A stretch of 64,000 nucleotides of DNA from a plasmid. This document shows, piece after piece, positions 1-64,000 of the stretch. Position 1 is the stretch's first letter; every line of letters begins with the position of its first letter. The position numbers and the translations under genes were made by a program. The DNA is taken from sequence record NZ_CP027239.1. One strand, given 5' to 3'. The notes beneath the pieces are model-generated. The model ran no database searches and had not been told where the DNA came from. It was given only the letters and a program-made list of their open reading frames with translations.

Positions 1-494
1 CCCGGAGCGTTCGCCGTGGCCAACGAGGTCGGCGGCACCCTCGCGGCGCTCGCTGTGCTGCTGGCAGTCTCCTCGACTGGCGGAGGGCGCGGAGGCGGCG
101 ACTTTCGTGGGTCCTCGCCGCTGGTCGGGTCGTGGGGAGGGCACCGCATTGGACTGCTCGACCCGGCCGACACCGCTGGCTACGTCGACATCAGCGAAGC
201 CGTGAGAGGCGCACTCGCCGCAGCAGGGGAGGGCATCTACCGCGAGACCGGCGACGGCACTATCCAACGGGGCGACCCGTGGGCGGACCACCCCTGGGCG
301 CACCTGGACCGGACCGCCTGACCCGGCCGCGCGGACCTCGGAACTGCGGCCGAGGCCCGCGCGGGGTCGTCTGCCATGTCGCCGCTGTCCGCCCCTGAAC
401 TGCGCCCTCCCATCTGCAAGATCCGCGCACTGCTGCACGCTCGAAGTGCCCGGGGACGGTGATGGCGTACCCACCGACACCAGGAGGAACCGCC

Positions 495-878
495 ATGACC
501 GGACACCACGCAGTTCTCGTCGACGTTGACGGCACCGTCACCGCTGAAACCTTCGACGCCATTGACCTCGACACCCTGACCTCCGCGCTCGACGTCAGGT
601 ACGTCGACTGCGTGCAGGTGCGGCCCCTCAATCGCGACCGCGCCGTCACCCTGGACGCGTGGGTGGACGATGAGGGCCTGTTCAACAGCCCTCCCAACCC
701 GGTCGCCTCCCAGTTGATCGCTGTGCTCTCCGAGCGGCCCTGCCAGCAGCTGTATGGCCGGGTCCTGCTCGCTGCCTGCGACCACGCCACTGGCGAGAGC
801 ATTGGCCTGAGCGCTGAGAACCAGGAGGGCCTGGTGGCCATGGGCGGGCTCCTGGCGAGACTGCTCGCCCGCGTGTGA
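495..878 (+). CDS. hypothetical protein (128 aa)
   Basis: Inside ORF 459..878. ATG at 495 follows AGGAGGAA. High GC3. No recognisable motif. Confidence 0.45.
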   Translation: MTGHHAVLVDVDGTVTAETFDAIDLDTLTSALDVRYVDCVQVRPLNRDRAVTLDAWVDDEGLFNSPPNPVASQLIAVLSERPCQQLYGRVLLAACDHATGESIGLSAENQEGLVAMGGLLARLLARV

Positions 879-1067
879 AGCGCCCTGCCCGGGAGGCCCG
901 CCAGCGCGGGCACCCCGGGCATTTCCGGCGGGCGGAGTCGGGCTGTCCGGCCCGCGGTGATGCCTGGCCGACGGTCGCCGGCCACCGCTCATCGGGGAGT
1001 GCTGCACCTTCTCGGGGCCGCGGGAAGGTCGATGCAGTCCAAACCCCCGAACGAAAGAAGGCCTCCA

Positions 1068-1694
1068 ATGTCGTGTTACGAGTGGGAGTCCGGCACCCTT
1101 GCCCTGCCGACCGCAGAGGTTCCGAAAATGCGGGCAGCGCTGAACGCGGCCCATTCCGCCCAGGTTGCGCGTGTGAAGGGCCTGCTCGATCAGCTGTGGC
1201 CCGAGCTCAAGAAGCTCCCGGCCGACAAGCGCCGCCGCGTCAACATGTACGACCCCAAGTTCAGGCAGCTGACCTCCACCGCCGATGTCGAGACAATGTC
1301 TGACCTCGATTCACTGCTCTACGCCAGCGACGGGCGCAAGCCCACGGCCGCGCACTGGAAGAAGGCGCTGGGCCACCCCGTCACAAACCGGACCTCGACC
1401 TGGCAGTGCGGCGAAGCCAGCATCGAACTCGAGGGCCGCCACCTGACCTGGAACGTGCCCGACAACAACCATGCCGTCGATCACGCCCGCGCATCTTGGC
1501 TCGGCCAGGCGCTGTTCGCCCAGCTGGCCCGCATCAACTGGACCCGCGGTTCCGGCGGCTACTTCGTCGGCAACAACGAGTACAACCAGGACACCTCTGA
1601 GCCGGGCGGCGGCGGAAACTACCTCACCGACACCTTCGGGCCCGCCGGAGACAAGGCCCGCAAGGCGCACAACGGGTTTGTCGCCTACTACTGA
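1068..1694 (+). CDS. hypothetical protein (208 aa)
   Basis: Internal ATG of ORF 957..1694 preceded by GAAAGAAGG (spacing about 6). Gly/Asn-rich C-terminus. Confidence 0.45.
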   Translation: MSCYEWESGTLALPTAEVPKMRAALNAAHSAQVARVKGLLDQLWPELKKLPADKRRRVNMYDPKFRQLTSTADVETMSDLDSLLYASDGRKPTAAHWKKALGHPVTNRTSTWQCGEASIELEGRHLTWNVPDNNHAVDHARASWLGQALFAQLARINWTRGSGGYFVGNNEYNQDTSEPGGGGNYLTDTFGPAGDKARKAHNGFVAYY

Positions 1695-1716
1695 CCGGCC
1701 GAAAGGAGCAACCGCC

Positions 1717-2136
1717 ATGAAGACCCTCGTGGAAGCCGACTACGTGCAGGCCGTGTGGCTGGGCACCGCAAGCCGCTACGGCCACAGTGACGAGCTCGTC
1801 GGTGGCCTCATCGCCGCAATCGACCGTCTCGACGACCGGGCCGTCAACACCGCGCTGGTCGACACCTGCCGCATGGACCTGGCCGTGGAGCGCCTGGGCA
1901 CCGCGCCCTGCTCCTGCGTCGACGAACTGCCCGAGAACGACCTCGCGCGGTGCCCGACGCTGGCCCCAGCGCTGGCAGAGGCGGGCCGGGCGATGATGCG
2001 GCAGGCCTGCGACTCGATCCGCCGCTGGAACGTGCTGGCCGTCAACGGCGGCTGGGTCGCCGCCGGGGTGGCCGACGACAACCACTACGACGGCACGATC
2101 CTCATCGGCCAGATCGACCCACTGGCCGGCACCTGA
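1717..2136 (+). CDS. hypothetical protein (139 aa)
   Basis: ATG at 1717 preceded by GAAAGGAG. Tightly packed behind the previous gene, so probably one operon. Confidence 0.5.
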   Translation: MKTLVEADYVQAVWLGTASRYGHSDELVGGLIAAIDRLDDRAVNTALVDTCRMDLAVERLGTAPCSCVDELPENDLARCPTLAPALAEAGRAMMRQACDSIRRWNVLAVNGGWVAAGVADDNHYDGTILIGQIDPLAGT

Positions 2137-2269
2137 CCCGCGGGGTTGGTGCGGTCACAGTCCGCACCAACCCCGCCTGAGTGCCGGCTGTGCCGCCTGT
2201 CCGGATGGGCACTGGGCGTTTGGCCCGCTCTGCACCCCGCTGCCGACGCGGTGATGCCATGCTGGGCGG

Positions 2270-2569
2270 ATGAGAAAAGCCATCGTGATCGCCGTCGAGC
2301 TGCGGCGGTACGTCGAGCCCGATGACCCTGCGGATGTGGACTGGTACGCCGAATGGGGCGTCCAGGGCGACAGCTCAGGCGTGGAGGACAGCCAAGAGTC
2401 GCTCCGCGAGCTCGTGGACGCCATCGTCGACGACGCTCGCAGATGGACCGACCGCTACGAAGTCACCATGGAGTGGAACATCGGCGGCGATGCGCCCGCC
2501 GGAAGCACCGTCGAAGACGAGATTCGCCGACTTGCTGTAGCCCTGCCCGCCCGCGTCGAGCCCTCCTGA
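2270..2569 (+). CDS. hypothetical acidic protein (99 aa)
   Basis: Complete ORF with coding-like composition. Weak RBS. Confidence 0.35.
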   Translation: MRKAIVIAVELRRYVEPDDPADVDWYAEWGVQGDSSGVEDSQESLRELVDAIVDDARRWTDRYEVTMEWNIGGDAPAGSTVEDEIRRLAVALPARVEPS

Positions 2570-2760
2570 CCTGGCAGGGGGGCGACGGGCGCGCCGCTCT
2601 GTCCGGCGGCGCTGCCCGGGCCGCGGCCCCGCCGGTGCACGTTGAGCGCCACCGTTGCCGGCCCGCATCTGAGGTCTGCTGCACTCCGTCGGGCCGCTGG
2701 TCGGATAGAGCCACAGCGGCCGGCACACGGTCGGCCCCGCTCGACTCCTTGGAGGCAGCC

Positions 2761-3060
2761 ATGAGCACCATCCCCACCGCGTCCGTCGCCGACAACCTCG
2801 CCACCGTCGAGGGCGTCAGCACCACCGTGTACCGCTCCCTGGTCGTCGCCCACATCGGCGACTACAAGACCGCGATGAAGATGGGCGCCCACAGCAACGC
2901 CCTGCGTGCCCTGGCGGAGGCCAGCCACCTGGGGCGGCAGTGGAAGAAGTCGGCGACCGAGCGCTGCCACGTGGCAGCGGCGACGGAGGCCGAGAAGCTG
3001 ATCGACTGGGCCACCGATCGGATGAACGAGCTGTGCGTGGCGGTGCTCGCCGCCGAGTAG
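2761..3060 (+). CDS. hypothetical protein (99 aa)
   Basis: ATG at 2761 right after GGAGG (2751-2755). It is the 3' part of ORF 2353..3060. Confidence 0.5.
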   Translation: MSTIPTASVADNLATVEGVSTTVYRSLVVAHIGDYKTAMKMGAHSNALRALAEASHLGRQWKKSATERCHVAAATEAEKLIDWATDRMNELCVAVLAAE

Positions 3061-3200
3061 CGCCCCCTGGGCCTGCGGCCCCTCTCACCGGACAGTGGGA
3101 GGGGCCGTTCGCTGTGCGCTGCACGCGGGAGGTGAGTCGTAGGCGGCGGTCCGCGCTGCCACCTGCGGCGTCGTCGCGGCGAGCGCCTACTCGCGCTATG

Positions 3201-3249
3201 CTCGGGTAACGAGGGAACCGAAAAGTGTTACCCGTTACCGGTTACCGAG
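3201..3249. promoter_or_regulatory. GGTAAC/GTTACC operator- or iteron-like repeats upstream of the KfrA-like gene
   Basis: CTCGGGTAACGAG at 3201-3213. GTTACCCGTTACCGGTTACCGAG at 3226-3249, three direct GTTACC units. The outer units form an inverted repeat (CTCGGGTAAC ... GGTTACCGAG). Ends 6 nt before the start codon at 3256. Confidence 0.45.
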
Positions 3250-3255
3250 GGTGCA

Positions 3256-3825
3256 ATGTCCGCCGACAAGATTGCCCGGGCCTACGGAGCCCTCGCCGCA
3301 CGCGGCGAGAAGATCACCGTGCGAGCCGTTCAGCGAGAGGCGGGTGTGCGGATCGGGGAGGTGGCGACCTGGCTCCGCGAGCACACCCCCAGCGCCAGCG
3401 AGGACGTGCCGGAGGCCCCAGACCTGTCCGAGGCGATCGAGGCCATGTCCCAGGCGGTCTGGGCGGCGGCGTGGGTGAGGGCGGCCGAGCAGGCCGAACA
3501 GTCGGTGGCCGAGTCCCTCGCCGCGGCTCGGGAAGGTGAGGCTGCGGCGCTGGCCGCAGCAGAGCAGGCCAGCGCCGAACGGGACGATGCGGTCGCCGAG
3601 CGTAACCGGATCGCCGGCGAAGCAGATCGGCTGCGGCGCGACCTCGCTCAGGCGCAGCGCGAGCTCGAGGGTGCTCAGCGGGAGGCGCAGCAGGCTCTGA
3701 CGCGGGCTGAGGAGTCAGATCGGGCCCGGGTGCGCGCCGAGGCGACCTCGGACACCCTGCGAGAGGTTGTGGACGCGTTCCGGCGAGGCGAGACCGGCTC
3801 CGCGGCAGCGTCGGGCACCCCGTAG
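3256..3825 (+). CDS. KfrA-like plasmid-maintenance DNA-binding protein (N-terminal HTH-like region + Ala/Glu/Arg-rich coiled coil)
   Basis: The N-terminus (IARAYGALAARGEKITVRAVQREAGV) looks like the KfrA N-terminal DNA-binding region. The rest is long low-complexity AEQA/RAEA heptad-like coiled coil. It sits behind the repeat operator. Confidence 0.5.
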   Translation: MSADKIARAYGALAARGEKITVRAVQREAGVRIGEVATWLREHTPSASEDVPEAPDLSEAIEAMSQAVWAAAWVRAAEQAEQSVAESLAAAREGEAAALAAAEQASAERDDAVAERNRIAGEADRLRRDLAQAQRELEGAQREAQQALTRAEESDRARVRAEATSDTLREVVDAFRRGETGSAAASGTP

Positions 3826-3881
3826 CGCGGCGGCTGTCCGGACCCGTTGCCTGGGCCACGGCAGGCGCGGGCTCGTCGCGG

Positions 3882-4286
3882 CTACAGGAACTCGACGACG
3901 CAGTCTAGGTCCACCTCCGCCCATCGGCCCTGGTCGAGGATGATGGTGACGCTGTCGCGGTCCTGGGCCTGCAGGCCGGTCAGGATCCCGCTGTAGGAGC
4001 AGGACAGGCCACCGAAGTCTACGGCCCGCCCGAGGTGGTGGCCGGCCAGCTCGGAGGCGAAGACCCGCGCGGGCCGGTCGACGGCAGGAGAGAGCAGCAC
4101 GGGGCAGTCGGGGCGGACGTCGATGACGGCCCGGTCCCCGGCGGAGGTCTCCAGGGTCACCGTGACCCCATCTTCGGCGACGTCGAGGCCGACCAGCGTT
4201 CCCGTGGCAGGGGTGCCTGCGGTCTCGATGGTGGCTGTGCGGCCGAGGTGGGCCGGGGCCAGAGCCGCGGCGGTGATGCTGATCAT
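3882..4286 (-). CDS. hypothetical protein (134 aa)
   Basis: Complete minus-strand ORF. GGGAG RBS upstream of ATG 4286. Confidence 0.45.
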   Translation of the reverse strand: MISITAAALAPAHLGRTATIETAGTPATGTLVGLDVAEDGVTVTLETSAGDRAVIDVRPDCPVLLSPAVDRPARVFASELAGHHLGRAVDFGGLSCSYSGILTGLQAQDRDSVTIILDQGRWAEVDLDCVVEFL

Positions 4287-4423
4287 GGTGTGGGGCTCCC
4301 GTCATCGGTGAGGTACTGCCCTTGATCCTCTCCGCGCGGTTTGCAGGTGCAGCACGCCGCGACAGCAGCCCCGCCGCCCGCCCTGCAGGGAGCAGAGCGG
4401 GCGGCGGGCGGGCGCGGTGGCGG

Positions 4424-7400
4424 CTATGCCGCAGCCTGCTCGTTGGCCTGGTCCTGCGCCAGGACGGCGATCCGTGCGGTGACGCGGTCGAGCTTGGCCT
4501 GCGCGTCGGTCAGCTCCTGCTCGCGGTCGAAGGTGAGCGAGTCGGCGACCGCGCGGAGCTGGTCGGCGTCGCGGCGCAACGCGTCGCGGCTGTCGTTGAG
4601 GCGGTTGATCTGCTCAGGCAGCCCCCTCGACCAGTCGTAGACGATCCGGTACAGCGCGTCAGCGAATCCGCTGGCAGAGCGGGGGACTGGACGGGGAAGG
4701 TCGAGGTGAGCCAGGACCGTTCCCCACCTGCACACCTGCACCGCGCGGCCCTTGCCGTACTCGGTGCGCTGCAGCGAGAGTTCGCCGAAGCGGTAGCGGC
4801 GGCTGTCGCGGCCCCGCAGGCTGCCGGCGGCCTCGTTGGCCTGCTCACGGGTCAGCGTGCGCTGGGTGTGCGTGAGGTTGGTGTGCACCCACTGCAGGGC
4901 CTGCGCGGCATCGTCTGCCCGGGCCGCAGAGTCCTCCCTGTGGCGGGCCTGGCTGAGCATGGCCTGCAGCTGCGCGCGGTGGGAGGCCCGGGCGATCTTG
5001 AGCTTCTGCACGGCCGCGGAGAGCGTGGCCTGCTCGATCAGTTCGGGGTGGCCGGTAGCTGCTGCGCTGACCTCGGCGAGGGAGACAGCGTCGCCGGAGA
5101 TGTCGAGGATTTCCCGATCCAACGGGGCGTTGGTGAACATCTGCTCGATCATCTGGTGCTTGCGGCGCACCGCGGCGGACACGAGCCCGTCGAAAGTGCC
5201 CTCGGTGACAACGGTGACGATGTCGACCGCCGGATTGAGGTTGCCCGGCCGCACCGCGCGACCTTCGCGCTGCCCCAAACTCGCCGCGGTCCAGGGCATA
5301 TCCACGTGATACAGCGCGCTGAGCCGGCGCTGCGCATTCACGCCGACGCCAGCCTTGGACGAACTGCCGAGCAGGACCGACACGCTGCCGACGCGGCACG
5401 CGGCGAACAGCTCCTCGCGCGCCTGAGTGGTGGCCGCCTCGTGAATGAACCGGATCCTCTCGGCCGGCAGCCCACGATCCACGAGCAGATCCCGCAGACG
5501 CCCATAGGTGCGGCCGTCGGGCCCGTGGGGCGATCCCAGGTCCAGGCACACCAGCTGGAACGTGCCGGTGGCGTCGCTGCCGGGGTAGCGGCGGTCGATG
5601 TTGGCCCAGTAGTGCTCGGCGATGCGATCGGCGGCCACGATCAGCTTCGGGGACGGCGCGTTGACGCCGACCAACTGGGGGTCCAGGGCCAGGGCGCGGC
5701 CGTCGTTGCACACCTTGAGAATGTTGTCGCCGCCGGGCTCGTTGCGGAACCCCTGCATCCGCAGCGCCTCGACCCGCTCCGACAGCGTGCGCATGTGCGC
5801 GATCTGGGCGGGGCTGGGCTTGGCGACCAGCAGGTGGCGGTTCACCTCGGGCCGCTCCAGGGGCAGTTCTGCGGAGGGCAGCATGTCGGTGAAGGCGCGC
5901 ATCATGGTTCGTGCTTCGGGGGCGTTGCGGATGCGGGCCGGGCGGGTGACAGCGCGAAGGTTCCCCCCGTCGGGCGAGGTTTCGATGACGGTCTCCCACT
6001 GGACGAAGGTGGCGGCCCAGGTGTCGAAGTTGCGACATTCCGCCTGGTCAAGCAGGGTGGGGGCGCAGATGCGCGCCCATACGAAAAGCTCCGAGAGGCT
6101 ATTTACAAACGGGGTGCCACTGCTGAGGGTCGCCACCGACCGGCCCGGGTACTTGGCGGCCAGGCTGGTGATCTTGATCAGCAGATCCAGGGCCCGCTGC
6201 GAGGTGCTGTTGCTCAGCCCGGACGTTCTCGTGGCGACGGGCAAGCCCTTGTAGAGGTGGGCCTCATCGACGCAAATATGGTCAACGGCCAGGTCGGCGA
6301 AGGTCAGAGCGTCGGGGTCATGGCGAGCCTCCCGCAGCGCGTCCATGCGGTTCTCCAGGGCGCGGCGGCGAGCGGCCAGCGCCTTGGCGCCACGAGTGCC
6401 GCCCTCGTCGCCGGACTGCAGCGCGGCCATCTCCTCGGCCAGGTAGGCCATCTCCACTTCGGGGTCCGCAGCCAGGGAGGTGAACAGCTCGTGGGAGACG
6501 ATCACCGCATCCCAATCACCGGCCGCGGCGCGGGCCACGAACTTGCGCTTGGCGCGGCCGGCGACCTGATCCTCAGTGGCGACAAGGAACTTCGCGGTAG
6601 GCCAGGTGGCGCGCGCTTCCCGGCTGAACTGAGCCAAAATAGGCTTCGGGACCGTGATAAGCGGCCGATTGGCCAGGCCGTATTCGCGCAGCTTAAGGCA
6701 CAATCCGACGAGCGTACGGGTCTTGCCGGCGCCGACTGAATGGGCCAAGTAGGCGGCCTGGTGTTCACACCGGAGTGCGTGGTCGATACCCCGCAGCTGG
6801 TTCTCCCACAGGGTCACCCCCGGCGCTATCGACGGGAACTGCAGATAGTCACCATTCGGACGCCTCGGGACCACCGAATTGTGCAGCCGGTTGTACCGCT
6901 CGCACGCCCGCTCGGCCCGCTGCGGATCCGACCACAGCCACACCGTGAACGCCTGCGTCAGCTCCACCAGGCGATCCGCCGCCAGCGCCGACTCCGAGGC
7001 GTTGCGTACCCGCCGCTCCCGCCGCGTCTCCGGGTCGGTGACCGTGTCGTACACGACCGGAGTCCCACCATTGAGGCCCGCGGTGACGATCTCGGCGACC
7101 GTCATCCGCGACGTCCCGTATCTGGTCTGAGCCTGCGCAGACGCCCCGCCGTAGCCGGTATCGACATCCCACGCCGCCACCGCCGGGGTGTACGACACCC
7201 GCGCATACCGGTAGCCCATCTCCTCCTCCAGGAACCGGGCGATGTCGCCGCCGGCCAGCCACGCCGCACCGAACGCGACACTGATCTCATCGGGCCCCAG
7301 CTGCGGCGGAAGTACCTCCTCCAACGCCTCGACGTTGCGCGCGAACGAGCCGTCGAACTGCGCCGCGGCCCGCGCCGTATCCAGCTTCGCCGCGATGTTG

Positions 7401-9124
7401 CCCGACAAGTACTCCTCGGCCGGCAGCAACGCCCCACCGTCGGGGTCGCGGAACGCCAGATCGCCCAACGCCTGGTCGACCTCGGTCTCGTCGATGGACA
7501 GCAGCGCGGCCACCGTCGACGGCACCAGCCGACCGTGACGGGCCAGCGACACCGTCACCGCCTCCCCGGCAGTGTCGACTCGGCGAATCGGCTCCGGCTC
7601 CCTGTTGGTGCGCTGCAGCAGGATCGGCGCCGGATGTGCGGTGTGGGTGGCCTCGTCGTACTGCTCGATACCGAATACGACCTCGGCCTGCGGGTCGGCC
7701 CGGAATCCGCCCATCCGCGGTCGCCGCGCGCGGCGAGTGGGCTCGCCCGTTGCCGGGTCGACCGGGCCGTCGACCACGCTCATCCTGTTCAACGGACCGT
7801 AGGAGGCCACGTACTGCCGGTACAGGTCCAGGGCGCGGGAGCGCAGCGGGTCCAGGACGGCGTCGGGGCTATGCCGCTTGGCTTCGGTCTCGATCAGCTC
7901 CAGCACGGCATCTCGCAGCTGCACCAGCGCCTGCAGCTCCGCGTTCTTCGCGCCGCGCGCGGGCACGAGAGCGCCGTCGACGACCTGATGGGCCAGCCCG
8001 TCGATCAGGTGAAACGAGCCCTCGGGGCGGCCTTCGGCGTCGACCAGGATCTCCGCATCGCGCCAAGACGGCTTGCCGTCGCTCTCGCCCCACGCCGGCA
8101 TGCGCTGCCCCAGCGCGGCGAACGCCCGGTCCAGCATCTCCGACGGCTTGCGGGTGACCACCGCCAGCGAATTGCGGAAGTGCCCGGTCGCCCGCATCTG
8201 GCCGGCCACCAACTCCGGGTTGTCGACGAAGAATCGCGATACCCGCACCGGCTGCACGCGGGCATCACCGGCCCGCACGGGCGTGTCGATCATCGCCGAC
8301 CCGAACGCCACCTGCTGCCGGTCACCGCCCTCGTCGAACGGCTGCCGGATCTGCAAAACCAGCAGGTCGGCGACAACATCCGTGCCCTCACCGGCAAACG
8401 CCTTCGACGGCAGCCGCACAGCGCCCACGAAGCGGGCCCGATCAGCGATCGCCGCCAGACCCTCCCGGCTGTCGAGGTGGAACCGGGAGGTGATGATCGC
8501 GACCAGGCCGCCCGGCCGCACCGCCTCAACCGCGCGCTGCAGGAAATAGCCGTGAAGGCTCGGGGCCGCGCCGTGCTTCGAGTGGATCCAGCCCGTGCCG
8601 AACGGCACGTTGCCCACCACCAGATCGAAACCCCCCGTCGGCAGGGTGACGTCCTGCAGCCGCTCACCCACGATGCGGGCCCGCGGATTGGCCAACTGGG
8701 CGATCTGCGCGGCCGTGGGGTCGATCTCCACCCCGTGGTAGTCGATGTCGAGCCCGTCGGGGCAGGCCAGAGCAAAGCGGCCGTGCCCGCACCCCAGGTC
8801 CAGCACCCGCCCGCCGGTGAACCCGGCATCGGACAGCAGGCTCCAGATCCGGCCAGCGACGTCCTCGCTGGTGTAGAAGGCGTTGTCGACCTGCTCGCTA
8901 CCGCGCGCCAACGCCTCCGCCCCCAGCAGTTCCTCCAACTGCTCGCCGATCCGCGCCCATGTCGCGGTCTGCTCCCGCTCAAAGATCGGGGCCAGCGGCC
9001 CCCAGCCGGGCCATGCCGCCAGCGCGGCGTGCTGCTCGGCCGTCAGCTCGTGACGGTTGGGCTTGGCGGCGAGCACCTGAGCGGCAGCGACAGCGGCGTG
9101 GCCGAACTTCGGCGAAGAGCTCAT
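4424..9124 (-). CDS. giant N6-adenine DNA methyltransferase–SF2 (SNF2/DEAH-type) helicase fusion, 1566 aa; anti-restriction (DarB-like) candidate
   Basis: AdoMet motif I VLDLGCGHGRF. Motif IV GNVPFG (NPPF-like). Helicase Walker A SVGAGKTRT. DEAH box ICVDEAHLY. Helicase-C motif VI QREGRAVRPGN. Long C-terminal coiled coil. GGAAGGA RBS upstream of ATG 9124. The long plus-strand ORFs 4322..6739 and 6740..9418 are antisense shadows. Confidence 0.85.
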   Translation of the reverse strand: MSSSPKFGHAAVAAAQVLAAKPNRHELTAEQHAALAAWPGWGPLAPIFEREQTATWARIGEQLEELLGAEALARGSEQVDNAFYTSEDVAGRIWSLLSDAGFTGGRVLDLGCGHGRFALACPDGLDIDYHGVEIDPTAAQIAQLANPRARIVGERLQDVTLPTGGFDLVVGNVPFGTGWIHSKHGAAPSLHGYFLQRAVEAVRPGGLVAIITSRFHLDSREGLAAIADRARFVGAVRLPSKAFAGEGTDVVADLLVLQIRQPFDEGGDRQQVAFGSAMIDTPVRAGDARVQPVRVSRFFVDNPELVAGQMRATGHFRNSLAVVTRKPSEMLDRAFAALGQRMPAWGESDGKPSWRDAEILVDAEGRPEGSFHLIDGLAHQVVDGALVPARGAKNAELQALVQLRDAVLELIETEAKRHSPDAVLDPLRSRALDLYRQYVASYGPLNRMSVVDGPVDPATGEPTRRARRPRMGGFRADPQAEVVFGIEQYDEATHTAHPAPILLQRTNREPEPIRRVDTAGEAVTVSLARHGRLVPSTVAALLSIDETEVDQALGDLAFRDPDGGALLPAEEYLSGNIAAKLDTARAAAQFDGSFARNVEALEEVLPPQLGPDEISVAFGAAWLAGGDIARFLEEEMGYRYARVSYTPAVAAWDVDTGYGGASAQAQTRYGTSRMTVAEIVTAGLNGGTPVVYDTVTDPETRRERRVRNASESALAADRLVELTQAFTVWLWSDPQRAERACERYNRLHNSVVPRRPNGDYLQFPSIAPGVTLWENQLRGIDHALRCEHQAAYLAHSVGAGKTRTLVGLCLKLREYGLANRPLITVPKPILAQFSREARATWPTAKFLVATEDQVAGRAKRKFVARAAAGDWDAVIVSHELFTSLAADPEVEMAYLAEEMAALQSGDEGGTRGAKALAARRRALENRMDALREARHDPDALTFADLAVDHICVDEAHLYKGLPVATRTSGLSNSTSQRALDLLIKITSLAAKYPGRSVATLSSGTPFVNSLSELFVWARICAPTLLDQAECRNFDTWAATFVQWETVIETSPDGGNLRAVTRPARIRNAPEARTMMRAFTDMLPSAELPLERPEVNRHLLVAKPSPAQIAHMRTLSERVEALRMQGFRNEPGGDNILKVCNDGRALALDPQLVGVNAPSPKLIVAADRIAEHYWANIDRRYPGSDATGTFQLVCLDLGSPHGPDGRTYGRLRDLLVDRGLPAERIRFIHEAATTQAREELFAACRVGSVSVLLGSSSKAGVGVNAQRRLSALYHVDMPWTAASLGQREGRAVRPGNLNPAVDIVTVVTEGTFDGLVSAAVRRKHQMIEQMFTNAPLDREILDISGDAVSLAEVSAAATGHPELIEQATLSAAVQKLKIARASHRAQLQAMLSQARHREDSAARADDAAQALQWVHTNLTHTQRTLTREQANEAAGSLRGRDSRRYRFGELSLQRTEYGKGRAVQVCRWGTVLAHLDLPRPVPRSASGFADALYRIVYDWSRGLPEQINRLNDSRDALRRDADQLRAVADSLTFDREQELTDAQAKLDRVTARIAVLAQDQANEQAAA

Positions 9125-9414
9125 AGAGGGCGTCCTTCCATACAGGGGCCCGCAGTAGCTCCCGCGAATCGCGACGGCAGGAGCTGGCAGGCAGGGGTGG
9201 GTCTGTGGGACGGGACTCTATGGACCACATTTCGGACTGCAGCACTGCCGAAAAACGGCACGACACCGCAAGCCGTCAGCTCGTGCCGGAGCGCGAAAAC
9301 GCCTCGTCAGGGCGGGGAAGGCGCCTGTGCGGCAGGCTTGCGAGCGCTGTCCGCCCGACCGGAGCGCGGCTCTGACCTCTCGCCGACCGCACACCGGCAC
9401 GAGCCGCCCCTACC

Positions 9415-9975
9415 GTGACCGGCATGAGCGCACACATTGCAGACGAGGACGCCGTCACGATCACCGTCAACCTGCCCCTGCCGGTTGATGTCGCGGCGAC
9501 CCTGACCCGCGCGATCGGCGCCATCTGGCCGAACACCACCATGGACATGAGCAGCTACTCCAGCCGCATGACCTACCGGGTCACAGCTGCCGACCGCCTG
9601 GCTGACGACCTCGATCTCGAGCAGGTCCGCCAGGCGCGGATCGCGATGCGAGAAGAACTCGAAGGCATCATCACCCGAATCGGTGCTGGCGAGGTTGGCG
9701 GCATCCCCGCAGAGGAGTACCTCGTCTACGTGGCCGCGCTGGCCGAGGCTTTCCTCGACGAGCACGGCGCCGCGAACTACGTCGAGCAGATCCTGTCCAC
9801 CCCAGATGGCCGGCGGCTCACCGTCACCACCCATGGGGCACACGGGCAGACTCCAGTCGAGCACCGCAACGATGCGCGCGCGGAAGCCGCGCGGATGCAC
9901 CGCTTGGAGGCGCGACTGAGGGCCCGCATCGACGACCTGAAGCGCGAACTCGCGGTCGCGAACGGCAGCGCCTGA
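9415..9975 (+). CDS. hypothetical protein (186 aa)
   Basis: Complete ORF, GTG 9415 or ATG 9424 start. C-terminal coiled coil. No clear RBS. Confidence 0.4.
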   Translation: MTGMSAHIADEDAVTITVNLPLPVDVAATLTRAIGAIWPNTTMDMSSYSSRMTYRVTAADRLADDLDLEQVRQARIAMREELEGIITRIGAGEVGGIPAEEYLVYVAALAEAFLDEHGAANYVEQILSTPDGRRLTVTTHGAHGQTPVEHRNDARAEAARMHRLEARLRARIDDLKRELAVANGSA

Positions 9976-10084
9976 ACCGGGCTAGCAGGCTCGTCACCGG
10001 CGGCGGTTCGACGCTGCTGCACCCCGCATCCGCACAGCGAGGATGGGGAACACCGCAAGACGAACCCAACCCCGGGAGGCTCCG

Positions 10085-10309
10085 ATGCCCTACACACACG
10101 ACGACGTCAGCACCGCCGCCAACGGCGCAGCGAGCATGCTCGACGGTCTCGGCTTGGACCCCGACACCGCGACGCTGATCGACTTCGTCGTCAACGCCAC
10201 CCTGACGCTGCTCGAGAACGGGGACGCGGGTATCGAGGACGTCCTCGAGGAAAACTGGGACGACAGCGAGGACCGCGACACCATTCGCACCATCGTCACC
10301 GGCAACTGA
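10085..10309 (+). CDS. small acidic hypothetical protein (74 aa)
   Basis: ATG 10085 preceded by GGGAGG. Asp/Glu-rich. Confidence 0.4.
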   Translation: MPYTHDDVSTAANGAASMLDGLGLDPDTATLIDFVVNATLTLLENGDAGIEDVLEENWDDSEDRDTIRTIVTGN

Positions 10310-10549
10310 GAGAGGCATCCTCAGGGGAGGGGCCACAGCCACTCCGCCGCGCCAACCCAAGGGGTACAGGCGCACAGCCTGGGGCTGATGTGGCTGCAAT
10401 TAACTTCTGAGGCTACGGCGGTAACACCCCCAGCGGGCCAAGCGATTCCGGCCTAGCGACTAGGAAAAAGTCAGCGCAACGCAACGGCATGACCGTGACT
10501 TACCCTGATCGCAGCACGACCCATCGGAATCACTGCAAGGAGCACCTTC

Positions 10550-10942
10550 ATGGACCCCATCACGCTTGCCATCATCGCGGGCCTGCTCAATGTAGGCCCA
10601 GCCGTGGGCGGCTCCGTGGCCGCCGCCGGACCGGCAGCCGCCGCCATCGCCCCCGCCGCCGCCTCCATCGCCCCCGCCGCCGCTGGCGCGGCTGCCACTG
10701 CGCCCATCTGGGTCCCAGCCGCCGGTACCGGTGCCGCTGTGGCCGCAGGCGCTGGCAGCCTGGGCGCGGGATCCGCAGTCGCCAGCAACCCGGTGGCCGC
10801 CCAGGGCGCCGAGGCATGGTTCAACGACATCAACAACCAGGCCGTCATCGGCTCGGTCGAGGCCAACAACTTCGTCGCCGACGGCCTCAACCCGCACCTG
10901 CCGCCGGAGCATCAGATTCCGAAGCGCACCATCGGGTACTGA
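10550..10942 (+). CDS. Ala/Gly-rich small protein, probably envelope-associated (130 aa)
   Basis: AAGGAG RBS at 10536-10541. Hydrophobic N-terminus followed by a poly-Ala/Gly low-complexity region. Confidence 0.5.
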   Translation: MDPITLAIIAGLLNVGPAVGGSVAAAGPAAAAIAPAAASIAPAAAGAAATAPIWVPAAGTGAAVAAGAGSLGAGSAVASNPVAAQGAEAWFNDINNQAVIGSVEANNFVADGLNPHLPPEHQIPKRTIGY

Positions 10943-11151
10943 CCCCGGCACGAACACAGCAGTCGATGCGTAACGACCAGGGCTGGCCATCACACGGCCA
11001 GCCCTGGTCAGCATTTAACGACCCGCCAGCATCGCCATTGCTCCCGATGCAGCCCCGGCTCGACACGACGCGCCGGTAACATCCCCACCGCTGGACACAC
11101 TGGCTGTCCGCCACCCACGGCAGGCGAGCCCTCACGATCGGAGACAAACTA

Positions 11152-11328
11152 TGGGCGCACTCGGCGCAATACTCACCTCGGTAGCCGCAGCCATGGGCTC
11201 CGTTGCTGTCGGCGTCGGCGGCTGGAGCCTAGTCGCGACGGCAGTCAACAACGACGGCATCTGGCACGGCCTACCGATCGAACTCCAAACCGCGATCCGC
11301 GACGCGGGTCTGGCCCCGGGCCGCTAAC
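11152..11328 (+). CDS. small hydrophobic protein (58 aa), not in the ORF track
   Basis: ATG 11152 preceded by GGAGA. Translation MGALGAILTSVAAAMGSVAVGVGGWSLVATAVNNDGIWHGLPIELQTAIRDAGLAPGR, stop at 11326-11328. Predicted transmembrane helix. Confidence 0.3.
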
Positions 11329-11444
11329 CCCATGCGCAGCTCCGGCCGCCCCTGTCCACCCGACCAGGTGGACTGGGGCGGCCGGCCTCATTTCCGCCAG
11401 AGCCCCATCTCCGAACCGCGAACCGCCCACCCGGAGGTCCACGA

Positions 11445-11702
11445 ATGAAGCCGCTCGACGTGATCGCAGACATTGTCAGCGGCCCGTCCCTGCAAGGTGC
11501 TGCCTGTGTCGGCAAAGCCCCCCTGTTCGACGCTCGAGCCGACGGTGAACCCCGGGCCTCGTACCTGCGTCGCTACCGGCAAGCCGCCAGCATTTGCCGA
11601 ACCTGCCCTGTCCTTGAACGGTGCGATCAGGCGGCTAACGACGCCCCTGCCGGCCAATGCACCGGCATCTGGGCCGAACGCCGCTTCGGTCGCGGCGCGT
11701 AA
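11445..11702 (+). CDS. WhiB-like (Wbl) Fe-S transcription factor
   Basis: Cys pattern C(19)...C-x2-C-x5-C (CRTCPVLERC) and a C-terminal G[IV]W motif (GIWAERRFG). GGAGGT RBS. Confidence 0.7.
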   Translation: MKPLDVIADIVSGPSLQGAACVGKAPLFDARADGEPRASYLRRYRQAASICRTCPVLERCDQAANDAPAGQCTGIWAERRFGRGA

Positions 11703-11758
11703 CGGAAGTCGGGCTCGCGCCACCACGCCGACCAGGACGGGTGGCACGATCCTGTCGC

Positions 11759-14284
11759 ATGACCGCATTGATGATCGACGGTGCCGGCAGCCTCGACCGC
11801 GACGACGCGGTGACGGTGACGGAGCGCGGAGACGGCTGGGATGCAACCGTGTACGTGGCCGCCGTCGCCGATGTCGTCCCCCTCGGGTCGCCAGCAGATC
11901 GGTCAGCCTTGGCCCGGGTGCACACCCGCTACCGGCGCAGCGGAGTGAAACCCATGCTCGGACGAGAACTCGAGGACGCAGCCACACTGTCGTCCACCCA
12001 GCCGCGGCCCGTGGTGGCCATCGGCATGCGGTTCACCAACGACGGCAGCCTGACCGCGTCGTCCATCTCCCGCGACCTGCTGCCCGCCGGCGCCGCAATC
12101 GCCTACACGCACCAGCAGGTGGGGGCCGCCCTCTCCCCGAACTCAACCGATCCGCAGCGTGCCCAACTCAGTGCCGCGTACCGGCTGGCCAGGACGCTAA
12201 TAGCCGCCCGGCGGGCGGCCGGGGCATTCGCAGTCTTCGACGCAGCTCGCGGCATGGTCACCAGCGAAGAAGGCCAGCTGGTGGCCATGCAGTCCGGTCA
12301 GACTCCGGCCGCCTACCTGATCGTCCAAGAGCTGATGGTGGCCGCGAACGCGACGCTCGCACGGTGGGCCATCGAACTGGAACTGCCGATCCTGTTCCGC
12401 AATCACGTCCGATCGGCCGTCGCCCCGCCCGCGGACGCCCTGCTCGCCGACGTCGCCGCTGAACTGTCCGCCTCACCGGTGATGACGCCAGACGCCCTGC
12501 AGGCCCTCACCGCCCGGGTCAATCAGACGCTTCGCCCGGCGACGTACCAACCGGTGGCCATCGGTCACTTCGGCCTGCAGATTCCCGCCTACGCTCACGC
12601 CACATCCCCGCTGCGCCGCTACGCCGACCTCGTCACCCAGCGTCAGGTCCTGGCCCAGCTCGACGGTCTGGAGCCGCCGTACGCCCCGTCAGTGCTCGAC
12701 GACATCGCCGAGGCCATCAACAGCACCCTGCGCGACCGGGCCCAGCAGATTTCAGCGACGGCGTCGGCAACACGCCGCAAGCAAGCGGCCACCACCATCG
12801 CCTCCGGCGACTACACGCACACGCACGGCCGCGACTGGCTGCGCGTACTGAGGATCGCCGCCGACACAGCCCTGCCTCCCTCGCTCGCGACAGAGGTGCG
12901 CCGGCGGGCCGACGCCGGCGAACTGGACGGCGGGCAGCTGGCCGTGATGATGCGGGCGACCGGGCATGGGTGGCCGGGACTGCTCGAGCAGGTGATCGCC
13001 GCCGCGCGCCGGGTCACACCGCATGCCGCAGCCTCGACGATTTCCGCCTGGCACCAAGCCGAGGACGACGACCGGCCCGCGCCGCAGGCCGAGTACCGGC
13101 AGGACGGGCCGCCGCACGACCCAACCTTCACTGCACGGGTGACGTTCGCTGGGGTCGCCTCCTCGTGGACGTCCGCGGCGTCGAAGAAACTGGCAGAGAG
13201 GGAGGCCCTGTGGGAGATCGTTGAAGTGCTGGCCGGCGTGAGGGACGCCCCGACGCCGGCAGACCCGCCCCAGGTGGGCGACACCGGCCTCGCCCGGCAG
13301 CCGGCAGACCAGGCAACCCCAGAGGGGGCGCCGGTGGAGCTGGAGACACTGTCCGGCAAGGGCTGGCTTCGGGCCGCGCGGGCCTTGATCTCCGACCCGG
13401 CCGGCCGAGAAGACGAGCTGGCCCGCGAGCTGCGGCGCCGCGCCGACGACGGCACCCTGGAGCCCCCAGTGGTGGCAGCCCTGCTGGCAGACGACTCAGG
13501 CAGGTGGTGGCCGCTGCTGGGGGAGCTGGTGGCCACGATGCGCACCACGGCACCGCACGCCGCCAATTCGACCCTGTCGGCGTGGCAGCAACTACGCGGC
13601 GCCCCGGTTGGCTCCCCAGATCTGGAGGTGCGCCAGTTCGGCACGCCGCATGCCCCGTTGTTCGCCATCCGCGCCCGACTCCAGCAGTGGTTGACCTCGT
13701 GGCAGTGCGGCCACGCCAAGAAGGCGGCGGCGACTCAGCAGGCGCTATGGGACCTCGTGGACGTGATCGCAGGCAACGCCCCTCCCGGGGCCGTCGACGA
13801 CGCACCGACTGCCCCCGAGCTCGAGGCCGCCGCCGACAGGGAAAACGGCAAGACGATCGCCCTGGCCCACCTCAAGAGGGGGACCGGACGGGCAGCAGTT
13901 CCGCCTCACGCCGAAGGGCCGCTGATGTCATCGCCCGCCGAGGTCACAGCCAGCGCCCCGCCGCTGGCCCACACCGAGGTGCCCGCCCAGGTGCGCGAAC
14001 ACGCTGCCCTGGTAGCGGCCCTGGGAGGCACACCCACCGAAAGGGCCAAGAAGTACCGCAATGCCGTGAAATCGCCGACCGCCTGGATCAACAACCTGGC
14101 AGCAGTCCTGCACAGCGACGCCCCGGAGGTGGACACCACCAGCATCGAGGGCGGCTACACAGCCACGATCACGATCAACACCCCGGTAGGGGCAGTCGTC
14201 GGCAGTGGGGCCGGCACCAACCAGAAGACCGCCCGCGCAGTCGCTTCGCTGGGGATCGTGCTCCACCTGTTCTCCCTGACCTAA
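11759..14284 (+). CDS. RNase II/R-family (RNB domain) nuclease fused to three C-terminal dsRBD-like repeats
   Basis: RNB motif I LDRDDAVTV. Hallmark RNB motif HFGLQIPAYAHATSPLRRYADLVTQRQ. C-terminal half holds an internal duplication (EVRRRADAGELD...PHAAASTISAWHQA versus ELRRRADDGTLE...PHAANSTLSAWQQL). It also holds three DSRM-like signatures (FAGVASSWTSAASKKLAEREALWEIV, WQCGHAKKAAATQQALWDLV, VGSGAGTNQKTARAVASLGIVLHL). Start taken as the first in-frame ATG after the WhiB stop (ORF 11657..14284). Confidence 0.7.
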   Translation: MTALMIDGAGSLDRDDAVTVTERGDGWDATVYVAAVADVVPLGSPADRSALARVHTRYRRSGVKPMLGRELEDAATLSSTQPRPVVAIGMRFTNDGSLTASSISRDLLPAGAAIAYTHQQVGAALSPNSTDPQRAQLSAAYRLARTLIAARRAAGAFAVFDAARGMVTSEEGQLVAMQSGQTPAAYLIVQELMVAANATLARWAIELELPILFRNHVRSAVAPPADALLADVAAELSASPVMTPDALQALTARVNQTLRPATYQPVAIGHFGLQIPAYAHATSPLRRYADLVTQRQVLAQLDGLEPPYAPSVLDDIAEAINSTLRDRAQQISATASATRRKQAATTIASGDYTHTHGRDWLRVLRIAADTALPPSLATEVRRRADAGELDGGQLAVMMRATGHGWPGLLEQVIAAARRVTPHAAASTISAWHQAEDDDRPAPQAEYRQDGPPHDPTFTARVTFAGVASSWTSAASKKLAEREALWEIVEVLAGVRDAPTPADPPQVGDTGLARQPADQATPEGAPVELETLSGKGWLRAARALISDPAGREDELARELRRRADDGTLEPPVVAALLADDSGRWWPLLGELVATMRTTAPHAANSTLSAWQQLRGAPVGSPDLEVRQFGTPHAPLFAIRARLQQWLTSWQCGHAKKAAATQQALWDLVDVIAGNAPPGAVDDAPTAPELEAAADRENGKTIALAHLKRGTGRAAVPPHAEGPLMSSPAEVTASAPPLAHTEVPAQVREHAALVAALGGTPTERAKKYRNAVKSPTAWINNLAAVLHSDAPEVDTTSIEGGYTATITINTPVGAVVGSGAGTNQKTARAVASLGIVLHLFSLT

Positions 14285-14421
14285 AAGCCAAGCCCGCAGC
14301 CGCGGCCGAGCTGTCCGGCGTCGGCCGCTCCACGGGCCACGGCATCACGGCCGCGAGACCACAATTCAAGAACGCAGGGAGATCCTGACGGCGCTACCCA
14401 CCCCGCCCTCAGGAGGTCACA

Positions 14422-14763
14422 GTGACCCTCACCGACCCCATCCGCCCGCCGGCGCCAGCCCGCGACGTCGAGCGCATCGTCTGCCCCACCTACGCCGACG
14501 TCGTGCATCTCATGCGCAGCTACCGGCACCATCAACTGGTCACTGCTGGCGCCCTCGCTGATCGAGACCAGGCCCAGCACCTCATCGGCAAGAGGCTCGC
14601 CAATGCCGGCCGCCCACTCGCCGGCACAGTCGTGGTCACCTCACACCAGCAGCGACTGCTGGCCTTCCACGGAGACATCAGCGCCGTCGACGGGCTGGCG
14701 ATTGAGTTCACCAACGGTGGCCAACTGCCCATGAATAGGCTGGTCGCGGTCGGTATCTGCTGA
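14422..14763 (+). CDS. hypothetical protein, tandem paralogue A (113 aa)
   Basis: GTG 14422 after AGGAGG. C-terminus GDISAVDGLAIEFTNGGQLPMNRLVAVGI matches the next gene. Confidence 0.5.
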   Translation: MTLTDPIRPPAPARDVERIVCPTYADVVHLMRSYRHHQLVTAGALADRDQAQHLIGKRLANAGRPLAGTVVVTSHQQRLLAFHGDISAVDGLAIEFTNGGQLPMNRLVAVGIC

Positions 14764-14835
14764 ACTGCTGCAGTCCCGCACGGCGGGTGGATCGTAGGGG
14801 CATCAGAAACAAGCCCACCCCCCAGGGAGCACGCC

Positions 14836-15195
14836 ATGGACACGATCGCCTTCGCCGCCCTCGCAGGAATCGTCGCTGACATCGACCCCACCGCGGTCGT
14901 GCAGACCTGCCCGCAGCGATCCGAGACCGCCGCCCACGACCTGGCCGACCAGATGCCGCACTCGATGCACATCGCACTCGACGCCCAGGACCGCCGGGCC
15001 ACGCTTCCCGCCAAGATCACCGACCGCATCGGCGCGAACTGGGGACGTGTGCCCGCCGTGGTCATCGCCCGAAGCCCGCGCGGCGACTTCTACGCCTTCA
15101 TCGGCGACATCGTCGGGGTCGACACCTTCACCCTGCAGTTCGCCAATGACCTCCGCGTCCCCCTCGGCCGCGTCGTCGCCGTCGGCCTGGACTGA
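14836..15195 (+). CDS. hypothetical protein, tandem paralogue B (119 aa)
   Basis: AGGGAG RBS. C-terminus GDIVGVDTFTLQFANDLRVPLGRVVAVGL parallels paralogue A. Confidence 0.5.
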   Translation: MDTIAFAALAGIVADIDPTAVVQTCPQRSETAAHDLADQMPHSMHIALDAQDRRATLPAKITDRIGANWGRVPAVVIARSPRGDFYAFIGDIVGVDTFTLQFANDLRVPLGRVVAVGLD

Positions 15196-15475
15196 TCGCA
15201 CCCCGAGCCAGCACCCGAAGGGGGCGGTGGCCCGCAGTTCCCCCGCCCCAGTCGGGTACCAACCTCCAGCGGGGCCCTGTGCCCAGTGGGGCAATGGGGC
15301 CGGTTGGGTACAAATGACCCAATGGGGCCAACCTGCCGACGCTAGAGACAAGTCGCTGATGTTCTGGAGCCGTAGACGGGGCATGCCGGGACTGTTGGCC
15401 CAACCCACTGGGCAGGAACTAGCCTGGAAAGCGCTTGACAGTACTGCTCTCCTACAGGTCAGTTAGGCACCTTTC

Positions 15476-15537
15476 GAGATCGAGCTGCCGCTCGATCTCG
15501 ACAATCCCGGCCCTCCGGCAAGAGGGCCGGGATTGAC
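15476..15537. terminator. two consecutive perfect hairpins (terminator-like)
   Basis: cgagatcgagc-tgcc-gctcgatctcg at 15476-15501. aatcccggccctc-cggcaaga-gggccgggatt at 15507-15537, followed by gactattttg. Lies downstream of the minus-strand membrane-protein gene and in a 400-bp non-coding stretch. Confidence 0.35.
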
Positions 15538-15600
15538 TATTTTGCTGCTGCGCCTGCGGGGCGCGCAGAGGTGACGAGCTGCGCCAGAACCGCGTCTCGG

Positions 15601-16533
15601 TCAGGCCTTCGAGTCAGCGAGCTCGACCAGCATCCGATGCGCCACCACCGGATCCCGCGTCGACCTCCACAGAGACCAGCTACTCCCCGACGGAATCAAA
15701 GCCTCGTCCAGGAACACATCCGGAGCGTGGGCGTGGCTGTCCTGCCACTCCTGAATCCGGTCCCTCAGCAGCCGGTAACGACCCACTCGGCGCCCCACAG
15801 CGGCGCCCAGCATCAACAGCAGTCCAGTGGCGCCGGAAAGGATGGCGCACGCCAACGTCGCCAGCGAAATCTGAGGGGCGTGCGCGCTGTACCAAGGCCA
15901 TACATTGAAGTACTCGACCGTGAGGTTGACGACCTTGTGCGCCACATACGCAGACCCGAACAGGCCTGAGGCAGACACCGAGGCCACCGCAATGCGGGGG
16001 ACGCCCGGCCGGAACACCGCGGCAGCTCGCCCAGCGAGCCCCGCGACCGTCGCCGATGAGGACCCCAGGCACAACAGGTAGATCAGCCAGTAAATGGCGA
16101 ACCATCCGGTCATGTCGAAGTCCTGGCTCATGAACGCCGTCGGGGCGTGCGGCACGGGCGACAGGGCGAACGTCACGGCCATGCCCACCACAACGGCACC
16201 GATTGAGCCGACCAGCAGGAGCTTCCGAAATGGGCGTCCGAAGATTCCGGCCACGGCATGCACCAGGAAGATCGCCCCGACCGCGCCGAGCGTCATCCCG
16301 GAGTAGTCAGTCACGTTCCATACCCCTGACCAGGAGTGGAACCAGCCGTCGATCCACTCGTCGGACACCACCGGAGTGCGAGCCAGCTTCCCCAGGCCGA
16401 AACAGAGCAGCGAAGCCGACAGGTGGTGGGCGTACGGGCCCGCTGTCCGCATGGTCATCAACCGGTGCAGCGCCAGGAACACCGCGAGAAGGCAGATGAT
16501 GGTGACGACAGCCGTCCCGATCATGACTTCCAC
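15601..16533 (-). CDS. polytopic integral membrane protein (310 aa)
   Basis: At least seven hydrophobic segments. Start overlaps the ImmA-like stop, so it is the last gene of the XRE–ImmA operon. Confidence 0.6.
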   Translation of the reverse strand: MEVMIGTAVVTIICLLAVFLALHRLMTMRTAGPYAHHLSASLLCFGLGKLARTPVVSDEWIDGWFHSWSGVWNVTDYSGMTLGAVGAIFLVHAVAGIFGRPFRKLLLVGSIGAVVVGMAVTFALSPVPHAPTAFMSQDFDMTGWFAIYWLIYLLCLGSSSATVAGLAGRAAAVFRPGVPRIAVASVSASGLFGSAYVAHKVVNLTVEYFNVWPWYSAHAPQISLATLACAILSGATGLLLMLGAAVGRRVGRYRLLRDRIQEWQDSHAHAPDVFLDEALIPSGSSWSLWRSTRDPVVAHRMLVELADSKA

Positions 16534-17087
16534 CCCAGAGCGGCCAAGAAGCGTTCAGCGATCGCGTACGAGCTTCGGTCGTGCCCATCGAGGTAGACCT
16601 GGCCACGCACGGCGTCGGCGCGAGTCTGAATGATCGTGGCCATCCATTCCGCTGTTTGCTCCAGCTCTGAGATGTAGGAAGCGCGAGCGAAACAGACGCG
16701 TGCCGGTCCGAGCTGGGACAGGAACCCCTCGGGCAGGTTCGGGGCCAGGCGCCGGAGCTGAGCGCGGTAGGTATCAGCATCGAGATCGTCAGCGCCCTCG
16801 TGGGCGAGGACTACGTGGGCGAGCTCGTGACACCGGACGTGCTCCTGATAGTTGGCGTTGCCGCGGGTGGTGATGTAGATCCGGTTGATGCTCGGCGAGG
16901 GCACCCACAGTCCACTGATCTCGTCCTCCAGTGAGGCCGGCAGCGGGGAAACAGTGATTGGTTTGCCGGTAATCAGCCCGATACTGGCGGTGAACTCGTC
17001 GATGTCCCACGGGCGTCGGATCGGCAGGGCTTCGACAAGTCGCTCAGCGGTGTGCTGAGGATCGCGTGCAGTCGGCTTTCTGAGCAT
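16521..17087 (-). CDS. ImmA/IrrE-family (DUF955) zinc metallopeptidase
   Basis: HEXXH motif HELAHVVLAHE in the usual position. Downstream of an XRE regulator, which is the classic anti-repressor protease arrangement of mobile elements. Confidence 0.65.
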   Translation of the reverse strand: MLRKPTARDPQHTAERLVEALPIRRPWDIDEFTASIGLITGKPITVSPLPASLEDEISGLWVPSPSINRIYITTRGNANYQEHVRCHELAHVVLAHEGADDLDADTYRAQLRRLAPNLPEGFLSQLGPARVCFARASYISELEQTAEWMATIIQTRADAVRGQVYLDGHDRSSYAIAERFLAALGWKS

Positions 17088-17094
17088 GCTCGTG

Positions 17095-17483
17095 TCAGTC
17101 CGGCTTCCGGGAGGGATCGAGCAAGTTGAGAAGGTTCTCGCGGGCCTCGGGGCTCAGCTCGGACCCTGCTCGGAGCTGCACTAGAGCCGGCGAGGTCCGG
17201 TTGAGCTCGGCGAGCGCTTGCAGGCTGTTCCATGCGGGCAGGACGATGGCTGGGTCGTCGCCGAGCAACACCTCTGGGCCGATCTGGATCGAGTCCATCA
17301 CCGCATCGACTACGGGCGCAGGGACGGAGTCCACGTCCCCGGCGCGGAGCGCGGCGATGTGTGCTGGTGTCACGTTGATCCCATGCGAGCTGCTGACGCG
17401 GCCGGCGACGGAGACGTCGAGGTCGCCTGCCTCGGGGTGCAGCAGCGACAGGGCAAGTGCGAACCGCTGTCCGACAGTAGGCA
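17095..17483 (-). CDS. hypothetical protein; 5' end possibly disturbed by the IS insertion
   Basis: ORF 17095..17589 runs right up to the IS left inverted repeat with a low-complexity Pro-rich N-terminus. The first plausible internal start is ATG 17483. Stop is 8 nt before the ImmA start. Confidence 0.35.
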
Positions 17484-17587
17484 TCTCGGACTCGGACCGG
17501 TGGTCCACTGGGGAATCAGTCACAAGTCCTCCTTCTGGTGGTTGGGGGGTGGGGGGCGGGCGCGGGCTAGGAGCGTGGGTCAGTAAC

Positions 17588-19122
17588 ACGCCAGTTCAGG
17601 TCCGCTGATGGGGCGGGTTCGGCGGGATAATTGTCGTCATGGGCGAGGAAGGGTTGTTCGCCGCCGAGGAGTTCCGCGTCGAGCGGGCTGACCGGCAGGG
17701 CGAGGTCGAGCCGGTGGGCGCAGGCAAGACATTTCGGGCGTTCGACCCGGGCCAGGGGTTGTTGCTGCCGCCGTCGCTGGATGACTGGCTTCCGGCCGAT
17801 CATCTGGCACGGTTCGTGGCGGATCTGGTCGATGAGCACCTGGATTTATCGCGGATCTACGTCTCCTACCAGGAGGGGCGCGGGGCCCCGCCGTACGATC
17901 CGCGGTTGATGGTGCGGTTGCTGATCTTCGGCTACACCACGGGGGTGCGCTCCTCCCGCGGGATCGAGAAGGCCTGCACCGACATCGTCGCTTTCCGGTG
18001 GTTGGCGGCCGGGGCGGCCCCGGACTACCGCGCGATCGCCAGGTTTCGCAAGAGGCACCTGGCCGCGCTGGGCAACCTGTTCTTGCAGGCGTTGGCGTTG
18101 TGCCAGGCCGCCGGGATGGTCACGCTTGGACAGGTCGCGCTGGATGGGACGAAGCTGCGGGCGAACGCCTCCAAACGCAAGGCCATGTCGTACGCGCGGC
18201 TGACGGACAAGGAGAAGGTACTGGCCCAGGAGGTCTCCGATCTGCTGGCCGCCGCCGAGGCCATCGACAAGGCCGAGGACGCCAAGTTCGGCAAGAACCG
18301 GCGCGGGGACGAGCTGCCCGATGAGCTGGCCCGCCGAGAGTCTCGCCTGGTCAAGCTGCGCCAGGCCAAAGCTGCTCTGGAAGCCGACGCCGCCGCCGAT
18401 GCGGCGGAGAAGGCTGAGGCTAAGGCCCGCGGTAAGGGCGAAGACGAAGACACCGTCGCGCAGAAGGCCGCTGAGGCCGCCGAGCGCGCCACGCCCAGGC
18501 CGAAGGCCCAGCGCAACTTCACCGACCCGGAGTCGAAGATCATGCTCACCGGGGACGGGTCGTTCGCTCAGTGCTACAACGGCCAGGCCGTGGTCGATGC
18601 CGCCCATCAGATCATCGTGGCGGCCGAGGTCAACGACTGTGCCGCCGACGTCGGCAACCTCATCCCCATGACCGAGCAGGCCATCAGCAACACGGGGCAG
18701 GCCCCGAAGCAGATGCTCGCCGATGCCGGGTACTGCTCAGCCGCGAACCTCGCCGCCTCCGCCGAGGTCACCGGCGAGCAGGGCACCGAGTTCTTCATCG
18801 CCACCGGACGACAGCGCAGCGGGGAACCGGCGCCGATCGCCCCCCGGGGACCGATCCCGGCCAGCGCCACGGACAAGCAGCGCATGGCCCGCAAGCTCGC
18901 CACGAAGAAAGGCCGAGCGGTCTACGCCCGGCGCAAAGCGATCGTCGAACCGGTCTTCGGACAGATGAGCACCCTGCAGAACGGCAAGCAACTCCTGATT
19001 CGCGGTCTGGACGCCGCCCGCGGTGAATGGCTACTGCTCGCTGCCTGCCACAACCTGCGAAAGCTCCACGGTCATATCGGCGCCACCGGGCTCGGCGGCC
19101 TCCAGATCGCCTGAACTGGCAG
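17588..19122 (+). mobile_element. IS1182-family insertion sequence (about 1.5 kb) with terminal inverted repeats
   Basis: Left end ACGCCAGTTCAGG (17588-17600). Right end CCTGAACTGGCAGG (19110-19123) is its reverse complement (11-12 of 13 match). Single transposase ORF between them. Flanking genes are on the opposite strand. Confidence 0.7.
17639..19114 (+). CDS. IS1182-family (IS5 superfamily) DDE transposase
   Basis: N-terminal InsH-like region PPYDPRLMVRLLIFGYTTGVRSSRGIEKACTDIVAFRWLAAG...YRAIARFRKRH. Central Lys/Ala/Glu coiled-coil insert. C-terminal DDE region NFTDPESKIM...CYNGQAVVD...IIVAAEV...LADAGYCS. Confidence 0.85.
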   Translation: MGEEGLFAAEEFRVERADRQGEVEPVGAGKTFRAFDPGQGLLLPPSLDDWLPADHLARFVADLVDEHLDLSRIYVSYQEGRGAPPYDPRLMVRLLIFGYTTGVRSSRGIEKACTDIVAFRWLAAGAAPDYRAIARFRKRHLAALGNLFLQALALCQAAGMVTLGQVALDGTKLRANASKRKAMSYARLTDKEKVLAQEVSDLLAAAEAIDKAEDAKFGKNRRGDELPDELARRESRLVKLRQAKAALEADAAADAAEKAEAKARGKGEDEDTVAQKAAEAAERATPRPKAQRNFTDPESKIMLTGDGSFAQCYNGQAVVDAAHQIIVAAEVNDCAADVGNLIPMTEQAISNTGQAPKQMLADAGYCSAANLAASAEVTGEQGTEFFIATGRQRSGEPAPIAPRGPIPASATDKQRMARKLATKKGRAVYARRKAIVEPVFGQMSTLQNGKQLLIRGLDAARGEWLLLAACHNLRKLHGHIGATGLGGLQIA

Positions 19123-19278
19123 GCCCGGGCGACCTACAGGCTGACCCGCGGACTGAACGCCATCACCGCGGCTTCGCAAACCGAATACCTGGCCGCCAGT
19201 GACGCCGGCCCGAGCGCAACGCTCTCACGCACTCCGCCGTACTCTCGGCGCGCTTCGAGCCATTACTGACCCATGCTC

Positions 19279-19950
19279 CTAGTGGCCCGGTCTTGCGGCC
19301 TCCAGCCGCTGTGAAAACGCCGCGCGTTGCTCCGGGCTGAGGGGGACGTCCCGACCAGCAAGCCAGCGGCGGTACAGCTGCTCTTCGGCGTCGGAACGGT
19401 CGTGGGTCATCTCGGCATCTAGGTACGGGCCCAGTGCAAGTTCCAGGATCGGCGGCAGCGAGTGATCTGCGTGGACGTTTCGCTCGAGCAAGCCAGTGAC
19501 CCAATGGCCCACGATTGTCGAGACCACGCCGGTGTGCCGAATGTAGGCGCCGTGCAGCTCGGGATCCGCCAGGACCGCGTTGTTGGCGGACTGAAACTGG
19601 CGATCCAACTCGCGAAGGCTGGCGACCATCTGGGCGATCTCGTTGTTGGAGACCAGGAACTTTCCCTCGTCGAGAGACATGCGTGGCACGTTCTCTTTCG
19701 TTGGGGATGCAGGCAGGGGGACGGGGTCTCCGCCATTGAGGACGGCTCGGGCTGAGCCGGGAGCCCAGCGCAGCGCCGTGTCGAGCTTGTCGAGGGTTGA
19801 CGAGCGCAGTGCCGGCCCAGTGCCGTTTTCAATCGCCCGAGTGCGGGTATCCGACGGTCCACCCTGCTGGTGAACCTGGGTGTATGAAAGGCCCAAAGCG
19901 AGACGGCGGGCGGCGACATGCTCGCCTAACCGGCGCTGTTCATCGGACAT
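19279..19950 (-). CDS. XRE-family helix-turn-helix transcriptional regulator (223 aa)
   Basis: N-terminal HTH LGEHVAARRLALGLSYTQVHQQ. Upstream and co-oriented with the ImmA-like peptidase, now separated from it by the IS. Confidence 0.6.
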   Translation of the reverse strand: MSDEQRRLGEHVAARRLALGLSYTQVHQQGGPSDTRTRAIENGTGPALRSSTLDKLDTALRWAPGSARAVLNGGDPVPLPASPTKENVPRMSLDEGKFLVSNNEIAQMVASLRELDRQFQSANNAVLADPELHGAYIRHTGVVSTIVGHWVTGLLERNVHADHSLPPILELALGPYLDAEMTHDRSDAEEQLYRRWLAGRDVPLSPEQRAAFSQRLEAARPGH

Positions 19951-20106
19951 ATGGACAGATTAGCGACCACTGTCGCGTTGACCTATCAACGACCAGGCAG
20001 GCCGGGCAGCCAGTCGCCAACTGCTGCACTCGGCACACCAGGTGGGAGCGTGTGGCCAGCGCGGCAACCGCAGCGCTCTACAGACGCAGGAAAGGAACCC
20101 ACTGTC

Positions 20107-20463
20107 ATGGCCATCACCGCTGCAATGCTGCTCGGCAAGGAGCACGCCCGGCATCTCGCAGCCGCCCTCCCGGGACGGTTCACCGGAAGACTGATCGACA
20201 TCGGCGAGGACCGCGGAGTACGCGTCTCCCACAAGGACGACGGAAAGACCACTGGCTTCTGGGAGGCAGTGGCGGTCACCTCTTCCACGACGTGGGTGTG
20301 GTGGATGCCCAACCAGGACGTTCGTCGCGAGCGAGGCTCTGGCACCCTGCTCGCATCAGTCGATGCGCCCCTGCACTACCCGACGGAGTGGGCGGCGCGG
20401 GTTGCTGCAGCGATCAGCGAAGCCGGCCATCAGCGGGACGCGCATTGGATGAGTCCCCTGTGA
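20107..20463 (+). CDS. hypothetical protein (118 aa)
   Basis: ATG 20107 after AGGAAAGGAA. The longer ORF 19951..20463 has no RBS. Confidence 0.4.
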   Translation: MAITAAMLLGKEHARHLAAALPGRFTGRLIDIGEDRGVRVSHKDDGKTTGFWEAVAVTSSTTWVWWMPNQDVRRERGSGTLLASVDAPLHYPTEWAARVAAAISEAGHQRDAHWMSPL

Positions 20464-20550
20464 GCTCGGCACGTGGTGGCGCGACACTGTTAGCCACACC
20501 GCCGACCCAGCTGTTTGGCGGATCCGTCGACCGCCGGCAGGAGGACGCAG

Positions 20551-21200
20551 TGAAGGATGCAGCCACCAGTGCGGGCCTTTTCATCCCCGGCGCTCCTGAC
20601 ATCGTGCACCCCCTCGGGTCGCTGGAGTTCGTCATGCTTCCCGCCACGGGCAGGTACGTGCCCAGCTCGCGGTGGCGGCCGACGGTGATGCTCGACGGCC
20701 AGGACTATCGGTGCGCGATCGTGGCTCCGGACGGGCGGATTGCGGCGACGGCCGTAGGTTCTGGGCACGACTTGCCGTGGGTGGAGCTCAAACCCGCCGG
20801 CGCGGAGTTCGCTGCGGAGTGCGCGCGCATGCCGGCGATCGGGTCGTGCGTGCCCGGAGCGGAGTTGGAGACGGTGGTACAGCATCTGGTGGCCGAAGAG
20901 CTGCTGTCGGACTGGTGCCTCCGTCGGTCGGTCGATGCGTTGGTGTGGGCCGGCGTGGAGGGGGCCGAGCGGGGCCAGTGGTATGCCGAGCCGGCGTTGT
21001 CTTCGTGGGTCGCCGGTGATGTCGCAGTGCTGTGCGATAGTCGCGCTGATGCGGCGTGGGTGTGGCGTGAGGGCACCCGCGTCCCGGCTTGGCAGGGGGA
21101 CGAGAGATTGAGCCATGCCGGCAGGGTCGATAGTCGAGCGTGGCCTTCCGTTTCGGGGAGTCCGATTGAAGGCGAGCTGTTCCCGGTTCGGGGGTCATGA
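20551..21200 (+). CDS. hypothetical protein (216 aa)
   Basis: GTG 20551 after AGGAGGA. It is the coding-looking 3' part of the artificial 467-aa ORF 19797..21200. Confidence 0.4.
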
Positions 21201-21270
21201 TGGACGCACCGAATCAATCTGGGGGCCGTACTGTGAGAATCGCGGGGGATGCAAAGGTGCGAGGTGACTG

Positions 21271-22056
21271 ATGGCGACGCAGAGGGAGACCCTCGGCGCA
21301 TTTCTGCGTGACCTTCGGGAGCGAACTGATCGAAGTCATCTGCCTCTACGGATGGCAACGAAGTCTCGCCGCAGGAAGGGCATGTCACGTGACGAGGTGG
21401 CGGCGTTGGCGCAGTGCTCGTCGTCGTACATCGAGAAGATCGAGCGCGACGTCGCCACCAATGTTTCCACGGAGATCGTGCTGGCCTTGGCTCATGCCGT
21501 TGGGGCGTCGGAGCATCACGTCTCTCATGCGTTGACCTTGGCGGGAGGAGAGCCGTGGGGTCTGGCTGGCGCGTTGGAGGACCCGGCCATCACTCCGGAG
21601 CAACGCACGTATGTCGACTCGCTGGCACCCCATCTGGCGGGTTATGTCGACCTCGCCTGGAATGTTCTTTATGCCAATAGTGAGTACCGCCGGGTGTTTC
21701 GGGGAATCAAAGAGTATGGGAATGTGCTTTTTTGGCTCCTGGAATGCCCTGATGCGAAAAACATCATGTTGGATTGGTATGAAGAGACCCATTTAACAGT
21801 CACGTGGGCGCGTTCTCTGTCGGCTTTGCAGTCCGTGCGCGAAGAATACGACCGTGTATTCGGGAGGCTCGATCACATTCCCGAGTTTCGGGAGATGTAT
21901 TACGGCGCCGATCCGACTTTGGGGCGAGAAGACCCGGCACAGCGGATCTGCGATCCTGATGACGGATCGAAGTTCCGGCTGGACGTGAACTTGTGGAGCC
22001 CCCCGGCCGCTACTGCGGGCTGGCAAATGTATCTCGGTGTGCGGGTGCCGAATTAG
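21271..22056 (+). CDS. XRE-family regulator with MmyB-like C-terminal ligand-binding domain
   Basis: HTH GMSRDEVAALAQCSSSYIEKIERD followed by about 180 aa with the layout of MmyB-type regulators. Local GC is lower than the window average. Confidence 0.55.
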   Translation: MATQRETLGAFLRDLRERTDRSHLPLRMATKSRRRKGMSRDEVAALAQCSSSYIEKIERDVATNVSTEIVLALAHAVGASEHHVSHALTLAGGEPWGLAGALEDPAITPEQRTYVDSLAPHLAGYVDLAWNVLYANSEYRRVFRGIKEYGNVLFWLLECPDAKNIMLDWYEETHLTVTWARSLSALQSVREEYDRVFGRLDHIPEFREMYYGADPTLGREDPAQRICDPDDGSKFRLDVNLWSPPAATAGWQMYLGVRVPN

Positions 22057-22829
22057 CCGTTGCTGCAGGAGTCGAGAAACGCGGAGATCGCCGTGTTGAC
22101 GACGTGGGGGTGAGTCACGTGCGGAGTGTGAGCCGCGCCCGGCACCGTGACCGCGGCCGTCAGCGCCGGCAGCTGGTCGATCAGGGACTGGGCACGCTCA
22201 GCGCTGATGGCCTGATCGCCTGAGCCGCGAACCAGGAGCGCCGGGCAGGTGATCTCTCCCAGCCGCGACGTGATGTCGTCGCGATTGAGCAGGCAGTCGC
22301 CTGCCGGGGCGACCGGGATGCCGTGGCGTTGCTGCCACACGGCGGACCAGGACGCTGCGACCTGCGGGTCTCCGATGATCTGCTCGGCGAGTGGGCCGGT
22401 CAGCTCGGGCGTGGGCCCCTGGGAGTCCCATGTGGCGAACAGCTCGCGGTAGGACTGCTGCTCGAGCTCGGGGGAGGGTCCGGCCTCGCTGGCAATCAGG
22501 ATGAGCCCGGAGACTCGGTCGGGGTGGGCCAGCGCCATGCGCAGGCCGATGAACCCGCCCTGCGAGTGCCCGACGATGGTTGCTGCGTCGACCCCTTCGG
22601 CGTCCATCACGGCGATCACGTCGTCGGCCTGGTCCCAGAAGCTGTAGGGGGTCGCCCCGTGAGGGGTGTCGCCGTGGCCGCGGGAGTCGATCCGGATCAC
22701 GGTGTGGGTCTTGGAGAAGAGGGCGGCTTGGTTGTCGAATAGGGCGGTCGACATGAAGAAGCCGTGGAGCATTACTAGGGCCGGACCTTGCCCTTCAACG
22801 ACGTAATTCACATTGGTTGACGAATCCAT
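22053..22829 (-). CDS. alpha/beta-fold hydrolase
   Basis: Oxyanion-hole HGF. Nucleophile elbow GHSQGG. C-terminal His. Convergent with the regulator, with a 4-nt overlap. Confidence 0.8.
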   Translation of the reverse strand: MDSSTNVNYVVEGQGPALVMLHGFFMSTALFDNQAALFSKTHTVIRIDSRGHGDTPHGATPYSFWDQADDVIAVMDAEGVDAATIVGHSQGGFIGLRMALAHPDRVSGLILIASEAGPSPELEQQSYRELFATWDSQGPTPELTGPLAEQIIGDPQVAASWSAVWQQRHGIPVAPAGDCLLNRDDITSRLGEITCPALLVRGSGDQAISAERAQSLIDQLPALTAAVTVPGAAHTPHVTHPHVVNTAISAFLDSCSNG

Positions 22830-22872
22830 AAAAAGCCTTTCTCGAAAAGCGGATAGCAGGAGAAACTAAAAC

Positions 22873-22906
22873 ACACATTGCCAGTGCGTGCAATGAAAAT
22901 GTGTGT
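22873..22906. promoter_or_regulatory. nested palindrome in an AT-rich promoter region (candidate operator)
   Basis: CACACATT-gcc-agtgcgtg-CAATG-aaa-AATGTGTG. Outer arms CACACATT/AATGTGTG and inner CATTG/CAATG are exact reverse complements. Sits in a 160-bp AT-rich stretch 45-80 bp upstream of the hydrolase start. Confidence 0.4.
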
Positions 22907-23603
22907 GGTGCGCATTTGAAGCTACAGATGTAATCTGATCGCGCGGTACTCGGACGTTTTCGCTGCGAAGATCGCTCCGGCTCACAATGACTTACGAGCC
23001 CATCGGATACTAACTGCATTGGGGAAGTTGGCCCTCACCTCCGCCCGGGTGAGGGCCAACCCTATTCCCCGGAACACCGAAGGCGATAGGCCTCGGCGCT
23101 GCGGAGCCCGGACCCCGCACCGAGGAACCCCACGACAGATCTCCGCTAGGCACACGCCCCCAACCGGGGCCGCATGTACGCGCGGTCGACCAGTACCGAC
23201 ACCCGGGTCCGATCCATCACCACCGTGATCGGTACGCGCCCAGACCTGCCCTCCCCGGCCCCGAGCCCACAGTCGGTGCGAACCCAGACTGCGGTCGCCT
23301 CTCCAGAGGCCCTCGCGCGACCTGCACCCCGCCAGCCGCCCACCACCGAGCCCCGATCGGCCAGACACCAAACTCGCGGAACAGCCCGACGGTGTCGGCG
23401 CCGGCAGCCACTGAAACCGGCCCGGGGCTCGTCTACACTCGGCCGCACGGCTCATCGAGCCTTCCCGCACGGGTTCCCAGGGGTGGGTTCCATGCGCGGG
23501 AGTAGAGCGCCCCACCGCACAGGCTGGGGCGCTCTACGTTTCGATCGGGGCGACACGAGGCACCCTTACCCTCATCGTCAGACACTCACGACGGAGGAAC
23601 CCC

Positions 23604-24284
23604 GTGGCCACGACCGCCCCACCTCGCAGAACTCTCGACGACGCCGTCGACCGGGGCCTTTTGTTCGCGCACGAGCACCAGCTGCACTTCGTATCGCTGG
23701 TCGGCGCCACACCCCGGTGGCGACTCATCCCCACGCTGGGGACCTCCCAGTTCGAGGGACGCCGCAGCTTGGACTGCGACACCCAGATCATCGGAGTGGT
23801 CAAAGCCGGCACCTGGGAATGGGCGTGGGCATCACCGAACGTCACTCGTGGCCGCCAGATCCAGGCCGAGGCCGCGTACCGCTTCGGCCAGGCCCGCAAC
23901 ATGCCGGTGTTCACCACCCCGCGATTGGAGCTCGAAGCCGGAGACGCCCGGCGGCTCGTCATCGGCGCATCGTCGATCCACCGGTGGTGGACGTCGTTCG
24001 CGTTCGGGGTGGACGGCATGGTCATGCACGGGGCGCTACGTCACCCCGCCCTCGAACTGCCCGACCCGACACCGGCGACCGTCCGACAGACCCTCGACCC
24101 GAGCCACTGGACCACTGCGCCTCACAACGCACGACGCGCAATCCGTTCGTACGCCACGTTGAGGAAACTGACCCGCCAGGAGCGCCGCGACCGCACGGCG
24201 ATGCGATTGAGCTGGGCCAATCAGTGGCAAGTCACCGCCCACTTCACCGCAGACGGCGCCCTGGAAGGTGTTACCGGCGACTAG
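23604..24284 (+). CDS. hypothetical protein (226 aa)
   Basis: GTG 23604 after GGAGGAA. Coding-like composition. ORF 23174..24307 is in a different frame and is probably spurious. Confidence 0.45.
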   Translation: MATTAPPRRTLDDAVDRGLLFAHEHQLHFVSLVGATPRWRLIPTLGTSQFEGRRSLDCDTQIIGVVKAGTWEWAWASPNVTRGRQIQAEAAYRFGQARNMPVFTTPRLELEAGDARRLVIGASSIHRWWTSFAFGVDGMVMHGALRHPALELPDPTPATVRQTLDPSHWTTAPHNARRAIRSYATLRKLTRQERRDRTAMRLSWANQWQVTAHFTADGALEGVTGD

Positions 24285-24404
24285 TCGGAAAGCCGTCGAT
24301 GCTCTAGCCACACACGCGTCGAGCAGGCATGCTGGTGTGCAGACCGGCGCTCCCCAGCGAAGCCAAGCAGGGCGCGCATCCGGCCAGCGCCCCGGAGGGC
24401 CTCC

Positions 24405-24695
24405 ATGCCAATCCGTATCTCCCTCGCCGACAACTCCCTCGCCGGCGACAGTGACGACCACTTCATCGCCACCGGACACATCCGTACTGCACTGCGGCAC
24501 CCCGACGGCGCGGTGGTGGTGTTCCACGACGGCACCGTCACCGCTGGCTCCTGGTCCGCGGTGTGCCGCGCATACCCGCAGCCGATGCGCCGTGTCTTCG
24601 CACGTCGGGAGCTGGACATGCTCGTGGACGCGGTAGGCATTGTCGCAACCGCCAAGCTGGCCAACACCCAGATCGTTGACTGGGTGATCGCCTAA
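24405..24695 (+). CDS. hypothetical protein (96 aa)
   Basis: GGAGGG RBS before ATG 24405. Confidence 0.4.
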   Translation: MPIRISLADNSLAGDSDDHFIATGHIRTALRHPDGAVVVFHDGTVTAGSWSAVCRAYPQPMRRVFARRELDMLVDAVGIVATAKLANTQIVDWVIA

Positions 24696-25027
24696 ATCGC
24701 CTGGACCGACGTCACCTCGGCGCCTGTCGTGTTCGCGCCCAGCAGGGCCGTGTCGCTGCCGGTGGCGTACATCTCGACGATGTCGGCACTGAACTTCTCG
24801 ATGAGCTCGCCGGAGAGCTCCTCGCAGAACGGCACCACCACATCCCGGCCGAAACGGCAGACCCGGCCGATGTCGGGCACGGGAGCCCCACACTGGCGGG
24901 CCCACACATACGCGGCCGTAGCCACGCGCCTGGACTCAGCGAACCCACCGGGCCCGGAAACCGTCACCAGCAGTGTCGTTGCCTCCCCGACCTGGGTCGG
25001 GCGCGCCCACCGGGGAAGCCCGGTCAC
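24692..25027 (-). CDS. hypothetical protein translationally coupled to the AAA+ ATPase (111 aa)
   Basis: GTGA start/stop overlap with the AAA+ gene (25024-25027). Confidence 0.5.
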   Translation of the reverse strand: MTGLPRWARPTQVGEATTLLVTVSGPGGFAESRRVATAAYVWARQCGAPVPDIGRVCRFGRDVVVPFCEELSGELIEKFSADIVEMYATGSDTALLGANTTGAEVTSVQAI

Positions 25028-26304
25028 TGCAGCTCCTGCTGCACCAGTGGCCCGACGGGCGAGCCGAACACCTCGACCAGGACGTCGAGCACCTCAGGCT
25101 GGTGCTGCGGCTCCGGGCACGCAGCGAACAGCATCGACGCCGCGACTTGGACGCCCATCCCCATGTCGAGAGCCTTCTGCGACTTGAGCAGATGGTCAGT
25201 TTGGGGCGCCCACCCTGGCCGGCGCCCGGACTGGCCCGCCACCGCGGCCCGCGCAGCCAGCAGCCGGCCCACGCGGACCAGGCGGGCATCGACACCCAGT
25301 TCGGCCACGAGGCCGTAGTCAGTGGTGGCTTCGAGCTGCAGAGGAAAGCGGCGCAGAATTGCCGCATCGAGGGGCCGCACACCGACCCCGGTCTGGTTGT
25401 AGGTGACGACGATGTGGAATCCGTCGGCGGCGTGCAGCACCGGCTCGTCGGGCAGTGCGTCGATGACGAGCATCCGACGGTCGTCGGCGGGGCCCATGAG
25501 CACGTTGATCGTGTCGGATGGCGCTCGAGTCAGATCGTCGATCAGCAGCACCTTGCCCTGACGCATGGCCTCGGCCAGTGGGCCGTACGCGAACCGGTAC
25601 CCGGGACCGTCTTCGCGCGGGATCCACTTACCGACCAGGTCATCGACGGCCAGGTCGCCGTGCCCTTCGACGACAATCAGGTCTTCTCCGAACGCCGCCT
25701 CGGCGAGCATGGTCTTGCCGTTGCCCGACGCGCCCACGATGCGGGTGAACAGGGAGCCACGCGCCTGGCGCAGGATCTGCACATCGGTAGTGTCGCCGAC
25801 CGGCCGGGGACGGTAGACGCGCCCGTCGCGCAGTGGCACCGACTCCAGCGGGCCGGCGAAGCTGGCGGGTGTGGACGAGGGGGAGGGCTGGACCGGTTCG
25901 GGATCCGGTGTCGCCTCTAATTCCGGCACCGCGAGGGCCGCCTGAACACTGCCTTCCAGGTCACCGAGCATCGACGCGGCCGGGGGCGATCCCTCCAGCA
26001 GCTGCACCAACTGCTCGTGCGTGGGTCCTTCATCGTCGACCTGCAGGTAGGCCACATCGGCGAACGCCCGCGCGGGCGCCGCCTCGGTGAACGCCTCCCC
26101 GGCCTCTTTGCTCAGCAGGGACGCATCCGCCGAGAGCATCAGCCCCGACTGCCCTCGGTAAGCGGCCACCAGTTGCGGGCCGGCCTCCGGGTCACACCAC
26201 AGCAGCATCGCATCGGGCTGGCCTGCGCCGCGGGGCGCCTTGCCCCTACGTCTCCACCAGGCGACGGGCAGCGTGGTGGTCAGGGCAGTGGCAGTCGAGG
26301 TCAT
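25024..26304 (-). CDS. MoxR-like AAA+ ATPase (AAA_5 type), module 1
   Basis: Walker A GASGNGKT. Walker B VLLIDDL. Sensor-1 IVVTYNQ. Arg finger RRF. ATG 26304 with a GAAGGA RBS. The upstream part of ORF 25024..27135 has no support. Paralogue of 57516..58748. Confidence 0.8.
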   Translation of the reverse strand: MTSTATALTTTLPVAWWRRRGKAPRGAGQPDAMLLWCDPEAGPQLVAAYRGQSGLMLSADASLLSKEAGEAFTEAAPARAFADVAYLQVDDEGPTHEQLVQLLEGSPPAASMLGDLEGSVQAALAVPELEATPDPEPVQPSPSSTPASFAGPLESVPLRDGRVYRPRPVGDTTDVQILRQARGSLFTRIVGASGNGKTMLAEAAFGEDLIVVEGHGDLAVDDLVGKWIPREDGPGYRFAYGPLAEAMRQGKVLLIDDLTRAPSDTINVLMGPADDRRMLVIDALPDEPVLHAADGFHIVVTYNQTGVGVRPLDAAILRRFPLQLEATTDYGLVAELGVDARLVRVGRLLAARAAVAGQSGRRPGWAPQTDHLLKSQKALDMGMGVQVAASMLFAACPEPQHQPEVLDVLVEVFGSPVGPLVQQELQ

Positions 26305-26475
26305 GGGCGGGGATCCTTCATCGTGTCGGAGTGCGCGGCTAGGGTGTGGCGCCCAGTATGCGGGGCCACTGTGGCGGTGTGGCACCACAGCGGCACGGGC
26401 GCAGGGCACCATCACTGGCACCGCAAACCGCCTACCCCTGGAGCTGTTTCCCCGTGATCTCCTCGCGCCCACTCG

Positions 26476-27251
26476 TGACCTACCCACTACGGGAGGCGTC
26501 TGTCGTCGAACAGGACTCCGCCACCGCGGTCGCGGAACGCTTGGACCGGGCCGCCGACCGCGGAATGGACGAAGCCACCGTCGCCTACCCAGTCCCGCCC
26601 GGGCGGGTCGACATGAGCCAGGCGATGCAGTCCGATGCGCAGGCCTACCTCGGGCTGCCGAGTTCGGCGACCCCGTTCCGTAGAAGACAGCGACGCATCC
26701 TGCGGCGCCCCGCCCAGCGGGTCGGCATCGCCATCGACCATTCGCCCTCGATGCACGACGTCCTGGACGCGGCCGTCGCTGCGGCGTGGGTAGTGGAGGT
26801 GGCCGCCTCGCGCGCCCGGCAGGCACGCAGCACCGTTGCACTGTCGACGTTCGACACCACGGCCCACCTGGTCGAGTCGGGCTCGACCACGCACGTACCG
26901 GTGCTTTCGACCGCCGCTCCCGGCGCCGGGAACCACTCCTCAGCGCTGCCGGAGTCGCTCGAGCTGCTGCGGGGGCAGCTGGAGCTGGACCACTTCCCTG
27001 ACGACTCCCGGCTGGTCGTGGTGATCTCTGACAGCGTGCTGGCAGAGCCGGAGCGGGTCGCCCACGCGATCGACGATCTGCACGCAAGTGGCGTGCGGGT
27101 GCTGTGGATCTCGATCGACGAAGACGTCCCCGCATACCTCCCGGCCGCGACGGCCACTCTCACCGCGACCAAGGAGACGCTGATGCGGGCCTTGCCCGAC
27201 GCGGTCACCCAGGCACTGAGCGACACCGAGAACCCGGAGGGATACCAATGA
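26476..27251 (+). CDS. vWA (von Willebrand factor A) domain protein, module 1
   Basis: MIDAS DxSxS motif GIAIDHSPSM. Downstream T and D positions (LSTFDT, VVISDS). Divergent from the AAA+ gene. Start uncertain: GTG 26476 or ATG 26564. Confidence 0.55.
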
Positions 27252-28270
27252 CCGCCTGGCAGGACAGCCTTTCGCGTGGCGACAGCATGGTCGCCTGGTC
27301 TCCGGGCCGCGCAGCCCGGCAGGCCGTGGCCTGGCGGTACGCGTTCGCGCACTGGCTGACTTCTGATCAGGCCGCACTGATGCGGTACGTGCCAGAGCAG
27401 CAGCAGGCGCTGAGTTGGTGGGCAGCCACACGCGGTGATGAGCGCGCCGACATCTCCGAAGTGATGCCGGCCTGGCTGTCGACCTTCTACGGGGTGGACA
27501 CCACCGATCTGGAGGTCAGCGCGGACGATTCACTGTCGCTCACGGCCCGCCGCATCGGCAGACTGTGCGCACTGCGCTCGCAACAGATCCGCACCGCCGG
27601 CCCAGTCGTGGTGGACCCCACCTCCCAGGCCGCACTTCTGGCGATGGTCGACACCGACCGATACCGGGGGCCTGACGCCAAGGCCCTAGCCGCACTGCCT
27701 GACACGGGACTGCTGGTGTTCCCTCACCCCATCCTGCGAACCGGGAAGGTGGAAGGCCCGACCCTGCTGGCCGAACCCGCCACCCCATCGCCCCTACGAG
27801 CCATCTGCTGGTCGAGCGAGGCCACAACGCAGGGGCCCGCCATCAGGGTGCTGGACCTGGCCGACATGAGCGGGCAGTGGGGCCGCACCGGCGACGCGGC
27901 GTTCGATGCGCAGGTGCGGCAGCAACTGTCAGCGGCGCATCAGCAACTGCCGCCGCTGATGTTCCACGGGGAGGTGGCCGTAGTTGCCGGCGCGGTTGAC
28001 GGCGCGCAGCAGGCCCAGCGATCCCTGGTCAGTGCCGGCAAGGAGCGGCGGGGCCGGGCGGCCTCACCGTGGTCACCCCAGACTGTTCTGGTCGACGAGG
28101 ACGGGCTCCTGGCGTCGCGGGTGCTCAGTGTCTTCGCCCATGCGGTTACTGCGCCACTACTGGAAGGCAGTGAGAAGACTGTGCCCACGCCCGGTTCCGC
28201 GCGCGATTCGGGGGCGGGCAGCCTGACCGCAGTGAAGGTCTACAACCGGCCTGGGGGATCTGCGCCGTAG
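27248..28270 (+). CDS. hypothetical protein coupled to the vWA gene (340 aa)
   Basis: ATGA overlap with the vWA stop. GGAGGG RBS. Trp-rich N-terminus. No recognisable domain. Confidence 0.55.
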   Translation: MTAWQDSLSRGDSMVAWSPGRAARQAVAWRYAFAHWLTSDQAALMRYVPEQQQALSWWAATRGDERADISEVMPAWLSTFYGVDTTDLEVSADDSLSLTARRIGRLCALRSQQIRTAGPVVVDPTSQAALLAMVDTDRYRGPDAKALAALPDTGLLVFPHPILRTGKVEGPTLLAEPATPSPLRAICWSSEATTQGPAIRVLDLADMSGQWGRTGDAAFDAQVRQQLSAAHQQLPPLMFHGEVAVVAGAVDGAQQAQRSLVSAGKERRGRAASPWSPQTVLVDEDGLLASRVLSVFAHAVTAPLLEGSEKTVPTPGSARDSGAGSLTAVKVYNRPGGSAP

Positions 28271-28287
28271 TCGCCCCGGCGGCCCGC

Positions 28288-29082
28288 TTACCGGATCTGC
28301 AGCCTCGGAACATTCGGCACCTGCACTGGGGCCAGCTGCACATCCGGTGCAGGAGCCGGTGCAGGAGCCGGTGCGGGCGCCGGGGCAGGCGCAGGGGCCG
28401 GTGCGGGCGCAGGGGCCGGTGCGGGCGCAGCCTGCCGGACCGGCGGCTGATACTGCTGCACTGGCGGCTGATACTGCTGAACAGGGGGCTGATACCGCGG
28501 AGCAGGGGCCGGTGCGGGGGCCGGTGCGGGGGCCGGGGCAGCCTGCCGCGCAGCCGCCGGCGGAGACGACGCGGCCCTTGCCGCAGCCTCCCGCTCCTCG
28601 GCCTTCTTCCGCTCCTCTTCCTTGCGCTTGTCCTCTTCCTTCTTCCGCGCCTCTTCCTTGCGCTTCTCCGCCTCGGCTTCACGCTCGGCAACGAACTCCG
28701 ACATCGCCTCCGAGTCGAAACCCGACTGGGGCCCCGCGACCGGCTTGCGGTCCACGATCGGCGCAGCAGCCGCCTCCGGGGCGGCATCTTCCTCCGCCGC
28801 CACCGATTGGACATTGCCGGCGTCGCCACTGGCGTTGCCCAACACCATCCAGCCGCCGGCGCCGATGACGGCCGCCAGGGCGACACCCGAAGCCAGCTTC
28901 AACGCCGGCGACTTGGAGGACCGCGCGACGGACGAGGACGCGGCAGGGCGGGGACTGGGCTCGGCGCGCTCACCCGTTCGCGAGTCGGCCTCGAGGACTG
29001 CCTGGTCCTCAACATCGGCCTTCTGCGCGCGCTCAGCCTGAGCGGCTCGAATCGCTTCCGCTCGCGACATCGACTGCGTCAT
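28288..29082 (-). CDS. membrane-anchored Pro/Ala-repeat protein
   Basis: Predicted transmembrane segment (LASGVALAAVIGAGGWMVLG). Lys/Glu-rich charged segment. Three YQPPVQQ repeats and long (AP)n tracts. GGGGAGGGG RBS. Confidence 0.6.
   Translation of the reverse strand: MTQSMSRAEAIRAAQAERAQKADVEDQAVLEADSRTGERAEPSPRPAASSSVARSSKSPALKLASGVALAAVIGAGGWMVLGNASGDAGNVQSVAAEEDAAPEAAAAPIVDRKPVAGPQSGFDSEAMSEFVAEREAEAEKRKEEARKKEEDKRKEEERKKAEEREAAARAASSPPAAARQAAPAPAPAPAPAPAPRYQPPVQQYQPPVQQYQPPVRQAAPAPAPAPAPAPAPAPAPAPAPAPAPAPDVQLAPVQVPNVPRLQIR
28344..28545. repeat. coding tandem repeats: (GCCGGTGCNGGNGC)n and 3 x 21 bp
   Basis: GCCGGTGC(A/G)GG(A/G)GC reiterated at 28344-28436 and 28503-28545. ggcggctgatactgctgcact / ggcggctgatactgctgaaca / gggggctgataccgcggagca at 28441-28503. 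Confidence 0.6.
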
Positions 29083-29223
29083 ACCTGGCCCCTCCCCTGC
29101 ATGTCCCGATACCTCATCCTATGCCCGACACGTGCCGGCCCCAATGGCCTCACACAGCCGACAAACCCCGGCGATACGGTCTGTGCACAACCACCGTTCA
29201 CCATCGCCTACCCCGGAGTGACC

Positions 29224-29907
29224 ATGACCCAGCAGCACACGTTGGATCTGACTGGCCAGCGCGGCCACTGGGGATACACACGCACTCAGGGGCTATGGGC
29301 ACAGGTGCGCACCCCGCACGGGATGGTCAGCGTCGGCGACAGTGAGCCCCAGCTGCGCACCCTCGGGGCACTGGCGGCGGCACTGGATTGCGAGGACACC
29401 TGCAGCAGTGCTGGCATCACCCTCGCCGATGTCTTCGACGAACTGGACCGGACATGGAAAGCGGCCCCCGGCGAGCCGACGTGGACCACCGCGCGTATCG
29501 CCCGCCGCGACGCCGCCCGACACCTCGTGGCCCACCACGGCATGAGCGTCGCCGCCGCGGCCCATTACTGCGGCGCCTGGGCCGACGACCTCCCACCGCT
29601 GCCCGAGCGAGATCGCTTAGCCGACCCGACTGGCCGCTGGTGGATCACTGAGGACGGCACCCTGGCGCGCAGTTACGGTCACACCGAGCTGTCCGAACTC
29701 TGCGTGGTCGCGCATCGGTCAGTGCGGGCGACCTACTGCCTGTACGTGCTCCCCGGTTTGCCACACGTGGGCAAGGAGACGCGGATGCGGGAGATGCAGT
29801 GGTGGACCCCGATAGACGCCGCGACCGCCGAGGAAGTCGTGCAGCGGTGGGGAACCGCCCCAGGTCTCGTGGCGTATATCGACGACAACATCGACTGCGT
29901 CCGCTGA
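29224..29907 (+). CDS. hypothetical protein (227 aa)
   Basis: ATG 29224 after GGAG. It is the 3' part of ORF 28807..29907; the upstream part is antisense to the previous gene. Confidence 0.45.
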   Translation: MTQQHTLDLTGQRGHWGYTRTQGLWAQVRTPHGMVSVGDSEPQLRTLGALAAALDCEDTCSSAGITLADVFDELDRTWKAAPGEPTWTTARIARRDAARHLVAHHGMSVAAAAHYCGAWADDLPPLPERDRLADPTGRWWITEDGTLARSYGHTELSELCVVAHRSVRATYCLYVLPGLPHVGKETRMREMQWWTPIDAATAEEVVQRWGTAPGLVAYIDDNIDCVR

Positions 29908-30026
29908 CCCGCACCGCTCCCTTCGCAGGACACCACACCGGCAAGAGCGGCTGAGACGATCTACGCCGACAACCCACCCGGACCTGGTACGGATCGCTCA
30001 CCGAGCCGCCGAAGAGGAACCCCCAC

Positions 30027-30902
30027 ATGACTGCCCCGACCGTGCTCTGCAGCCACGACGACTGCGACCGACCCCCCGTTGCTCGTGGCCGATGCAAGCG
30101 CCACTACGTTGCGTACCGCAAGCGCATGAGCCTCTACGGCAAGTGGGAGATCGGCTACGTCGACGCCAACGCTGCTCGCGACCGCGTCCTCGCGCTCGTC
30201 GACGCAGGGATGCCCCTCGCGCAGATCGCCGCCCGCATCTATACCGACCCGTGCGTTTTGCAGCGCCTCAAGAACCATCCGGGCGGCGAGGGGCTCCAGG
30301 CATCTCGTCGGGTTGTGGACGCGATCCTGGCGCTGGACCCGAGCGTCGTCTACACCGCCTACCTCGACGCTGCCGATGAGGCGCACGTTGATGGGACCGG
30401 TAGCCGCCGGCGGCTGCGCAGCCTTGTCGCCGTCGGGTGGACGCAGCGTGAGCTCGCCGAACGCTGCGACTGGGTCTACGAGAACTTGAACTACTTCATC
30501 AACCACGAGGACCGCGGTTTAACCGCTGCCGCCGCACGGCGCGTTGCCGCCGTCTTCACCGAGCTGCAGCTTCACCCAGAGGGCGGGCCATCGACGAAGG
30601 CGCGTCGCCTGGCTCGCGCCAAGGGGTGGGTTCCGCCGCTGGCGTGGGACGAGGACACGATCGACGACCCCCACGCGCGCCCTGCTGAGCTCCCCGACGA
30701 CGACCGGGAACACATCGTGGACGAAATCCTGGTTGAGCGTTGCGTCGCGGCGTGGCGATCCAAGACCCCGACTCCGTACATCCCTCGCGAGGACCGGCCG
30801 GCAGTCGCCGCCGCTCTCCTGAGGGCCGGGGCAACCCGCACCTCCGCCAGCGAACTCGTCGGGTGGTCGCTACCGACGCTGGCCAAGCGGCTGAGCGCCT
30901 GA
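30027..30902 (+). CDS. zinc-ribbon (C-x4-C ... ARGxC-x2-HY) DNA-binding protein
   Basis: N-terminus CSHDDCDRPPVARGRCKRHYVAYRKR resembles the Cys4 ARGLC-HY ribbon found in actinobacterial and actinophage HNH-associated proteins. No HNH catalytic motif. GAAGAGGAA RBS. Confidence 0.45.
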   Translation: MTAPTVLCSHDDCDRPPVARGRCKRHYVAYRKRMSLYGKWEIGYVDANAARDRVLALVDAGMPLAQIAARIYTDPCVLQRLKNHPGGEGLQASRRVVDAILALDPSVVYTAYLDAADEAHVDGTGSRRRLRSLVAVGWTQRELAERCDWVYENLNYFINHEDRGLTAAAARRVAAVFTELQLHPEGGPSTKARRLARAKGWVPPLAWDEDTIDDPHARPAELPDDDREHIVDEILVERCVAAWRSKTPTPYIPREDRPAVAAALLRAGATRTSASELVGWSLPTLAKRLSA

Positions 30903-30986
30903 GCACGAGCTCGTCATGTCGGATCGCGAAGGTACGTTCCTGACCATCGGGATCGAACTGCAGGATGAACAGCAAGGCAGGCAGTC

Positions 30987-33248
30987 ATGAGCGAGAAGTC
31001 GCCCTCCATCATCACGCCACGCACCGTTCGCCGGCCTGAGCCGGGCAAGCGCGGGGTACTGACCCGCGCCCCGTTCGTCGCTGTAGACGTCGAGACGACG
31101 GGGACCGCTGACGTATGCCGCGTGATCGAAATAGCGGCCGCCCGGTACAGCCCCGACGGGACCTTGATCGACACCTACTCGTCGTTGGCTAACCCCGGCA
31201 TGAACGTGCCCCTCAACCCTGCTGCGCAGAAGGTGCACGGCATCACCCCGGCCCAGGTGTGGGCGGCGCCGCCCATCGAGACGGTTCTCGCCGAGTTCCG
31301 CGAGTTCGTGGCGGGCCAAGGCCTCGTGGCCCACAACCTCAGTTTCGAGTCGAGGTTCCTGAGCAGCGAATACCACCGGCTGGAGCAGGCCCCGCCCCAG
31401 TGGCAGGGCGTGTGCACTCTGGCTGCCGCACGCCGCCACTTCAAGTCCCCGTCCAACAAGCTCGCGGCGCTGATTGAGCTGTTCAACTTGCCCGCGATCA
31501 ACTCGCACCGCGCGTTGGACGATGCGAAGGCGTGTGGCCTGCTGCTGTCAGCGATGATGGCGGCCCGAAATCTCACCGACCTCGATCCCCTTACCGCCCC
31601 GGTCGTCGACAACGATCCCGGGCCGCGGGAACACCTCACGGTCTCGGCCACCGCGCCCACGCCCTCTGCGGACCCGGCTCTGACCCGCGCAGCTTTCGGA
31701 GGGCACGCGCCCACCGATGAGCAGTCCGCCATCGTGGACAGCTTCCAGCAAGGGCAGCAGTTGACGGTCTCAGCATGTGCCGGGTCGGGCAAGACCTCTA
31801 CCGTGCTCGGCCTGGCCCGACTGGAGGCGGCCCGTAACCCCGGCCGACGGGGGCTGTACATCGCGTTCAACGCCTCCGTCGCCCGTGAAGCCAAGGGCCA
31901 GTTCCCGCAGCAGGTGCGAGCCTCGACAGCGCACTCGTTGGCGTTCAGCAGCCTCAAGGACGGGCCGCACGCGGATCTGCTGGGAAAGCTCAACGCGCCC
32001 CGCCCACGTTGGCGCGACACCATCGACGCGCTGGCGGCCACCAAACTGTGGCTGCCAGCGGACTACGGCGGGCCGCGCGTCCTCTCGGAGTACGTGATGG
32101 CTCGGCTTGCTCTGCGCACCCTCGAGCAGTTCTGCCGCACCACTGACGAGGGGATCGGCCCGCACCACGTGCCGGAGCAGACGGGCGTGGAGGGGCCGGC
32201 GCGGGAGCTCATGGTCGACCAGGTGCTTCCCCTGGCGCGGAGGGCATGGCGGTTGGCGCTGAACCCGCACCGATTCGAGGTGCAGTTCCAGCATGACCAC
32301 TACCTCAAGCTGTGGGCCGATACCGGACCGAAGGTCGGGAGGGAAGACGACTACATCGTGGTCGACGAGGCTCAGGACCTGAACCCGATCCTGCGCGAGA
32401 TCGTGCTGTCGCAAACCCACCTGCAGCGGGTCATGGTCGGAGATAGCGCCCAAGCGATCTACGGCTTCACCGGCGCCAAAGACGCCCTGCACGACGTGCC
32501 TGATGCGGTCGAGCGGGCTCTGACCCAGTCCTGGAGGTTCGGCGACACCATCGCCGAGGCCGCGAACCTGTATCTCGAGCAGCTCGGAGTGGCGATGCGG
32601 GTACGGGGCAACCCCGGCAAGCATTCACGGCTGACCGCTGGGGATCGGCCGGTCGACGCCGTGCTGTGCCGCACCAACGCTGACGCGATCGGCGAAGTGA
32701 TCGCTGCGCAGAAGGCCGGCAAGGCCACTGCCCTCGAGGGGGACCGGGCGGCGGCGCTGCGGTTCTGCGACTCCGCGGAACAGCTGCAGGCCGGTATCTC
32801 GCCGAGGGATCCGTCGCTGGCGGCGTTCTCGAGCTGGCTGGACCTGGTGGAGTACGTGGAGAACAGTCCCGGCGTTTCGGAGATCAAGACGCTGGTGGAG
32901 CTGGTCGACGACCACGGCCTGGACGTGGTGCGCGATGCGATGGAGAACCTGGTCCCCAGATCACGTGCGGCGCTAATTTCAGGTACTGCACACAAGGCCA
33001 AGGGGCTGGAGTTCTCGCGGGTGCGCATCAACGGGAACTGGCAGATCGACGAGCCCAGGCCCGACGTCAGCGAAGAGGCACGCAACGCCGAGCTGATGCT
33101 CGCCTACGTCGCGCTGACCCGCGCCATGGACGAACTCGACCCCGGGCAACTGCTCACCGACATCGAGCGGTCCCGCATCCAGCCCGACCTTCCCGGCACG
33201 CCCACCGCCACCGACGGGGGCCTGTTCACGCTTCCCCTCACCGGCTGA
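30987..33248 (+). CDS. DnaQ-like 3'-5' exonuclease (DEDDh) fused to a UvrD/PcrA-type SF1 helicase
   Basis: Exo I VAVDVETTG. Exo II HNLSFESRFL. Exo III HRALDDAKA. Helicase motif I ACAGSGKTST. Motif II VVDEAQD. Motif V/VI region GTAHKAKGLEFSRV. Confidence 0.8.
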   Translation: MSEKSPSIITPRTVRRPEPGKRGVLTRAPFVAVDVETTGTADVCRVIEIAAARYSPDGTLIDTYSSLANPGMNVPLNPAAQKVHGITPAQVWAAPPIETVLAEFREFVAGQGLVAHNLSFESRFLSSEYHRLEQAPPQWQGVCTLAAARRHFKSPSNKLAALIELFNLPAINSHRALDDAKACGLLLSAMMAARNLTDLDPLTAPVVDNDPGPREHLTVSATAPTPSADPALTRAAFGGHAPTDEQSAIVDSFQQGQQLTVSACAGSGKTSTVLGLARLEAARNPGRRGLYIAFNASVAREAKGQFPQQVRASTAHSLAFSSLKDGPHADLLGKLNAPRPRWRDTIDALAATKLWLPADYGGPRVLSEYVMARLALRTLEQFCRTTDEGIGPHHVPEQTGVEGPARELMVDQVLPLARRAWRLALNPHRFEVQFQHDHYLKLWADTGPKVGREDDYIVVDEAQDLNPILREIVLSQTHLQRVMVGDSAQAIYGFTGAKDALHDVPDAVERALTQSWRFGDTIAEAANLYLEQLGVAMRVRGNPGKHSRLTAGDRPVDAVLCRTNADAIGEVIAAQKAGKATALEGDRAAALRFCDSAEQLQAGISPRDPSLAAFSSWLDLVEYVENSPGVSEIKTLVELVDDHGLDVVRDAMENLVPRSRAALISGTAHKAKGLEFSRVRINGNWQIDEPRPDVSEEARNAELMLAYVALTRAMDELDPGQLLTDIERSRIQPDLPGTPTATDGGLFTLPLTG

Positions 33249-33587
33249 GCAGACAGACTCACGCCGGCCAGTGGTAGGCGCGAAGCGTCCTGGGGGACGC
33301 AGTCTTGTCCGGCCATCGCCCGAGAACTGGTTGAGCCGGCCTGAGAGCCCCACAGCTTCGCCGTCAGGCGGTGAGGGGCCGGCGGCACGGGCCGCTGTTA
33401 GCGTGCGGAGCACGGGCGGCCGGATGTGCGCCCGTCGCTGATGCACTTTCTGGGCTCCCGCGCAGCCCACCGTGCGCCGGAGGCCAAGGTCCCTGAGGAT
33501 CACATCCGCACCCCGTCTGGACACGGCTGGCACTTGCCGTGGTGCGCGGGCCCACACGCCAGCCCATCGCCGACGAGGAGTCACCTC

Positions 33588-34682
33588 ATGGTCAAGAACA
33601 GCCGCCGTAAGAAGCGGATCCGAGCAGCAGCCGCCGAAGCGGGCAGCAACTACACCTCCGCCCTACGCAAGGATTTAACAGCTCAGCAGGCTCCCGAACT
33701 GCCGTCCGAATACTGGTTCCCCAATCACGGGACCCCGGAGTTCGACGAAGCGATCAAGCTCGCCCGCCAGGGCATCCTCCGGTTCGGGCCCCAGGAGGGT
33801 GGGGGGTGGCTGGATTGGAACCTCAACGAGACCCCCCACGGCCTGTTCGGTGGCAAAACCGGCTCCGGGAAGTCGGTGGCCCTGTTGATCGTGCTGTTCT
33901 ACGCGATGTACTTGCCTGAACAGGTGGAGGTGATCGTGTGCGACCCCAAGGGGACCGAGTTTTCCTGGGCCACCGAGTTCCCTTCGGTGATCCGCTACGC
34001 CCACTCCGATGAGGACATCTGTGACGCCCTTGAGCTCGCAGGCGAGCGACTCGACACGGTTACCAGGCTTCTCAATCGCACCGGGGTTCGCAAGCTGTCG
34101 TGGCTGCGTGAGGAGTACGCCCATAATCCGGAGTTGGAAGCCCAATTCGGTCCCGCCCCCAAGCGGCTCATCGTCGTCTTCGATGAGATCGCAGAGTTCT
34201 TGGTCCGCGCCGCGGACGATTCGCTCGAGGAGCGTAAGGGTGAGGCGCGGATGCGGCTGGAGCGCATCGGCCGACTCGGTCGAGCTCCCGAGGTCAATAT
34301 CGTGTGCACCGCGCAGAAACCGGACTCCGAAGTCATGTCTATTCAGTTGCTCAGCCAACTGCCGTTCCGTCTCGGTTTCGGCCCCCTGGGCGAGGACGAA
34401 TCGCGGGTAATCCTCTACTCCGGCCACGGCGCCCGCCTCCCAGCGGCCGACATCCCCGATGGTCGTGCGTGGGCCTATGAGCCGATGCACGGGCACCGGC
34501 AGGTGCAGGTGATGTTCCTGCCCGCCGGCCCGCTGCCCCGCCCCTGGGACCTGGACCGGGACGTGCCGGGCGCGCGCGAGCTGATCCGTGACCGACTGGC
34601 CCAGCTGGGTTACCGGCAGGTGACGGGGGCAAAAGGTAACGGCGGGGGACCTCGGTGGGTTCGGCCTACCTCAGCTGCTTGA
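33588..34682 (+). CDS. FtsK/SpoIIIE-family DNA-translocase-like ATPase (364 aa; candidate coupling or transfer protein)
   Basis: Walker A GGKTGSGKSV. Walker B LIVVFDEIAEF. Basic N-terminus KNSRRKKRIR. GAGGAG RBS before ATG 33588. Confidence 0.75.
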   Translation: MVKNSRRKKRIRAAAAEAGSNYTSALRKDLTAQQAPELPSEYWFPNHGTPEFDEAIKLARQGILRFGPQEGGGWLDWNLNETPHGLFGGKTGSGKSVALLIVLFYAMYLPEQVEVIVCDPKGTEFSWATEFPSVIRYAHSDEDICDALELAGERLDTVTRLLNRTGVRKLSWLREEYAHNPELEAQFGPAPKRLIVVFDEIAEFLVRAADDSLEERKGEARMRLERIGRLGRAPEVNIVCTAQKPDSEVMSIQLLSQLPFRLGFGPLGEDESRVILYSGHGARLPAADIPDGRAWAYEPMHGHRQVQVMFLPAGPLPRPWDLDRDVPGARELIRDRLAQLGYRQVTGAKGNGGGPRWVRPTSAA

Positions 34683-34694
34683 CGGTCAGAAACG

Positions 34695-34730
34695 GCCGGC
34701 GGCCCCGGACCAACATGGTCCGGGGCCGCT
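34695..34730. terminator. bidirectional hairpin terminator between convergent genes
   Basis: ggccccggacc-aacat-ggtccggggcc is a perfect 11-bp stem. Confidence 0.5.
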
Positions 34731-34761
34731 CGGTGTTCCGCACGGCAGGGGTGGGTTCTGT

Positions 34762-35040
34762 TCAGGCCGCCGTCTGAGCGAGCTGGCTCTGCCAGTCCAG
34801 CAAGCGGGACTTGTCGTAGGAGCCGCAGTGGTCCAGGACAGTGGCGGTCGCGATGTCGTCGCCATCGAGGAGGACGAAGGCGGGTGCCTGCAGGCGGCCG
34901 AGCTGGTTGACCATCAGGTCGCGCATCGCCTCGTCTACGGTGACGTCGATGGCCTCGTAGGTGATGCCACGCTTGTCGAGCTGCTTCATCACGTGCGGGC
35001 AGACCGAGCAGGTGGCGGTGGTTGCCATGATGATTCGCAT
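34762..35040 (-). CDS. glutaredoxin/NrdH-like thioredoxin-fold protein (92 aa)
   Basis: CxxC active-site motif TCSVCPHV near the N-terminus. Size and layout match NrdH-type redoxins. AAGGAG RBS. Confidence 0.55.
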   Translation of the reverse strand: MRIIMATTATCSVCPHVMKQLDKRGITYEAIDVTVDEAMRDLMVNQLGRLQAPAFVLLDGDDIATATVLDHCGSYDKSRLLDWQSQLAQTAA

Positions 35041-35170
35041 GGTGCTTCTCCTTGCCGTTCCGGGGCAGTGCCGATTCCGATACGAGGGACGCTATCCCAC
35101 TATTTCCCCTGCGTATAGGGGGTTTTGCCGCTCAAGGGTTGGCTTTAACCCGTTGGGGTAACCCTTACGC

Positions 35171-35420
35171 TCAGGGGGTTTGGCGGGTGGTGTCGGCGCT
35201 GGTGGCGGCGCGGATTATCTGCTGTCGGTGCCGGTACCCGCGGTGCCACATTTCGGCGAGAAAGATTTCTCGCTCGCTGGTGCCGCGGTACGGGCACACC
35301 ACCGGCGGCAGGTTGTCGTTGACCGCTTGGGCTCCTTCGTTCTGGGCCGCCAGGATCTCCCGCAGGGTGGCCGGATAGTGGCGCGACTGGAAGGTGCGCC
35401 CTTCGGGCTTAGGCGACGAC
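35171..35420 (-). CDS. hypothetical small protein (83 aa)
   Basis: ATG 35420 overlaps the end of the upstream gene by 12 nt. Part of ORF 35171..35668. Low confidence. Confidence 0.3.
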
Positions 35421-36449
35421 ATCTCGGTCCTGGAATCGCAGCTGGTTGCTGGGGGAGTCCGCGGACTGCTTGTGCTCGGACAGCCACCGCGAGTAGGACA
35501 TCGCGCCGCCCTGTCCGGCGAGGAAGGAGCGGAGTTCCTCGGAGGCGTAATTGCGCAGAAGGATGACGTTGCCGCGCAGGATGTCGTTGGGGTCCACGCC
35601 CCGCGCTTCGCCCTTGCGGTTGAGGAGTTTTCCGCGGCAGGCGTTCTCGGCTTGGACGTGCAGGTCATCCAGGAACTCGCTGTACTCCTGGCGGAGCTCG
35701 ACCTCGAGGTTGCTGACGGTCCCGCGGGCTTTGATCTCGTCGAGACTGGTGCGGTGGGCCGGGTTGGTGATCAGGCTTTCCTCCAATGCCGCGTACTTGC
35801 GCCACGAGAGGGTCTGCCAGCCCTCCGCCAGCCGTTGTTGGTCGGTGGCCGATAGCTCAGGCGCGTCGTCGGCGGCGGTGTCGTCTGCCTGTGCGGCGAA
35901 GGGGTCGGCGCCGGTCATGGCTGCCGGGTTGACGCCCTCGCGGCGCCACTGATCCTCGATGCGTGCACGCAGCTCCGGGTGGTTCTCGGTGCGCACCCAG
36001 GCGGTGTAGCGGTCGAAGTCGTCCATGTCGGCGATCGCCTCGACGCTGAGGGTGGCGTGGAGCTGCTGGTCCTCGTCGTCTCGGCGCAGCATCTCGGCCA
36101 CGACCCTGTCCGCCGCGACGGGATCGTCGTTGAGTCCGGCGAGCTCGACTCCAAGCTGGTCGGTGCTCATCTCGCGGAGTCGCTCCGCGGTGTACTCGTC
36201 CGCGCGCGTGGGTGGGATCGCGGCGCGGAGAGCGTCGGCGATGCGGCCTTCCCTTTCGCCGAGGGAATCTATGGCCGCCACGAACCGGCTTAGCGCCTTG
36301 TCGGCGGCCTCCTGGTCACCGGCTGCGAGCGCGGCCTGATGGCGCTTATCCCAGCGTGCGACGAGTTGGGACGCTACGGCGATCGCTTTGCGGGCGGGAT
36401 CTAGTTGGCTGGGGCATCGGCGCCCGCCGTCGTCGTGACATCGACACAT
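35409..36449 (-). CDS. hypothetical protein with Cys-rich N-terminus (346 aa)
   Basis: N-terminus MCRCHDDGGRRCP. Otherwise acidic and helical. AGGAGAGG RBS. Confidence 0.5.
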   Translation of the reverse strand: MCRCHDDGGRRCPSQLDPARKAIAVASQLVARWDKRHQAALAAGDQEAADKALSRFVAAIDSLGEREGRIADALRAAIPPTRADEYTAERLREMSTDQLGVELAGLNDDPVAADRVVAEMLRRDDEDQQLHATLSVEAIADMDDFDRYTAWVRTENHPELRARIEDQWRREGVNPAAMTGADPFAAQADDTAADDAPELSATDQQRLAEGWQTLSWRKYAALEESLITNPAHRTSLDEIKARGTVSNLEVELRQEYSEFLDDLHVQAENACRGKLLNRKGEARGVDPNDILRGNVILLRNYASEELRSFLAGQGGAMSYSRWLSEHKQSADSPSNQLRFQDRDVVA

Positions 36450-36668
36450 CGCGCTGTCCTCTCCTGCTTTTTGCTCCCGATAGCGGCCGAGGCTACCTGC
36501 AGCATTTGCCGGGGCCAGCCGTCGAGGATGTGCGGCTCGCTGCCGGCGGCTGCGCTGGTAGAGCGGTGTGCCGGACCGCTGCGGTCGGACACATCACGGC
36601 GGCATGACCCGCTGCCACAATGGCGCCACTGCGGTGACCAGCACCGCCAGACTCGATGGAGGATCCCG

Positions 36669-37007
36669 ATGTCTCTTCCCACTCTCACTCCAGAGCAGCG
36701 CGCCCAGGCACTCGAGAAGGCGGCCCAGGCGCGTCAACTGCGCGCGAAGCTCAAGGAGGACATCGCTGCCGGCAAGGTCACCCTGCCCGCGCTGATGGAC
36801 GACGAGTTCGGCCCCTACGCCGACACCCCGGAGATCGTGAACAAGACGAAGGTGGTGCAGTTGCTGCAGGCAGTGAAGGGCATCGGAACGGTCAAGGCCG
36901 AAACGCTCATGGCCCAGTGCAACATCGCCGAGAACCGTCGCCTGGGTGGCCTGGGCCGGGACCAGCGGCGTCGCCTCACGCAGGCCCTGGCGGAAGTGAC
37001 CGGGTGA
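36669..37007 (+). CDS. mihF: actinobacterial integration host factor (mIHF/sIHF-like) DNA-binding protein
   Basis: MSLPTLTPEQRAQALEKAAQARQLRAKLKE...LLQAVKGIGTVKAETLMAQCNIAENRRLGGLGRDQRRRL follows the mIHF family consensus. GGAGGA RBS. 112 aa. Confidence 0.7.
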   Translation: MSLPTLTPEQRAQALEKAAQARQLRAKLKEDIAAGKVTLPALMDDEFGPYADTPEIVNKTKVVQLLQAVKGIGTVKAETLMAQCNIAENRRLGGLGRDQRRRLTQALAEVTG

Positions 37008-37178
37008 GCTCGACCTGCTGAGCCTTCCTCGCCAGAGCTCGTTCCCCGCAGTCAGGCCTTTCCCGGCTGCGGGGAACGTTCGTTCAGGGGCGGGGCCTGA
37101 GCGGGGTGCTGCTGCACCTGCAGGGAGGTGACGAATCGTCGGTGTTGCCCGCACGCCCACCCTGAGAGGACCCCCGCT

Positions 37179-37928
37179 ATGACTGCAGCTCCAGCACAGG
37201 ACACCGACCGCCGGATCACCGTGTACGTCGTGACGTTCCCCCCAGCCGATGACCAGGGCGGGTTCGGTGGGTTCTTCTGGGACCGAAGCCTGACCGCCAT
37301 GCAGGCCGTCTACGAGGAAGAGTTCCAGCGTTCGGCCGCCGACCCCAACCCGCGCCTCGTGCGGCTCGTGCCGGTGACCGTCACCGACGGTGACGCCAAC
37401 CAGATCACCGAGGAACTCGACGCCCGCGCCGATGAGCTCGAGTCGCAGGCCGCCGCCCTGCGCCAGTTCGTGCCGCGGAACACGATCCGCGCCCACGTGC
37501 CCACCGGGGGGCTGGTGCGCCGCGACCCACACCTGGCGGCGCGCACCGCGGCGATCGACTACGCGGTGATGGACGTGCAGGGCGGGGTGATCAAGCGTGG
37601 TTGGTACCCGAACCTGGCGGGCCTGCTCGAGAGCGTGCAGCAGGTCGGCAACTGGGCGTCACTGAACGGCCTGTTCGCCACGGTCGCCGAGCACCGGGCC
37701 CGTCTTCATGACGCTCCGGCAGAGCTGAGCGACTTCGAGGCTGCCTGCGCTGATTGCGACGACCTGCCCGGTCGACCGTTGACCGATGACCTGCTGGTGT
37801 GGTGGGACGTAGACAGCGACACGGTCGTCGGCGACCCCGCCGTCTTGGCGGCTGAGCTGGTGAACGCGCTGGAGCCGCAGTTCCACGGTCTCACCCTGAC
37901 CATCGCCGGCGTTAGCCACGTGTTCTAG
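37179..37928 (+). CDS. hypothetical protein (249 aa)
   Basis: Coding-like composition. ATG 37179 with a weak GAGAGGA RBS. Confidence 0.45.
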   Translation: MTAAPAQDTDRRITVYVVTFPPADDQGGFGGFFWDRSLTAMQAVYEEEFQRSAADPNPRLVRLVPVTVTDGDANQITEELDARADELESQAAALRQFVPRNTIRAHVPTGGLVRRDPHLAARTAAIDYAVMDVQGGVIKRGWYPNLAGLLESVQQVGNWASLNGLFATVAEHRARLHDAPAELSDFEAACADCDDLPGRPLTDDLLVWWDVDSDTVVGDPAVLAAELVNALEPQFHGLTLTIAGVSHVF

Positions 37929-37940
37929 CTGCCGCGACAT

Positions 37941-37984
37941 TCGCCCCTCCCGCGCCCCGGCGGGAGGGGCGTTTCTCGTTCTGG
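37941..37984 (+). terminator. rho-independent terminator
   Basis: cgcccctcccgc-gccccg-gcgggaggggcg followed by TTTCTCGTT. Confidence 0.55.
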
Positions 37985-38140
37985 TGCCGCTCGACTGGCG
38001 CAACCCCCTTGCTTCGCCACTGGCCAGAGCGGGGACTGGACGCTACGTGTGCGGCAGGCCGCACACGTGCCGAGGTCATCGGGCCGCTAATGTGACGGCA
38101 GCGTGACGCACTCTTGGAGCCAGGGGAAGGGGGAGGCGCC

Positions 38141-38875
38141 ATGGCGACCATGCCTGCCTCAAACGCAGACACTCCCTGGAAGGAACCCCTCCACGATCCG
38201 GGACCCGTGGTCGTGTTCGACATAGACGGCGTCCTGGCCGACATGCGGCCATTCCAGTACCTGATCGAAGCAGAGACCAGCCGACAGAAGCAGTGGAAGG
38301 AGTTCCACCGCAAGTTCGAGAAGGCCGCCCCGATCAAGGCAGGCCTGATAACCGCCAAACGCATCTACAACGAGCTCGACATCGACCTGGCCTATTCGAC
38401 AACGCGCCCTGAGCAGCATGCGCGGCGAACACTGCGCTGGTTCGAGCACCACAATCTGCCCATGGGGCCAATCCAGTTCCGGCACTTCGTGCGGGATGGG
38501 CCGCGGCCGGCGATCGAAGTGAAGCTGCGGCACTGGTGGTACTGGCAGGACCGCTGGGCCGAGCAGAATCCGGTGCTGGCGTGGATCGAGGACGACCCGG
38601 CCTCCATGCACGGCCTGCGCGCACACGGCTGTCCGGCGTGGGGACCGAACGAACTAAAGGTCGCCAGCCGCAAGCACGGATCGCTGAAAGCTGCGCTGGA
38701 AGCGGGCCCTGTCGACTGGGCGGTGCTGGAGAAGGCGAAGAAGGACAGCTACAAGAAGTGGCGCGTCGCCGAAGACGAGTGGCAGGCCGTGCGCAAGCAG
38801 TGGTGGCAGGAAGAACGGCAACGGCAGAGGCAGCGGCGCTCTCGGGGCAACGCTCGCGGCCAGGGCGGGCGCTAG
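38141..38875 (+). CDS. HAD-superfamily phosphatase-like protein (possible nucleotidase / polynucleotide phosphatase)
   Basis: HAD motif I VVFDIDGVLAD. Basic Lys/Arg/Gln-rich C-terminal tail. GGGAGG RBS before ATG 38141. Confidence 0.5.
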   Translation: MATMPASNADTPWKEPLHDPGPVVVFDIDGVLADMRPFQYLIEAETSRQKQWKEFHRKFEKAAPIKAGLITAKRIYNELDIDLAYSTTRPEQHARRTLRWFEHHNLPMGPIQFRHFVRDGPRPAIEVKLRHWWYWQDRWAEQNPVLAWIEDDPASMHGLRAHGCPAWGPNELKVASRKHGSLKAALEAGPVDWAVLEKAKKDSYKKWRVAEDEWQAVRKQWWQEERQRQRQRRSRGNARGQGGR

Positions 38876-38929
38876 GCTCCAGCCCGTACACACAAACCCA
38901 CCCCTGCCAGTTGGGAGCCCCCCTTTCCC

Positions 38930-40744
38930 GTGACTGACACCTTCACGGGGCGGCCACGCGCAGCACGTCTACCAGAGGCGTTCTTGGCCGCTCTTCGCGA
39001 GCGGATTGATCTGGCCGAGGTCGCCTCCGACTACGTCGACCTCAAGCCGGCTGGTGCAGCCCGGCTCAAAGGTCTGTGCCCGGTGCACGCCGAGAACACC
39101 CCGTCGTTCGTGGTGTCGACGGACTCTCACCGCTACCACTGCTTCGGTTGCGGCGCCGACGGTGACGCGATCGGCTTACTCACCGATGTCGGTGGCCTGA
39201 CCTTCCGAGAAGCGGTCGAAACGCTGGCGAGCAGGGTCGGATTGGCGATGCCCGAAGCCGGAGAACGGGCCGACGTCCCGGACTCAAAGACCGCGTTGCG
39301 GGACGTTCTCGCTCGCTGCCAGCCGCTACTGCACTCTTGGCTGCTGGACTCGCCGGGCGGCGCAGGTGCACGACGGTTCCTGACCGACCGTGGTTTCGGC
39401 GCCGAGCACGCCTCCCTGTGGGGGCTGGGTTTCAACCCAGGTGGCGGCATGCTTCACCAGGCGCTGGGGGAGGCTGACCAGCAGGCCCTGGCTGATGCCG
39501 GAATGTCCGCGCGCAGTGAACGGGGCCGGGTCTACGACGTGTTCCACGACCGTCTGGTGTGGCCCTTGCGCGATGCGCAGGGACGCATTGTCGGCTACGC
39601 CGGCCGGGACCTTGACGGCTCCTCGAGGGCGAAATACCTCAATACCCGCGATACGGCGCTCTACACCAAGCACGAGGTGCTTTTCGGGCTGCACTTGGCG
39701 CGACGACACATGCTGCAACGCAAGCAGGTGATCCTGGTGGAGGGCTACACCGACGTGATGGCGATGGTCGATGCGGGCCTGGAGAACACGTGTGCTCCGT
39801 GCGGCACCGCGGTGACCGAATCGCACGCAGATCTGATCGCGGCCCGCATCGGCGACGGTGGGGAAGTGGTGACCGGGTTCGACAACGACGACGCCGGGCG
39901 TGCCGCAGCCTGGCGCACCTTCTTGGCGGTGCAGCGGTTCACCAGTTCGGTCACGTGCCTGGATCTGAGCGCGCTACCTGGCAAGGCGGATCCGTGCGAC
40001 GTTCGCGCCGAAAGCGGGAACCAGGCGCTGGTACAGCTGGTGGAGGGCAGGCAGCCCCTCCTGCGGACGTTGCTGCGTAGCGACATTGCCCGCCACGACC
40101 TTGGCGAGCCTGAGCAGAAGGCCGCGGCCCGCGATGCGGTCGCCAAACGTCTGGCTGAGGTCACCGACCCGGTACTGGTGCGTGAATACACCAGGCTGGC
40201 AGCCCAATGGATCGGCATCGAGGTGTCCGATCTGCCTTCGCGTGGCGGTCACACCGTTGGGTCACGGCGCGCGGTGTCGGCTGCTCCCGCCGCACCGGTG
40301 GCCGGTCCCAGCGAGGCCGAGTTGGCGGTGGCGGCGTTCCTGATCGCTAACCCCGATCAGATCGACGACGCCTGTTGGTACGGCAATGGCTCACTCGCCG
40401 GACTGCTGGGGGCGCAGATGGCTGAACTCGTCGAGGCATCGGCAGCGATGTTCCCGGCCGGTCGTCCGGCTGCCGGCAGCGAGGCGGCGCCGGTGTGGAA
40501 CGACGCGTTGCGGGAGGTGCTGGACGATGCGGCGCACCCGTTGATCACTCCCGTGTGGCTGACTGACCCGCCTCCGCCTGCGGATATGTCGGCACTGCTG
40601 CGGCGCACCGCCAAGGCCCGTTGCTGGGCGCGGCTGCAAGCCGTGCAGGAACGTATCGACAACGCGGTCGGGCAGGACTGGAAGTCGTTGATGGACGAGT
40701 ACGAGGCCCTCCGTGCGCAGTGGCGGGAGCTGCAGGCGTTGTAA
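38930..40744 (+). CDS. dnaG: DnaG-type DNA primase (zinc-binding + TOPRIM domains)
   Basis: CHC2 zinc finger CPVHAENTPSF...YHCFGCGADGD. RNA-polymerase core. TOPRIM ILVEGYTDVMA and DNDDAGRAA. Confidence 0.85.
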   Translation: MTDTFTGRPRAARLPEAFLAALRERIDLAEVASDYVDLKPAGAARLKGLCPVHAENTPSFVVSTDSHRYHCFGCGADGDAIGLLTDVGGLTFREAVETLASRVGLAMPEAGERADVPDSKTALRDVLARCQPLLHSWLLDSPGGAGARRFLTDRGFGAEHASLWGLGFNPGGGMLHQALGEADQQALADAGMSARSERGRVYDVFHDRLVWPLRDAQGRIVGYAGRDLDGSSRAKYLNTRDTALYTKHEVLFGLHLARRHMLQRKQVILVEGYTDVMAMVDAGLENTCAPCGTAVTESHADLIAARIGDGGEVVTGFDNDDAGRAAAWRTFLAVQRFTSSVTCLDLSALPGKADPCDVRAESGNQALVQLVEGRQPLLRTLLRSDIARHDLGEPEQKAAARDAVAKRLAEVTDPVLVREYTRLAAQWIGIEVSDLPSRGGHTVGSRRAVSAAPAAPVAGPSEAELAVAAFLIANPDQIDDACWYGNGSLAGLLGAQMAELVEASAAMFPAGRPAAGSEAAPVWNDALREVLDDAAHPLITPVWLTDPPPPADMSALLRRTAKARCWARLQAVQERIDNAVGQDWKSLMDEYEALRAQWRELQAL

Positions 40745-40825
40745 GCGCTGCTCGCGCGGGACGCCACAGTGTCGGACCCGGCTCCTACGGTGAGTCCACA
40801 CTCGCCAGCTGTCTAGGAGGACCCC

Positions 40826-41605
40826 ATGGCCGAAAGCGTTTTTGCCCGCCAGCCCAAGCCGCGGATGCGGCAGCAGCGCAACAACTCGGTGGCGTCGGCC
40901 CTGGACGGGCCTGCCGGCGGCATCGACGAGGCGCAGTTGTCGATCGTGCCCGATGCCGATGAGCCGACCTTCGACGATGTCGTCGACACCGCTGGCCCGG
41001 CCGCCGCGCTCGAGCAGGATCCCGCCCCGCAGGGCGACCCCGCTCCGGACGTCGAGCCTGCCGACCACCCGGACGAGCCCGCAGATTCAGCCTTGAGCGA
41101 CGGTGCTGCCGAGGCGCCGACGACGAAGGATGCGGGGACGACGAAGTCAAGAGCCAAGACCACCGACGCCGAGGACAGCGCCGTAGCCCCCGCGAACGGC
41201 CCTGAGACGGCCGAGCCCACCCCAGATGACACCCGGGCCCCGGACGCCGATGATGAGCCCGCACAGCAGGCCCCAGAGCCCGACACCGATTCCGCACCGG
41301 CTCCTGCTTCGGCCACGAAGACCGGCAAGACCGCTGCGTCCAAGGCCCGCACCTCCCACCGCACTGCCGAACCCGCTCCACCGGTCGGCAGTGGCGCCGC
41401 ACTGGCCGTGATCAACCCCGACGGGTCTGTCACCGTCGACGCTGGCATCCACCTCATCGACTTGCGCGAGGTAGCGGCCCAGGACGATCCGCACGCCCTG
41501 GTCGACATGCTCGGCGCCCTGCGCGCCGTTACCGACGGTGACCTGCGTCAGCACGTCACCGCGGAGATCAGCGCAGCGATCACGGCGGCTGCACTTCGGG
41601 CCTGA
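40826..41605 (+). CDS. acidic, largely disordered protein (259 aa)
   Basis: AGGAGG RBS. Pro/Asp/Ala/Glu/Thr-rich low complexity with a structured C-terminal 60 aa. Confidence 0.5.
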   Translation: MAESVFARQPKPRMRQQRNNSVASALDGPAGGIDEAQLSIVPDADEPTFDDVVDTAGPAAALEQDPAPQGDPAPDVEPADHPDEPADSALSDGAAEAPTTKDAGTTKSRAKTTDAEDSAVAPANGPETAEPTPDDTRAPDADDEPAQQAPEPDTDSAPAPASATKTGKTAASKARTSHRTAEPAPPVGSGAALAVINPDGSVTVDAGIHLIDLREVAAQDDPHALVDMLGALRAVTDGDLRQHVTAEISAAITAAALRA

Positions 41606-41623
41606 CCTCCGGTACGAAAGAGC

Positions 41624-41668
41624 AGCGGCGGGGCCTCGAGTTGAGGCCCCGCCGCTGTCGTGTTTCCG
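41624..41668. terminator. bidirectional rho-independent terminator
   Basis: gcggcggggcctc-gagtt-gaggccccgccgc is a perfect 13-bp stem followed by tgtcgtgtttcc. Lies between convergent genes. Confidence 0.55.
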
Positions 41669-41676
41669 CTACCGGC

Positions 41677-44600
41677 TTAGGTGCGAGCTGCGAGCTCCTC
41701 GCCGAGAGTGGCCAGCCACCGCTGGTGCCACTGGATGGCGTTGGTGTCGCCGGCGACCTTGAGGGTGTCGAACGCATCGTGCTTCTCGCCCGAGGTGTAG
41801 TACATCGGGTTCGTCGCCAGCTCGATCAGACCGGTCTTGTCCTTGACCAGAGCTTGGACCAGGCCGGGCAGCATCGCCGGCAGGTTCGACAGGTCCGTCG
41901 GATTACCCAGGCCTGCAGTGTCGAAGGCTTCACCCACCCGGTCAGTGACCAGGCCGAGGTTCTCCGCGGCGCGCTCACCGGCCTTGGGCAGGCCCTCGAT
42001 GATCGCGGGAATGTCCTGCAGCTGCTCGATCACCTCGGGAATCGCGGTCGGCAGCTGCGTGATCGTCGTGGCGATCAGCGCCGTGCCGGCCGGCACATCA
42101 CCGACGTGGATCAGCCCCACTCCAGCAACCAGGTTGATGATCGCGATGATGGTCTCCGGGCTCAGCTTGAGGTCGGGAAGACCTGTCACCTGCAGCACCG
42201 TGTCTACTGCCTGCACCGCGAGCATGCCGCCCATACGGGTGGGCCCGTCTGCGTTGGCCAGGTCGTTGACGTTGAGCGCCACATTGCGGCCCAGCTGCAC
42301 CAGGGACCGGGCCAGCTGCGAGTCCTCGGGGAGCGAACAGACGATGTCGCCCGGCACGCACGGTGAGGCGACGCGGCCGGTCAGCTCACCGAAGTCGGCC
42401 TCACGGGGGCCGGACAGTCCACCGCCGGACACCGCCTGCATCGTGATTTCCTCGACATCGACCCGCTCGCCCTCACGCGACTTCGTGCTTGAGGGGGCAG
42501 AGGCTGTTGCGGTCGCTGCGGGAGCACTGGTGGAGGCTTCCGGCGCCGCGCCGGCCGCGCGACGCTGCGACGTTGTCGGTTCGGAGCCGGCTGCCCGGCG
42601 CTGCGAGGTCGTCGGCTCAGCACCGGCTTCACGCTGAGTGGTCGAACTGGCCTCGTTGTCCGCTGTGGTTGCCGCCGTGGGCCTGGGTTGGCCCTGTTCG
42701 TCGGCGGTTTCCGGGGCCTGGTCCTCAGTGGTGGTGCTGACGCTGTCCTGCCCCGAGTCGGTGGTGCCCTGGTCCGCGTAGCGATCGGTGGTGGTGGCCT
42801 GGCCTTCGCTCACCGTTGTCTGTGCGGCGGTCGTCGCGGGCCCCGCGGGTGCGGGAACCTCGGCCGCCACATCGGTGACGGGGGGAAGCGAGGGCACGCC
42901 TCGTGACGCGGCGCCGCTGGCGCAGTCCTCGAACGACTTGGTCAGGCACTCTTCGGCGAACGCGGCGGGGAGTTGGTCACGGCTGGGGGCGCCGTCCGTG
43001 GTCTCGGCTTCTGCTCGAGCGGTGGCGGCCACCAGGGAGGCGGTGGTGACGGCGGATTCGGCCTCCCCTGAACCATTGGCGTGGGCGCTGATGCAGTCCT
43101 GCAGCGTCATCGTGCCGCACCCGCCGATGGCGTACAGCGATTCCACGGCGCGGGGCCGTGACCGTTCGTCGCTGGCAGTTCGGCCTAGTTGCCAGCCCTG
43201 GGTCAGCAGGGTCCGCGCTTCGTCGGCGCCGGCAGCGTCGTCGGAACCTTCCTGCTGCACAACGACCATGCCCGCTTCTTCGTTGTCGGCCAGGGCCAGA
43301 GTCTTGGTCTCTGCAGTCGCCGGGTTGAGCAGGTAGGAGATCCCTGACGGCACCGACAGGTTGCCTCCGGTGAAGGCACGCTGCGCGGCTGCTACCTGGG
43401 CGGCCAGGCCACTGCCGTAGGCCTGCATCACCTTGAGCTCGGCGGCGTTGGCCGGGGTCTCCCAGTAGGAGCGCACGTCGTCCCGGGCGGGGACGGCGGC
43501 GACGGACTTGATCTCGGTGCGGGTGACGCCGTGGGTGCAATCGTCTGCGCGTGGGCTGCTCTCGCACCCGTCGGTGGCGTCGGTGGCGATGGTGACCAGG
43601 GCGGTCGCGTTCGCCGGGCGGTTCTCGCCGGTGGCCTCTTCCATGTCGGCCGGCGGATGCGAGCCGCCGCAGGCCTCTGCGGATCCGCGGCCCAGGCACA
43701 TCTCGGCGAGGGTCTGGAGGTCGGCGGGGTCTCCGTCGGCTGTCACCAGGTTCTCGGCGTGCGGGTTGGTGCCGGTCTCGGCGCCGTCGCCTGCGGTGGC
43801 GGGCTCGGCGCCCTCGGCCGCCGTCTCGTCGTCGGTGTCGAGGGAGTTGCCGTTGTCGACGTAGCTGGTCAGGCAGGAGATGAGGCTGGCGTTGCCGCAG
43901 TCGCCGTCACGGAACGCTGCGGCGAACTCTTCTGACTGCTCGTCCGTCAGGTCGGCGCCCACGCTGTCCAGGATCTGCTGGCCGCTGACCGGTGCCCCTT
44001 CCCCGGGGGACTCGTCGTTGGCGAGGACGATGGCGGGTCCGCCGCCGGCGGGGCGGCTGTAGTCGCCGTGGACGGTCGAGGGGCCGGATGCCCCGTAGGG
44101 CAGCATGTAGAGCCCGTTGTTGATGTTGAGCGTGCCGTCGGCTTCGTAGTTGGCGCCGCCGATCTCGGGTAGCCCGCCACCGGTCTGCGGCAGGCCGCCA
44201 CCGGTCTGGGGTAGGCCGCCCCCTGTGCGTGCTCCGCCGTTGATTTCGGGCAGCCCTGAGCCGGTGTCGGGCAGCCCGCCCCCTCCGGCATCGGCACCGC
44301 CGCTAGCCCCGCCGCCGCTGCCACCGCTGGTGCCGGCTCCACCGTTGCCTGCCTGCGGCTGCAGAAGCTCTGCCGCCGACGACGGGATGCTGGGCAGCAG
44401 ATCCTGGCCGCTGAAAATGCGGGACAGGTCGTTGATCGGGTCGACGGCACTGCGCAGCTGCGCGAGGCTCGGATCCTTGAGCGCCTCGTCGATAGCGCCG
44501 GTGATGATCTCGGGGAGCATCGGCTGCTGCTGGGCCGTACCCACGATCAGATTGGAGTTCTCTTCACGGCGAGGGTCGGAGAACAGCACCACGCCGCCGA

Positions 44601-45321
44601 TACGCCCGGGGTCGACCGCGGTGCGCTTTTGTCCGATCTCCATCGCGGCGTTGCCGGCGATCTCGGCGCCCTGGGAGAACCCGGCCAGAAAGATCTGCGA
44701 CCCTTCGCACCGCTCGGCCACATCGACCACTGTCGCCAACGTTTTCTTCTGGCCACTGTCGACCGAGCGCTGGTAGGCGGTGCCGTTGACGCCGGCGTCG
44801 CCGTCGTAGTTGATGAACGTCGCCGACAGCTGGCCACCGAGGGCCTGCTTCAACGGGGCCACGAAGTTGCCGAGGAGTCCGACCGGTTGATTCGGGTCGT
44901 CGTCGCGGTTGATCTCGAACGTTCCGGGCACACCGATGAACACGTTCGGTGCGCAGTCCGGCCGGGTCGATGACTCGATCCCACCTGCCGGGGCGGACGT
45001 CTGCTGCTCGCGGAAACCACCCTCGGGGACGAACGGGTCAGCTGCGGCCCTGATGCCGCCGGCGATGTCCATTTCGCCTCCGCCGGCCTGCCCGAGTCCC
45101 GGGATGTTCGGCAGGTCCGGGGATCCGGGGATGGACGGCAGCGCCGCCCCGGCGCCGGAGTTGAGGACGGCTTGCAGGTCCTCCAACTGGGGCATCCCAG
45201 CGTCCTGGGCCTGCGCGGGAGCTGCCAGTCCGGCGGTCAGGACGACGGCAGCGGAAACTGCACCCACGGATTGCAGGGCCACTTGCATCCGAGTCGGCCT
45301 GAATTTGGGTGGATGAACCAT
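41677..45321 (-). CDS. giant secreted protein: signal peptide + cutinase-like serine hydrolase domain + Gly-rich repeats + long acidic/Thr-rich region (1214 aa)
   Basis: Signal peptide AVVLTAGLAAPAQAQD. Cutinase-like nucleophile elbow IFLAGFSQGAEIAG in an about 200-aa N-terminal domain. GGGLPQTGGGLPQTGGGLPEIGG repeats. Several Cys pairs. C-terminal region of hydrophobic, helix-like Ile/Leu/Val-rich segments (IIAIINLVAGVGLIH). Confidence 0.7.
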   Translation of the reverse strand: MVHPPKFRPTRMQVALQSVGAVSAAVVLTAGLAAPAQAQDAGMPQLEDLQAVLNSGAGAALPSIPGSPDLPNIPGLGQAGGGEMDIAGGIRAAADPFVPEGGFREQQTSAPAGGIESSTRPDCAPNVFIGVPGTFEINRDDDPNQPVGLLGNFVAPLKQALGGQLSATFINYDGDAGVNGTAYQRSVDSGQKKTLATVVDVAERCEGSQIFLAGFSQGAEIAGNAAMEIGQKRTAVDPGRIGGVVLFSDPRREENSNLIVGTAQQQPMLPEIITGAIDEALKDPSLAQLRSAVDPINDLSRIFSGQDLLPSIPSSAAELLQPQAGNGGAGTSGGSGGGASGGADAGGGGLPDTGSGLPEINGGARTGGGLPQTGGGLPQTGGGLPEIGGANYEADGTLNINNGLYMLPYGASGPSTVHGDYSRPAGGGPAIVLANDESPGEGAPVSGQQILDSVGADLTDEQSEEFAAAFRDGDCGNASLISCLTSYVDNGNSLDTDDETAAEGAEPATAGDGAETGTNPHAENLVTADGDPADLQTLAEMCLGRGSAEACGGSHPPADMEEATGENRPANATALVTIATDATDGCESSPRADDCTHGVTRTEIKSVAAVPARDDVRSYWETPANAAELKVMQAYGSGLAAQVAAAQRAFTGGNLSVPSGISYLLNPATAETKTLALADNEEAGMVVVQQEGSDDAAGADEARTLLTQGWQLGRTASDERSRPRAVESLYAIGGCGTMTLQDCISAHANGSGEAESAVTTASLVAATARAEAETTDGAPSRDQLPAAFAEECLTKSFEDCASGAASRGVPSLPPVTDVAAEVPAPAGPATTAAQTTVSEGQATTTDRYADQGTTDSGQDSVSTTTEDQAPETADEQGQPRPTAATTADNEASSTTQREAGAEPTTSQRRAAGSEPTTSQRRAAGAAPEASTSAPAATATASAPSSTKSREGERVDVEEITMQAVSGGGLSGPREADFGELTGRVASPCVPGDIVCSLPEDSQLARSLVQLGRNVALNVNDLANADGPTRMGGMLAVQAVDTVLQVTGLPDLKLSPETIIAIINLVAGVGLIHVGDVPAGTALIATTITQLPTAIPEVIEQLQDIPAIIEGLPKAGERAAENLGLVTDRVGEAFDTAGLGNPTDLSNLPAMLPGLVQALVKDKTGLIELATNPMYYTSGEKHDAFDTLKVAGDTNAIQWHQRWLATLGEELAART
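44168..44232. repeat. 18-bp coding tandem repeats (Gly-Gly-Leu-Pro-Gln/Glu-Thr units)
   Basis: (c/g)AGgCCGCCACCGGTCTGgGG reiterated three times. Confidence 0.4.
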
Positions 45322-45482
45322 GACGGTCCCCTTTTAAGTTGAGCAGATTGATTCCGATGTGCCGTCAACGGTAACAGAGAGGCATGCCGCAATCTTCGGC
45401 AAAAATGGCCCCGACGCTGCACTGATGCCGCGCAGACGGCGGCAGTGACACGCCCCGCGACGGCGGCTCTATCCTGGCCCGC

Positions 45483-46580
45483 ATGACCGATCCATCGGTG
45501 GCGGACATCGCCGCCACCATCGCCGCAGCCGAGACGCTGATCGGCGCCACCAGCAGCGCTGACGCCCACGCGGACCTGGCGGGCTACCTGCGCGAGTCGC
45601 AGATGGTGCTGCCGCTTCCTGAGCTCGACACCGAAGACGCCGCCATGGTGTGCGTCGATGGGGCGGTGGCCTGCGAGCAAACCGACACCCTGGCCTGGAT
45701 CGCCGCTGTCGCCACGGACAGCACCTCGCGGGTGATGCGGCGCAAGACCATGGTCGTTCCGGTGTCGTCGTCGATGGACCAGGTGCGGTCGGCGGTGATG
45801 GGCCTGTGCGAGATGTCAGCGGCGGTCGAGCTGTACGACTGCGGGATTGACGCGTGGATGGACGGGGGCCTGGTCACCCCGCTTCTGTCTGTGGCCACCG
45901 CCCTGCAGTCGGCGGACCCGCAAACGGCCACCGCCCTGTGTGACCTGCTGGATGAGGTCGACGCCGCCGCGATCATCGACGGCTACGTCGACCACGCCAC
46001 CCAGGGGTCCATGTCGGCGCTGCCCAAGCAGGACACGGCGAGCTCGTTCTGCATGGCGTGGTCGCAGGTCGACGCCCTGGACGAGCAAACCCGGCTCTGG
46101 CTGCCGCGCCGGCGGGACCGCACGGTCGCCGCGGCGGTGATCGGTGACGGACAGTTCTTGGCGCCGCGCCGGGGAGTGGAGGCGCTGCGGGTGGCGGCGA
46201 AACCTCCGAAGTCAGGGCACCGTCGAGCTACGGCGTGGGCCCGCGTGCTGGAGGACTTGATGGCGGACTGGCGGGAACTGGTCCATCCCTGGGTCACCTA
46301 CGCCGTCCCTGCCGGAGCGACGATTGGCAGGGCCGTGAAGGTCGAGCTGACCGCGCCGGCTACAGCCAGCTCCAGTGAGGTCGTCGAACTGGCAGGGCGC
46401 CGCGCGGGGCAGGCCTGCGCCGGGCTGACTGGTTCGCGGGTGATCGAGCCGTACCAGCAGTACGTCGTCGACCACCTCGCGAAAACCGAAGTCCGGGGGC
46501 TTCTTTCCCGCCTAGTCGGGCAGGCCCAGTCTGCTCTGATGCGCGATCATCCCGGCGCCGTGTCGCATTTTCGGAGCTGA
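45483..46580 (+). CDS. hypothetical protein (365 aa)
   Basis: Complete ORF with coding-like composition. Weak RBS. Confidence 0.4.
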   Translation: MTDPSVADIAATIAAAETLIGATSSADAHADLAGYLRESQMVLPLPELDTEDAAMVCVDGAVACEQTDTLAWIAAVATDSTSRVMRRKTMVVPVSSSMDQVRSAVMGLCEMSAAVELYDCGIDAWMDGGLVTPLLSVATALQSADPQTATALCDLLDEVDAAAIIDGYVDHATQGSMSALPKQDTASSFCMAWSQVDALDEQTRLWLPRRRDRTVAAAVIGDGQFLAPRRGVEALRVAAKPPKSGHRRATAWARVLEDLMADWRELVHPWVTYAVPAGATIGRAVKVELTAPATASSSEVVELAGRRAGQACAGLTGSRVIEPYQQYVVDHLAKTEVRGLLSRLVGQAQSALMRDHPGAVSHFRS

Positions 46581-46586
46581 GCAGGG

Positions 46587-47540
46587 CTACCCGTTGATGA
46601 TGCCGACGATGGAGTACGTGCCGTCTGTCTCTTCGACGTAGATCGTCTGCTCGTCTTCGGTGCGGACGAGCTCCTGGCCGTCACTGCGGAACACGATCAA
46701 GTCGACGAGGAACACGTCCTCCTCGCCCTCCTGTGGGCGCATCTTGAGGCAGTGAGCGGTCTCTTCCGGCAGTTCGTCGATCGCTTCCTGCAGCGACTCG
46801 GCGGTCGTCCCGGTGATCTCGTCCGACATGAACCCTCGCGCCGCGGTGCCGTTGCGGTCCACGTAGTAAGCGTGGTCGAACGCGAGGATCACGTCGGTGC
46901 CACTGTCGCGCGACCCTGGACCATTGCCGGCCACCGTGCCTCGAGGACTGTCCGAGCACTCTTCGTCTGCGGCGGCCTGGGCGCTCTGAACTGCGGGCGC
47001 CTGCGAGGTCGACGTCGCCGAAGACGTCGCGGTCGTCTGCTGTGGCTCGGGAATCCGCAACGGTTCCCCGTCGTCGTCACCGTCGCCCAGCAGCCCGGAC
47101 AGCGGGCCCATGGTGATCAACGCCCAGACCATGGCCGCCAGGATCGCCACGACCAGGACAATCACGATCGCGACACCGAGGCAGCCGGACCTGCGGCTGG
47201 GTTCTGGCTCACGCTCAGTCTCCGGGCTGGGCACCGGGTCGATCTCGGTGCCGCCACTTTGGGTGACCGCGCGGGCGCGGGTGCGGCGGCTGCGGGATCT
47301 CGCCACGGCCGGCTGGTTCGCGAACTCCTCGATCGGGGGAGGGGCGAGCATGCCGTCGTCGTCGTCGTGATCGGCGTCGGCGTCGTAGGACAGGATCGCC
47401 GGAGACGCGGCCGACATTGCAGCTGTGCGGTCGGGTTCGGCGGGGGACGGTCTCGCGTGAGGGGCGGTGTCAGCTACGTACGGTTCGACGTCCTGGTCGT
47501 CGTCCCAGTCGTCGTCCCAGTCATCGTCATGGTCAGCCAT
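46587..47540 (-). CDS. single-pass membrane protein with highly acidic N-terminus (317 aa)
   Basis: DDDWDDDWDDD N-terminus. Transmembrane helix LGVAIVIVLVVAILAAMVWALI. Extracytoplasmic C-terminal domain. Start uncertain. Confidence 0.45.
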   Translation of the reverse strand: MADHDDDWDDDWDDDQDVEPYVADTAPHARPSPAEPDRTAAMSAASPAILSYDADADHDDDDGMLAPPPIEEFANQPAVARSRSRRTRARAVTQSGGTEIDPVPSPETEREPEPSRRSGCLGVAIVIVLVVAILAAMVWALITMGPLSGLLGDGDDDGEPLRIPEPQQTTATSSATSTSQAPAVQSAQAAADEECSDSPRGTVAGNGPGSRDSGTDVILAFDHAYYVDRNGTAARGFMSDEITGTTAESLQEAIDELPEETAHCLKMRPQEGEEDVFLVDLIVFRSDGQELVRTEDEQTIYVEETDGTYSIVGIING

Positions 47541-47727
47541 AGTTGGTAGACGGGCCGATAGGCGGCGTCGTCGTTCCCCTTTCCTCGCGGATTACTCCTC
47601 GCTACCTGCCCAGGTGGAAGAGGCGCTCGCTGATGGTGGCTTCACCCTAAGGGCCGCTCATGCCGCCACTGCCCGCTGAAATGGCGACGGCCCCCGAGGC
47701 ATACTCGGGGGCCGCAAAGTGGCGAGG

Positions 47728-48954
47728 TCAGAACGTGAAAGCCATGTCCCCAATCGGGGTGCTGATCTCGATCGACCCCGATGCGTCGTGGATGCCGTAG
47801 TTCGCCAGGGTGGCCCCGCCTGTGACCGACACCGTGCTCGCCCCGTCAGGGGAGGACCACTGCCCGTCCACGCCAGCGGTGCCCACGTTCGGCGCGGTCT
47901 GCTCGTTAGTCGCCGAGAACCCGCCGGTGCCGGACACGCCGCCAGTGGTGGCCCAGGTTGCGTTGTAGTTGCCGTTGGAGGCATCCCAGGTCTGGGCGGC
48001 AGTGGCCTGCTCGCCGCCGCCGGTGGTCGTGTTGGAGACGTAGGAGGTCGTGTCGCTGACCTCGACGGCGGTGCCGGTGGCAACGCCGCCAGCGGCGATG
48101 CCCACCTCGGCGCCGTTGTCCCGCGGAGCGGAGTACGCCGAGACCTGCCCGACAGGCTCTGCGGGTGCGGCCGGGGTGAAGGTCCCGGAGGTCGGCGTCT
48201 GACTGGCCGCCTGAACGCGCTCGCTGTAGTCGCTGCCGGCCTCGGTGCCCGCTGCTTCCACGGTGGCGTCGGCGGCTGGTGCCGGGTCGGGGGCAGGTAG
48301 CTCGGTAGCCACACCGCCCTGCCCCCTGGACTCGCCTGCAGTATCGGCGCCGGAGACAGCGGAGACATCGGCGTAGGGCGCAGTCTCCTGCTGAGCGGTC
48401 TGGGGCGCCACGGCCTGCGGCGCCACGGCCTGCGGCGAGGTGGCCTGCGGCGAGGCGGCCTGCGCAGGTGTGACACGCGATGCCGGCTGCACCGTGGCCG
48501 TGGGGGCGGACTGCGTCACGGCCGCGGGAGTGGCGGTGGTTGCCGCGCGAGCGGAGGTATCGGCCTGCGCCCGGGCGGGGGCGCTCGCCTGCTGTGTCGG
48601 AGCGGTGGTCGCCGCAGGCTTGGCGTCCGTCTTGGCCTCAGCCTTGCGCTCGGCAGGAAGTTCGGTGGTGACGCCGCCCTGTCCGCCGCTGGAGGCGCGG
48701 GACTGCGACTTCTCGGCCTGCTTGATGGTCGGTGCCGGGGCAGAGGTCTGCTTCGGCGACGAGCTCTGCTTCTTGGTGGAGGTGGGCTTGGCTGTGTCGG
48801 ATTTCGCGCTCGGCGACTGCGTCGCAATGGTCGTGGTCCCGCTCGGCGCCTCGGTGGCGACGCCTCCCTGCGCGGCGTACGCAGTCCCTGTGGCTCCGGC
48901 GATGCCGCCGAGCGTCAACGCACCGACGGCGAAGACCTTCTTCTTGGCGCTCAT
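47728..48954 (-). CDS. secreted repetitive Thr/Ala/Gln-rich surface protein (adhesin/pilin-like)
   Basis: Signal peptide VFAVGALTLGGIAGATGTAYAAQ. Three dispersed QGGVATE(A/L)P repeats. PQAVAPQAVAPQ tandem repeats. Gly/Thr-rich C-terminus. AAGGGAAGGGG RBS. Confidence 0.6.
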   Translation of the reverse strand: MSAKKKVFAVGALTLGGIAGATGTAYAAQGGVATEAPSGTTTIATQSPSAKSDTAKPTSTKKQSSSPKQTSAPAPTIKQAEKSQSRASSGGQGGVTTELPAERKAEAKTDAKPAATTAPTQQASAPARAQADTSARAATTATPAAVTQSAPTATVQPASRVTPAQAASPQATSPQAVAPQAVAPQTAQQETAPYADVSAVSGADTAGESRGQGGVATELPAPDPAPAADATVEAAGTEAGSDYSERVQAASQTPTSGTFTPAAPAEPVGQVSAYSAPRDNGAEVGIAAGGVATGTAVEVSDTTSYVSNTTTGGGEQATAAQTWDASNGNYNATWATTGGVSGTGGFSATNEQTAPNVGTAGVDGQWSSPDGASTVSVTGGATLANYGIHDASGSIEISTPIGDMAFTF

Positions 48955-49108
48955 CAGAGGCCCCTTCCCTTACCGCAATTTGTTCCGATCGACAAAATCG
49001 TATCGCACGGGCGTGTTATAGCCCTCCGAACTCGCGAGCTCCGCACGACACCACAGTTGTCAGTACGCGCCGATAGTGTCGCGCCGACGCTTAACGAATG
49101 GAGCCCCT

Positions 49109-51322
49109 GTGAGCCAATTCGGCGCTGATCGCATCGCCGTCGTCGGATCGCCGTCGGACTGCACCTCGGTGGTGCTGAATCTGCAGCGAGACGCCTACGG
49201 CAAACCTCTACTCGGGACGATGGTGATGCTGCGTAACCAGTACACCGACGGATCCTGCGAGCTCGGGCTGGGCACGGTCACCGGAATCCAGACGGTCAAC
49301 CCCCATCTTGCGCCGACCTCCCCGTTGGCTCCGCACGTGGCCTCGGGGCAGTCCCTGGAGTGCGCGGGCGACGACAACGACACCCGGTCGGTGACGGTCA
49401 AGATCGAGGCGGTCTTCCGCGACGACGGTGGCGGCAACTGGACCCGCTATGGCACCACCCTGTCGACCTCCCCGGCCACCGGGACTACGGTGCAGGTGTT
49501 GACGCAGGAGGCTGCGGACGAAATCATGGCCAGCGACCGGGCGCCGGCCTACATCGGGCCGCTCCGCGGATCGGATGTTCTGGTGCCGTTCACGCTGCCG
49601 GATTTCTCGGGCCCTTCCGGCTCGGTGCACGGCGCCACGCTGGGCGCGACAGGTAGCGGCAAGTCGAACTTACATTCGTACGTTCTGGCCAATGACCTGC
49701 GGTGGACCGGAAAAGGTCACGTTATTCTCGACCCGCAGGGCCAGTTCGTAAATGGGTTCGGATTGCCGTTCTCCCTCATCGGTTTAGCCGAGGCGTGCGG
49801 CAGGACCGTGCACGCCGCGAGGCTCTCCCAGTCTCTGCGCCTGCGCAAGGACGCGCCCCTGTTCCTGCTACTGCTCGCCGAAGCCGGATGGTTCCGCAGT
49901 CTGGCGTTCGGGTCCGGGGCCGACGAACAGGTCGCCGCTGCCCGGTCCGCGCTGGAATCGGCACTGCGCGACACCAAAGCCCTCGAATCGGCCTGCCAGA
50001 CCGGGGACTGGACGCTGGCCGCCCCGGATGCGCTGATGCGCTACCTGCTGAGCTACCTCGACGACATCCTGCCCGCCGGCACGATCTACGCCGGCCGTGA
50101 ACAGCAGGAGCGCGTCCGACGCACCATTCGGCTTCGCCGCACCAACGCAGAGGGCATCCCCGTCGGCCCCGATGGGGAACCCATCGACCCGACCCTGCTG
50201 GACAAGCTGCCCGCCGGGGCGCTCGACGAGGACGGCGACCGGACATTCGCGCGACTGCTGGCCCCCTTTGCGGCGCTGCACTCACTGTGGTCGCCCTACT
50301 CGCCCTCCGGCGCAGCGAAGATCGCCGCAGGCGCCAAGGACACCGACCTTGGGCCAGAGGATCGCCGACGTGACGCGTGGGGCCTGATGCGGGAGGTCAT
50401 GTCCCCCAAGCCCGGGGAACCAGCACCGTGGTTGATTCTCGATCTGAGCGCCGACCTGTCGAGGATGCACCTCAGCAGCGCCGGGGACGGAGACGACGAC
50501 GCCGTCGGCGACGCGATCCGCCTCCTGGACTCCGACGACGTCAAGGCCCGCATCATCCGCCAGCTGTTGACCACCCTCGAGCTTGTCGGACAGCAGGAGT
50601 TCTCCCGCGGCACCCCGCTGAACGTGCAGGTCGACATCGACGAGGCGCACCGCTGGGGCGGGCCGATCGACCCCCGCAACTCCTCGGAAGCGCGGATCGC
50701 ACTATCGAACCAGCTGGCGCGGATGCACCGGGAAGTGCGCAAGTACGGCATCGGATTCTGGTCGATCCTCCAGACCGCCACCGGCCTCCAAGACGAAATC
50801 TGGAAGCAGCTCACCCGCCTGTTCGTGGGGTACGGCCTGCTCGACGCGGCGGAACTGTCACGGTTGGGCAACCGGATCCCCGACGCCCACCTGCAGCTAT
50901 ACCGGTCGTCACCGCCGCCGGCCGCTACCGGCCGATACCCGTGGATGCTGGTCGGAGGCGGCGTCACCGGACTGTCACTGGGCTCGAACCCCGTGTCGAT
51001 TGAGGCGTTCAACGACCCCGACCAGTGGCTGCTGGCGAATCAAGAATGGATCACCGACCTGCGCCGACAGTTCTCGCACCGCCTCCCCGAAGGCGACACC
51101 GGTGGGAAACTGCGCGCTCTGCCGGGCAGGCCATCCCTGTCAGACGCGTCGATGGCGCAGCATGTCGAGCGGCAGCAACGAGCCGATGCCAGGGGCAATG
51201 CTGATGCGGTGCGCAGTGTGGCCGCTAAGCGCGGTCAACCGGCAGAGGTCCCTGGGGCGCCGAAATCTGCGTCAGCCTGGGCGTCGAAAGACTTCGAGCT
51301 CGACGACCCGCCACCGTTCTGA
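49109..51322 (+). CDS. HerA/FtsK-superfamily (DUF87-like) ATPase; candidate VirB4/TcpF-like conjugation ATPase
   Basis: Walker A LGATGSGKSN. Walker B VDIDEAHRW. About 230 aa N-terminal and about 200 aa C-terminal extensions. GTG 49109 after GGAG; GTG 49076 is an alternative start. Confidence 0.65.
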   Translation: MSQFGADRIAVVGSPSDCTSVVLNLQRDAYGKPLLGTMVMLRNQYTDGSCELGLGTVTGIQTVNPHLAPTSPLAPHVASGQSLECAGDDNDTRSVTVKIEAVFRDDGGGNWTRYGTTLSTSPATGTTVQVLTQEAADEIMASDRAPAYIGPLRGSDVLVPFTLPDFSGPSGSVHGATLGATGSGKSNLHSYVLANDLRWTGKGHVILDPQGQFVNGFGLPFSLIGLAEACGRTVHAARLSQSLRLRKDAPLFLLLLAEAGWFRSLAFGSGADEQVAAARSALESALRDTKALESACQTGDWTLAAPDALMRYLLSYLDDILPAGTIYAGREQQERVRRTIRLRRTNAEGIPVGPDGEPIDPTLLDKLPAGALDEDGDRTFARLLAPFAALHSLWSPYSPSGAAKIAAGAKDTDLGPEDRRRDAWGLMREVMSPKPGEPAPWLILDLSADLSRMHLSSAGDGDDDAVGDAIRLLDSDDVKARIIRQLLTTLELVGQQEFSRGTPLNVQVDIDEAHRWGGPIDPRNSSEARIALSNQLARMHREVRKYGIGFWSILQTATGLQDEIWKQLTRLFVGYGLLDAAELSRLGNRIPDAHLQLYRSSPPPAATGRYPWMLVGGGVTGLSLGSNPVSIEAFNDPDQWLLANQEWITDLRRQFSHRLPEGDTGGKLRALPGRPSLSDASMAQHVERQQRADARGNADAVRSVAAKRGQPAEVPGAPKSASAWASKDFELDDPPPF

Positions 51323-51338
51323 CGAGGGGCTCGGTCGC

Positions 51339-51713
51339 TCAGTCGTCGGCCAAAGTGGCGGCGACAACGGCGCGGGCGAACTCGTCCGAGACGCGGTAAT
51401 GCACCGACCGGCCGATCATCTCGTACTCGACGATGCGCGCCCGGCGCAGTGACCCCAGGAGCGACGACACTCGATTCTGGGACAGGCCGATGTCCTCGGA
51501 GAGCTGGGTGACAGTGCTGTACGGGCTCAAATACATGGCGGTGACCAGTCGCAGTCGGGCGGGATTGCCCAACAGCGTCAGGACGGCTGCCCGCTTGCTG
51601 GCGGCGGACTCGCTCAGCGGGAACTCGGTCTCAGTTTCGGTCAGGATCGTCACGAGTTCGATGGTAGCCCGACTCCATGCTGCCGCCCGGTCACCGAGCG
51701 GGGCGGCGGGCAA
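51339..51713 (-). CDS. ArsR/SmtB-family transcriptional regulator
   Basis: LGNPARLRLVTAMY...STVTQLSEDIGLSQNRVSSLLGSLRRARIVEYEMIGRSVHYRV is a winged-HTH ArsR signature. Convergent with the ATPase. Confidence 0.6.
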   Translation of the reverse strand: MPAAPLGDRAAAWSRATIELVTILTETETEFPLSESAASKRAAVLTLLGNPARLRLVTAMYLSPYSTVTQLSEDIGLSQNRVSSLLGSLRRARIVEYEMIGRSVHYRVSDEFARAVVAATLADD

Positions 51714-51838
51714 ATCCCGCCTGAACTGGCCGGAAGCTACTCAGCGGGCGGCGGCATGACCCGCCCTTATGGTGTGTGCACCAAACCTCGGACCGTCCCC
51801 ATTTGTGGCGGTCTACCAACCAGGGAGGACTCGACCCA

Positions 51839-52197
51839 TGCCCAAGTTCAACATCGTTCTGCAGCTCGACGAGCACGAGAAGGAGCAGATTCAGGGGGCC
51901 TGTGACGTGAAGACGTTCTCCGCCGCGATCAAGGCGCACGAAGCGCTGGCCAAGGAGGAGGTCAAGGGACTGTCCGCGCTGCTGCGCGACAAGGTGAGCA
52001 CGGACCAGCTCGAAGTCGCGCAGTCCGCCCTGCCCGCGCTTCGCGAGCTGATGGAGTCGCTCGCCGACTCCGAGGCGAAGCACCAGGCCCTCCAGGAGCT
52101 CTCGCAGGCGGCCGGGACGTTGGAGGCGCTCTCGGCCGCCCAGGAATCGTTGAAGGAGCTGCAGCAGGCCGCCGGTGGCCACGACTCCAACTCCTGA
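51839..52197 (+). CDS. hypothetical helical protein (119 aa)
   Basis: GGGAGGA RBS before ATG 51839. Confidence 0.45.
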
Positions 52198-52211
52198 TCG
52201 GCGTATGACTG

Positions 52212-52619
52212 ATGAGCGATGCTCCTCGAGAGCCGGGCCTGGACCGACAGAAGGCAGCGAAGTTGGCCGAGTTGGTCACGGCCGTCGGTTGCCTGGACGG
52301 TGGCCAGCTGGACGCGTTCCACGATGCGTGCGAGGCCACCCGGCCGGCCCGATCAGCCGCTGCAGCGGTGCTGTCGGACGCAATCGCGGCCACCGAGGGC
52401 TGGACGCTGCCCGAGGTGTCAGCGCGGTTCCCCAGGTCGATGCGGGCCCTGAATGCGGTCACCCGGGGGGATGCGGCTGCTCACCTGCAGACCGAACCGA
52501 AGGCGGCCTTGTCGGATGCGATGGTGGCGGTGATCTGGAGGGAGTGCGCCGATAGTCTCGGCGATCGTTTGGTGGCGACCCTCACTAGCCCGTTCCGCAA
52601 CCTCGGGCTGTCCGCGTAG
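52212..52619 (+). CDS. hypothetical protein (135 aa)
   Basis: Complete ORF 14 nt after the previous gene. Confidence 0.4.
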   Translation: MSDAPREPGLDRQKAAKLAELVTAVGCLDGGQLDAFHDACEATRPARSAAAAVLSDAIAATEGWTLPEVSARFPRSMRALNAVTRGDAAAHLQTEPKAALSDAMVAVIWRECADSLGDRLVATLTSPFRNLGLSA

Positions 52620-52630
52620 CGGCGCAACGG

Positions 52631-52675
52631 AAAGCGGCCCCGCCCGATACGGGTGGGGCCGCTTCTCTTGTCGCG
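52631..52675. terminator. hairpin terminator between convergent genes
   Basis: gcggccccgcc-cgatacgggt-ggggccgc followed by ttctcttg. Confidence 0.4.
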
Positions 52676-52676
52676 G

Positions 52677-53486
52677 TCAGGCTGCGGGGTCCGCGGCGTT
52701 CTCGGATTCCTTGTGGGTAGGAGTGATGTCGAGGAGGCCGCACATGCGGTCGACGCGATGCCAGGTGGTGCGCAGGTTGGCGGCGATTCTGTGGAGCGGC
52801 ATCCCGCGCTCGACACCGAGCCGCACTACCTCGAGCTCGTCGTGAGGTTCCAGGATTTCCCTGGTGCCCGGGTCGATCGGGCGTCGTGTCTGGTTGAGCC
52901 GGTGCCGAGTGACGGTGGCGTCCAGCGCCTCCGGTCCGAGGGCGAAGTAGACACCTCGCTTGTTGATGCGCGGCGGGCTCAAGTCGACGTCAGGCACCCA
53001 TTCGGCTTGGGGACCGTTGATCTGATGGATGGCCGCTGACAGGTCGTCGGCGAAGTCGAACATGCCTTGCCCTACGGCCGTCTCGGCGGATGCCGTCCTG
53101 GTCGACGGTCTCTTCGTGGAGGCGGGCTTGGACTCGGGTACGGCCCGGGTGCGCTTCGGCGCCGGGGCGGGGGCGTTCCCGTAGGGCTTGCTGTTCTCGT
53201 CGAACAGGATCCCTGCCTGGACGACGCCTACCGGCGGGACACCTCGACTGGCGCTCCCGTCGAGCACCGCGGCGGTCTCCGCACGGCACTGCATCAGCAG
53301 GGGGCACGAGTGGCAGGCGGCGATGGCGGTGCGGGCACGCCGCACCTCTTCGTCGCATAGGACCGCCCCTCGGAAGTTGAACGGGTCGAACAGGTCGATG
53401 TTGACCTGGCAGGAGCGCCGAGGGGCGGCGGGTCGTTGCTGCCGATGCGGGGAGCGAGGGGACTGGACGGCGATTGTCGCACTCAT
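52677..53486 (-). CDS. WhiB-like domain protein with long C-terminal extension
   Basis: CDEEVRRARTAIAACHSCPLLMQC carries the Wbl C...C-x2-C-x5-C cluster. About 200 additional residues follow. In-frame GTG 53549 is an alternative start that would add 21 aa. Confidence 0.5.
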   Translation of the reverse strand: MSATIAVQSPRSPHRQQRPAAPRRSCQVNIDLFDPFNFRGAVLCDEEVRRARTAIAACHSCPLLMQCRAETAAVLDGSASRGVPPVGVVQAGILFDENSKPYGNAPAPAPKRTRAVPESKPASTKRPSTRTASAETAVGQGMFDFADDLSAAIHQINGPQAEWVPDVDLSPPRINKRGVYFALGPEALDATVTRHRLNQTRRPIDPGTREILEPHDELEVVRLGVERGMPLHRIAANLRTTWHRVDRMCGLLDITPTHKESENAADPAA

Positions 53487-53758
53487 CGCGTAGACCTTCC
53501 TGGGGCTGCCCTCCGCCGCCGTCAACCGCCTGTACGTGGAGGCCGACACCAGCAGAAAGCGAGTGGCAGTTTGATTCCGATGGTGATGACCCTAACAGCC
53601 CAGTGCGCGTTATTGCATCTTCAACGCGAACATTCGACGAATAAACGCACTGCCTGAGGCCGATGCCTGTCGGGTGCCACAGATGTCGCACCCGCCTGAG
53701 ACGATGCGGCCATCGGAATCAGACAGCGGGACCGGCGTCGCGCCGGAAAGGAGCCATC

Positions 53759-55093
53759 GTGGCCTACAAGATCGGCGTTCTGGGATGCCAGCACCTCGGC
53801 TACCGCATGCGCGCCATGCGGATGCACCCCTCGGGACTGAACCTGCGAGAAGTGGACGGGTACGTCGCTCACCGCCTGACCTACGAGTCCATGCTCGCTG
53901 CCGGCGTGAACGGCATCGTCGACGGTGGCGACTTGTTCCACGTGGCAGAGCCCAGCCCCGAGTCCGTCAACGCGGCCCTGCGAGTCGACGACCTGCGGGT
54001 GGACGCCTCTCCCGACGATCGGTTCATCTGGCGCGTCGGCAACGGCGGCAACCACGACAACGGATCAGGCCGGCATCGGGCCGCAGTGTCGGCGCTGCAC
54101 CGCCCGCACCTGGCCAGCCACGCGGTGTTCCCCGATCCCACACGGCCCGAGAGGGAGGCCGTCACCCCGTACCCCGGCTACTACGAGATCCACCAGCCCG
54201 ATCCGGACGTGCCGCTGTACCTGCACGTGATCTCGCACAACGGCTTGGACCCGGCACTGGCAGACCGGGGGATCAACATCGACCCACAGCCGCTGCCTGG
54301 CGGGGTGAACCTGCTGTTCGCCCACGGCATTTTCGCGGCAGATGGGCGGCTGTTCGGCGCCGACGAAAGGCACGGGGCTGAGCGGGTGATCCCCGCCGAG
54401 TGGGCCGACCGCGGGTTCGATCATTACCTGCTGTCGGACTATCACACGCTGGGCCCGATCCCCGGTTTCGGACCCGACGACGGCTACGAGCGCGGCCAGG
54501 TCTGGATGACTGGCAGCCTTCTGACCAGGGGTTTTAGTGATGAGATCGCCGGTCGTGGCTGGCTCGAAGTGGAGCTGCGCGACGACGGCACGGTCACGGT
54601 GACCCCACGCTACATCTGGCAGCGCCCGCAGGTCGATTTCCCAGTTCTGGACGCCTCCCAACTGTCGGTCGAGCAGATCGACCAGCAGGTCCGGGCACGC
54701 TTGCACGCCCAAGCCATGACCGACGAGGAGTCGGCCGAACTGACCGGCGATGGGGGAGCGTTGCTGAGGCAACGCATCAGCGGGGCGTCACCGTCGCAGA
54801 AGCCGGCGCTGCGGGCCGCGGCGATCGAGTGGGCGCACCTGGCGGCCGAGGCCGCGTTCTTCGGGGTCAGCTTCATCAACTCCACGAGCCTGACCGCCAA
54901 GCCCGGTGAGCGTGGCGAGACCGGCGAAGCCGGACCCGCGCGGGTGACCGATTACGTCGGCGAGTTCACCTCTCGCGCCGACGGCGACGGCGCTGTTGCT
55001 CGCGCCCTCAATGCCCTGCCCGGCGAGGTTCGCGCCCGCGTCGCCGACCGCACCCGACGAGTCCTGGCCGACGTGGCCGTCGACGCCGACTAA
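53759..55093 (+). CDS. sbcD: SbcD/Mre11-family metallophosphoesterase nuclease
   Basis: Calcineurin-like motifs: GVLGCQHLG (I), VDGGDLFH (II), GNGGNHDN (III), FAHGI. AAAGGAG RBS before GTG 53759. Immediately followed by the SbcC-like gene. Confidence 0.7.
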   Translation: MAYKIGVLGCQHLGYRMRAMRMHPSGLNLREVDGYVAHRLTYESMLAAGVNGIVDGGDLFHVAEPSPESVNAALRVDDLRVDASPDDRFIWRVGNGGNHDNGSGRHRAAVSALHRPHLASHAVFPDPTRPEREAVTPYPGYYEIHQPDPDVPLYLHVISHNGLDPALADRGINIDPQPLPGGVNLLFAHGIFAADGRLFGADERHGAERVIPAEWADRGFDHYLLSDYHTLGPIPGFGPDDGYERGQVWMTGSLLTRGFSDEIAGRGWLEVELRDDGTVTVTPRYIWQRPQVDFPVLDASQLSVEQIDQQVRARLHAQAMTDEESAELTGDGGALLRQRISGASPSQKPALRAAAIEWAHLAAEAAFFGVSFINSTSLTAKPGERGETGEAGPARVTDYVGEFTSRADGDGAVARALNALPGEVRARVADRTRRVLADVAVDAD

Positions 55094-55113
55094 CAGACCT
55101 GGAGGAGACATCA

Positions 55114-57476
55114 TGCGCATCACCCACCTGCACGGGACGAACTTCCGATCCCTGGACGACGTCGCGCTCGATCTGACCGACGACGGCATGATCGCCCTGA
55201 TCGGCGCCCCCGGCAGCGGGAAGTCGTCGCTGCTGTCACTGGTGCCGTTCGTGCTCTACGGCGACACCGGACAAAACGGCACCCTGACCGATCTGCGCCG
55301 CCGGGGCAGCGACGAGAACGAGCGGTGTGGCGGCACCATCACCCTCACCCACAACGGGGATCGGATTGAAGCCAGCCGCTGGCTGACCCGCACCCGCCCC
55401 AAGGGCAGGATCAAGGAGACCGGACACGCCTCCCTGGCCATCAACGGTGAGTTCGTCGACGGCATCACCCCGACCCGACTCACCAGCGAAATCACGCGCA
55501 TCTTGGGCCAGCCCAAGGACGCGTTCCGGGGCGCGAACTTCATCGGGCAGGGCGAGGTCGACGTGCTGGCCACCGCCACCCCGACCGAAGTGCAGGCCCT
55601 GGTGGAGCATCACACCGGCCTTGCTCCACTGACGAAGGCCCGCCAGCGGGCCAGGGAGGCGGCCCGCGAGGCCGCGACCAAGGCCAAGGCGTTGCCCGGC
55701 GACGAGGCCGACCTCCGAGTGGCCGAGAGCAACCTCGCCGAGGCTGAGGATGAGACCGCCGAAGCCCGCGAGGCCGCCCGCACCGCGGGTGCGCAGCGCG
55801 ACCGGTCCCGCGAGAACCTGGACGCCGCCACTGCCGAGGCTGACCGACTGCGCGAGGCCACCGATGCCGCCCGCTCCAGCAAGGACCGTCTCGTCGGAGC
55901 TCGCGCCATCGCGGCATCCGCCCGGGACCAGCTCGCCCAGACCATCCGAGAGGCAGAGCCCGCCATCGGCGGGATCGACCTCGACACGATCCCCGCCCAG
56001 ATGGCCGACGTGGACGCCAAGCTGCAGGAACTGACCGACGCCGGAGTCGCCTACAAGCACTTCCGGACGGCTGCGGCCCGCGCAGAGTCCTACGCCGCCG
56101 AAACCCACCGGACTGCCCAGGGAATCGACCGGGAGGCGCTGGGCCGCGAGGTGGACGAGGCCAAGGCCAAGATCGTGGCGGCCGACTCCGACGGCAGGGC
56201 CGCGGCCGAGCTCGGCGCGGCAGCCGAGGCCGAAGCGCGGCGCATCGAGCGCGCACTTGACCAGCTCAACCATGCCGAGTCAGGCAAGGCCTGCTGCCCG
56301 ACATGCCGTCAGCGGGTCGCCGACCTGGACGGGTTGCGGGCGCAGTTCCAGCAGGAGCTCGCCGACTGCCAGGACCGGCTGGCCAAGGCCCACGCTGCCC
56401 GGCGCACCGCAGGCGCCGCGCACGAGCAGGCCAGTGATGCACTGGCACGGGCCACGGCCACCCTTCGCGACGCGGACACGGCGGCGAGGGACGCCGCGCG
56501 GGCCGATCAGGACCGCCTCGCTGCGGTCTCCACTGCAGACGAGCGGGCGCAGGTGCTGCGTGCGGCGATCACGGCCCTCGACGGTCAGGTCGATCCGCAC
56601 TGCCAGGGCCAGGAGCTGCTGGACGCCGGGCTGACAGCCCACGCCCACGCCAAGCAGGCCCTGGCCGGGATGCAGGCCGCCCAGCAGGCCGGGCAGGCGA
56701 TCAGTCGAGCGCACGCCGCGGTCGCGAACGCCGACCAGGCCGTCGCCGCTGCGCAGGAGGGGCTGCGCGATGAACCGGACCCGGAGGCCCTGCGGGCGGC
56801 CGTGGAGACGGTCAGGCAGCTGCAGGCCGACCACGACGAGAAGGTCGCCGCAGCTTCCCGCGCCGAGCGGCTGCTCAGCGCCTGCGAAGTGGGGGCGGGG
56901 GAGATGCGCGTGCGGGTGGAGGCCGAACGCGCCAAGTGGGACGCCAAGAGCAAGGCCCTGACCGACGCAGAAGTCGCCGCCGGCACCGCCGACGCGATCA
57001 CCGCGCTGCGGTCGGAGTTGCTGGCCGAGTACACCGGCCAGATCTCGACGTCAGCCACGGAACTGCTGGCGCGGTTCGGTGGCGAGCACGTGGCGTTCCA
57101 CCTGGACTCGGACTTCGTGCCGCGGGTGGAACTGCTGGACGGCACCCTGGTCGACACCCGCACCCTGTCAGGCGGGGAGAAGGCCCGGGCCGGGCTGGCG
57201 TTCCGTCTCGGGATCACCCTGCAGATCACCCAGGGCGGGGTGCCCGACCAGGTGTTGGGCGACGAGGTGACCAACTACCTCGACGAGGACGGGCGCCGCG
57301 CAGTGATCGCCGCACTGCAGCAGCTGTTCCCGTCGGTGGTGCTGATCTCCCACACCAGCGAGGCGTTGGACTTCGCTTCACGCACGATCAGCCTGGATCG
57401 GGACCCCCTCGGGGCCACCACCGTGCATGGTCAGCCGCAGCCCGAGCCGGAGTCGGCTCTGGCCGAAGCGGTCTGA
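55114..57476 (+). CDS. sbcC: SbcC/Rad50-family SMC-like ATPase with zinc hook
   Basis: Walker A GAPGSGKSS. Long coiled coil with central CPTC zinc hook. ABC signature LSGGEKARAGLA. D-loop VLGDEVTNYLD. H-loop ISHT. GGAGGAGA RBS. Confidence 0.8.
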
Positions 57477-57515
57477 GACTGCCGCGGGCCCCGCGGGGGC
57501 GCCCCCGCGGGGCCG

Positions 57516-58748
57516 TCACCAGGTGCTGGGCACCGACTGGTGAGTAGCGCCGGATACCAGCGCCCCTCCGGCGGCGAAACGGTCGCCGAACCGCCGACGG
57601 AACAGCGCCAGCGTTTCCTCCCGGTCCGCCAGGGTCGGCGCCTTGGACACCAGCGCTTCCGCGGCGAACTCGACGTCGACCGCGGTAGCCAGGTCCCGCA
57701 CGGCCAACAGCTCACGCAGCGACGGAACCCACCTGTCGAGACCGTCGGCCCGGTCCGCGTCCGCCCGCCGCTTCAACGCTTCCGCCACGTCGATCACCAC
57801 GGTCGGTACCTCCAACTGGTGGGCGGTGGCGAAGTCGGTGGGCACCTCGATCACCAGGGCCATGCGGTTGCGTACCGGCTCGGATAAGCCCGGGCCGTTG
57901 CCCGGGTTGAACGTCAGGATGAGCGTGAACCCGTCGGCGGCCTGCAGATGCTGGGTGCCGGGCCGGTCGATCACGTCGATACTGCGGCGCGTGTCCAGCG
58001 CCGGATGCAGCGCCGTCTGCACCCCCTGGTGCAGGGCGCCGGCATCGTCGAGCAGGAGAGGGCGTCCCTGTTCCATGGCCCGCCACAGGGGCCCGTCGAT
58101 CCACTTGAACGGGCCTTCGTCGCCCGGTACCGGCTGGTGCAGTCCCACCAGGTCCGGCCATGTTGTCGCTGTCGAGCAGGGCACGATGATCAGCTCGTCA
58201 CCGAGCGCTTCGCGCACCAGGGTCGTCTTGCCCGAACCCGGCGGGCCACCGAGGGCGATCGGCTGTCCGGTCTCGGCGATCGTGCGGATGATGTGGACGT
58301 CGGAGCGGCCGGCCAGGGTGCGGGGAATGTAGGTGTCCCGCATCTGGCGGGCCAGGTCCGGTGACAGTTGGACGATCATCTCCAGGAACGTGTCTGGGTC
58401 GGCCCGCATCGTCCTCTCCGCGTTCACGGCGAGCGCGAACTCGCGGGCGATCACCTCCGCTGGCCTCTGCGTTGTCGCCAGGTCGTCGTCGATGTTGATC
58501 ACTCCGGGCCGCACGTGGTGGGGCACTTCTCCGGGAGCGCACTGTTGCTCGATCTCGCGGGCCGCCGCCCTCAGCGCCTCGACTCGAGCCTTCGGCGAGG
58601 GAGGGAGAGGGTCATGTCGGGACAGGGGATCGGTGGCGCTGCCCCACACCCGAATCCCGGTGTCGGTGACGAGGTTGACGTAAGTCGAGTCGACCTCATC
58701 GTCGAACTGGTCCTCGTCGGGGACGAACCCAAACCCGAACGCCAGCAT
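57516..58748 (-). CDS. MoxR-like AAA+ ATPase (AAA_5 type), module 2
   Basis: Walker A GGPPGSGKTT. Walker B PLLLDDAGA. Sensor-1 LILTFNPG. Arg finger VRNRM. Collinear with 25024..26304 (GDELIIV.. versus GEDLIVV.., ..GPLWRAMEQGRPLLLDD versus ..GPLAEAMRQGKVLLIDD). Confidence 0.8.
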   Translation of the reverse strand: MLAFGFGFVPDEDQFDDEVDSTYVNLVTDTGIRVWGSATDPLSRHDPLPPSPKARVEALRAAAREIEQQCAPGEVPHHVRPGVINIDDDLATTQRPAEVIAREFALAVNAERTMRADPDTFLEMIVQLSPDLARQMRDTYIPRTLAGRSDVHIIRTIAETGQPIALGGPPGSGKTTLVREALGDELIIVPCSTATTWPDLVGLHQPVPGDEGPFKWIDGPLWRAMEQGRPLLLDDAGALHQGVQTALHPALDTRRSIDVIDRPGTQHLQAADGFTLILTFNPGNGPGLSEPVRNRMALVIEVPTDFATAHQLEVPTVVIDVAEALKRRADADRADGLDRWVPSLRELLAVRDLATAVDVEFAAEALVSKAPTLADREETLALFRRRFGDRFAAGGALVSGATHQSVPSTW

Positions 58749-58919
58749 CTGTCGTGAACGTCCCTTCGTGTGCCACCCCTGCGGCCGGGGTCGTTGCCGC
58801 GATCGTATCGGCCCACCATGCCGCCGCTAGGCGGGCTACGCGACCGCCGGTCGGCGGCATGCCCGGCTGATACAACAGGTGCCTGCATCCGTTGCCGGCA
58901 GCGAGGAGTGGCCGCACCC

Positions 58920-60548
58920 ATGGCGCTATGGTCCGTCACCGAGGAGTCGGTGCTGCTCATGCTGCAGGGCTGGGGAGCGGCGGTGGAGCAGGTCCGCATC
59001 GTGCCCACTGGCTCGTCCGGGGCGCCGGCGCCGGTGTACCTCGATGGCGACACCGCGGTGATCGAAGCCGAACGGGCCGGCCTTCCCCGTTCCGCGCAGG
59101 GTGTGAAGGTCGACTCGCTGACCCATCAGCTCAACGATCCCCGTGCAGCCGCCCGATTGGCGGCGGTGTGCGCCCCCTTAGTCACCTCGACCTGGCGGCA
59201 CGCCGGCCTTCCGTCGGACCCGCGGCTCGCCGGGTTGATGCTCGAGCTCGACCAACTGCGCGCCGAGGCCCAACTGCGGCGCCGCCAGCCCTCCCTGCGG
59301 CTCCTGCTGCCCACGATCAGCACGTGGCTGGCCCGCACGCCGATCTCCGGCAGTGACGATGCCGCCGCCTACCAACTGCTGACCGCCGTGTGCCCGAGAG
59401 CGGACGCCCTGGTGTTTCCCACCTCGACCACAGAGCACGTGAAGCCCGCACTCGTGGACTACCTCGGACCCGCCGTGATGCGCGAGTACGTCACCACATG
59501 GCGGCGCATCCTGGCGGCCCCGGACCAGCGCTCCGCAGTGATGTCGCTGGCCGACACCTGGCTCCAACTGGCCGATGCCCGGCTTCCCCGCCACCACGAC
59601 CGCACGTCCAATCCCGAACTGCTGTCCAGGGTCAGTCGCCGCGCCACCTCCGACCTCGAGCAGGCCGAGGCGACTGCACTGGAGGCGGTCGCCTCGCTGC
59701 GCGCCGACCTGGACGCCACCGCCACGTCAGAGCGCCGCACCACAGAACTGGACCCCGACCATGGGATCGCAGGCGCCGGAACAGGCCTGCCCGCGCACCG
59801 GTCCCTACGACACCGGCCCGCCACGGAAGAAGATCACCTTCTGCGAACGCAGCTGCGCGCGGCACTGTCGGTAGCCAAACGGCGCCAGCTATCCACCGTG
59901 GACCACCCCACCCAAGCACCCACCGGCAGGACCGACACTCGCGAACTGGTCCGCATGAGCGCACAGCAGCACGCCGGCACCCCGGTCACCGCCACCCCCT
60001 GGACCCGGCACATCCCCGAGATGGACGACCAGCCCGACATCCGGGTCGCCGCCGTGCTGGATACATCCGCGTCCATGGCACCGTGGCTGGAGTCGGCGAC
60101 TGCGTTGATGTGGGCAGTGGCCTGCGCAGCCCGCGACCTCGGCGGATCCGCCACCGTATGGGGGTTCGGCGGCGACGCCTTCGAGATCGTCCGCATCGGC
60201 TCGGCGCCCCACCTCGTCCCGCAGATCCGCGACACCGGCGCCGGCTCCGACGGATACGCCGAGGCCGTGAGCCGGGCCTGCGACTCCGCGGATCTGATCG
60301 GCAGTCGAGGCGCCCGCCTGCTGGTGGTGCTGACCGATGGCCGACTGAAAGACCCGGAGGAGGCCCGCCGACTGCAGCAGACCCTGGCCGACGCCGTTGC
60401 CAGCGGCGTCACCGTCCTATGGGCCCTGACCGGAGGCACCACCAACGCTCTGGTCCCGGACCAAGCAATCGTCGCTCAGGGGGTGACCCCGCGCCGCTTC
60501 GCCGAAGCCGTGAACCGCGTCCTGATCAACACCGTCAGCGCCACCTGA
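58920..60548 (+). CDS. large protein with C-terminal vWA (MIDAS) domain, module 2
   Basis: VAAVLDTSASM is DxSxS. VVLTDG supplies the downstream MIDAS Asp. About 350-aa N-terminal region of unknown function. GAGGAG RBS. Divergent from the AAA+ gene. Confidence 0.6.
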   Translation: MALWSVTEESVLLMLQGWGAAVEQVRIVPTGSSGAPAPVYLDGDTAVIEAERAGLPRSAQGVKVDSLTHQLNDPRAAARLAAVCAPLVTSTWRHAGLPSDPRLAGLMLELDQLRAEAQLRRRQPSLRLLLPTISTWLARTPISGSDDAAAYQLLTAVCPRADALVFPTSTTEHVKPALVDYLGPAVMREYVTTWRRILAAPDQRSAVMSLADTWLQLADARLPRHHDRTSNPELLSRVSRRATSDLEQAEATALEAVASLRADLDATATSERRTTELDPDHGIAGAGTGLPAHRSLRHRPATEEDHLLRTQLRAALSVAKRRQLSTVDHPTQAPTGRTDTRELVRMSAQQHAGTPVTATPWTRHIPEMDDQPDIRVAAVLDTSASMAPWLESATALMWAVACAARDLGGSATVWGFGGDAFEIVRIGSAPHLVPQIRDTGAGSDGYAEAVSRACDSADLIGSRGARLLVVLTDGRLKDPEEARRLQQTLADAVASGVTVLWALTGGTTNALVPDQAIVAQGVTPRRFAEAVNRVLINTVSAT

Positions 60549-60627
60549 GCAGGGCGCCGCACCTACACCACAACTACGACAGCCCGCCGCTACCGTGACC
60601 CCACCGCAGCCAGAAAGGACCCACCCC

Positions 60628-61671
60628 ATGACCGCCCCAGCGCACAACAGTGACGTCACCCCGATCACCGCCATCACCGCGGACCAGCTAGACACCCTCG
60701 ACCCGAACCTGCTCACCCCGCCCCTGGTGACCAGCGACGGACACCACGACGAGATCGGCGCCGCCCACGGCCGAGTACTGCCGATGATCGGCCGGTGGCG
60801 GCCGTACGTGGTGGACGTCAACGCCACCAAGCTCGCAGGCAAGGGCACCCGCATCTACGCCGACACCGCCGACGACGCCGTGGCGATGCTCGTCGGCGGC
60901 GACGCGCCCGCGGCGATCGCCGAGCTGCGCGCAGCCAGAGACGACCTCGGCGTGGACCCCGCTCCCGAACCGCCACCGACCAGGGACGAGTTGCTCCTGA
61001 TCGGCGCGGACGATGCCGACGACGAGGCCCTCGCGTTCGTCGAAGAGCTCGACCCTCAAACCCAGCAGGCCTACGACGAGTACCGGGCTCGGCGTGACCG
61101 GCTGGAGGCGGCGCAGATGCGGGTCGCTGCGCTGCTGACCGACCATGCGACCGGGGTGCGGATACGGCTGCAGCAGCAGCTCAACGCCGCCGCTGTCGAT
61201 GACGGCCGCTGGGAACGCCTGGACGAGGACGAACGCGACGAGCTGACTGCCTGCGCGGCCACGGGCGAGCAGGGGCGGCGCCCGTTCGGGATTCCGGAAA
61301 TGGTGCCGTTCTTCGACGAGGACGGCGAGGAGGCCGGCGAGGTCGCGCGGGGCGAGTGGCGGGCCGATGTGCCGCTGGTGTGTCTGCGCACTGACTACCT
61401 GCCGTTCACGGGCACGGCGTCGCCTCTGTCGGTGGTGACAGGGACCGCCCCCACAGGGGCGGAGTTCTGGGTGCCGGGCGATCCGAATCTGGTGTGGCTC
61501 AACCCCGCCGATCCCGCTGACTACCTGCAGTCACTTGCCGATGCCGGGCTGGTGGAGCTCACGGAGCGGCCGGTCGACCACGCCGTCGAGCTGATGCGTC
61601 CGTGGCTGAGGGAGAAGCGGCAGCGCGACCTTGAGCGGGCGCAGGCGGCAGCCGCCAGTCAGGGCGACTAA
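60628..61671 (+). CDS. hypothetical acidic protein downstream of the vWA gene (347 aa)
   Basis: AAAGGA RBS before ATG 60628. No recognisable motif. Confidence 0.45.
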   Translation: MTAPAHNSDVTPITAITADQLDTLDPNLLTPPLVTSDGHHDEIGAAHGRVLPMIGRWRPYVVDVNATKLAGKGTRIYADTADDAVAMLVGGDAPAAIAELRAARDDLGVDPAPEPPPTRDELLLIGADDADDEALAFVEELDPQTQQAYDEYRARRDRLEAAQMRVAALLTDHATGVRIRLQQQLNAAAVDDGRWERLDEDERDELTACAATGEQGRRPFGIPEMVPFFDEDGEEAGEVARGEWRADVPLVCLRTDYLPFTGTASPLSVVTGTAPTGAEFWVPGDPNLVWLNPADPADYLQSLADAGLVELTERPVDHAVELMRPWLREKRQRDLERAQAAAASQGD

Positions 61672-61895
61672 GCCAGGGAGTCCAATGGGCGCGATCAGGG
61701 GCGGGCACTGCTTCGGCAGCGCCCGCCCCGTTGTCGTTTCGTCACGGCTTATTGCCTGCCGATCCGACCCCCGTCGTGGCCAGCGGCGACGGGTGTGGCC
61801 TGCATGAATGGCCGGACAGATTCGTTGACAGTGGGCCTTGCGTGCGGCATCGTCACAAGCATCGGAATCAAAACTGCACGAAGGGAAAGTCCCCA

Positions 61896-64000
61896 TGGTG
61901 TGTCGGGAAAATAAGGGCCGTTCGGCGATGATCGGTCTGGCCAAGTCGTTCCAGCGGATGATGGGCCACCCAGTCGATCACGACGCGAATCTGCAGTCCA
62001 TGCAGCACCAGCTGCGCCACGAAGTCGAGGCCGCGGACTCCAAGTACTCCAGCTTCGACAGCTGGCCCCAGGAGGAGCAGGTCAAGGCGTGGAAGGAGCT
62101 GCGCGCACGGGTCGAGGAGCTGCCCGAGGGGACGATGAGTGCCGCCCGTCGGTACGGCGAGTCCAAGACCAATCCGGGCATCATCACCCGCATCGACCAG
62201 GAGATCGCGCGGCTGGGCTCGGGCAAGCACGAGAACGGTGCCCCACTCAAGGGGGTGCAGCGCAACACCGGCGCCGACATGGTCGCCTCGATGAAGATCG
62301 TCTCCGTCATGGAACGGCTCGTGCCGGCCCGCCGCAGCTTCCTGGAGAACCAGGCCCGCCGCCGCGGCGTGCCATACGCCGAAGTCGAGTCCGAGTGGCT
62401 GGAGAAGATCAACGAGAAGGGCAACTTCTCCAACATCAGCCTCACCGACGAGTACCGCGATTCCCTCGCGGTGTCCGGCGTCAACGCCCAGGATCAGGCC
62501 GACCTCGGCCAGTCCGGACGGGCCCGCGCCGCGATGGCCGCGATGGAGAAGAAGACCCAGGAATCACTGGCCGAGCACCGCAAGAAGTACGCGCCCCGGC
62601 CGGCGATCACCGACAAGCACGTCCTGGGCACCTACACCAAGCCGGGCGGCGAGGGCTCCGTGCGGTGTGCGGGCTGCGGCCAGTTCGGGCATGAGGAGAA
62701 GGCCTGCCCGAACACCGATCTGACCGAGACGCTGGACGCAGTGTCCGCGCAGTCCCAGATTCTCGACCGGCATCAGAGCGTGCTGGACCGCAAGGAGATG
62801 CTGGCCACCCGCAGCGAAGAAGAGATCCAGGCGGTGTTCGACGCTAAGGCGCCGGGCATGACCGTGGCCAAGTTCAAGGAGGCCGTCGCCCGGGACGAGA
62901 AAGAGCTGGGGGAGCCGCTGAAAAGTGCGGCAACGGTGCAGAAGATGCGCCGCAAGTTCGAGAAGGAAGGTGCAGCTGCCCTCGAGGAGCTCAAGTCCCG
63001 CGAGCCGAAGGTGTCCAACTGGGTGCAGTCGGTGGCCTACAACCCGAACAACGGCCTGCTGCAGGTGACGATGCACCCGAGCAAGTCGGGCAAGCAGTAC
63101 CCGCCCCGCTACTTCCGGGCCCGGCCCGAAGAGGTCGACGCCCTGATGGACCACCCGTCCATCGGCAAGGCCCTGCACGCCGGATTCTTGAGCAAGAACC
63201 AGGTCGCCGAGGGGCACGAGTTCGAGAACGCCGCCGACTTGGCTGAGGCCATGGAGGAGACCCGCTGCCCCACCTGTGGCCGGTGGGCGTCGCTGAACTC
63301 GAGCCACCAGTGCCCGGTCATCGGCGGCCCGTCGGAGGAGGTCGATCACCTCCGGGCCCGCAACGTCATGGCCTACCAGGCGATGGCCCGCACCGCCCGC
63401 GAGAACGGCGAGGTGATTCCCGCCAAGCCCCCGACGCTGGTGCAGTCGCTCAAGGGCGCCACCGATCACAGTGGCCTCCAGCATCCGAAGACCAAGGAAA
63501 CGATCGCTGGAGCACTGCGTTCTGGGTCGAAGCAGGAGGCATTGGCCGTCACCGAGGACGGCAACCGCATGTGGGACTCGGCCGTCTCGTTCAACGGCTC
63601 CGACGACGACTGGCACGTGTCGGGGCACGTGACGGTGTGGAAGGACCCGGAGACCGGAAACCGAGTGCTCGGCATCGACGGCCAGTCCGGCAACCCGGGA
63701 CTGCGGTGCCAGTGCGCGGAGTACCAGAAGACGCGCCGCTGCCCCCACGTTCGTGCCGTCGGGTATCGCCTGGCGAACAAGTACGAGGCCGTCCCAGCCG
63801 CGCGCTCTGCCCGCGCGGGCGAACCCCTGCGACTGCAGCAGCAGGGGCTCGCCAACGACGCAGCGTCACTCCCGCCGGAGCGGTTGAGCTACGAGACGAT
63901 GTCGGCCATGCGGGTCGACGCGATGCGGCAAACTCTCGAGGCCGCAGACACCCACGGTGTTGCCCGCCTGCCGGAGACCCTGTGGCCGAGCAAGGCCACC
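61896..64000 (+). CDS. large multi-zinc-finger protein (SWIM zinc finger + CCHC zinc knuckle), 3'-truncated by the window end
   Basis: Open frame from ATG 61896 (AAGGGA RBS) to the window end, at least 701 aa. It is absent from the ORF track because no stop is reached. CAGCGQFGHEEKACPN is a C-x2-C-x4-H-x4-C knuckle. CPTCGRWASLNSSHQCPV is a second zinc motif. CQCAEYQKTRRCPHV matches a SWIM C-x-C-xn-C-x-H finger. Minus ORFs 62564..63748 and 61978..62484 are antisense shadows. Confidence 0.6.

Follow-up and report, generated by a model that had tools for sequence, protein, structure and literature searches.

A plasmid gene of Dietzia encodes an 841-residue protein in which an RNase II-family (RNB) catalytic domain with conserved active-site residues is followed by helical domains and three dsRBD folds, an architecture that includes a tandem duplication and belongs to a family distributed over several bacterial phyla without a conserved gene partner. 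We think it probable that the protein is a 3′–5′ exoribonuclease tethered to duplex or structured RNA that takes part in plasmid RNA turnover or processing, and that a toxin role is unlikely.

The gene and its RNB catalytic domain

The window, that is, the whole stretch of 64,000 nucleotides that we analyzed, contains a single ORF at 11657..14284 on the plus strand, which reads as 875 amino acids. The ATG at 11657 overlaps the 3′ end of a WhiB-like gene, and both RefSeq and the family alignment indicate a start at the ATG at 11759, giving 841 amino acids; the alignment begins at the MID...DRDD motif, in agreement with this start. The shorter form is 100% identical to WP_165001188.1 (“RNB domain-containing ribonuclease [Dietzia]”, 841 aa), and the longer one is 100% identical to AVM66165.1, which carries the label “(plasmid) [Dietzia sp. 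oral taxon 368]” and comes from a 227,619-bp contig. The plasmid location of the gene, and with it the earlier placement on a mobile element, rests on this exact match to AVM66165.1; megablast searches of PLSDB with the locus and with positions 1–25000 of the window returned no match. A preliminary description of this DNA had assigned the nuclease to 11445..14284; the RNB gene does lie within that span, which in fact holds two genes. The features of the region are as follows, all on the plus strand.

11445..11702, plus strand: WhiB-like gene (85 aa; Pfam Whib), ending 56 bp before the RNB gene
11759..14284, plus strand: RNB-dsRBD ribonuclease gene (841 aa plus stop; 100% identity to WP_165001188.1)
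11759..12805, plus strand: RNB catalytic domain (aa 1 to about 305) and long C-terminal helix (aa 310–349), from Pfam RNB and Foldseek
12806..13018, plus strand: family-specific four-helix domain, copy 1 (aa 350–420), with near-invariant E379 and invariant R383
13016..13243, plus strand: dsRBD1 (aa 420–495), canonical GPPH loop and SKK motif, Pfam dsrm, alpha-beta-beta-beta-alpha
13340..13552, plus strand: helical domain, copy 2 (aa 528–598), duplicate of copy 1 by BLASTP and hhalign
13550..13777, plus strand: dsRBD2 (aa 598–673), GTPH loop and AKK motif, alpha-beta-beta-beta-alpha in the AlphaFold model
13922..14074, plus strand: short helical region ahead of dsRBD3 (aa 722–772), AlphaFold helices with pLDDT above 90
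14066..14281, plus strand: dsRBD3, divergent (aa 770–841), lacking the GPxH loop, with NQKTAR starting helix 2
14422..15195, plus strand: two small paralogous ORFs (14422..14763 and 14836..15195; 113 and 119 aa) in the same co-directional cluster, context only
15502..15535, plus strand: strong terminator-like hairpin (14-bp stem, then a T-run) closing the co-directional block 9415..15195

The catalytic domain belongs to the RNB superfamily by profile, fold and active-site residues. Pfam RNB matched residues 36–335 of the 875-aa ORF with E 1.8e-49 and 169 bits (cutoff 29.3), and Foldseek retrieved RNase R, RNase II, Rrp44 and Dis3L2 (E 2.6e-17 to 1e-10). The motif HFGLQIPAYAHATSPLRRYADLV, on which the nuclease had first been recognized as a member of this family, matches the active-site motif of RNase R: in the alignment, IDGAGSLDRDDAV pairs with IDGEDARDFDDAV of E. 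coli RNase R, so that the four acidic residues of motif I are kept, and SPLRRY pairs with SPIRRY, retaining the conserved Arg of motif IV. The 102 aligned homologues all have D7, D15, D16, R286 and R287, and at least 90% of them have D13. Judged from these residues, the protein is predicted to be a catalytically competent exoribonuclease, and the fold and active site that it has in common with RNase R and RNase II lead us to expect a processive hydrolytic 3′–5′ mechanism.

What the protein shares with RNase R and RNase II (PDB 5xgu, 8cdu and 2ix0) is the RNB fold, the four Asp of motif I and the SPLRRY Arg. Those enzymes carry CSD1 and CSD2 at the N-terminus and S1 at the C-terminus, whereas the plasmid protein has a helical domain and dsRBDs instead. 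A Pfam search of the whole protein matched neither CSD nor S1. Since residue 2 of the 841-aa form already belongs to the RNB domain and nothing precedes that domain, there is no CSD ahead of it, and AlphaFold modelled the C-terminal half as helices and alpha-beta-beta-beta-alpha domains with no OB barrels. The previously noted lack of CSD and S1 domains is thus borne out. The Deinococcus radiodurans RNase II-family protein (PDB 2r7d) is a shortened, compact RNB enzyme of 469 residues that resembles the catalytic domain in sequence (phmmer E 1.7e-14) and structure (Foldseek E 8e-15; TM to target 0.55). Its entry carries no dsrm or dsRBD label, unlike the plasmid protein; we take its accessory domains to be of the OB/wHTH type. 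To our knowledge, all characterized bacterial RNB enzymes use OB-fold domains to grip their substrate and depend on a single-stranded 3′ tail.

Helical domains, duplication and dsRBDs in the C-terminal half

The helical domain follows the RNB domain directly in almost all family members. In the plasmid protein, AlphaFold places the helices of copy 1 at residues 357–419 with pLDDT above 90. The domain has no sequence relative in Pfam or the PDB, where a profile search gave chance-level matches only, and its two copies are related to each other (hhalign E 1.5e-12). They are part of a tandem duplication, already suspected from the preliminary reading, whose unit is a helical-plus-dsRBD module: BLASTP aligned ORF residues ~391–534 with 567–718 at 40% identity over 153 aa (E 5e-23). 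With the entire C-terminal half as query, self-BLAST gave the identity match alone, so the repeat becomes visible only after the segments are split. The short helical region at residues 722–772 is unrelated to either helical copy (hhalign not significant).

The three dsRBD-like repeats proposed earlier proved to be dsRBD folds rather than CSD or S1 domains in the predicted structure. dsRBD1 scored above the gathering cutoff of 23 for Pfam dsrm (PF00035), with 27.8 bits when searched as part of the whole protein and 25.6 bits on its own. dsRBD2 is a clear paralogue of dsRBD1 (hhalign E 2.7e-22), and dsRBD3 is also tied to dsRBD1 (E 3.7e-11). Neither BLASTP nor Pfam gave a direct match for dsRBD2, dsRBD3 or the helical domains taken in isolation; the assignment of dsRBD2 and dsRBD3 rests on profile–profile and fold comparison. 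All three have the alpha1-beta1-beta2-beta3-alpha2 fold by structure prediction and fold comparison, the fold found in RNase III, TRBP, Loquacious, R2D2, Staufen and MLE/DHX9.

In dsRBDs of known structure, the GPxH loop and the KK motif (canonically KKxAK, opening helix 2) make the minor-groove and phosphate contacts to dsRNA. Both elements are present in dsRBD1 (GPPH and SKK) and dsRBD2 (GTPH and AKK), which are predicted to bind dsRNA; dsRBD3 lacks GPxH and has NQKTAR where helix 2 starts. It is a degenerate terminal dsRBD that may bind RNA more weakly or make contacts with proteins. Residues 508–522 and 689–714 have pLDDT below 50, which, as far as the model goes, is consistent with flexible tethers.

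A cross-phylum family without a conserved partner

The preliminary description regarded an RNB nuclease with dsRNA-binding modules on a mobile element as atypical. The family search showed that the architecture is not confined to this element: proteins with an RNB domain, a helical domain and two or three dsRBDs form a cross-phylum family found in dozens of actinobacterial genera and also in Pseudomonadota, Chloroflexota, Bacteroidota, Armatimonadota and Patescibacteria. Pfam confirmed RNB together with dsrm in four further lineages, represented by a gammaproteobacterial MAG, a Pseudomonas megaplasmid, Ktedonosporobacter and Prolixibacteraceae. By architecture, the loci comprise 63 with RNB-hel-ds-ds, 14 with RNB-hel-ds-ds-ds and 4 with RNB-(hel-ds)x2-ds; only proteins of the Dietzia-type clade have two helical domains. 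Among 1.84 billion proteins, the helical-plus-dsRBD module matched only ~50 representative clusters. Most of the longer matches (~500–870 aa) have the matching part at about residues 340–530, and the remaining ones are short fragments or match elsewhere, some over the dsRBD part only.

Among the closest known proteins are the RNB-helical-dsRBDx2 proteins encoded on plasmids of Gordonia, Rhodococcus, Mycolicibacterium and Streptomyces and on chromosomes of Glycomyces, which are 33–47% identical to the Dietzia protein and share its order of RNB, helical domain and dsRBD. They are annotated only as “RNB domain-containing ribonuclease”. These relatives have one helical-plus-dsRBD module, a canonical terminal dsRBD and a length of ~590–660 aa, whereas in the Dietzia type the module is duplicated, the terminal dsRBD is degenerate and the length is ~840 aa. 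Tandem duplication of the module within the Dietzia-type clade would have given rise to its three dsRBDs.

Among the 105 plasmid records matched by the protein, at least ~40 are actinobacterial plasmids that carry the family. On plasmids, we found the gene in Rhodococcus, Gordonia, Mycolicibacterium, Mycobacterium and Streptomyces, and some Rhodococcus megaplasmids have several copies of it; the plasmid copies sit amid regulatory and maintenance genes such as WhiB, MerR, Lsr2, mIHF and ParAB. In ~24 species of Glycomycetales, by contrast, the gene is chromosomal and lies in conserved synteny directly upstream of tyrS, without a small partner. The family appears to be vertically inherited in Glycomycetales and plasmid-carried in Mycobacteriales. 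We found no family member in the phage collection, as the matches there were only distant, confined to the catalytic domain and of 18–41% coverage. Clustering of the neighbours at 88 loci revealed no partner common to different lineages, sharing being limited to closely related genomes, and the annotated plasmid neighbourhoods differ in every genus examined. We regard this as probably a solo-gene family.

The Dietzia nuclease gene lies, as had been noted, downstream of a WhiB-like gene, whose product scored 28.1 bits against the Pfam Whib cutoff of 23.6, had no match in NCBIfam, and contains C21, C51, C54 and C60 in a C-X29-C-X2-C-X5-C arrangement plus a GIWAE turn in its translation. WhiB-like genes adjoin family members in Gordonia, Dietzia and Streptomyces too. 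Such a gene was present within 2 kb at only 8 of the 88 loci, in three arrangements (Dietzia, Gordonia and four Streptomyces, with L007 and L009, from the same Dietzia contig, counted twice), and WhiB-like genes are common on actinobacterial mobile elements; for these reasons, we do not regard WhiB and the nuclease as firmly linked in function. The nuclease is part of a block of small ORFs without assigned function, divergent from a gene for a 1566-aa methyltransferase-SNF2 helicase, and a DUF3846 gene is nearby. The two small ORFs at 14422..15195 are 40% identical to each other over 53 aa (E 5e-10), and neither has a Pfam match. Their homologues were found only in Dietzia sp. 179-F, where they are separated by other genes. 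Rfam detected nothing in the window, and a sigma-70 promoter scan, uninformative at ~69% G+C, also gave nothing.

Proposed function and alternatives

In the reading that we favour, the OB-fold domains CSD1, CSD2 and S1 would have given way to a helical domain and to dsRBDs in tandem that are joined by flexible linkers. The most likely task of the dsRBDs is to hold the enzyme on A-form duplex RNA, for which sense/antisense duplexes, long hairpins and RNase III products are candidates, and the tethered RNB domain would attack a nearby 3′ end. The enzyme would then be an exonuclease directed to duplex or structured RNA, rather than a general scavenger of single-stranded RNA. Such delivery of an enzyme to duplex RNA by tandem dsRBDs on flexible linkers, which we infer here, can be likened to partners of the TRBP/Staufen type. 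In RNase III and the eukaryotic dsRBD systems, however, the catalytic partner is an endonuclease, helicase or deaminase, whereas a processive exonuclease is predicted for the plasmid protein. On the plasmid, the role is probably RNA turnover or processing, for example clearing or processing the antisense-RNA duplexes of the element; among the options raised in the preliminary description, a plasmid RNA-processing factor would be the most compatible.

Other explanations have to be weighed against this one. That the protein is simply the RNase R or RNase II orthologue of the host has next to no chance of being correct. In the PDB and NCBIfam, the catalytic domain does match RNase R and RNase II best, but the scores fall far below the equivalog cutoffs (133.2 bits against 597.85 for TIGR02063, RNase R; 53.7 bits against 641.9 for TIGR02062, RNase II), dsRBDs stand in place of CSD and S1, and the gene is plasmid-encoded, unlike those of RNase R and RNase II proper. 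The domain tests refute this candidate, in line with the earlier view that the protein is not an ordinary host RNase R. It is also unlikely that the dsRBD folds are protein–protein, dimerization or ribosome-binding modules through which a general single-stranded-RNA exonuclease is recruited to a partner complex. The missing GPxH loop of dsRBD3 would fit such a role, as would the ribosome-binding YfiA among the weaker Foldseek matches; on the other hand, GPxH and KK are kept in dsRBD1 and dsRBD2 and conserved across the family, and the two-dsRBD relatives have a canonical terminal dsRBD (GPPH ... K.AAK).

Two further explanations concern a toxin or abortive-infection-type defence effector and an anti-defence or establishment factor. 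Nucleases of mobile elements are often toxins, and the preliminary description had considered a toxin or defence effector with an antitoxin among the small ORFs at 14422..15195. Such an effector would degrade cellular RNA once freed from an inhibitor encoded by a small adjacent ORF, and one of the two downstream ORFs is weakly AbiEi-like (E 4.8e-4; 17.9 bits). We hold this to be very unlikely. Neither the nuclease nor the WhiB-like protein matched a model in PADLOC-DB v2 at E ≤ 0.01, which, together with the lack of a conserved neighbour beyond close relatives, speaks against a toxin–antitoxin module and against any known defence system; the neighbours differ from genus to genus, the small ORFs recur in a single other Dietzia, separated there by other genes, and in Glycomycetales the gene stands alone at a conserved chromosomal site upstream of tyrS. 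Somewhat less improbable, though we still give it only a small chance, is an anti-defence or establishment factor that destroys structured host RNAs (CRISPR RNAs, retron or antitoxin RNAs) or dsRNA that triggers host responses on entry. This role needs no conserved partner, members of the family abound on plasmids of Mycobacteriales and Streptomyces, and the small-ORF block, the divergent methyltransferase-SNF2 gene and the nearby DUF3846 gene are typical features of transfer and establishment regions. However, the chromosomal copies beside tyrS in Glycomycetales look housekeeping, and no family member turned up in the phage collection, although phages too commonly have anti-defence genes. The strong plasmid enrichment in Mycobacteriales and the multiple copies on some Rhodococcus megaplasmids would fit a conflict-related role as well.

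Our literature searches on bacterial proteins with RNB and dsRBD domains found no functional study of the family. For this reason, and because the family is widespread, we see in it a promising subject for biochemical work and not an isolated curiosity; it is small, well defined and biochemically tractable, and an RNB-dsRBD enzyme, if active on dsRNA, could serve as a reagent. With dsRBDs in place of the OB-fold domains, the choice of substrate is predicted to follow a different logic, namely exonucleolysis directed to duplexes, which could explain the clearance of antisense or structured RNAs in Actinobacteria. Both RNase R and RNase II are missing from mycobacteria (PMC12767347), so the plasmid gene would add an enzyme class absent from at least part of the host order, and plasmids would import an RNA-decay activity into hosts without it. 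More speculatively, and with considerable doubt on our part, RNB-helical-dsRBD proteins may constitute a distinct class of exoribonucleases that degrade dsRNA or structured RNA from 3′ ends and that mobile elements of Mycobacteriales import into hosts of an order whose mycobacteria lack RNase R and RNase II; there they may control antisense duplexes or disarm RNA-based host functions, the triple-dsRBD Dietzia type being tuned to longer duplexes.

The nuclease gene and its catalytic domain

The stretch 11445..14284 holds two genes in the same direction, not one:

11445..11702 (+), WhiB-like gene, 85 aa (Pfam Whib, 28.1 bits against a cutoff of 23.6)
11657..14284 (+), a single long ORF, the nuclease in its longest form, 875 aa

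The four cysteines of the WhiB-like protein are spaced C-X29-C-X2-C-X5-C. The 875-aa form is identical (100%) to GenBank AVM66165.1, labeled "(plasmid) [Dietzia sp. oral taxon 368]", from a 227.6-kb contig. According to both RefSeq and our alignment of 102 homologues, translation begins at the ATG at 11759, and the protein is 841 aa long (WP_165001188.1, "RNB domain-containing ribonuclease"); its residue numbering is used for the domains.

The RNB domain spans residues 2–301 (Pfam RNB, E 1.8e-49). The aspartates of its motif I (IDGAGSLDRDD) and the arginine of SPLRRY line up with the active site of E. coli RNase R; D7, D15, D16, R286, and R287 are invariant family-wide, and D13 is conserved at 90% or more in the 102-homologue alignment. 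An AlphaFold2 model built from the same alignment had a mean pLDDT of 90.8, and Foldseek matched its first 350 residues to RNase R, RNase II, Rrp44, and Dis3L2 (E 1e-17 to 1e-10). Whereas canonical RNB enzymes carry CSD1, CSD2, and S1 domains, the Dietzia plasmid nuclease is devoid of all three, as no domain precedes RNB and no OB-fold follows it. Its NCBIfam equivalog scores were far short of the cutoffs for RNase R (133 versus 598) and RNase II (54 versus 642). These scores, together with the dsRBD folds of its repeats, exclude an ordinary RNase R with CSD/S1 repeats.

Helical domains and dsRBDs of the C-terminal half

Segments of the C-terminal half in the AlphaFold2 model
310–349, long helix
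357–419, four-helix domain (first copy)
423–491, dsRBD1, alpha-beta-beta-beta-alpha
disordered linker
533–597, second helical domain
601–670, dsRBD2
second disordered linker
726–771, short helical region
773–838, dsRBD3

The module consisting of a helical domain and a dsRBD is tandemly duplicated, its two copies being 40% identical over 153 aa (E 5e-23). dsRBD1 exceeded the Pfam dsrm gathering score; dsRBD2 and dsRBD3 fell short of it, and profile–profile comparison related them to dsRBD1 with E values of 2.7e-22 and 3.7e-11, respectively. The GPxH loop and the KK motif are retained in dsRBD1 and dsRBD2. dsRBD3 lacks GPxH and has NQKTAR; this degenerate copy may have a protein-binding role. 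The helical domain, whose arginine R383 is invariant, had no sequence relative in Pfam or the PDB. The preliminary description of an RNB nuclease with three dsRBD repeats downstream of a WhiB-like gene is correct.

Distribution and neighborhoods of the family

The first 112 database clusters in the homologue search were all RNB plus dsrm proteins, and at least 572 related stretches turned up when one genome per species was scanned. We fetched 88 loci and assigned architecture classes with domain profiles made in this analysis (hel, helical domain):

RNB-hel-dsRBD-dsRBD, 63 loci, most Actinomycetota
RNB-hel-dsRBDx3, 14 loci, Pseudomonadota, Ktedonobacteria, Patescibacteria, and others
RNB-(hel-dsRBD)x2-dsRBD, 4 loci, the window, Dietzia sp. 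179-F (one contig, fetched twice), and one metagenomic contig

Pfam independently detected RNB plus dsrm in a gammaproteobacterial MAG, Ktedonosporobacter, a Pseudomonas megaplasmid, and Prolixibacteraceae. When searched by itself against 1.84 billion proteins, the hel-dsRBD module found only about 50 representative clusters. Most of the longer hits (about 500–870 aa) had it right behind RNB, at about residues 340–530, and the remaining hits were short fragments or covered the dsRBD part only. Given these classes, Pfam confirmations, and module hits, the RNB-hel-dsRBD architecture is a defined family across phyla, and the doubled module is the sole feature special to the Dietzia-type clade.

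By tblastn, 105 plasmid records were matched (Rhodococcus 37, Streptomyces 5, Gordonia 4, Mycolicibacterium 4, Mycobacterium 2, and others); the top 40 are all from actinobacteria, and the non-actinobacterial ones may be canonical RNase R/II. Some Rhodococcus megaplasmids, such as NC_008269.1 (R. jostii RHA1 pRHL1), carry 2–4 separate RNB-dsRBD matches, so the family has multiplied into paralogues within individual replicons.

Neighbors vary among plasmids. Those in Gordonia include MerR and WhiB; R. pyridinivorans has mIHF and a cutinase-family protein, R. opacus has ParAB, and Dietzia and Gordonia have Lsr2. Family members in Dietzia, Gordonia, and four Streptomyces loci (one a plasmid) have a WhiB-like gene no more than 2 kb away, in three arrangements, which is suggestive but not conclusive. 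In about 24 species of Glycomycetales, the family gene is chromosomal and is directly followed by tyrS in the same orientation; the synteny is conserved, and the two possibly form an operon. The gap is about 40 nt in Glycomyces (L024) and Salininema (L047) and about 630 nt in Stackebrandtia (L023), at about 4900..8700 of the fetched loci; an Arg/Gly/Asp-rich protein of 500–590 aa comes next in the former two.

Plasmid context and possible function

The nuclease gene sits in a co-directional block (9415..15195), and the remaining content of the window is consistent with a large plasmid of actinobacteria. A DUF3846 protein is encoded as well, along with these features:

4424..9124 (−), SAM methyltransferase (N-terminal) fused to an SNF2-type helicase, 1566 aa, divergent from the RNB block
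14422..14763 (+) and 14836..15195 (+), two small ORFs, no Pfam family
15502..15535 (+), strong terminator-like hairpin ending the block
15601..17589 (−), three consecutive ORFs
17639..19114 (+), DDE transposase (DUF772, DDE_Tnp_1, DDE_Tnp_1_6)
25024..27135 (−), 54996..57476 (+), and 57516..58748 (−), two AAA_5 (McrB/dynein-like) ATPases and an 826-aa SMC/AAA_23 protein, amid unknown ORFs
30987..33248 (+), RNase T/DEDD exonuclease domain fused to a UvrD-type helicase, 753 aa
38930..40744 (+), plasmid DnaG-type primase
41677..45321 (−), 1214-aa cutinase-domain protein
49076..51322 (+), DUF87/TrwB-like ATPase

The two small ORFs are paralogous (C-termini 40% identical over 53 aa), and one has a weak AbiEi-like match; they recur only in Dietzia sp. 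179-F, with other genes in between. The methyltransferase–SNF2 protein, weakly similar in PADLOC to mad2, BrxH, and DrmD, probably has an anti-restriction or transfer-associated role on the plasmid. The 15601..17589 ORFs encode a 310-aa multi-pass membrane-like protein without a Pfam match, an ImmA/IrrE-type metallopeptidase (weak Peptidase_M78 match; PADLOC capP, E 7e-6), and, upstream of the latter, a 164-aa product; they may include a CapH/CapP-like or ImmR/ImmA-like regulatory pair. The transposase marks an insertion sequence just past the nuclease block. The AAA_5 and SMC/AAA_23 proteins could serve plasmid defense or partition. A YqaJ-RNase_T protein lies near the RNB homologue of one metagenomic contig (L008). 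The primase, cutinase-domain, and TrwB-like genes are reminiscent of the conjugation regions on plasmids of Rhodococcus and Gordonia; on R. pyridinivorans pB, a cutinase-family gene likewise adjoins the RNB homologue.

The earlier suggestion of a toxin or defense effector is unsupported, because the gene stands alone, unbiased clustering of neighbors having found no partner common to different lineages, and because in Glycomycetales it has been passed on vertically next to a housekeeping gene. None of the PADLOC models covers the nuclease, and a phage collection yielded no members of the family. An anti-defense or establishment role is a less likely possibility. The best-supported mechanism, judged from domain chemistry, is that of an active exoribonuclease, in which the dsRBDs would tether the enzyme to duplex or structured RNA and the RNB domain would degrade RNA 3′–5′.

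The architecture is not unique to the window, and it does not constitute a novel type of system. Our literature search turned up no work on RNB-dsRBD proteins from bacteria, and databases name their domains and assign no function. The protein is a clean enzymology target. Neither RNase R nor RNase II is present in mycobacteria (PMC12767347); therefore, in Mycobacteriales the plasmid copies would supply at least some hosts with an RNA-decay activity they are missing.

What the first reader, a model, noticed from the sequence alone, without database searches (positions are those of the whole stretch)
24692..28270. Divergent MoxR-like AAA+ / vWA module with coupled unknown partner genes (copy 1)
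Gene order: a 111-aa unknown (minus) coupled by GTGA overlap to the AAA+ ATPase (minus). Divergently: a vWA protein with a DxSxS MIDAS motif (plus), coupled by ATGA overlap to a 340-aa Trp-rich unknown (plus). This four-gene layout matches the NTP-dependent vWA–MoxR 'ternary' conflict or signalling systems reported from actinobacteria, where the AAA+/vWA core comes with a dedicated associated protein. The two coupled unknowns are candidates for such partners or effectors. They have no recognisable domain and could be new.
Basis: partly seen in the sequence, partly recalled or inferred. Interest (0 to 1): 0.75.

Follow-up and report, generated by a model that had tools for sequence, protein, structure and literature searches.

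The report
Plasmid AAA+/vWA module with orphan partners
A large Dietzia plasmid carries a real four-gene module: a NorQ/CbbQ-like motor ATPase, a metal-site (vWA) adaptor protein and two small orphan proteins that are tightly co-translated with them; it belongs to the plasmid's conserved backbone, and nothing found here marks it as one of the described "ternary" defence systems.

Summary
At 24692-28270 there are four genes: a 111-aa protein and a 426-aa AAA_5 ATPase on the minus strand (GTGA overlap), and divergently a 265-aa vWA protein with DHSPS and a 340-aa protein (ATGA overlap).

The window is a Dietzia plasmid (100% match to D. cinnamea and to the Dietzia sp. oral taxon 368 plasmid). 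The block, with both 4-nt overlaps, is kept in six lineages down to 24-44% protein identity.

The ATPase is closest to midasin, NorQ and CbbQ. The vWA identity rests on an invariant MIDAS motif, a sub-threshold Pfam hit and profile hits to solved vWA domains.

p340 is an orphan: 21 cluster representatives among 1.84 billion, with no Pfam, PDB or confident fold match. p111 has a generic ferredoxin-like fold.

Beyond the Dietzia lineage the core is ATPase + coupled small protein + a nearby, usually long, vWA protein. The p340 homologue sits 1.5 to 10 kb away or is absent.

No VMAP-C, iSTAND, effector domain or PADLOC hit was found, so membership of the ternary conflict systems is not supported.

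Best reading: a plasmid-backbone MoxR-class remodelling machine with lineage-specific accessory proteins. It is a new variant of a known kind, of moderate interest.

The parts
24692..25027 (-). p111: small cytosolic partner protein. GTG start, overlapping the AAA+ stop by 4 nt (GTGA).
25024..26304 (-). AAA+ ATPase, 426 aa. Lineage-variable N-terminal domain (~aa 1-165), AAA_5 core (aa ~170-330), C-terminal helical lid.
   Evidence: Pfam AAA_5 2.2e-20. Nearest solved sequences are midasin AAA modules (2.8e-27), NorQ (8e-13) and CbbQ. Walker A G-x-x-G-x-G-K-[TS]; Walker B hhhhD-[DE] (DD here, DE in 48%-identical relatives); sensor-1 N303; R319 in the RRF motif invariant. PHROG 'ATPase' and CobS-like families. 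100% identical to WP_165001190.1, 'AAA family ATPase [Dietzia]'.
26305..26453 (.). 149-bp divergent intergenic region, the presumed shared promoter/operator. GGTGTGGCRCC repeats at 26343-26353 and 26376-26386; TGGCACC(A/G)CA at 26380 and 26416.
   Evidence: Repeats. The region aligns across relatives with 43-88% AAA+ identity, with invariant blocks. No sigma-70 consensus match. The motif is not enriched elsewhere in the window. Its function is inferred only.
26454..27251 (+). Short vWA protein, 265 aa. Conserved basic pre-vWA segment (PPGR...TATPF/W...RRR), then a vWA domain with MIDAS D95-x-S97-x-S99 (nt 26736-26750) and D193.
   Evidence: VWA_CoxE 1.3e-5, 25.2 bits against a cutoff of 26.4. 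MIDAS residues and D193 invariant in 11 short and long homologues. The family profile hits solved vWA domains: PTMP1 1.9e-5, then midasin MIDAS domain, TRAP, integrin alpha-M and CobT. NCBI and UniRef name an identical sequence 'VWA domain-containing protein'.
27248..28270 (+). p340: orphan 340-aa cytosolic protein. ATG overlaps the vWA stop (ATGA); its Shine-Dalgarno sequence (GGAGGG) lies inside the last vWA codons.
57516..58748 (-). Paralogous copy 2: AAA_5 ATPase (31% identical to copy 1 over the AAA core).
   Evidence: Local tblastn; Pfam AAA_5 4e-14. Orthologous, including the N-terminal domain, to the ATPase of Corynebacterium crudilactis pCRULAC1.
58758..60548 (+). Copy 2 long vWA protein (~540-596 aa), with the vWA/MIDAS domain at the C-terminus (a NorD/CbbO-like layout).
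   Evidence: 31% identical to the copy 1 vWA over residues 379-567. The MIDAS DxSxS aligns. No Pfam hit on its own.
60526..61671 (+). Copy 2 third gene (347-381 aa), in the position that p340 occupies in copy 1 but not homologous to it.
   Evidence: hhalign probability 0.1-0.3% against the p340 profiles. 29% identical to the 306-aa gene in the same position in pCRULAC1.

Best explanation
This is a conserved backbone module of a family of large Mycobacteriales plasmids; the window is a Dietzia plasmid. It encodes a MoxR-class AAA+ remodelling machine.

Shown:
- An AAA_5 ATPase with intact Walker A and B, sensor-1 and Arg-finger positions.
- A partner protein with a complete, invariant MIDAS motif in a vWA domain.
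- A small ferredoxin-like protein co-translated with the ATPase.
- An orphan 340-aa protein co-translated with the vWA protein.

Inferred, by analogy with NorQ/NorD, CbbQ/CbbO and midasin:
- The ATPase forms a hexameric ring.
- The vWA protein docks on the ring through its conserved basic pre-vWA segment.
- The MIDAS metal site grips an acidic side chain of a client protein.
- ATP hydrolysis pulls or twists the adaptor and so remodels the client.

In the Dietzia lineage the vWA protein has lost the ~340-aa N-terminal domain found in its Rhodococcus, Gordonia and Streptomyces orthologues, and p340 has been placed directly behind it. I therefore propose that p340 is the client, or a client-binding adaptor supplied in trans. 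I propose that p111, with its invariant N-terminal LPxW motif, is a regulator or cofactor of the ATPase ring.

The biological role is most likely a plasmid life-cycle function, such as assembly or remodelling of a plasmid-encoded complex during establishment, replication/repair or transfer. It is probably neither host housekeeping nor an abortive-infection system. Two paralogous modules per plasmid, with different third genes, would serve different clients.
For: Domains and motifs.

Coupling: both 4-nt overlaps and the divergent layout are kept in six lineages, while identity to the window falls to 44% (AAA+), 33% (vWA), 27% (p340) and 24% (small protein). Shine-Dalgarno sequences sit inside the upstream genes' last codons.

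Backbone context: FtsK/SpoIIIE, DnaG primase, exonuclease-UvrD, MTase-SNF2 helicase, DUF87, SMC. The same context is syntenic in Dietzia, Rhodococcus and Corynebacterium plasmids.

Distribution:
- All close AAA+ homologues are from Dietzia or lie on large actinobacterial plasmids.
- AAA+ plus coupled small gene plus nearby vWA persists in Rhodococcus, even where p340 is absent.
- Every PLSDB plasmid with a p340 homologue (7 of 7) also has the AAA+.
- Long vWA orthologues have a NorD/CbbO-like layout.

Mechanistic template and precedent: the NorQD cryo-EM work (PMC13036017). MoxR-like/vWA clusters are already known in the backbones of pCAR1, R478, Rts1 and SXT/R391 (PMC2642839).
Against: - No client has been identified experimentally, and no interaction was tested.
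- The p340 structure prediction failed (pLDDT 46), so its role is a guess.
- p340 is uncoupled or absent in many plasmids that carry the AAA+/vWA core, so it cannot be an obligatory component.
- Conservation of gene order among these plasmids partly reflects shared ancestry of the backbone.
- The Walker B in the window copy is DD rather than DE, which may lower ATPase activity.
- The vWA call is below Pfam's curated threshold.
Confidence: 0.55

Rival explanations
1. A previously undescribed plasmid-borne conflict system (defence or anti-defence) built like the vWA-MoxR ternary systems. The AAA+/vWA switch would control a lineage-specific third component (p340 in copy 1, an unrelated protein in copy 2) that senses or attacks an invader or the host's defences.
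For: - The gene after the vWA gene differs between lineages within an otherwise preserved frame: p340, the copy 2 third-gene family, a 379-aa protein in Streptomyces, a beta-propeller in R. pyridinivorans, or nothing.
- p340 and p111 evolve faster than the AAA+/vWA core.
- There are two paralogous copies with different third genes, as Kaur et al. describe for paralogous ternary systems.
- It sits on a mobile element, next to likely anti-restriction functions (MTase-SNF2 in the window; ArdC in L001).
Against: - No effector domain of any kind was found: no peptidase, nuclease, TIR, cyclase or adaptor domain.
- No PADLOC hit.
- No VMAP-C or iSTAND match.
- The vWA protein has no fused C-terminal domains.
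- The ATPase is of the AAA_5 type.
- The module is a stable, syntenic backbone element, not an island with patchy distribution.
Confidence: 0.2
2. A cofactor or metal-insertion chaperone of the NorQD / CbbQO / CoxDE / CobST kind, serving a specific plasmid-encoded metalloenzyme.
For: NorQ and CbbQ are among the nearest solved relatives, after midasin, and the vWA profile touches CoxE and CobT. The AAA+ hits the phage CobS-like PHROG.
Against: No nitric oxide reductase, Rubisco, CO dehydrogenase, CobN or other candidate metalloenzyme lies in the conserved neighbourhood in any locus. No CbbQ_C domain was found. The neighbours are DNA-metabolism and transfer genes.
Confidence: 0.1
3. p340 is functionally unrelated to the AAA+/vWA pair. 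It would be a separate backbone gene that merely landed behind the vWA gene in the Dietzia lineage.
For: In Rhodococcus pB and pYLC1 the homologue is 9-10 kb away in its own transcription unit. In Gordonia it is 1.5 kb away behind two other small genes. It is absent within 20 kb in R. opacus and R. rhodochrous plasmids.
Against: - The ATGA overlap and the embedded Shine-Dalgarno sequence are kept over divergence down to 27% p340 identity.
- Arrival of p340 coincides with loss of the vWA N-terminal domain.
- p340 is never found without the AAA+ on the same plasmid (7 of 7 PLSDB plasmids, plus Dietzia and Gordonia).
Confidence: 0.15

Closest known systems
NorQ/NorD and CbbQ/CbbO (MoxR-class AAA_5 ATPase with a vWA-MIDAS adaptor)
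   Same: AAA_5 core with the same motifs. A partner with a MIDAS vWA domain. In the orthologues outside Dietzia and in copy 2 the partner is ~590 aa with the vWA domain at the C-terminus, as in NorD and CbbO. The likely mechanism is ring plus adaptor remodelling a client (PMC13036017, PMC9976466).
   Different: No CbbQ_C domain. There is an extra ~165-aa N-terminal domain on the ATPase. No NOR or Rubisco client is present. It is plasmid-borne. It has a coupled small ferredoxin-like protein and, in Dietzia, a short vWA protein plus p340. Sequence identity is low (E-values 1e-9 to 1e-13 over the AAA core only).
vWA-MoxR 'VMAP' and iSTAND ternary conflict systems (Kaur, Burroughs, Iyer, Aravind 2020, PMC7159879)
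   Same: An AAA+/vWA couple plus at least one further dedicated protein. It occurs in Actinobacteria. There are paralogous copies with different third genes. The accessory proteins evolve rapidly.
   Different: No VMAP-C, VMAP-M or iSTAND domain. No effector or adaptor domains on either the vWA protein or the third protein. The ATPase is AAA_5-type rather than MoxR-proper (AAA_3 only 0.034). The setting is a plasmid backbone.
MoxR-like/vWA gene clusters in backbones of proteobacterial conjugative elements (pCAR1 ORF100-103, R478, Rts1, SXT/R391; PMC2642839)
   Same: A multi-gene cluster with a MoxR-like AAA+ and a vWA protein, conserved in the backbone of large conjugative elements, with no assigned function.
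   Different: Those ATPases carry a CbbQ C-terminal domain and are proteobacterial. Homology of the accompanying unknown genes to p111 or p340 was not tested. No proteobacterial hit appeared at E <= 1e-10, except one CbbQ-family hit in Eleftheria.
CobS/CobT, and phage CobS/CobT-like pairs (PHROG 249)
   Same: An AAA_5 ATPase plus a vWA partner, also found on mobile elements (phages).
   Different: No CobN and no tetrapyrrole context. The similarity is restricted to the AAA core.
Midasin/Rea1
   Same: Best-scoring solved relative of the AAA core (2.8e-27, summed over several AAA modules). The vWA family profile weakly hits the midasin MIDAS domain (E = 0.03).
   Different: Midasin is a eukaryotic single-chain giant with six fused AAA modules, working in ribosome biogenesis.

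Membership tests
MoxR-class AAA+ (AAA_5; NorQ/CbbQ/midasin branch) | AAA_5 Pfam model above the gathering score | tested here: met
   73.5 bits against a cutoff of 22; copy 2 scores 53.2 bits.
MoxR-class AAA+ (AAA_5; NorQ/CbbQ/midasin branch) | Walker A, Walker B, sensor-1 Asn and Arg finger conserved | tested here: met
   GxxGxGK[TS]; hhhhD[DE] (DD in the window, DE in relatives); N303 and R319 invariant across 11 sequences.
MoxR-class AAA+ (AAA_5; NorQ/CbbQ/midasin branch) | Helix-2 insert characteristic of the MoxR/dynein/chelatase clade | not tested
It aligns to midasin, NorQ and CbbQ through this region.
MoxR-class AAA+ (AAA_5; NorQ/CbbQ/midasin branch) | Genomic pairing with a vWA-domain protein | tested here: met
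   Divergently adjacent in all Dietzia-lineage loci, and in Rhodococcus pB and pYLC1, Gordonia, Streptomyces and Corynebacterium. 2-3 kb away in L017 and L018.
CbbQ/NorQ subfamily proper | CbbQ_C C-terminal domain and an adjacent client enzyme (Rubisco, cNOR) | tested here: not met
   No CbbQ_C hit. No such enzymes in the window or in related loci.
vWA domain with MIDAS | DxSxS ... T ... D metal-ion-dependent adhesion site | tested here: met
   D95, S97, S99 and D193 are invariant in 11 short and long homologues. The Thr position could not be assigned with confidence.
vWA domain with MIDAS | Significant match to a curated vWA model or to solved vWA domains | tested here: inconclusive
   VWA_CoxE 25.2 bits, below the 26.4 cutoff. 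The single sequence finds nothing in the PDB. The family profile finds PTMP1 vWA at 1.9e-5; its weaker hits are mostly vWA/MIDAS domains, alongside two designed proteins and one ribosomal protein.
VMAP ternary conflict system (Kaur et al. 2020) | Third protein with a VMAP-C domain (plus VMAP-M and an N-terminal peptidase, cyclase or adaptor domain) | tested here: not met
   No Pfam hit at E <= 0.1 for p340, for 21 family members, or for p111. Caveat: that the Pfam copy contains the VMAP-C/VMAP-M models rests on my memory of Pfam and was not verified here.
VMAP ternary conflict system (Kaur et al. 2020) | vWA component carrying variable C-terminal effector domains | tested here: not met
   The protein is 265 aa, and the vWA domain runs to within ~30 residues of the C-terminus. 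Long orthologues extend at the N-terminus, with no domain hits.
iSTAND ternary system | Third component with an inactive STAND NTPase | tested here: not met
   No NTPase or STAND-related hit in p340, p111 or the copy 2 third gene.
Known anti-phage defence systems (PADLOC-DB 2.0) | Any component matching a defence-system model | tested here: not met
   Zero hits for the four copy 1 proteins. Only short P-loop matches for the copy 2 ATPase.
MGE-backbone MoxR/vWA clusters (pCAR1 ORF100-103 type) | Conserved position in the backbone of large conjugative elements | tested here: met
   Syntenic in plasmids of Dietzia, Rhodococcus and Corynebacterium; a related AAA+/long-vWA locus also lies on a Gordonia genome contig.
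MGE-backbone MoxR/vWA clusters (pCAR1 ORF100-103 type) | Sequence homology of the four genes to ORF100-103 | not tested
   The pCAR1 sequences were not fetched. No Pseudomonas plasmid appeared in the tblastn search at 1e-10.

The most novel reading that the evidence does not exclude
The two AAA+/vWA modules would be a new class of plasmid-encoded conflict or establishment device. In it, a NorQ-like motor and a MIDAS adaptor load or activate interchangeable orphan third proteins (p340; the copy 2 third gene), which act on the recipient cell or on invading DNA. This would be a minimal 'ternary' system without any recognisable effector domain, with p111 as a new ferredoxin-fold regulator of MoxR-class rings.
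Probability: 0.15. Interest if true: 0.7.

Novelty: new variant of a known kind. Interest (0 to 1): 0.4.

Why it matters
MoxR-class AAA+/vWA pairs recur in the backbones of large conjugative elements, from proteobacterial IncP-7, IncH, IncT and SXT elements to these actinobacterial megaplasmids. No function has ever been assigned to them.

This locus offers a compact four-gene version that can be handled genetically. It has a short vWA protein, a candidate client supplied in trans (p340) and a new small ring-associated protein (p111). That could make the question of what MoxR/vWA pairs do for mobile elements directly testable.

It also defines two orphan protein families restricted to Mycobacteriales plasmids. 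If the module instead proves to be a defence or anti-defence device, it would extend the ternary vWA-MoxR theme to systems with no known effector domains.

Tried and rejected
- Near-identical DNA search in PLSDB: no match. The Dietzia plasmid is evidently not in that collection.
- PADLOC: nothing.
- NCBIfam: only a far sub-threshold GvpN match (21 bits against 266.8). Gas-vesicle function rejected, since there are no gvp genes.
- McrB-like restriction: rejected. The partner is a vWA protein, not a McrC nuclease.
- CobS/CobT chelatase: rejected. There is no CobN and no tetrapyrrole context.
- afdb50 fold library: unavailable.
- p340 against the copy 2 third gene, the Streptomyces 379-aa third gene and the N-terminal domain of long vWA proteins: hhalign probabilities <= 0.5%. 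A gene-fission origin of p340 from the long vWA N-domain is therefore not supported.
- First genome scan with the wide p340 alignment: failed for lack of a conserved stretch. The narrower alignment found only three species genomes.
- Sigma-70 promoter scan of the intergenic region: no match; not informative for Actinobacteria.
- Intergenic repeat motif: not enriched elsewhere in the window.

Full report
**Observation.**
The window is high-GC (about 0.64-0.72). The ORF list and a third-codon-position GC frame plot support four genes:
- p111, 24692-25027(-)
- an ATPase, 25024-26304(-), 426 aa
- a vWA protein, 26454-27251(+), 265 aa
- p340, 27248-28270(+)

The junction sequences show the claimed overlaps directly. 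CAG-TGA / GTG-ACC gives GTGA, and CAA-TGA / ATG-ACC gives ATGA. An AGGAG or GGAGGG Shine-Dalgarno sequence lies inside the last codons of each upstream gene.

The 703-aa maximal ORF of the ATPase, as annotated in one GenBank record, is over-extended. The 62-aa RefSeq version of the small gene is truncated. Codons 1-49 of the 111-aa frame carry the same third-position-biased substitution pattern as codons 50-111, and they form part of the predicted fold.

**Identity of the element.**
The ATPase is 100% identical to a Dietzia cinnamea protein and to a protein on the 227,619-bp plasmid of Dietzia sp. oral taxon 368.

The window also encodes:
- an FtsK/SpoIIIE protein, a DnaG primase and an exonuclease-UvrD fusion
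- a 1566-aa methyltransferase-SNF2 helicase and a DUF87/HerA-like ATPase
- an SMC-like ATPase and a cutinase-domain giant protein

This is the backbone of a large actinobacterial plasmid, probably conjugative.

**The two recognisable proteins.**

*The ATPase.*
- It matches Pfam AAA_5 (2.2e-20).
- Among solved structures it is closest to midasin AAA modules, NorQ and CbbQ.
- Walker A, sensor-1 Asn and the Arg of the RRF motif are invariant. Walker B is hhhhD-[DE]: DD in the window, DE in 48%-identical relatives.
- A ~165-aa N-terminal domain has no match and is not conserved outside each lineage.

*The vWA protein.*
- It scores just under the VWA_CoxE cutoff (25.2 against 26.4 bits).
- D95-x-S97-x-S99 and D193 are invariant in 11 short and long homologues.
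- A family profile hits solved vWA domains: PTMP1 at 1.9e-5, then more weakly the midasin MIDAS domain, TRAP, integrin alpha-M and CobT.
- A basic segment just before the vWA domain (PPGR...TATPW...RRR) is conserved in all forms. It is my candidate for the ring-contacting element, by analogy with the NorD finger (PMC13036017). This is inference.

**The two unknowns.**

*p340.*
- The family is extremely rare: 11 clusters among 5.8 billion proteins, and 21 representatives among 1.84 billion in an exhaustive profile search.
- None of 22 members hits Pfam, and a profile search of PDB sequences finds nothing.
- It has no transmembrane segment.
- Conserved positions include several Trp and a set of polar residues. 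The recurring motifs are DQAAxMR, PEQ..A..WW and LPPM..NGEW.

*p111.*
- It folds confidently (pLDDT 80.6) into a beta-alpha-beta-beta-alpha-beta sandwich.

**Conservation.**
The four-gene block was found in:
- Dietzia sp. 179-F
- several metagenome contigs
- a contig binned as 'Candidatus Avipropionibacterium avicola'
- D. maris-like contigs

Against the window, identity falls to 44% (AAA+), 33% (vWA), 27% (p340) and 24% (small protein). Both 4-nt overlaps and the 90-165-bp divergent spacer are retained in all six lineages. The spacer itself is conserved and holds two GGTGTGGCRCC repeats.

This is good evidence for two divergent bicistronic operons and for co-production of each pair. The two unknowns evolve faster than the core.

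**Beyond the Dietzia lineage.**
Protein searches of PLSDB (tblastn) find the ATPase on 21 large plasmids of Rhodococcus, Streptomyces, Corynebacterium and others. They find p340 homologues on 7 Rhodococcus plasmids, all of which also carry the ATPase.

- In Rhodococcus pB and pYLC1 the ATPase is followed by a 141-146-aa small gene (4-nt overlap in pYLC1, an 11-nt gap in pB). This gene belongs to the same fast-evolving family.
- There the ATPase faces a ~590-aa protein whose C-terminal third is the vWA domain.
- The p340 homologue lies 9-10 kb away in its own unit.
- In R. opacus and R. rhodochrous plasmids the long vWA gene is 2-3 kb from the ATPase, and no p340 homologue lies within 20 kb.
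- In Gordonia aichiensis the p340 homologue is 1.5 kb downstream of a long vWA gene.

The conserved core is therefore ATPase + small protein + vWA protein. The short vWA protein with p340 attached is a Dietzia-lineage derivative.

p340 is not detectably related to the missing N-terminal domain of long vWA proteins, nor to the genes that follow the vWA gene in other lineages.

**Copy 2.**
Copy 2 comprises the ATPase at 57516-58748(-), a long vWA gene at 58758-60548(+) and a third gene at 60526-61671(+). It is 31% identical to copy 1 in the ATPase and vWA domains.

Together with the neighbouring SMC-like, 444-aa and DUF87 genes, it is syntenic with Corynebacterium crudilactis pCRULAC1.

**Comparison with the proposed family.**
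The VMAP and iSTAND ternary systems are defined by three components (PMC7159879; PMC10907252):
- a MoxR ATPase
- a vWA protein with variable C-terminal effector domains
- a third protein with VMAP-C (or an inactive STAND) plus peptidase, cyclase or adaptor domains

Here the vWA protein has no extra domain. Neither unknown matches any Pfam, NCBIfam, PADLOC or PHROG model. The module is a stable backbone element. Membership is therefore not supported.

Some resemblances remain: a third gene that is swapped between lineages, fast-evolving accessories, and paralogous copies with different third genes. These keep a conflict role alive as a minority hypothesis.

A closer conceptual precedent is the unexplained MoxR-like/vWA cluster conserved in the backbones of pCAR1, R478, Rts1 and SXT/R391 (PMC2642839).

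**Conclusion.**

The best-supported explanation is a plasmid-backbone MoxR-class remodelling machine that works like NorQ/NorD. p111 would be a ring-associated cofactor. In Dietzia, p340 would be a co-translated client or a trans-adaptor. The plasmid function it serves is not yet known.

It is a new variant of a known kind, with two orphan protein families. Interest is moderate.

Noticed in passing
window 57516-61671, with neighbours 49109-57476: A second, paralogous AAA_5 / long-vWA / third-gene module sits next to an SMC-like ATPase (55113-57476), a 444-aa protein (53759-55093) and a DUF87/HerA-like ATPase (49109-51322). The whole block is syntenic with Corynebacterium crudilactis plasmid pCRULAC1.
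   Followed up: partly
window 24692-25027 and 25024-27135: Public annotations disagree with the evidence. RefSeq calls the small gene 62 aa (WP_106386809.1), whereas the full 111 codons behave as coding. One GenBank plasmid record calls the ATPase 703 aa (C3V38_16625), although the coding signal starts near 26304.
   Followed up: yes
window 23135-23307: A frameshifted remnant (about the first 59 residues) of a 338-aa gene that is intact between the hydrolase and DUF6882 genes in related contigs L002 and L003. It is probably a decayed pseudogene in this plasmid.
   Followed up: partly
window 26305-26453: The divergent intergenic region is conserved across relatives. It holds two GGTGTGGCRCC repeats 33 bp apart and two TGGCACC(A/G)CA repeats, a possible shared operator. 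The motif is not enriched elsewhere in the window.
   Followed up: partly
window 23604-24695: A DUF6882 protein (23604-24284, +) and a 96-aa protein (24405-24695, +) converge on p111 with a 4-nt end-to-end overlap. Both accompany the module in Dietzia-lineage loci L001-L007 but not in L008.
   Followed up: no
window 28288-29082 (-): A 264-aa protein with one predicted membrane helix and long Pro-Ala and QPPV repeats converges on p340. A gene of similar size sits in the same position in Dietzia sp. 179-F, but without detectable similarity by tblastn.
   Followed up: no
window 4424-9124 (-), 11768-14284 (+), 30987-33248 (+), 41677-45288 (-): Large backbone proteins typical of conjugative megaplasmids: a 1566-aa methyltransferase + SNF2 helicase, an RNB (RNase II/R-like) protein with a dsRNA-binding motif, a DnaQ-like exonuclease fused to a UvrD helicase, and a 1203-aa protein with a cutinase domain.
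   Followed up: no
window 17639-19114 (+): An IS-type DDE transposase (DUF772 + DDE_Tnp_1) sits between backbone genes.
   Followed up: no
L010 (DVLP01000339.1): An 8.2-kb contig binned as 'Candidatus Avipropionibacterium avicola' carries the whole module at 67-76% identity to the Dietzia plasmid. It is probably a plasmid contig assigned to the wrong bin.
   Followed up: no
L013 10755-12062; L017/L018 17476-19237: Inserts differ between Rhodococcus plasmids. In R. pyridinivorans pB a PQQ-like beta-propeller gene follows the long vWA gene. In R. opacus and R. rhodochrous plasmids a DUF6573 gene and a 148-aa gene lie between the vWA gene and the ATPase gene.
   Followed up: no

Follow-up and report, generated by a model that had tools for sequence, protein, structure and literature searches.

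A conserved gene block with a MoxR ATPase/vWA pair and a large zinc-finger protein in the backbone of actinobacterial megaplasmids

A backbone gene block of large actinobacterial plasmids

The stretch of plasmid NZ_CP027239.1 analyzed here (64,000 nt; "the window") contains genes in the order SbcD-SbcC-AAA-vWA-acid-big (Table 1). This block belongs to the conserved backbone of an actinobacterial megaplasmid of the Dietzia type; it is an uncharacterized piece that large actinobacterial plasmids share, and it is real, old, and not recently diversifying. The same order was found in Dietzia, Rhodococcus, Prescottella, Nocardia, Gordonia, and Corynebacterium, with protein identities of ~30–45%. The adjacency of AAA2, vWA2, the acidic protein, and the large zinc-finger protein (Big) is kept over deep divergence; one Rhodococcus clade has AAA2 flipped in strand with its place unchanged. 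By analogy, we tentatively read the ATPase/vWA pair as an ATP-driven remodeling chaperone acting on a plasmid DNA-processing complex (probability roughly 0.4).

Table 1. Positions of genes, domains, and motifs in the window
Feature	Position	Strand	Evidence
AAA1, module 1 paralogous AAA_5 ATPase, 426 aa	25024..26304	-	PF07728 E=2.2e-20
vWA1, module 1 short vWA/MIDAS protein, start uncertain (homology from near 26514)	26343..27251	+	VWA_CoxE E=2.3e-5, below cutoff
SbcD/Mre11-like phosphoesterase, 444 aa (gene call in 99-100% identical locus L003)	53759..55093	+	metallophosphatase motifs
SbcC/Rad50-like SMC-family ATPase, 787 aa, CxxC zinc hook	55113..57476	+	Pfam and NCBIfam
AAA2, MoxR-class AAA+ ATPase, AAA_5 family, 410 aa	57516..58748	-	PF07728 E=3.7e-14
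AAA2 Walker B, LLLDD	58044-58049
AAA2 Walker A, GPPGSGKT	58224-58247
AAA2/vWA2 divergent intergenic region, 171 nt, presumed promoters	58749..58919	.	sequence
vWA2, 542 aa; zincin-like N-domain, disordered linker, C-terminal vWA/MIDAS	58920..60548	+
vWA2 zincin-like domain	~58920-59714
vWA2 AVCAP, at the HExxH position	59163-59177
vWA2 vWA/MIDAS domain	~60028-60545
vWA2 DTSAS	60060-60074
Acidic protein (acid), conserved, 347 aa, pI 4.35	60628..61671	+	homologues directly upstream of big
GC-rich hairpin, 9+4 bp stem, UUCG loop, then GTTGTCGTTTCG	61698..61729	+	RNA fold
Big, large multi-zinc-finger protein; residues 1-702 of 881 in window	61895..64000	+	homologue alignment
Big N-domain with invariant MVCRENKGRS	61895-62599
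Big CCHC knuckle, coiled coil after	62666-62707
Big KTSC domain	~63014-63214
Big zinc ribbon CxxC...HxC	63266-63313
Big beta domain plus SWIM CxCx8CxH	SWIM 63707-63748

The first two genes of the block resemble SbcCD/Mre11-Rad50 in that a zinc-hook, SMC-type ATPase adjoins a calcineurin-like metallophosphatase, in the order nuclease then ATPase as in sbcDC, and the two are adjacent in all of the genera named above. The SbcC-like protein matched AAA_23 (E = 1e-11) and SMC_N (E = 5e-11) in Pfam and Rad50 in NCBIfam (E = 3.6e-28), and its hook reads KACCPTCRQ; its PADLOC matches (mad3 and LmuB) are limited to the ABC/SMC ATPase head. The SbcD-like translation contains DGGDLFH, GNGGNHD, and AHG, with CQH rather than DxH as motif I. 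It had no Pfam match and only weak Mre11 matches in NCBIfam (E = 0.003–0.05). Clear motifs II and III together with weak profile matches and an atypical motif I indicate that the nuclease half is divergent, very much so compared with SbcD itself. A further difference from SbcCD is that these genes are plasmid-encoded and permanently linked to the AAA-vWA-acid-big block.

Two old paralogous ATPase/vWA pairs

Elsewhere in the window lies a second ATPase/vWA pair (module 1; the pair within the block is module 2). BLASTP aligned AAA1 and AAA2 over 261 aa (31% identity, E = 5e-21). The alignment starts ~30 residues ahead of Walker A and extends to the C-terminal helical region; the similarity thus reaches beyond the Walker motifs. 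vWA1 and vWA2 shared 31% identity over 200 residues (E = 6e-11), and in both modules the ATPase gene on the minus strand is divergent from the vWA gene on the plus strand. Paralogy of both partners and their divergent pairing, as described in the initial annotation, are thus borne out.

The same annotation took the modules for two copies of one architecture in a modular system under diversification, and here the evidence pointed the other way. Only the ATPase and vWA genes are duplicated: module 1 has a different neighborhood with neither acid nor big, and nothing resembling their products was found elsewhere in the window. Each ATPase has its own orthologues on the same Rhodococcus plasmids (44–48% identity for AAA1, 38–45% for AAA2; ~95 kb apart), and an AAA1 orthologue in S. 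anulatus is 41% identical. A neighbor-joining tree, together with these separate orthologues, gives each paralogue its own lineage. Because the orthologues of each are closer than the 31% between the paralogues, the duplication is old, with both copies inherited stably as part of the backbone. By these comparisons, the plasmid family keeps two ancient paralogous ATPase/vWA pairs.

Both ATPases scored above the PF07728 gathering cutoff of 22 bits (AAA2, 53.3; AAA1, 73.5). Walker B of AAA2 has Asp where Glu is usual; AAA1 reads LLIDD at this site, while its orthologues have the canonical DE. The DD form recurs in several AAA2 orthologues, with DE in those of Nocardia and of Rhodococcus loci L012-14. 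A post-core Arg of AAA2, within VRNRM, is conserved. The change from Glu to Asp means that ATP turnover by AAA2 of this plasmid may be slow or altered, a point against the remodeling-chaperone reading. AAA2 matched PHROG 16448 (E = 1.5e-23) and PHROG 249, a phage CobS-like group (E = 4.8e-18) that is annotated "porphyrin biosynthesis" and is also matched by AAA1. In the NCBIfam scan, the ATPase had only weak matches that stayed under the cutoff (GvpN, E = 0.003, 17 bits; cutoff, 267), and no family named for CobS or CobT was listed for ATPase or vWA protein.

A degenerate zincin-like domain in vWA2

The start of vWA2 is most likely at 58920 rather than 58770, because its homologues are 541–548 aa long; GAGGAG lies 12 nt upstream of this ATG. 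A sigma-70 scan of the intergenic region between AAA2 and vWA2 found no consensus promoter. The N-terminal extension reported earlier is real, although with the moved start its length is ~360 aa rather than 350 aa. The vWA domain, of Rossmann-like fold, is C-terminal with nothing after it. Its MIDAS consists of DTSAS (D381/S383/S385) and TDG (T472/D473), and the DxSxS...D residues D381, S383, S385, and D473 are invariant in 36 vWA sequences, in agreement with the earlier MIDAS assignment.

The extension is homologous to the HExxH/EEPR zincin-like domain of module-1-type proteins (hhalign E = 6.4e-38). While the MIDAS is kept in all sequences of both types, HExxH (as HE[AVC][AG]H) and LEE[PS]R are present in 24/24 module-1-type and 0/12 module-2-type sequences; vWA2 has AVCAP in place of HExxH and LELDQLRAE in place of the downstream Glu motif. 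With the motifs lost in 12/12 module-2-type sequences, the domain is related to the zincin-like domain without being an active member, and it is predicted to be catalytically dead. This pseudo-peptidase form is confined to the module-2 position, beside acid and big. vWA1 lacks the N-terminal HExxH domain of its Rhodococcus and Streptomyces orthologues: in tblastn with two of these (592 and 638 aa), only their C-terminal vWA part matched the window.

The acidic protein and the zinc fingers of Big

The acidic 347-aa protein is a real gene product, as first proposed. It had no match in Pfam, NCBIfam, PADLOC, or PHROGs, and homologues lie immediately upstream of big in every locus holding upstream sequence, including those of Streptomyces and Nocardioides. 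Conserved motifs include HGRxLPLVGxxRPY, RIYAD, LQxxIN, and NTGDY. The 223-nt gap between acid and big contains a strong hairpin (fold of 61672-61760, −47 kcal/mol; z = −3.0 against shuffles), which is possibly a terminator or attenuator and, together with the gap, counts against the remodeling-chaperone reading. A consensus terminator scan passed over it because of its imperfect U-tract. Given this GC-rich hairpin, it is doubtful that the four plus-strand genes are obligatorily co-transcribed.

The truncated large protein of at least 701 aa was rightly taken for a real gene: the window holds 702 codons, and a full-length, 99%-identical copy (P0001) is 881 aa long. Its zinc motifs are invariant or nearly so in 32 homologues. 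The four ligands of the CCHC knuckle (C258/C261/H266/C271) are invariant, with exact C-x2-C-x4-H-x4-C spacing in CAGCGQFGHEEKAC. The second zinc motif is C458/C461/H471/C473; in the SWIM motif (CxCxnCxH), C605 is ≥90% conserved and C607, C616, and H618 are invariant, and the structural model places a strand at 603-605 followed by helices. Family profiles agreed with these assignments across the homologues: zf-CCHC_6 matched 20/32 members (best E = 1.3e-5), zf-CCHC 7/32, and SWIM (PF04434) 18/32 (best E = 7.8e-5). The window copy itself matched zf-CCHC_6 weakly (E = 0.03) and did not match PF04434 at E ≤ 0.1, so that SWIM membership holds at the level of the family. The best PDB profile matches of the knuckle, which were weak, are the TUT4 and Gag knuckles, and the KTSC domain has the PF13619 fold. 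A retrovirus-type CCHC knuckle is unusual in bacteria, whereas SWIM fingers are not rare there; the earlier statement that both are uncommon applies to the former. From its domain types, Big is predicted to bind nucleic acid.

Residues 1-638 of Big align with uncharacterized proteins of ~820–1400 aa that carry a C-terminal Amidoligase_2 domain (PF12224), through the MxCR domain, KTSC, CxxC...HxC ribbon, beta domain, and SWIM motif (hhalign probability 100%, E = 9e-46). Unlike these proteins, members of the Big family lack an amidoligase; their last 240 residues do not align with those proteins and contain no invariant acidic residue or histidine, and the CCHC knuckle and a long coiled coil are inserted at 250-375 in the Big family only. 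Judged by these alignments, Big is a branch of a wider amidoligase-ending family in which the enzyme was swapped for a non-catalytic C-terminal domain and the knuckle and coiled coil were gained.

Relatives of the pair and alternative readings

Homologues of the ATPase and vWA proteins co-occur in Microbacterium and Gordonia phages (ATPase identity, 30–38%), and a protein of phage Pumpernickel combines HEAMH...LLEEPRIE with DISGS. As far as sequence can tell, the plasmid pair belongs to a mobile-element lineage of MoxR and vWA pairs with a zincin-like N-domain, and large actinophages have the same pair. Group 2.2 jumbo phages encode a MoxR AAA+ / (N-terminal metallopeptidase)-vWA chaperone-cochaperone pair (Iyer et al. 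2021, PMC7824862). By its described architecture, this pair is like ours in combining an AAA_5 ATPase with a protein whose C-terminal vWA/MIDAS follows a zincin-like domain, and in being carried by a mobile element. It is unlike ours in that HExxH and EEPR are gone in all 12 module-2 sequences, the window's module 1 has no N-domain at all, and Walker B reads DD, not DE. The host element here is a plasmid, and a virion-assembly role therefore cannot apply.

By analogy with MoxR-vWA pairs that serve virion or tail assembly in phages and archaeal viruses, the pair might instead serve the mobile element as a general assembly chaperone, for instance for its conjugative apparatus, with the neighboring genes reflecting mere backbone gene order. 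We regard this as a possible reading, if not a probable one. An assembly role has been proposed for the vWA/MoxR pair in jumbo phages and reported for Acidianus two-tailed virus (PMC7824862). The actinophages that have the pair lack acid and big homologues, as does the neighborhood of module 1. The block also lies beside a VirB4/HerA-like DUF87 ATPase on one side and, in relatives, an FtsK/SpoIIIE transfer ATPase and DUF932 on the other, a position that also suits the remodeling-chaperone reading. The deep conservation of the AAA2-vWA2-acid-big adjacency, even in the strand-flipped Rhodococcus clade, speaks against this reading, as does the occurrence of the specialized pseudo-peptidase form in this position only.

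MoxR-vWA pairs also regulate predicted conflict systems in Actinobacteria, and their general mechanism and ternary conflict systems have been described (Kaur et al. 2020, PMC7159879). In a reading that takes up the role of effector or sensor suggested for Big in the initial annotation, the block would be a plasmid defense or counter-defense system of that kind, with Big in this role and the SbcCD-like proteins as its nuclease arm. Besides the precedent, the head of the SbcC-like ATPase is similar to those of two SMC proteins, LmuB of Lamassu and mad3 of MADS; other conflict-type genes include one for a giant MTase-SNF2 protein on the plasmid and N6-methylase genes adjoining the Streptomyces homologues; and there is a weak Death-effector-domain match 5 kb upstream. 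The vWA-MoxR-VMAP systems (PMC7159879) share with ours the MoxR and vWA core, actinobacterial hosts, extra conserved genes, and more than one paralogous pair per replicon. Their architecture is nevertheless the opposite: their vWA protein bears C-terminal effector domains that vary, and there is a third component (VMAP, iSTAND, FtsH, or beta-propeller), whereas here a degenerate peptidase precedes the vWA domain, which is itself C-terminal with no effector after it, and no such third component was detected. Membership was rejected on this position and on the lack of any PADLOC match for AAA2, vWA2, the acidic protein, or Big, the absence of VMAP being judged by architecture only. The block is moreover a core whose synteny holds in six genera, not a patchy island that can be swapped, the modules are old paralogues rather than diversifying cassettes, and Big has no recognizable toxic or enzymatic domain, its branch having lost the amidoligase. 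We therefore consider a defense function unlikely.

A further and rather improbable reading, also by analogy, is that the pair and SbcCD handle protein-capped DNA ends (covalent relaxase or terminal-protein adducts on plasmid DNA that is transferred or linear), like the eukaryotic zincin Wss1/SPRTN with an AAA+ unfoldase and Mre11-Rad50; proteolysis would fall to module 1, and module 2 would act as a non-proteolytic adaptor. Linear replicons with terminal proteins bound at their 5' ends are common among the large plasmids of Rhodococcus and Streptomyces. Module-1-type proteins join a zincin-like domain with HExxH to vWA, module 2 tightly adjoins the Mre11/Rad50-like pair, and RecG, SSB, RusA, and DnaB-like genes are carried by the same plasmids. 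However, module 2 lacks the catalytic residues and the window's module 1 the whole zincin domain, the PLSDB records are listed as circular, and the phage homologues have no obvious need for such a function; the reading is analogy throughout.

CobS/CobT- or NorQ/NorD-type metal insertion, as a metabolic chelatase or cofactor-loading chaperone, can be set aside as highly improbable: the PHROG 249 match, the "cobalamin biosynthesis" annotation of the phage homologues (the jumbo-phage pair is often annotated CobS/CobT-like), and the CbbQ/NorQ genes also picked up by plasmid tblastn at ~30% identity over the ATPase core favor it, but the ORFs scanned included no B12 gene and none for a CobN-like subunit, nitric oxide reductase, or RuBisCO, the neighbors are DNA-metabolism and transfer genes, and the NCBIfam matches are those weak ones given above. 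Such annotation is known to be carried over among AAA_5 proteins of phages. Assignment as a CobS/CobT cobaltochelatase was rejected, PHROG 249 being the only match in its favor.

Proposed function

The remodeling-chaperone reading draws on NorQ/NorD, CbbQ/CbbO, RavA/ViaA, and Rea1(Midasin)-MIDAS, which have an AAA_5-type ATPase and in which capture of a client by the MIDAS is expected to precede ATP-driven remodeling. The plasmid pair differs from them in the N-terminal domains of both partners and in its setting in plasmid DNA metabolism with no metalloenzyme client nearby. By analogy with NorQ/NorD, RavA/ViaA, and Rea1, vWA2 would capture its client through the MIDAS site, with the dead peptidase domain as a binding module, and the AAA2 ring would spend ATP to remodel or release it. 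The client would most likely be the neighboring nucleoprotein machinery, that is, the acidic protein, Big, and/or SbcCD, which may process DNA of the plasmid, be it ends, single strands, or DNA with bound protein, in replication, transfer, or establishment.

Weighing against a link between the pair and acid-big, Streptomyces plasmids carry acid and big with no AAA/vWA genes within 10 kb, and the phages have the pair without big. Neither the pair nor acid-big thus strictly needs the other, and Big as effector or sensor of the pair, as first suggested, is not established.

In a bolder and unlikely version, the block would be an undescribed megaplasmid DNA-processing machine. The MoxR ATPase and its pseudo-protease/vWA adaptor would load, unload, or recycle Big and the acidic protein on single-stranded or protein-capped plasmid DNA, together with a dedicated Mre11/Rad50-like nuclease, in transfer, establishment, or end maintenance, and the invariant N-terminal MVCRENKGRS would belong to a new functional site.

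Gene content of the window

GC content is 64–72% and a clear GC3 coding signal is present across the window, whose large open reading frames (ORFs), in Pfam scans, amount to the gene complement of a conjugative megaplasmid from Actinobacteria. Other ORFs with Pfam assignments encode an RNB nuclease, an exonuclease-UvrD helicase, a small FtsK/SpoIIIE ATPase, a DnaG primase, a cutinase-like protein of 1,218 aa, and a KfrA_N protein. The protein at 4424–9217 is a methylase-helicase dyad, typical for polyvalent proteins of conjugative elements.

Principal features of the window and the evidence for their assignment
Feature	Position	Strand	Evidence
SAM methyltransferase (N-terminal) and SNF2-type helicase protein	4424–9217	-	Pfam; 1,597 aa
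IS-type DDE transposase	17609–19114	+	Pfam (DUF772 and DDE_Tnp_1); breaks up the backbone
AAA1 (module 1 ATPase)	25024–26304	-	Above AAA_5 gathering score
DUF87/HerA (VirB4-like) ATPase	Upstream of the block		Pfam
SbcD-like	53759–55093		Metallophosphatase motifs; no Pfam match
SbcC-like	55113–57476		SMC_N, AAA_23, and Rad50 matches; CPTC zinc hook
AAA2 (module 2 ATPase)	57516–58748	-	Above AAA_5 gathering score
vWA2 (module 2 vWA protein)	Start 58920		542 aa; homologs 541–548 aa; GAGGAG box before ATG
Acidic protein	60628–61671		347 aa; pI 4.35
Large zinc-finger protein	Start 61895		702 of 881 codons inside the window

The nearest protein relatives are from Dietzia, with 82% identity on a 232-kb Dietzia sp. 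contig, and a 24-kb contig that is 99–100% identical supplies the 3′ end of the zinc-finger gene beyond the window. No nucleotide relatives of 53600–64000 were detected by megablast against plasmids and phages, so relatives in these collections are found only at the protein level. Rfam returned nothing in 53000–64000. Given the lengths of its homologs and the GAGGAG box, vWA2 should start at the position listed.

Two further ORFs deserve comment. The frame at 28174–29907 (+) is long and stop-free; its first ~350 codons are Arg/Cys/Leu-rich and of low complexity, and only the last ~230 resemble ordinary protein sequence; the true gene is therefore likely to be a good deal shorter than the frame. 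A 142-aa ORF at 51769–52197 (+), conserved in Dietzia relatives, gave a weak Pfam match to the Death-effector domain (E = 4e-4; 21 bits, below the cutoff of 35.9). The match may be due to chance, although it is intriguing given the link drawn between Death-like domains of bacteria and MoxR-vWA conflict systems.

The two ATPase/vWA modules are old paralogs

All features listed in the initial annotation are present in the window. The proposed similarity between the two ATPases beyond the Walker motifs was borne out (31% identity over 261 residues, E = 5e-21), and the two vWA proteins are likewise paralogous (31% identity over 200 residues, E = 6e-11), each with the DxSxS motif of the metal site (MIDAS). 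The suggestion of a system under diversification did not hold. In Rhodococcus plasmids that carry the large zinc-finger protein, tblastn of AAA1 against PLSDB hit each record at two sites. Rhodococcus sp. DN22 p1 has its AAA1 ortholog (47.5% identical) and its AAA2 ortholog (44.7%) ~95 kb apart, and a neighbor-joining tree separated an AAA1 clade (the window, four Rhodococcus, and one Streptomyces sequence) from AAA2 sequences. Because orthologs are more similar than the paralogs, the duplication is older than the divergence of these plasmids, with both copies stably inherited. Recent duplication or diversification was rejected on the strength of this orthology.

A duplicated module had also been claimed, and this is correct for the ATPase and vWA genes only. 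No paralog of the acidic or the large zinc-finger protein was found near module 1 by tblastn, and nothing elsewhere in the window resembles either protein or the vWA2 N-terminal domain; the duplication is therefore limited to the ATPase/vWA pair.

Module 1 of this plasmid (25024–27251) looks reduced, since the Walker B motif of AAA1 reads DD (DE in its orthologs) and the vWA1 protein lacks the whole HExxH-containing N-terminal domain that its Rhodococcus and Streptomyces orthologs possess. The AAA2 Walker B motif (58044–58049) is DD in Dietzia, Rhodococcus DN22, Prescottella, Gordonia, and Corynebacterium, and DE in the Nocardia ortholog and one Rhodococcus clade. The DD form may alter ATP hydrolysis.

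vWA2 carries a predicted pseudo-peptidase domain

In Rhodococcus and Streptomyces, module-1-type vWA proteins are 564–638 aa long and have an N-terminal domain with an invariant HE[AVC][AG]H motif followed ~25 residues later by LEE[PS]R[IA]E, a zincin-like signature. Profile-profile comparison aligned the vWA2 family with this family over 452 columns, including the N-terminal extension of vWA2 (probability 99.95%, E = 6.4e-38). The zincin-like motifs are retained in all 24 module-1-type sequences. In the corresponding columns, each of the 12 vWA2-type sequences instead has A-[VA]-[CIL]-[AS]-P and L-[ED]-L-D-Q-x-R, and the MIDAS is intact in both groups. This replacement indicates that the vWA2 domain is a catalytically dead relative of the zincin-like domain, as judged from its motifs. 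No peptidase family was matched in Pfam searches of 36 vWA-family members or in a PDB profile search.

The large zinc-finger protein is related to amidoligase-bearing proteins

The large zinc-finger protein has 32 homologs with 27–87% identity. Its first 10 residues, MVCRENKGRS (codons at 61895–61924), are invariant or nearly so among them, and additional invariant residues occur within positions 1–210. Synonymous sites at codon third positions vary freely here, so selection acts at the protein level; an RNA or DNA element as the cause is excluded. As for the SWIM and knuckle fingers described in the initial annotation, the window copy scored poorly against the Pfam profiles, yet the family as a whole matches both: SWIM in 18 of 32 members (best E = 7.8e-5) and the knuckle in 20 of 32 (best E = 1.3e-5). 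The finger assignments of the initial annotation thus withstand the profile check that could have refuted them.

An exhaustive profile search recovered 317 relatives, of which ~36 representatives are full-length members of the same family. Proteins of a second tier (820–1,400 aa) share the MxCR N-terminal domain, KTSC, ribbon, and SWIM regions, and end in Amidoligase_2. The family aligned with this tier over residues 1–638 (hhalign, E = 9e-46), and even these distant relatives begin with MxCR. By comparison, the knuckle and coiled coil are an insertion specific to the family, and its C-terminal 240 residues, which contain no invariant catalytic-type residues, do not align to the amidoligase. 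The paper on polyvalent proteins makes no mention of these domains in combination. On Streptomyces alboflavus pMDJK44.1 (locus L029, 7865–13044), three stand-alone amidoligase genes occur in tandem, which shows that the amidoligase is itself a plasmid-associated module. Their neighbors are ParB-N, replication-relaxation, DUF4417, gamma-glutamylcyclotransferase, and N6-methylase genes.

Gene order is conserved as part of the plasmid backbone

We compared synteny across 22 related loci. The order SbcD-SbcC-AAA-vWA-acidic protein-zinc-finger protein is common to Dietzia, Rhodococcus, Prescottella, Nocardia, Gordonia, and Corynebacterium at 30–45% protein identity. The AAA2 gene of one Rhodococcus clade keeps its position but is co-directional with the other genes. 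In Streptomyces, the acidic/zinc-finger pair is 6–8 kb downstream of an SbcC-like gene with no AAA/vWA genes within 10 kb, and a module-1-type pair lies ~36 kb away. The acidic protein gene is immediately 5′ of the zinc-finger gene in all loci holding upstream sequence. Downstream of the block are genes for a 356–426-aa protein without assigned function and a YdjM-type hydrolase, followed in Dietzia by FtsK/SpoIIIE and DUF932. In a Dietzia sp. 179-F relative (locus L004, 15524–20032), the 1,502-aa FtsK/SpoIIIE transfer ATPase has LAGLIDADG/Hom_end matches, suggesting an intein.

This conservation across genera identifies the block as plasmid backbone rather than a variable defense island. PADLOC returned no match for vWA2, the acidic protein, or the zinc-finger protein, and only P-loop noise for AAA2; membership in a known defense system was rejected on this basis. 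All relatives inspected were typed as non-mobilizable by MOB-suite.

The vWA2 and acidic protein genes are separated by 79 nt, and the acidic and zinc-finger genes by 223 nt (15 nt in Corynebacterium). This larger gap contains a strong hairpin at 61698–61729 (fold of 61672–61760, −47 kcal/mol, z = −3), which makes a single obligatory four-gene transcript unlikely in this plasmid. A consensus scan for promoters and terminators was uninformative.

The ATPase/vWA pair has relatives in large phages

Both AAA1 and AAA2 match PHROG 249, a phage CobS-like family annotated "porphyrin biosynthesis." Homologs of the ATPase and the vWA protein occur in Microbacterium phages Pumpernickel, Zooman, Big4, Cece, and A3Wally; Gordonia phages Phendrix, GodonK, GMA2, and Sixama; and Actinomycetia phage DSL-LC01, and the two genes are often neighbors in large actinophages. 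Pumpernickel gp295 (locus L030, 4959–6932) contains HEAMH...LLEEPRIE and DISGS. The phage collection lacks the large zinc-finger protein. Group 2.2 jumbo phages encode a MoxR ATPase and a vWA cochaperone with an N-terminal metallopeptidase, exactly the same architecture, for which a role in virion assembly has been proposed (Iyer et al., PMC7824862). Together, the homologs and this published architecture make the pair a known kind of mobile-element module; its pseudo-peptidase form and plasmid backbone context are new. The finding holds up and is now more sharply defined, but it is less exotic than first proposed.

Pumpernickel gene 295 is annotated "AAA-ATPase," the DSL-LC01 vWA homolog "cobalamin biosynthesis protein," and the Phendrix AAA homolog "porphyrin biosynthesis." These labels look wrong, and our results correct them.

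Possible function of the block

The block combines a pseudo-protease MoxR/vWA pair with a conserved, uncharacterized acidic/zinc-finger protein pair. By analogy with what is established for MoxR/vWA systems, including NorQ/NorD, vWA2 would seize a client via its MIDAS and the AAA2 ring would remodel the client so held. The acidic protein, the zinc-finger protein, and SbcCD, acting on plasmid DNA, are the most likely clients (probability roughly 0.4). The main caveat is that the ATPase/vWA and acidic/zinc-finger pairs each occur without the other in some elements. A general assembly chaperone of the mobile element is a less probable alternative. We consider a conflict system unlikely, and processing of protein-capped DNA ends somewhat more so. 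Metal insertion is very improbable.

Large plasmids of Rhodococcus, Dietzia, Gordonia, Nocardia, Corynebacterium, and Streptomyces are vehicles for catabolic, resistance, and virulence traits, and little is known of their transfer and maintenance functions. Six to eight genes kept in one order across these genera make the block a good candidate for a core function of the plasmids. Three concrete handles emerge from the results: the pseudo-enzyme MoxR/vWA pair, the ever-adjacent acidic/zinc-finger pair, and the link between the zinc-finger protein and the amidoligase family.
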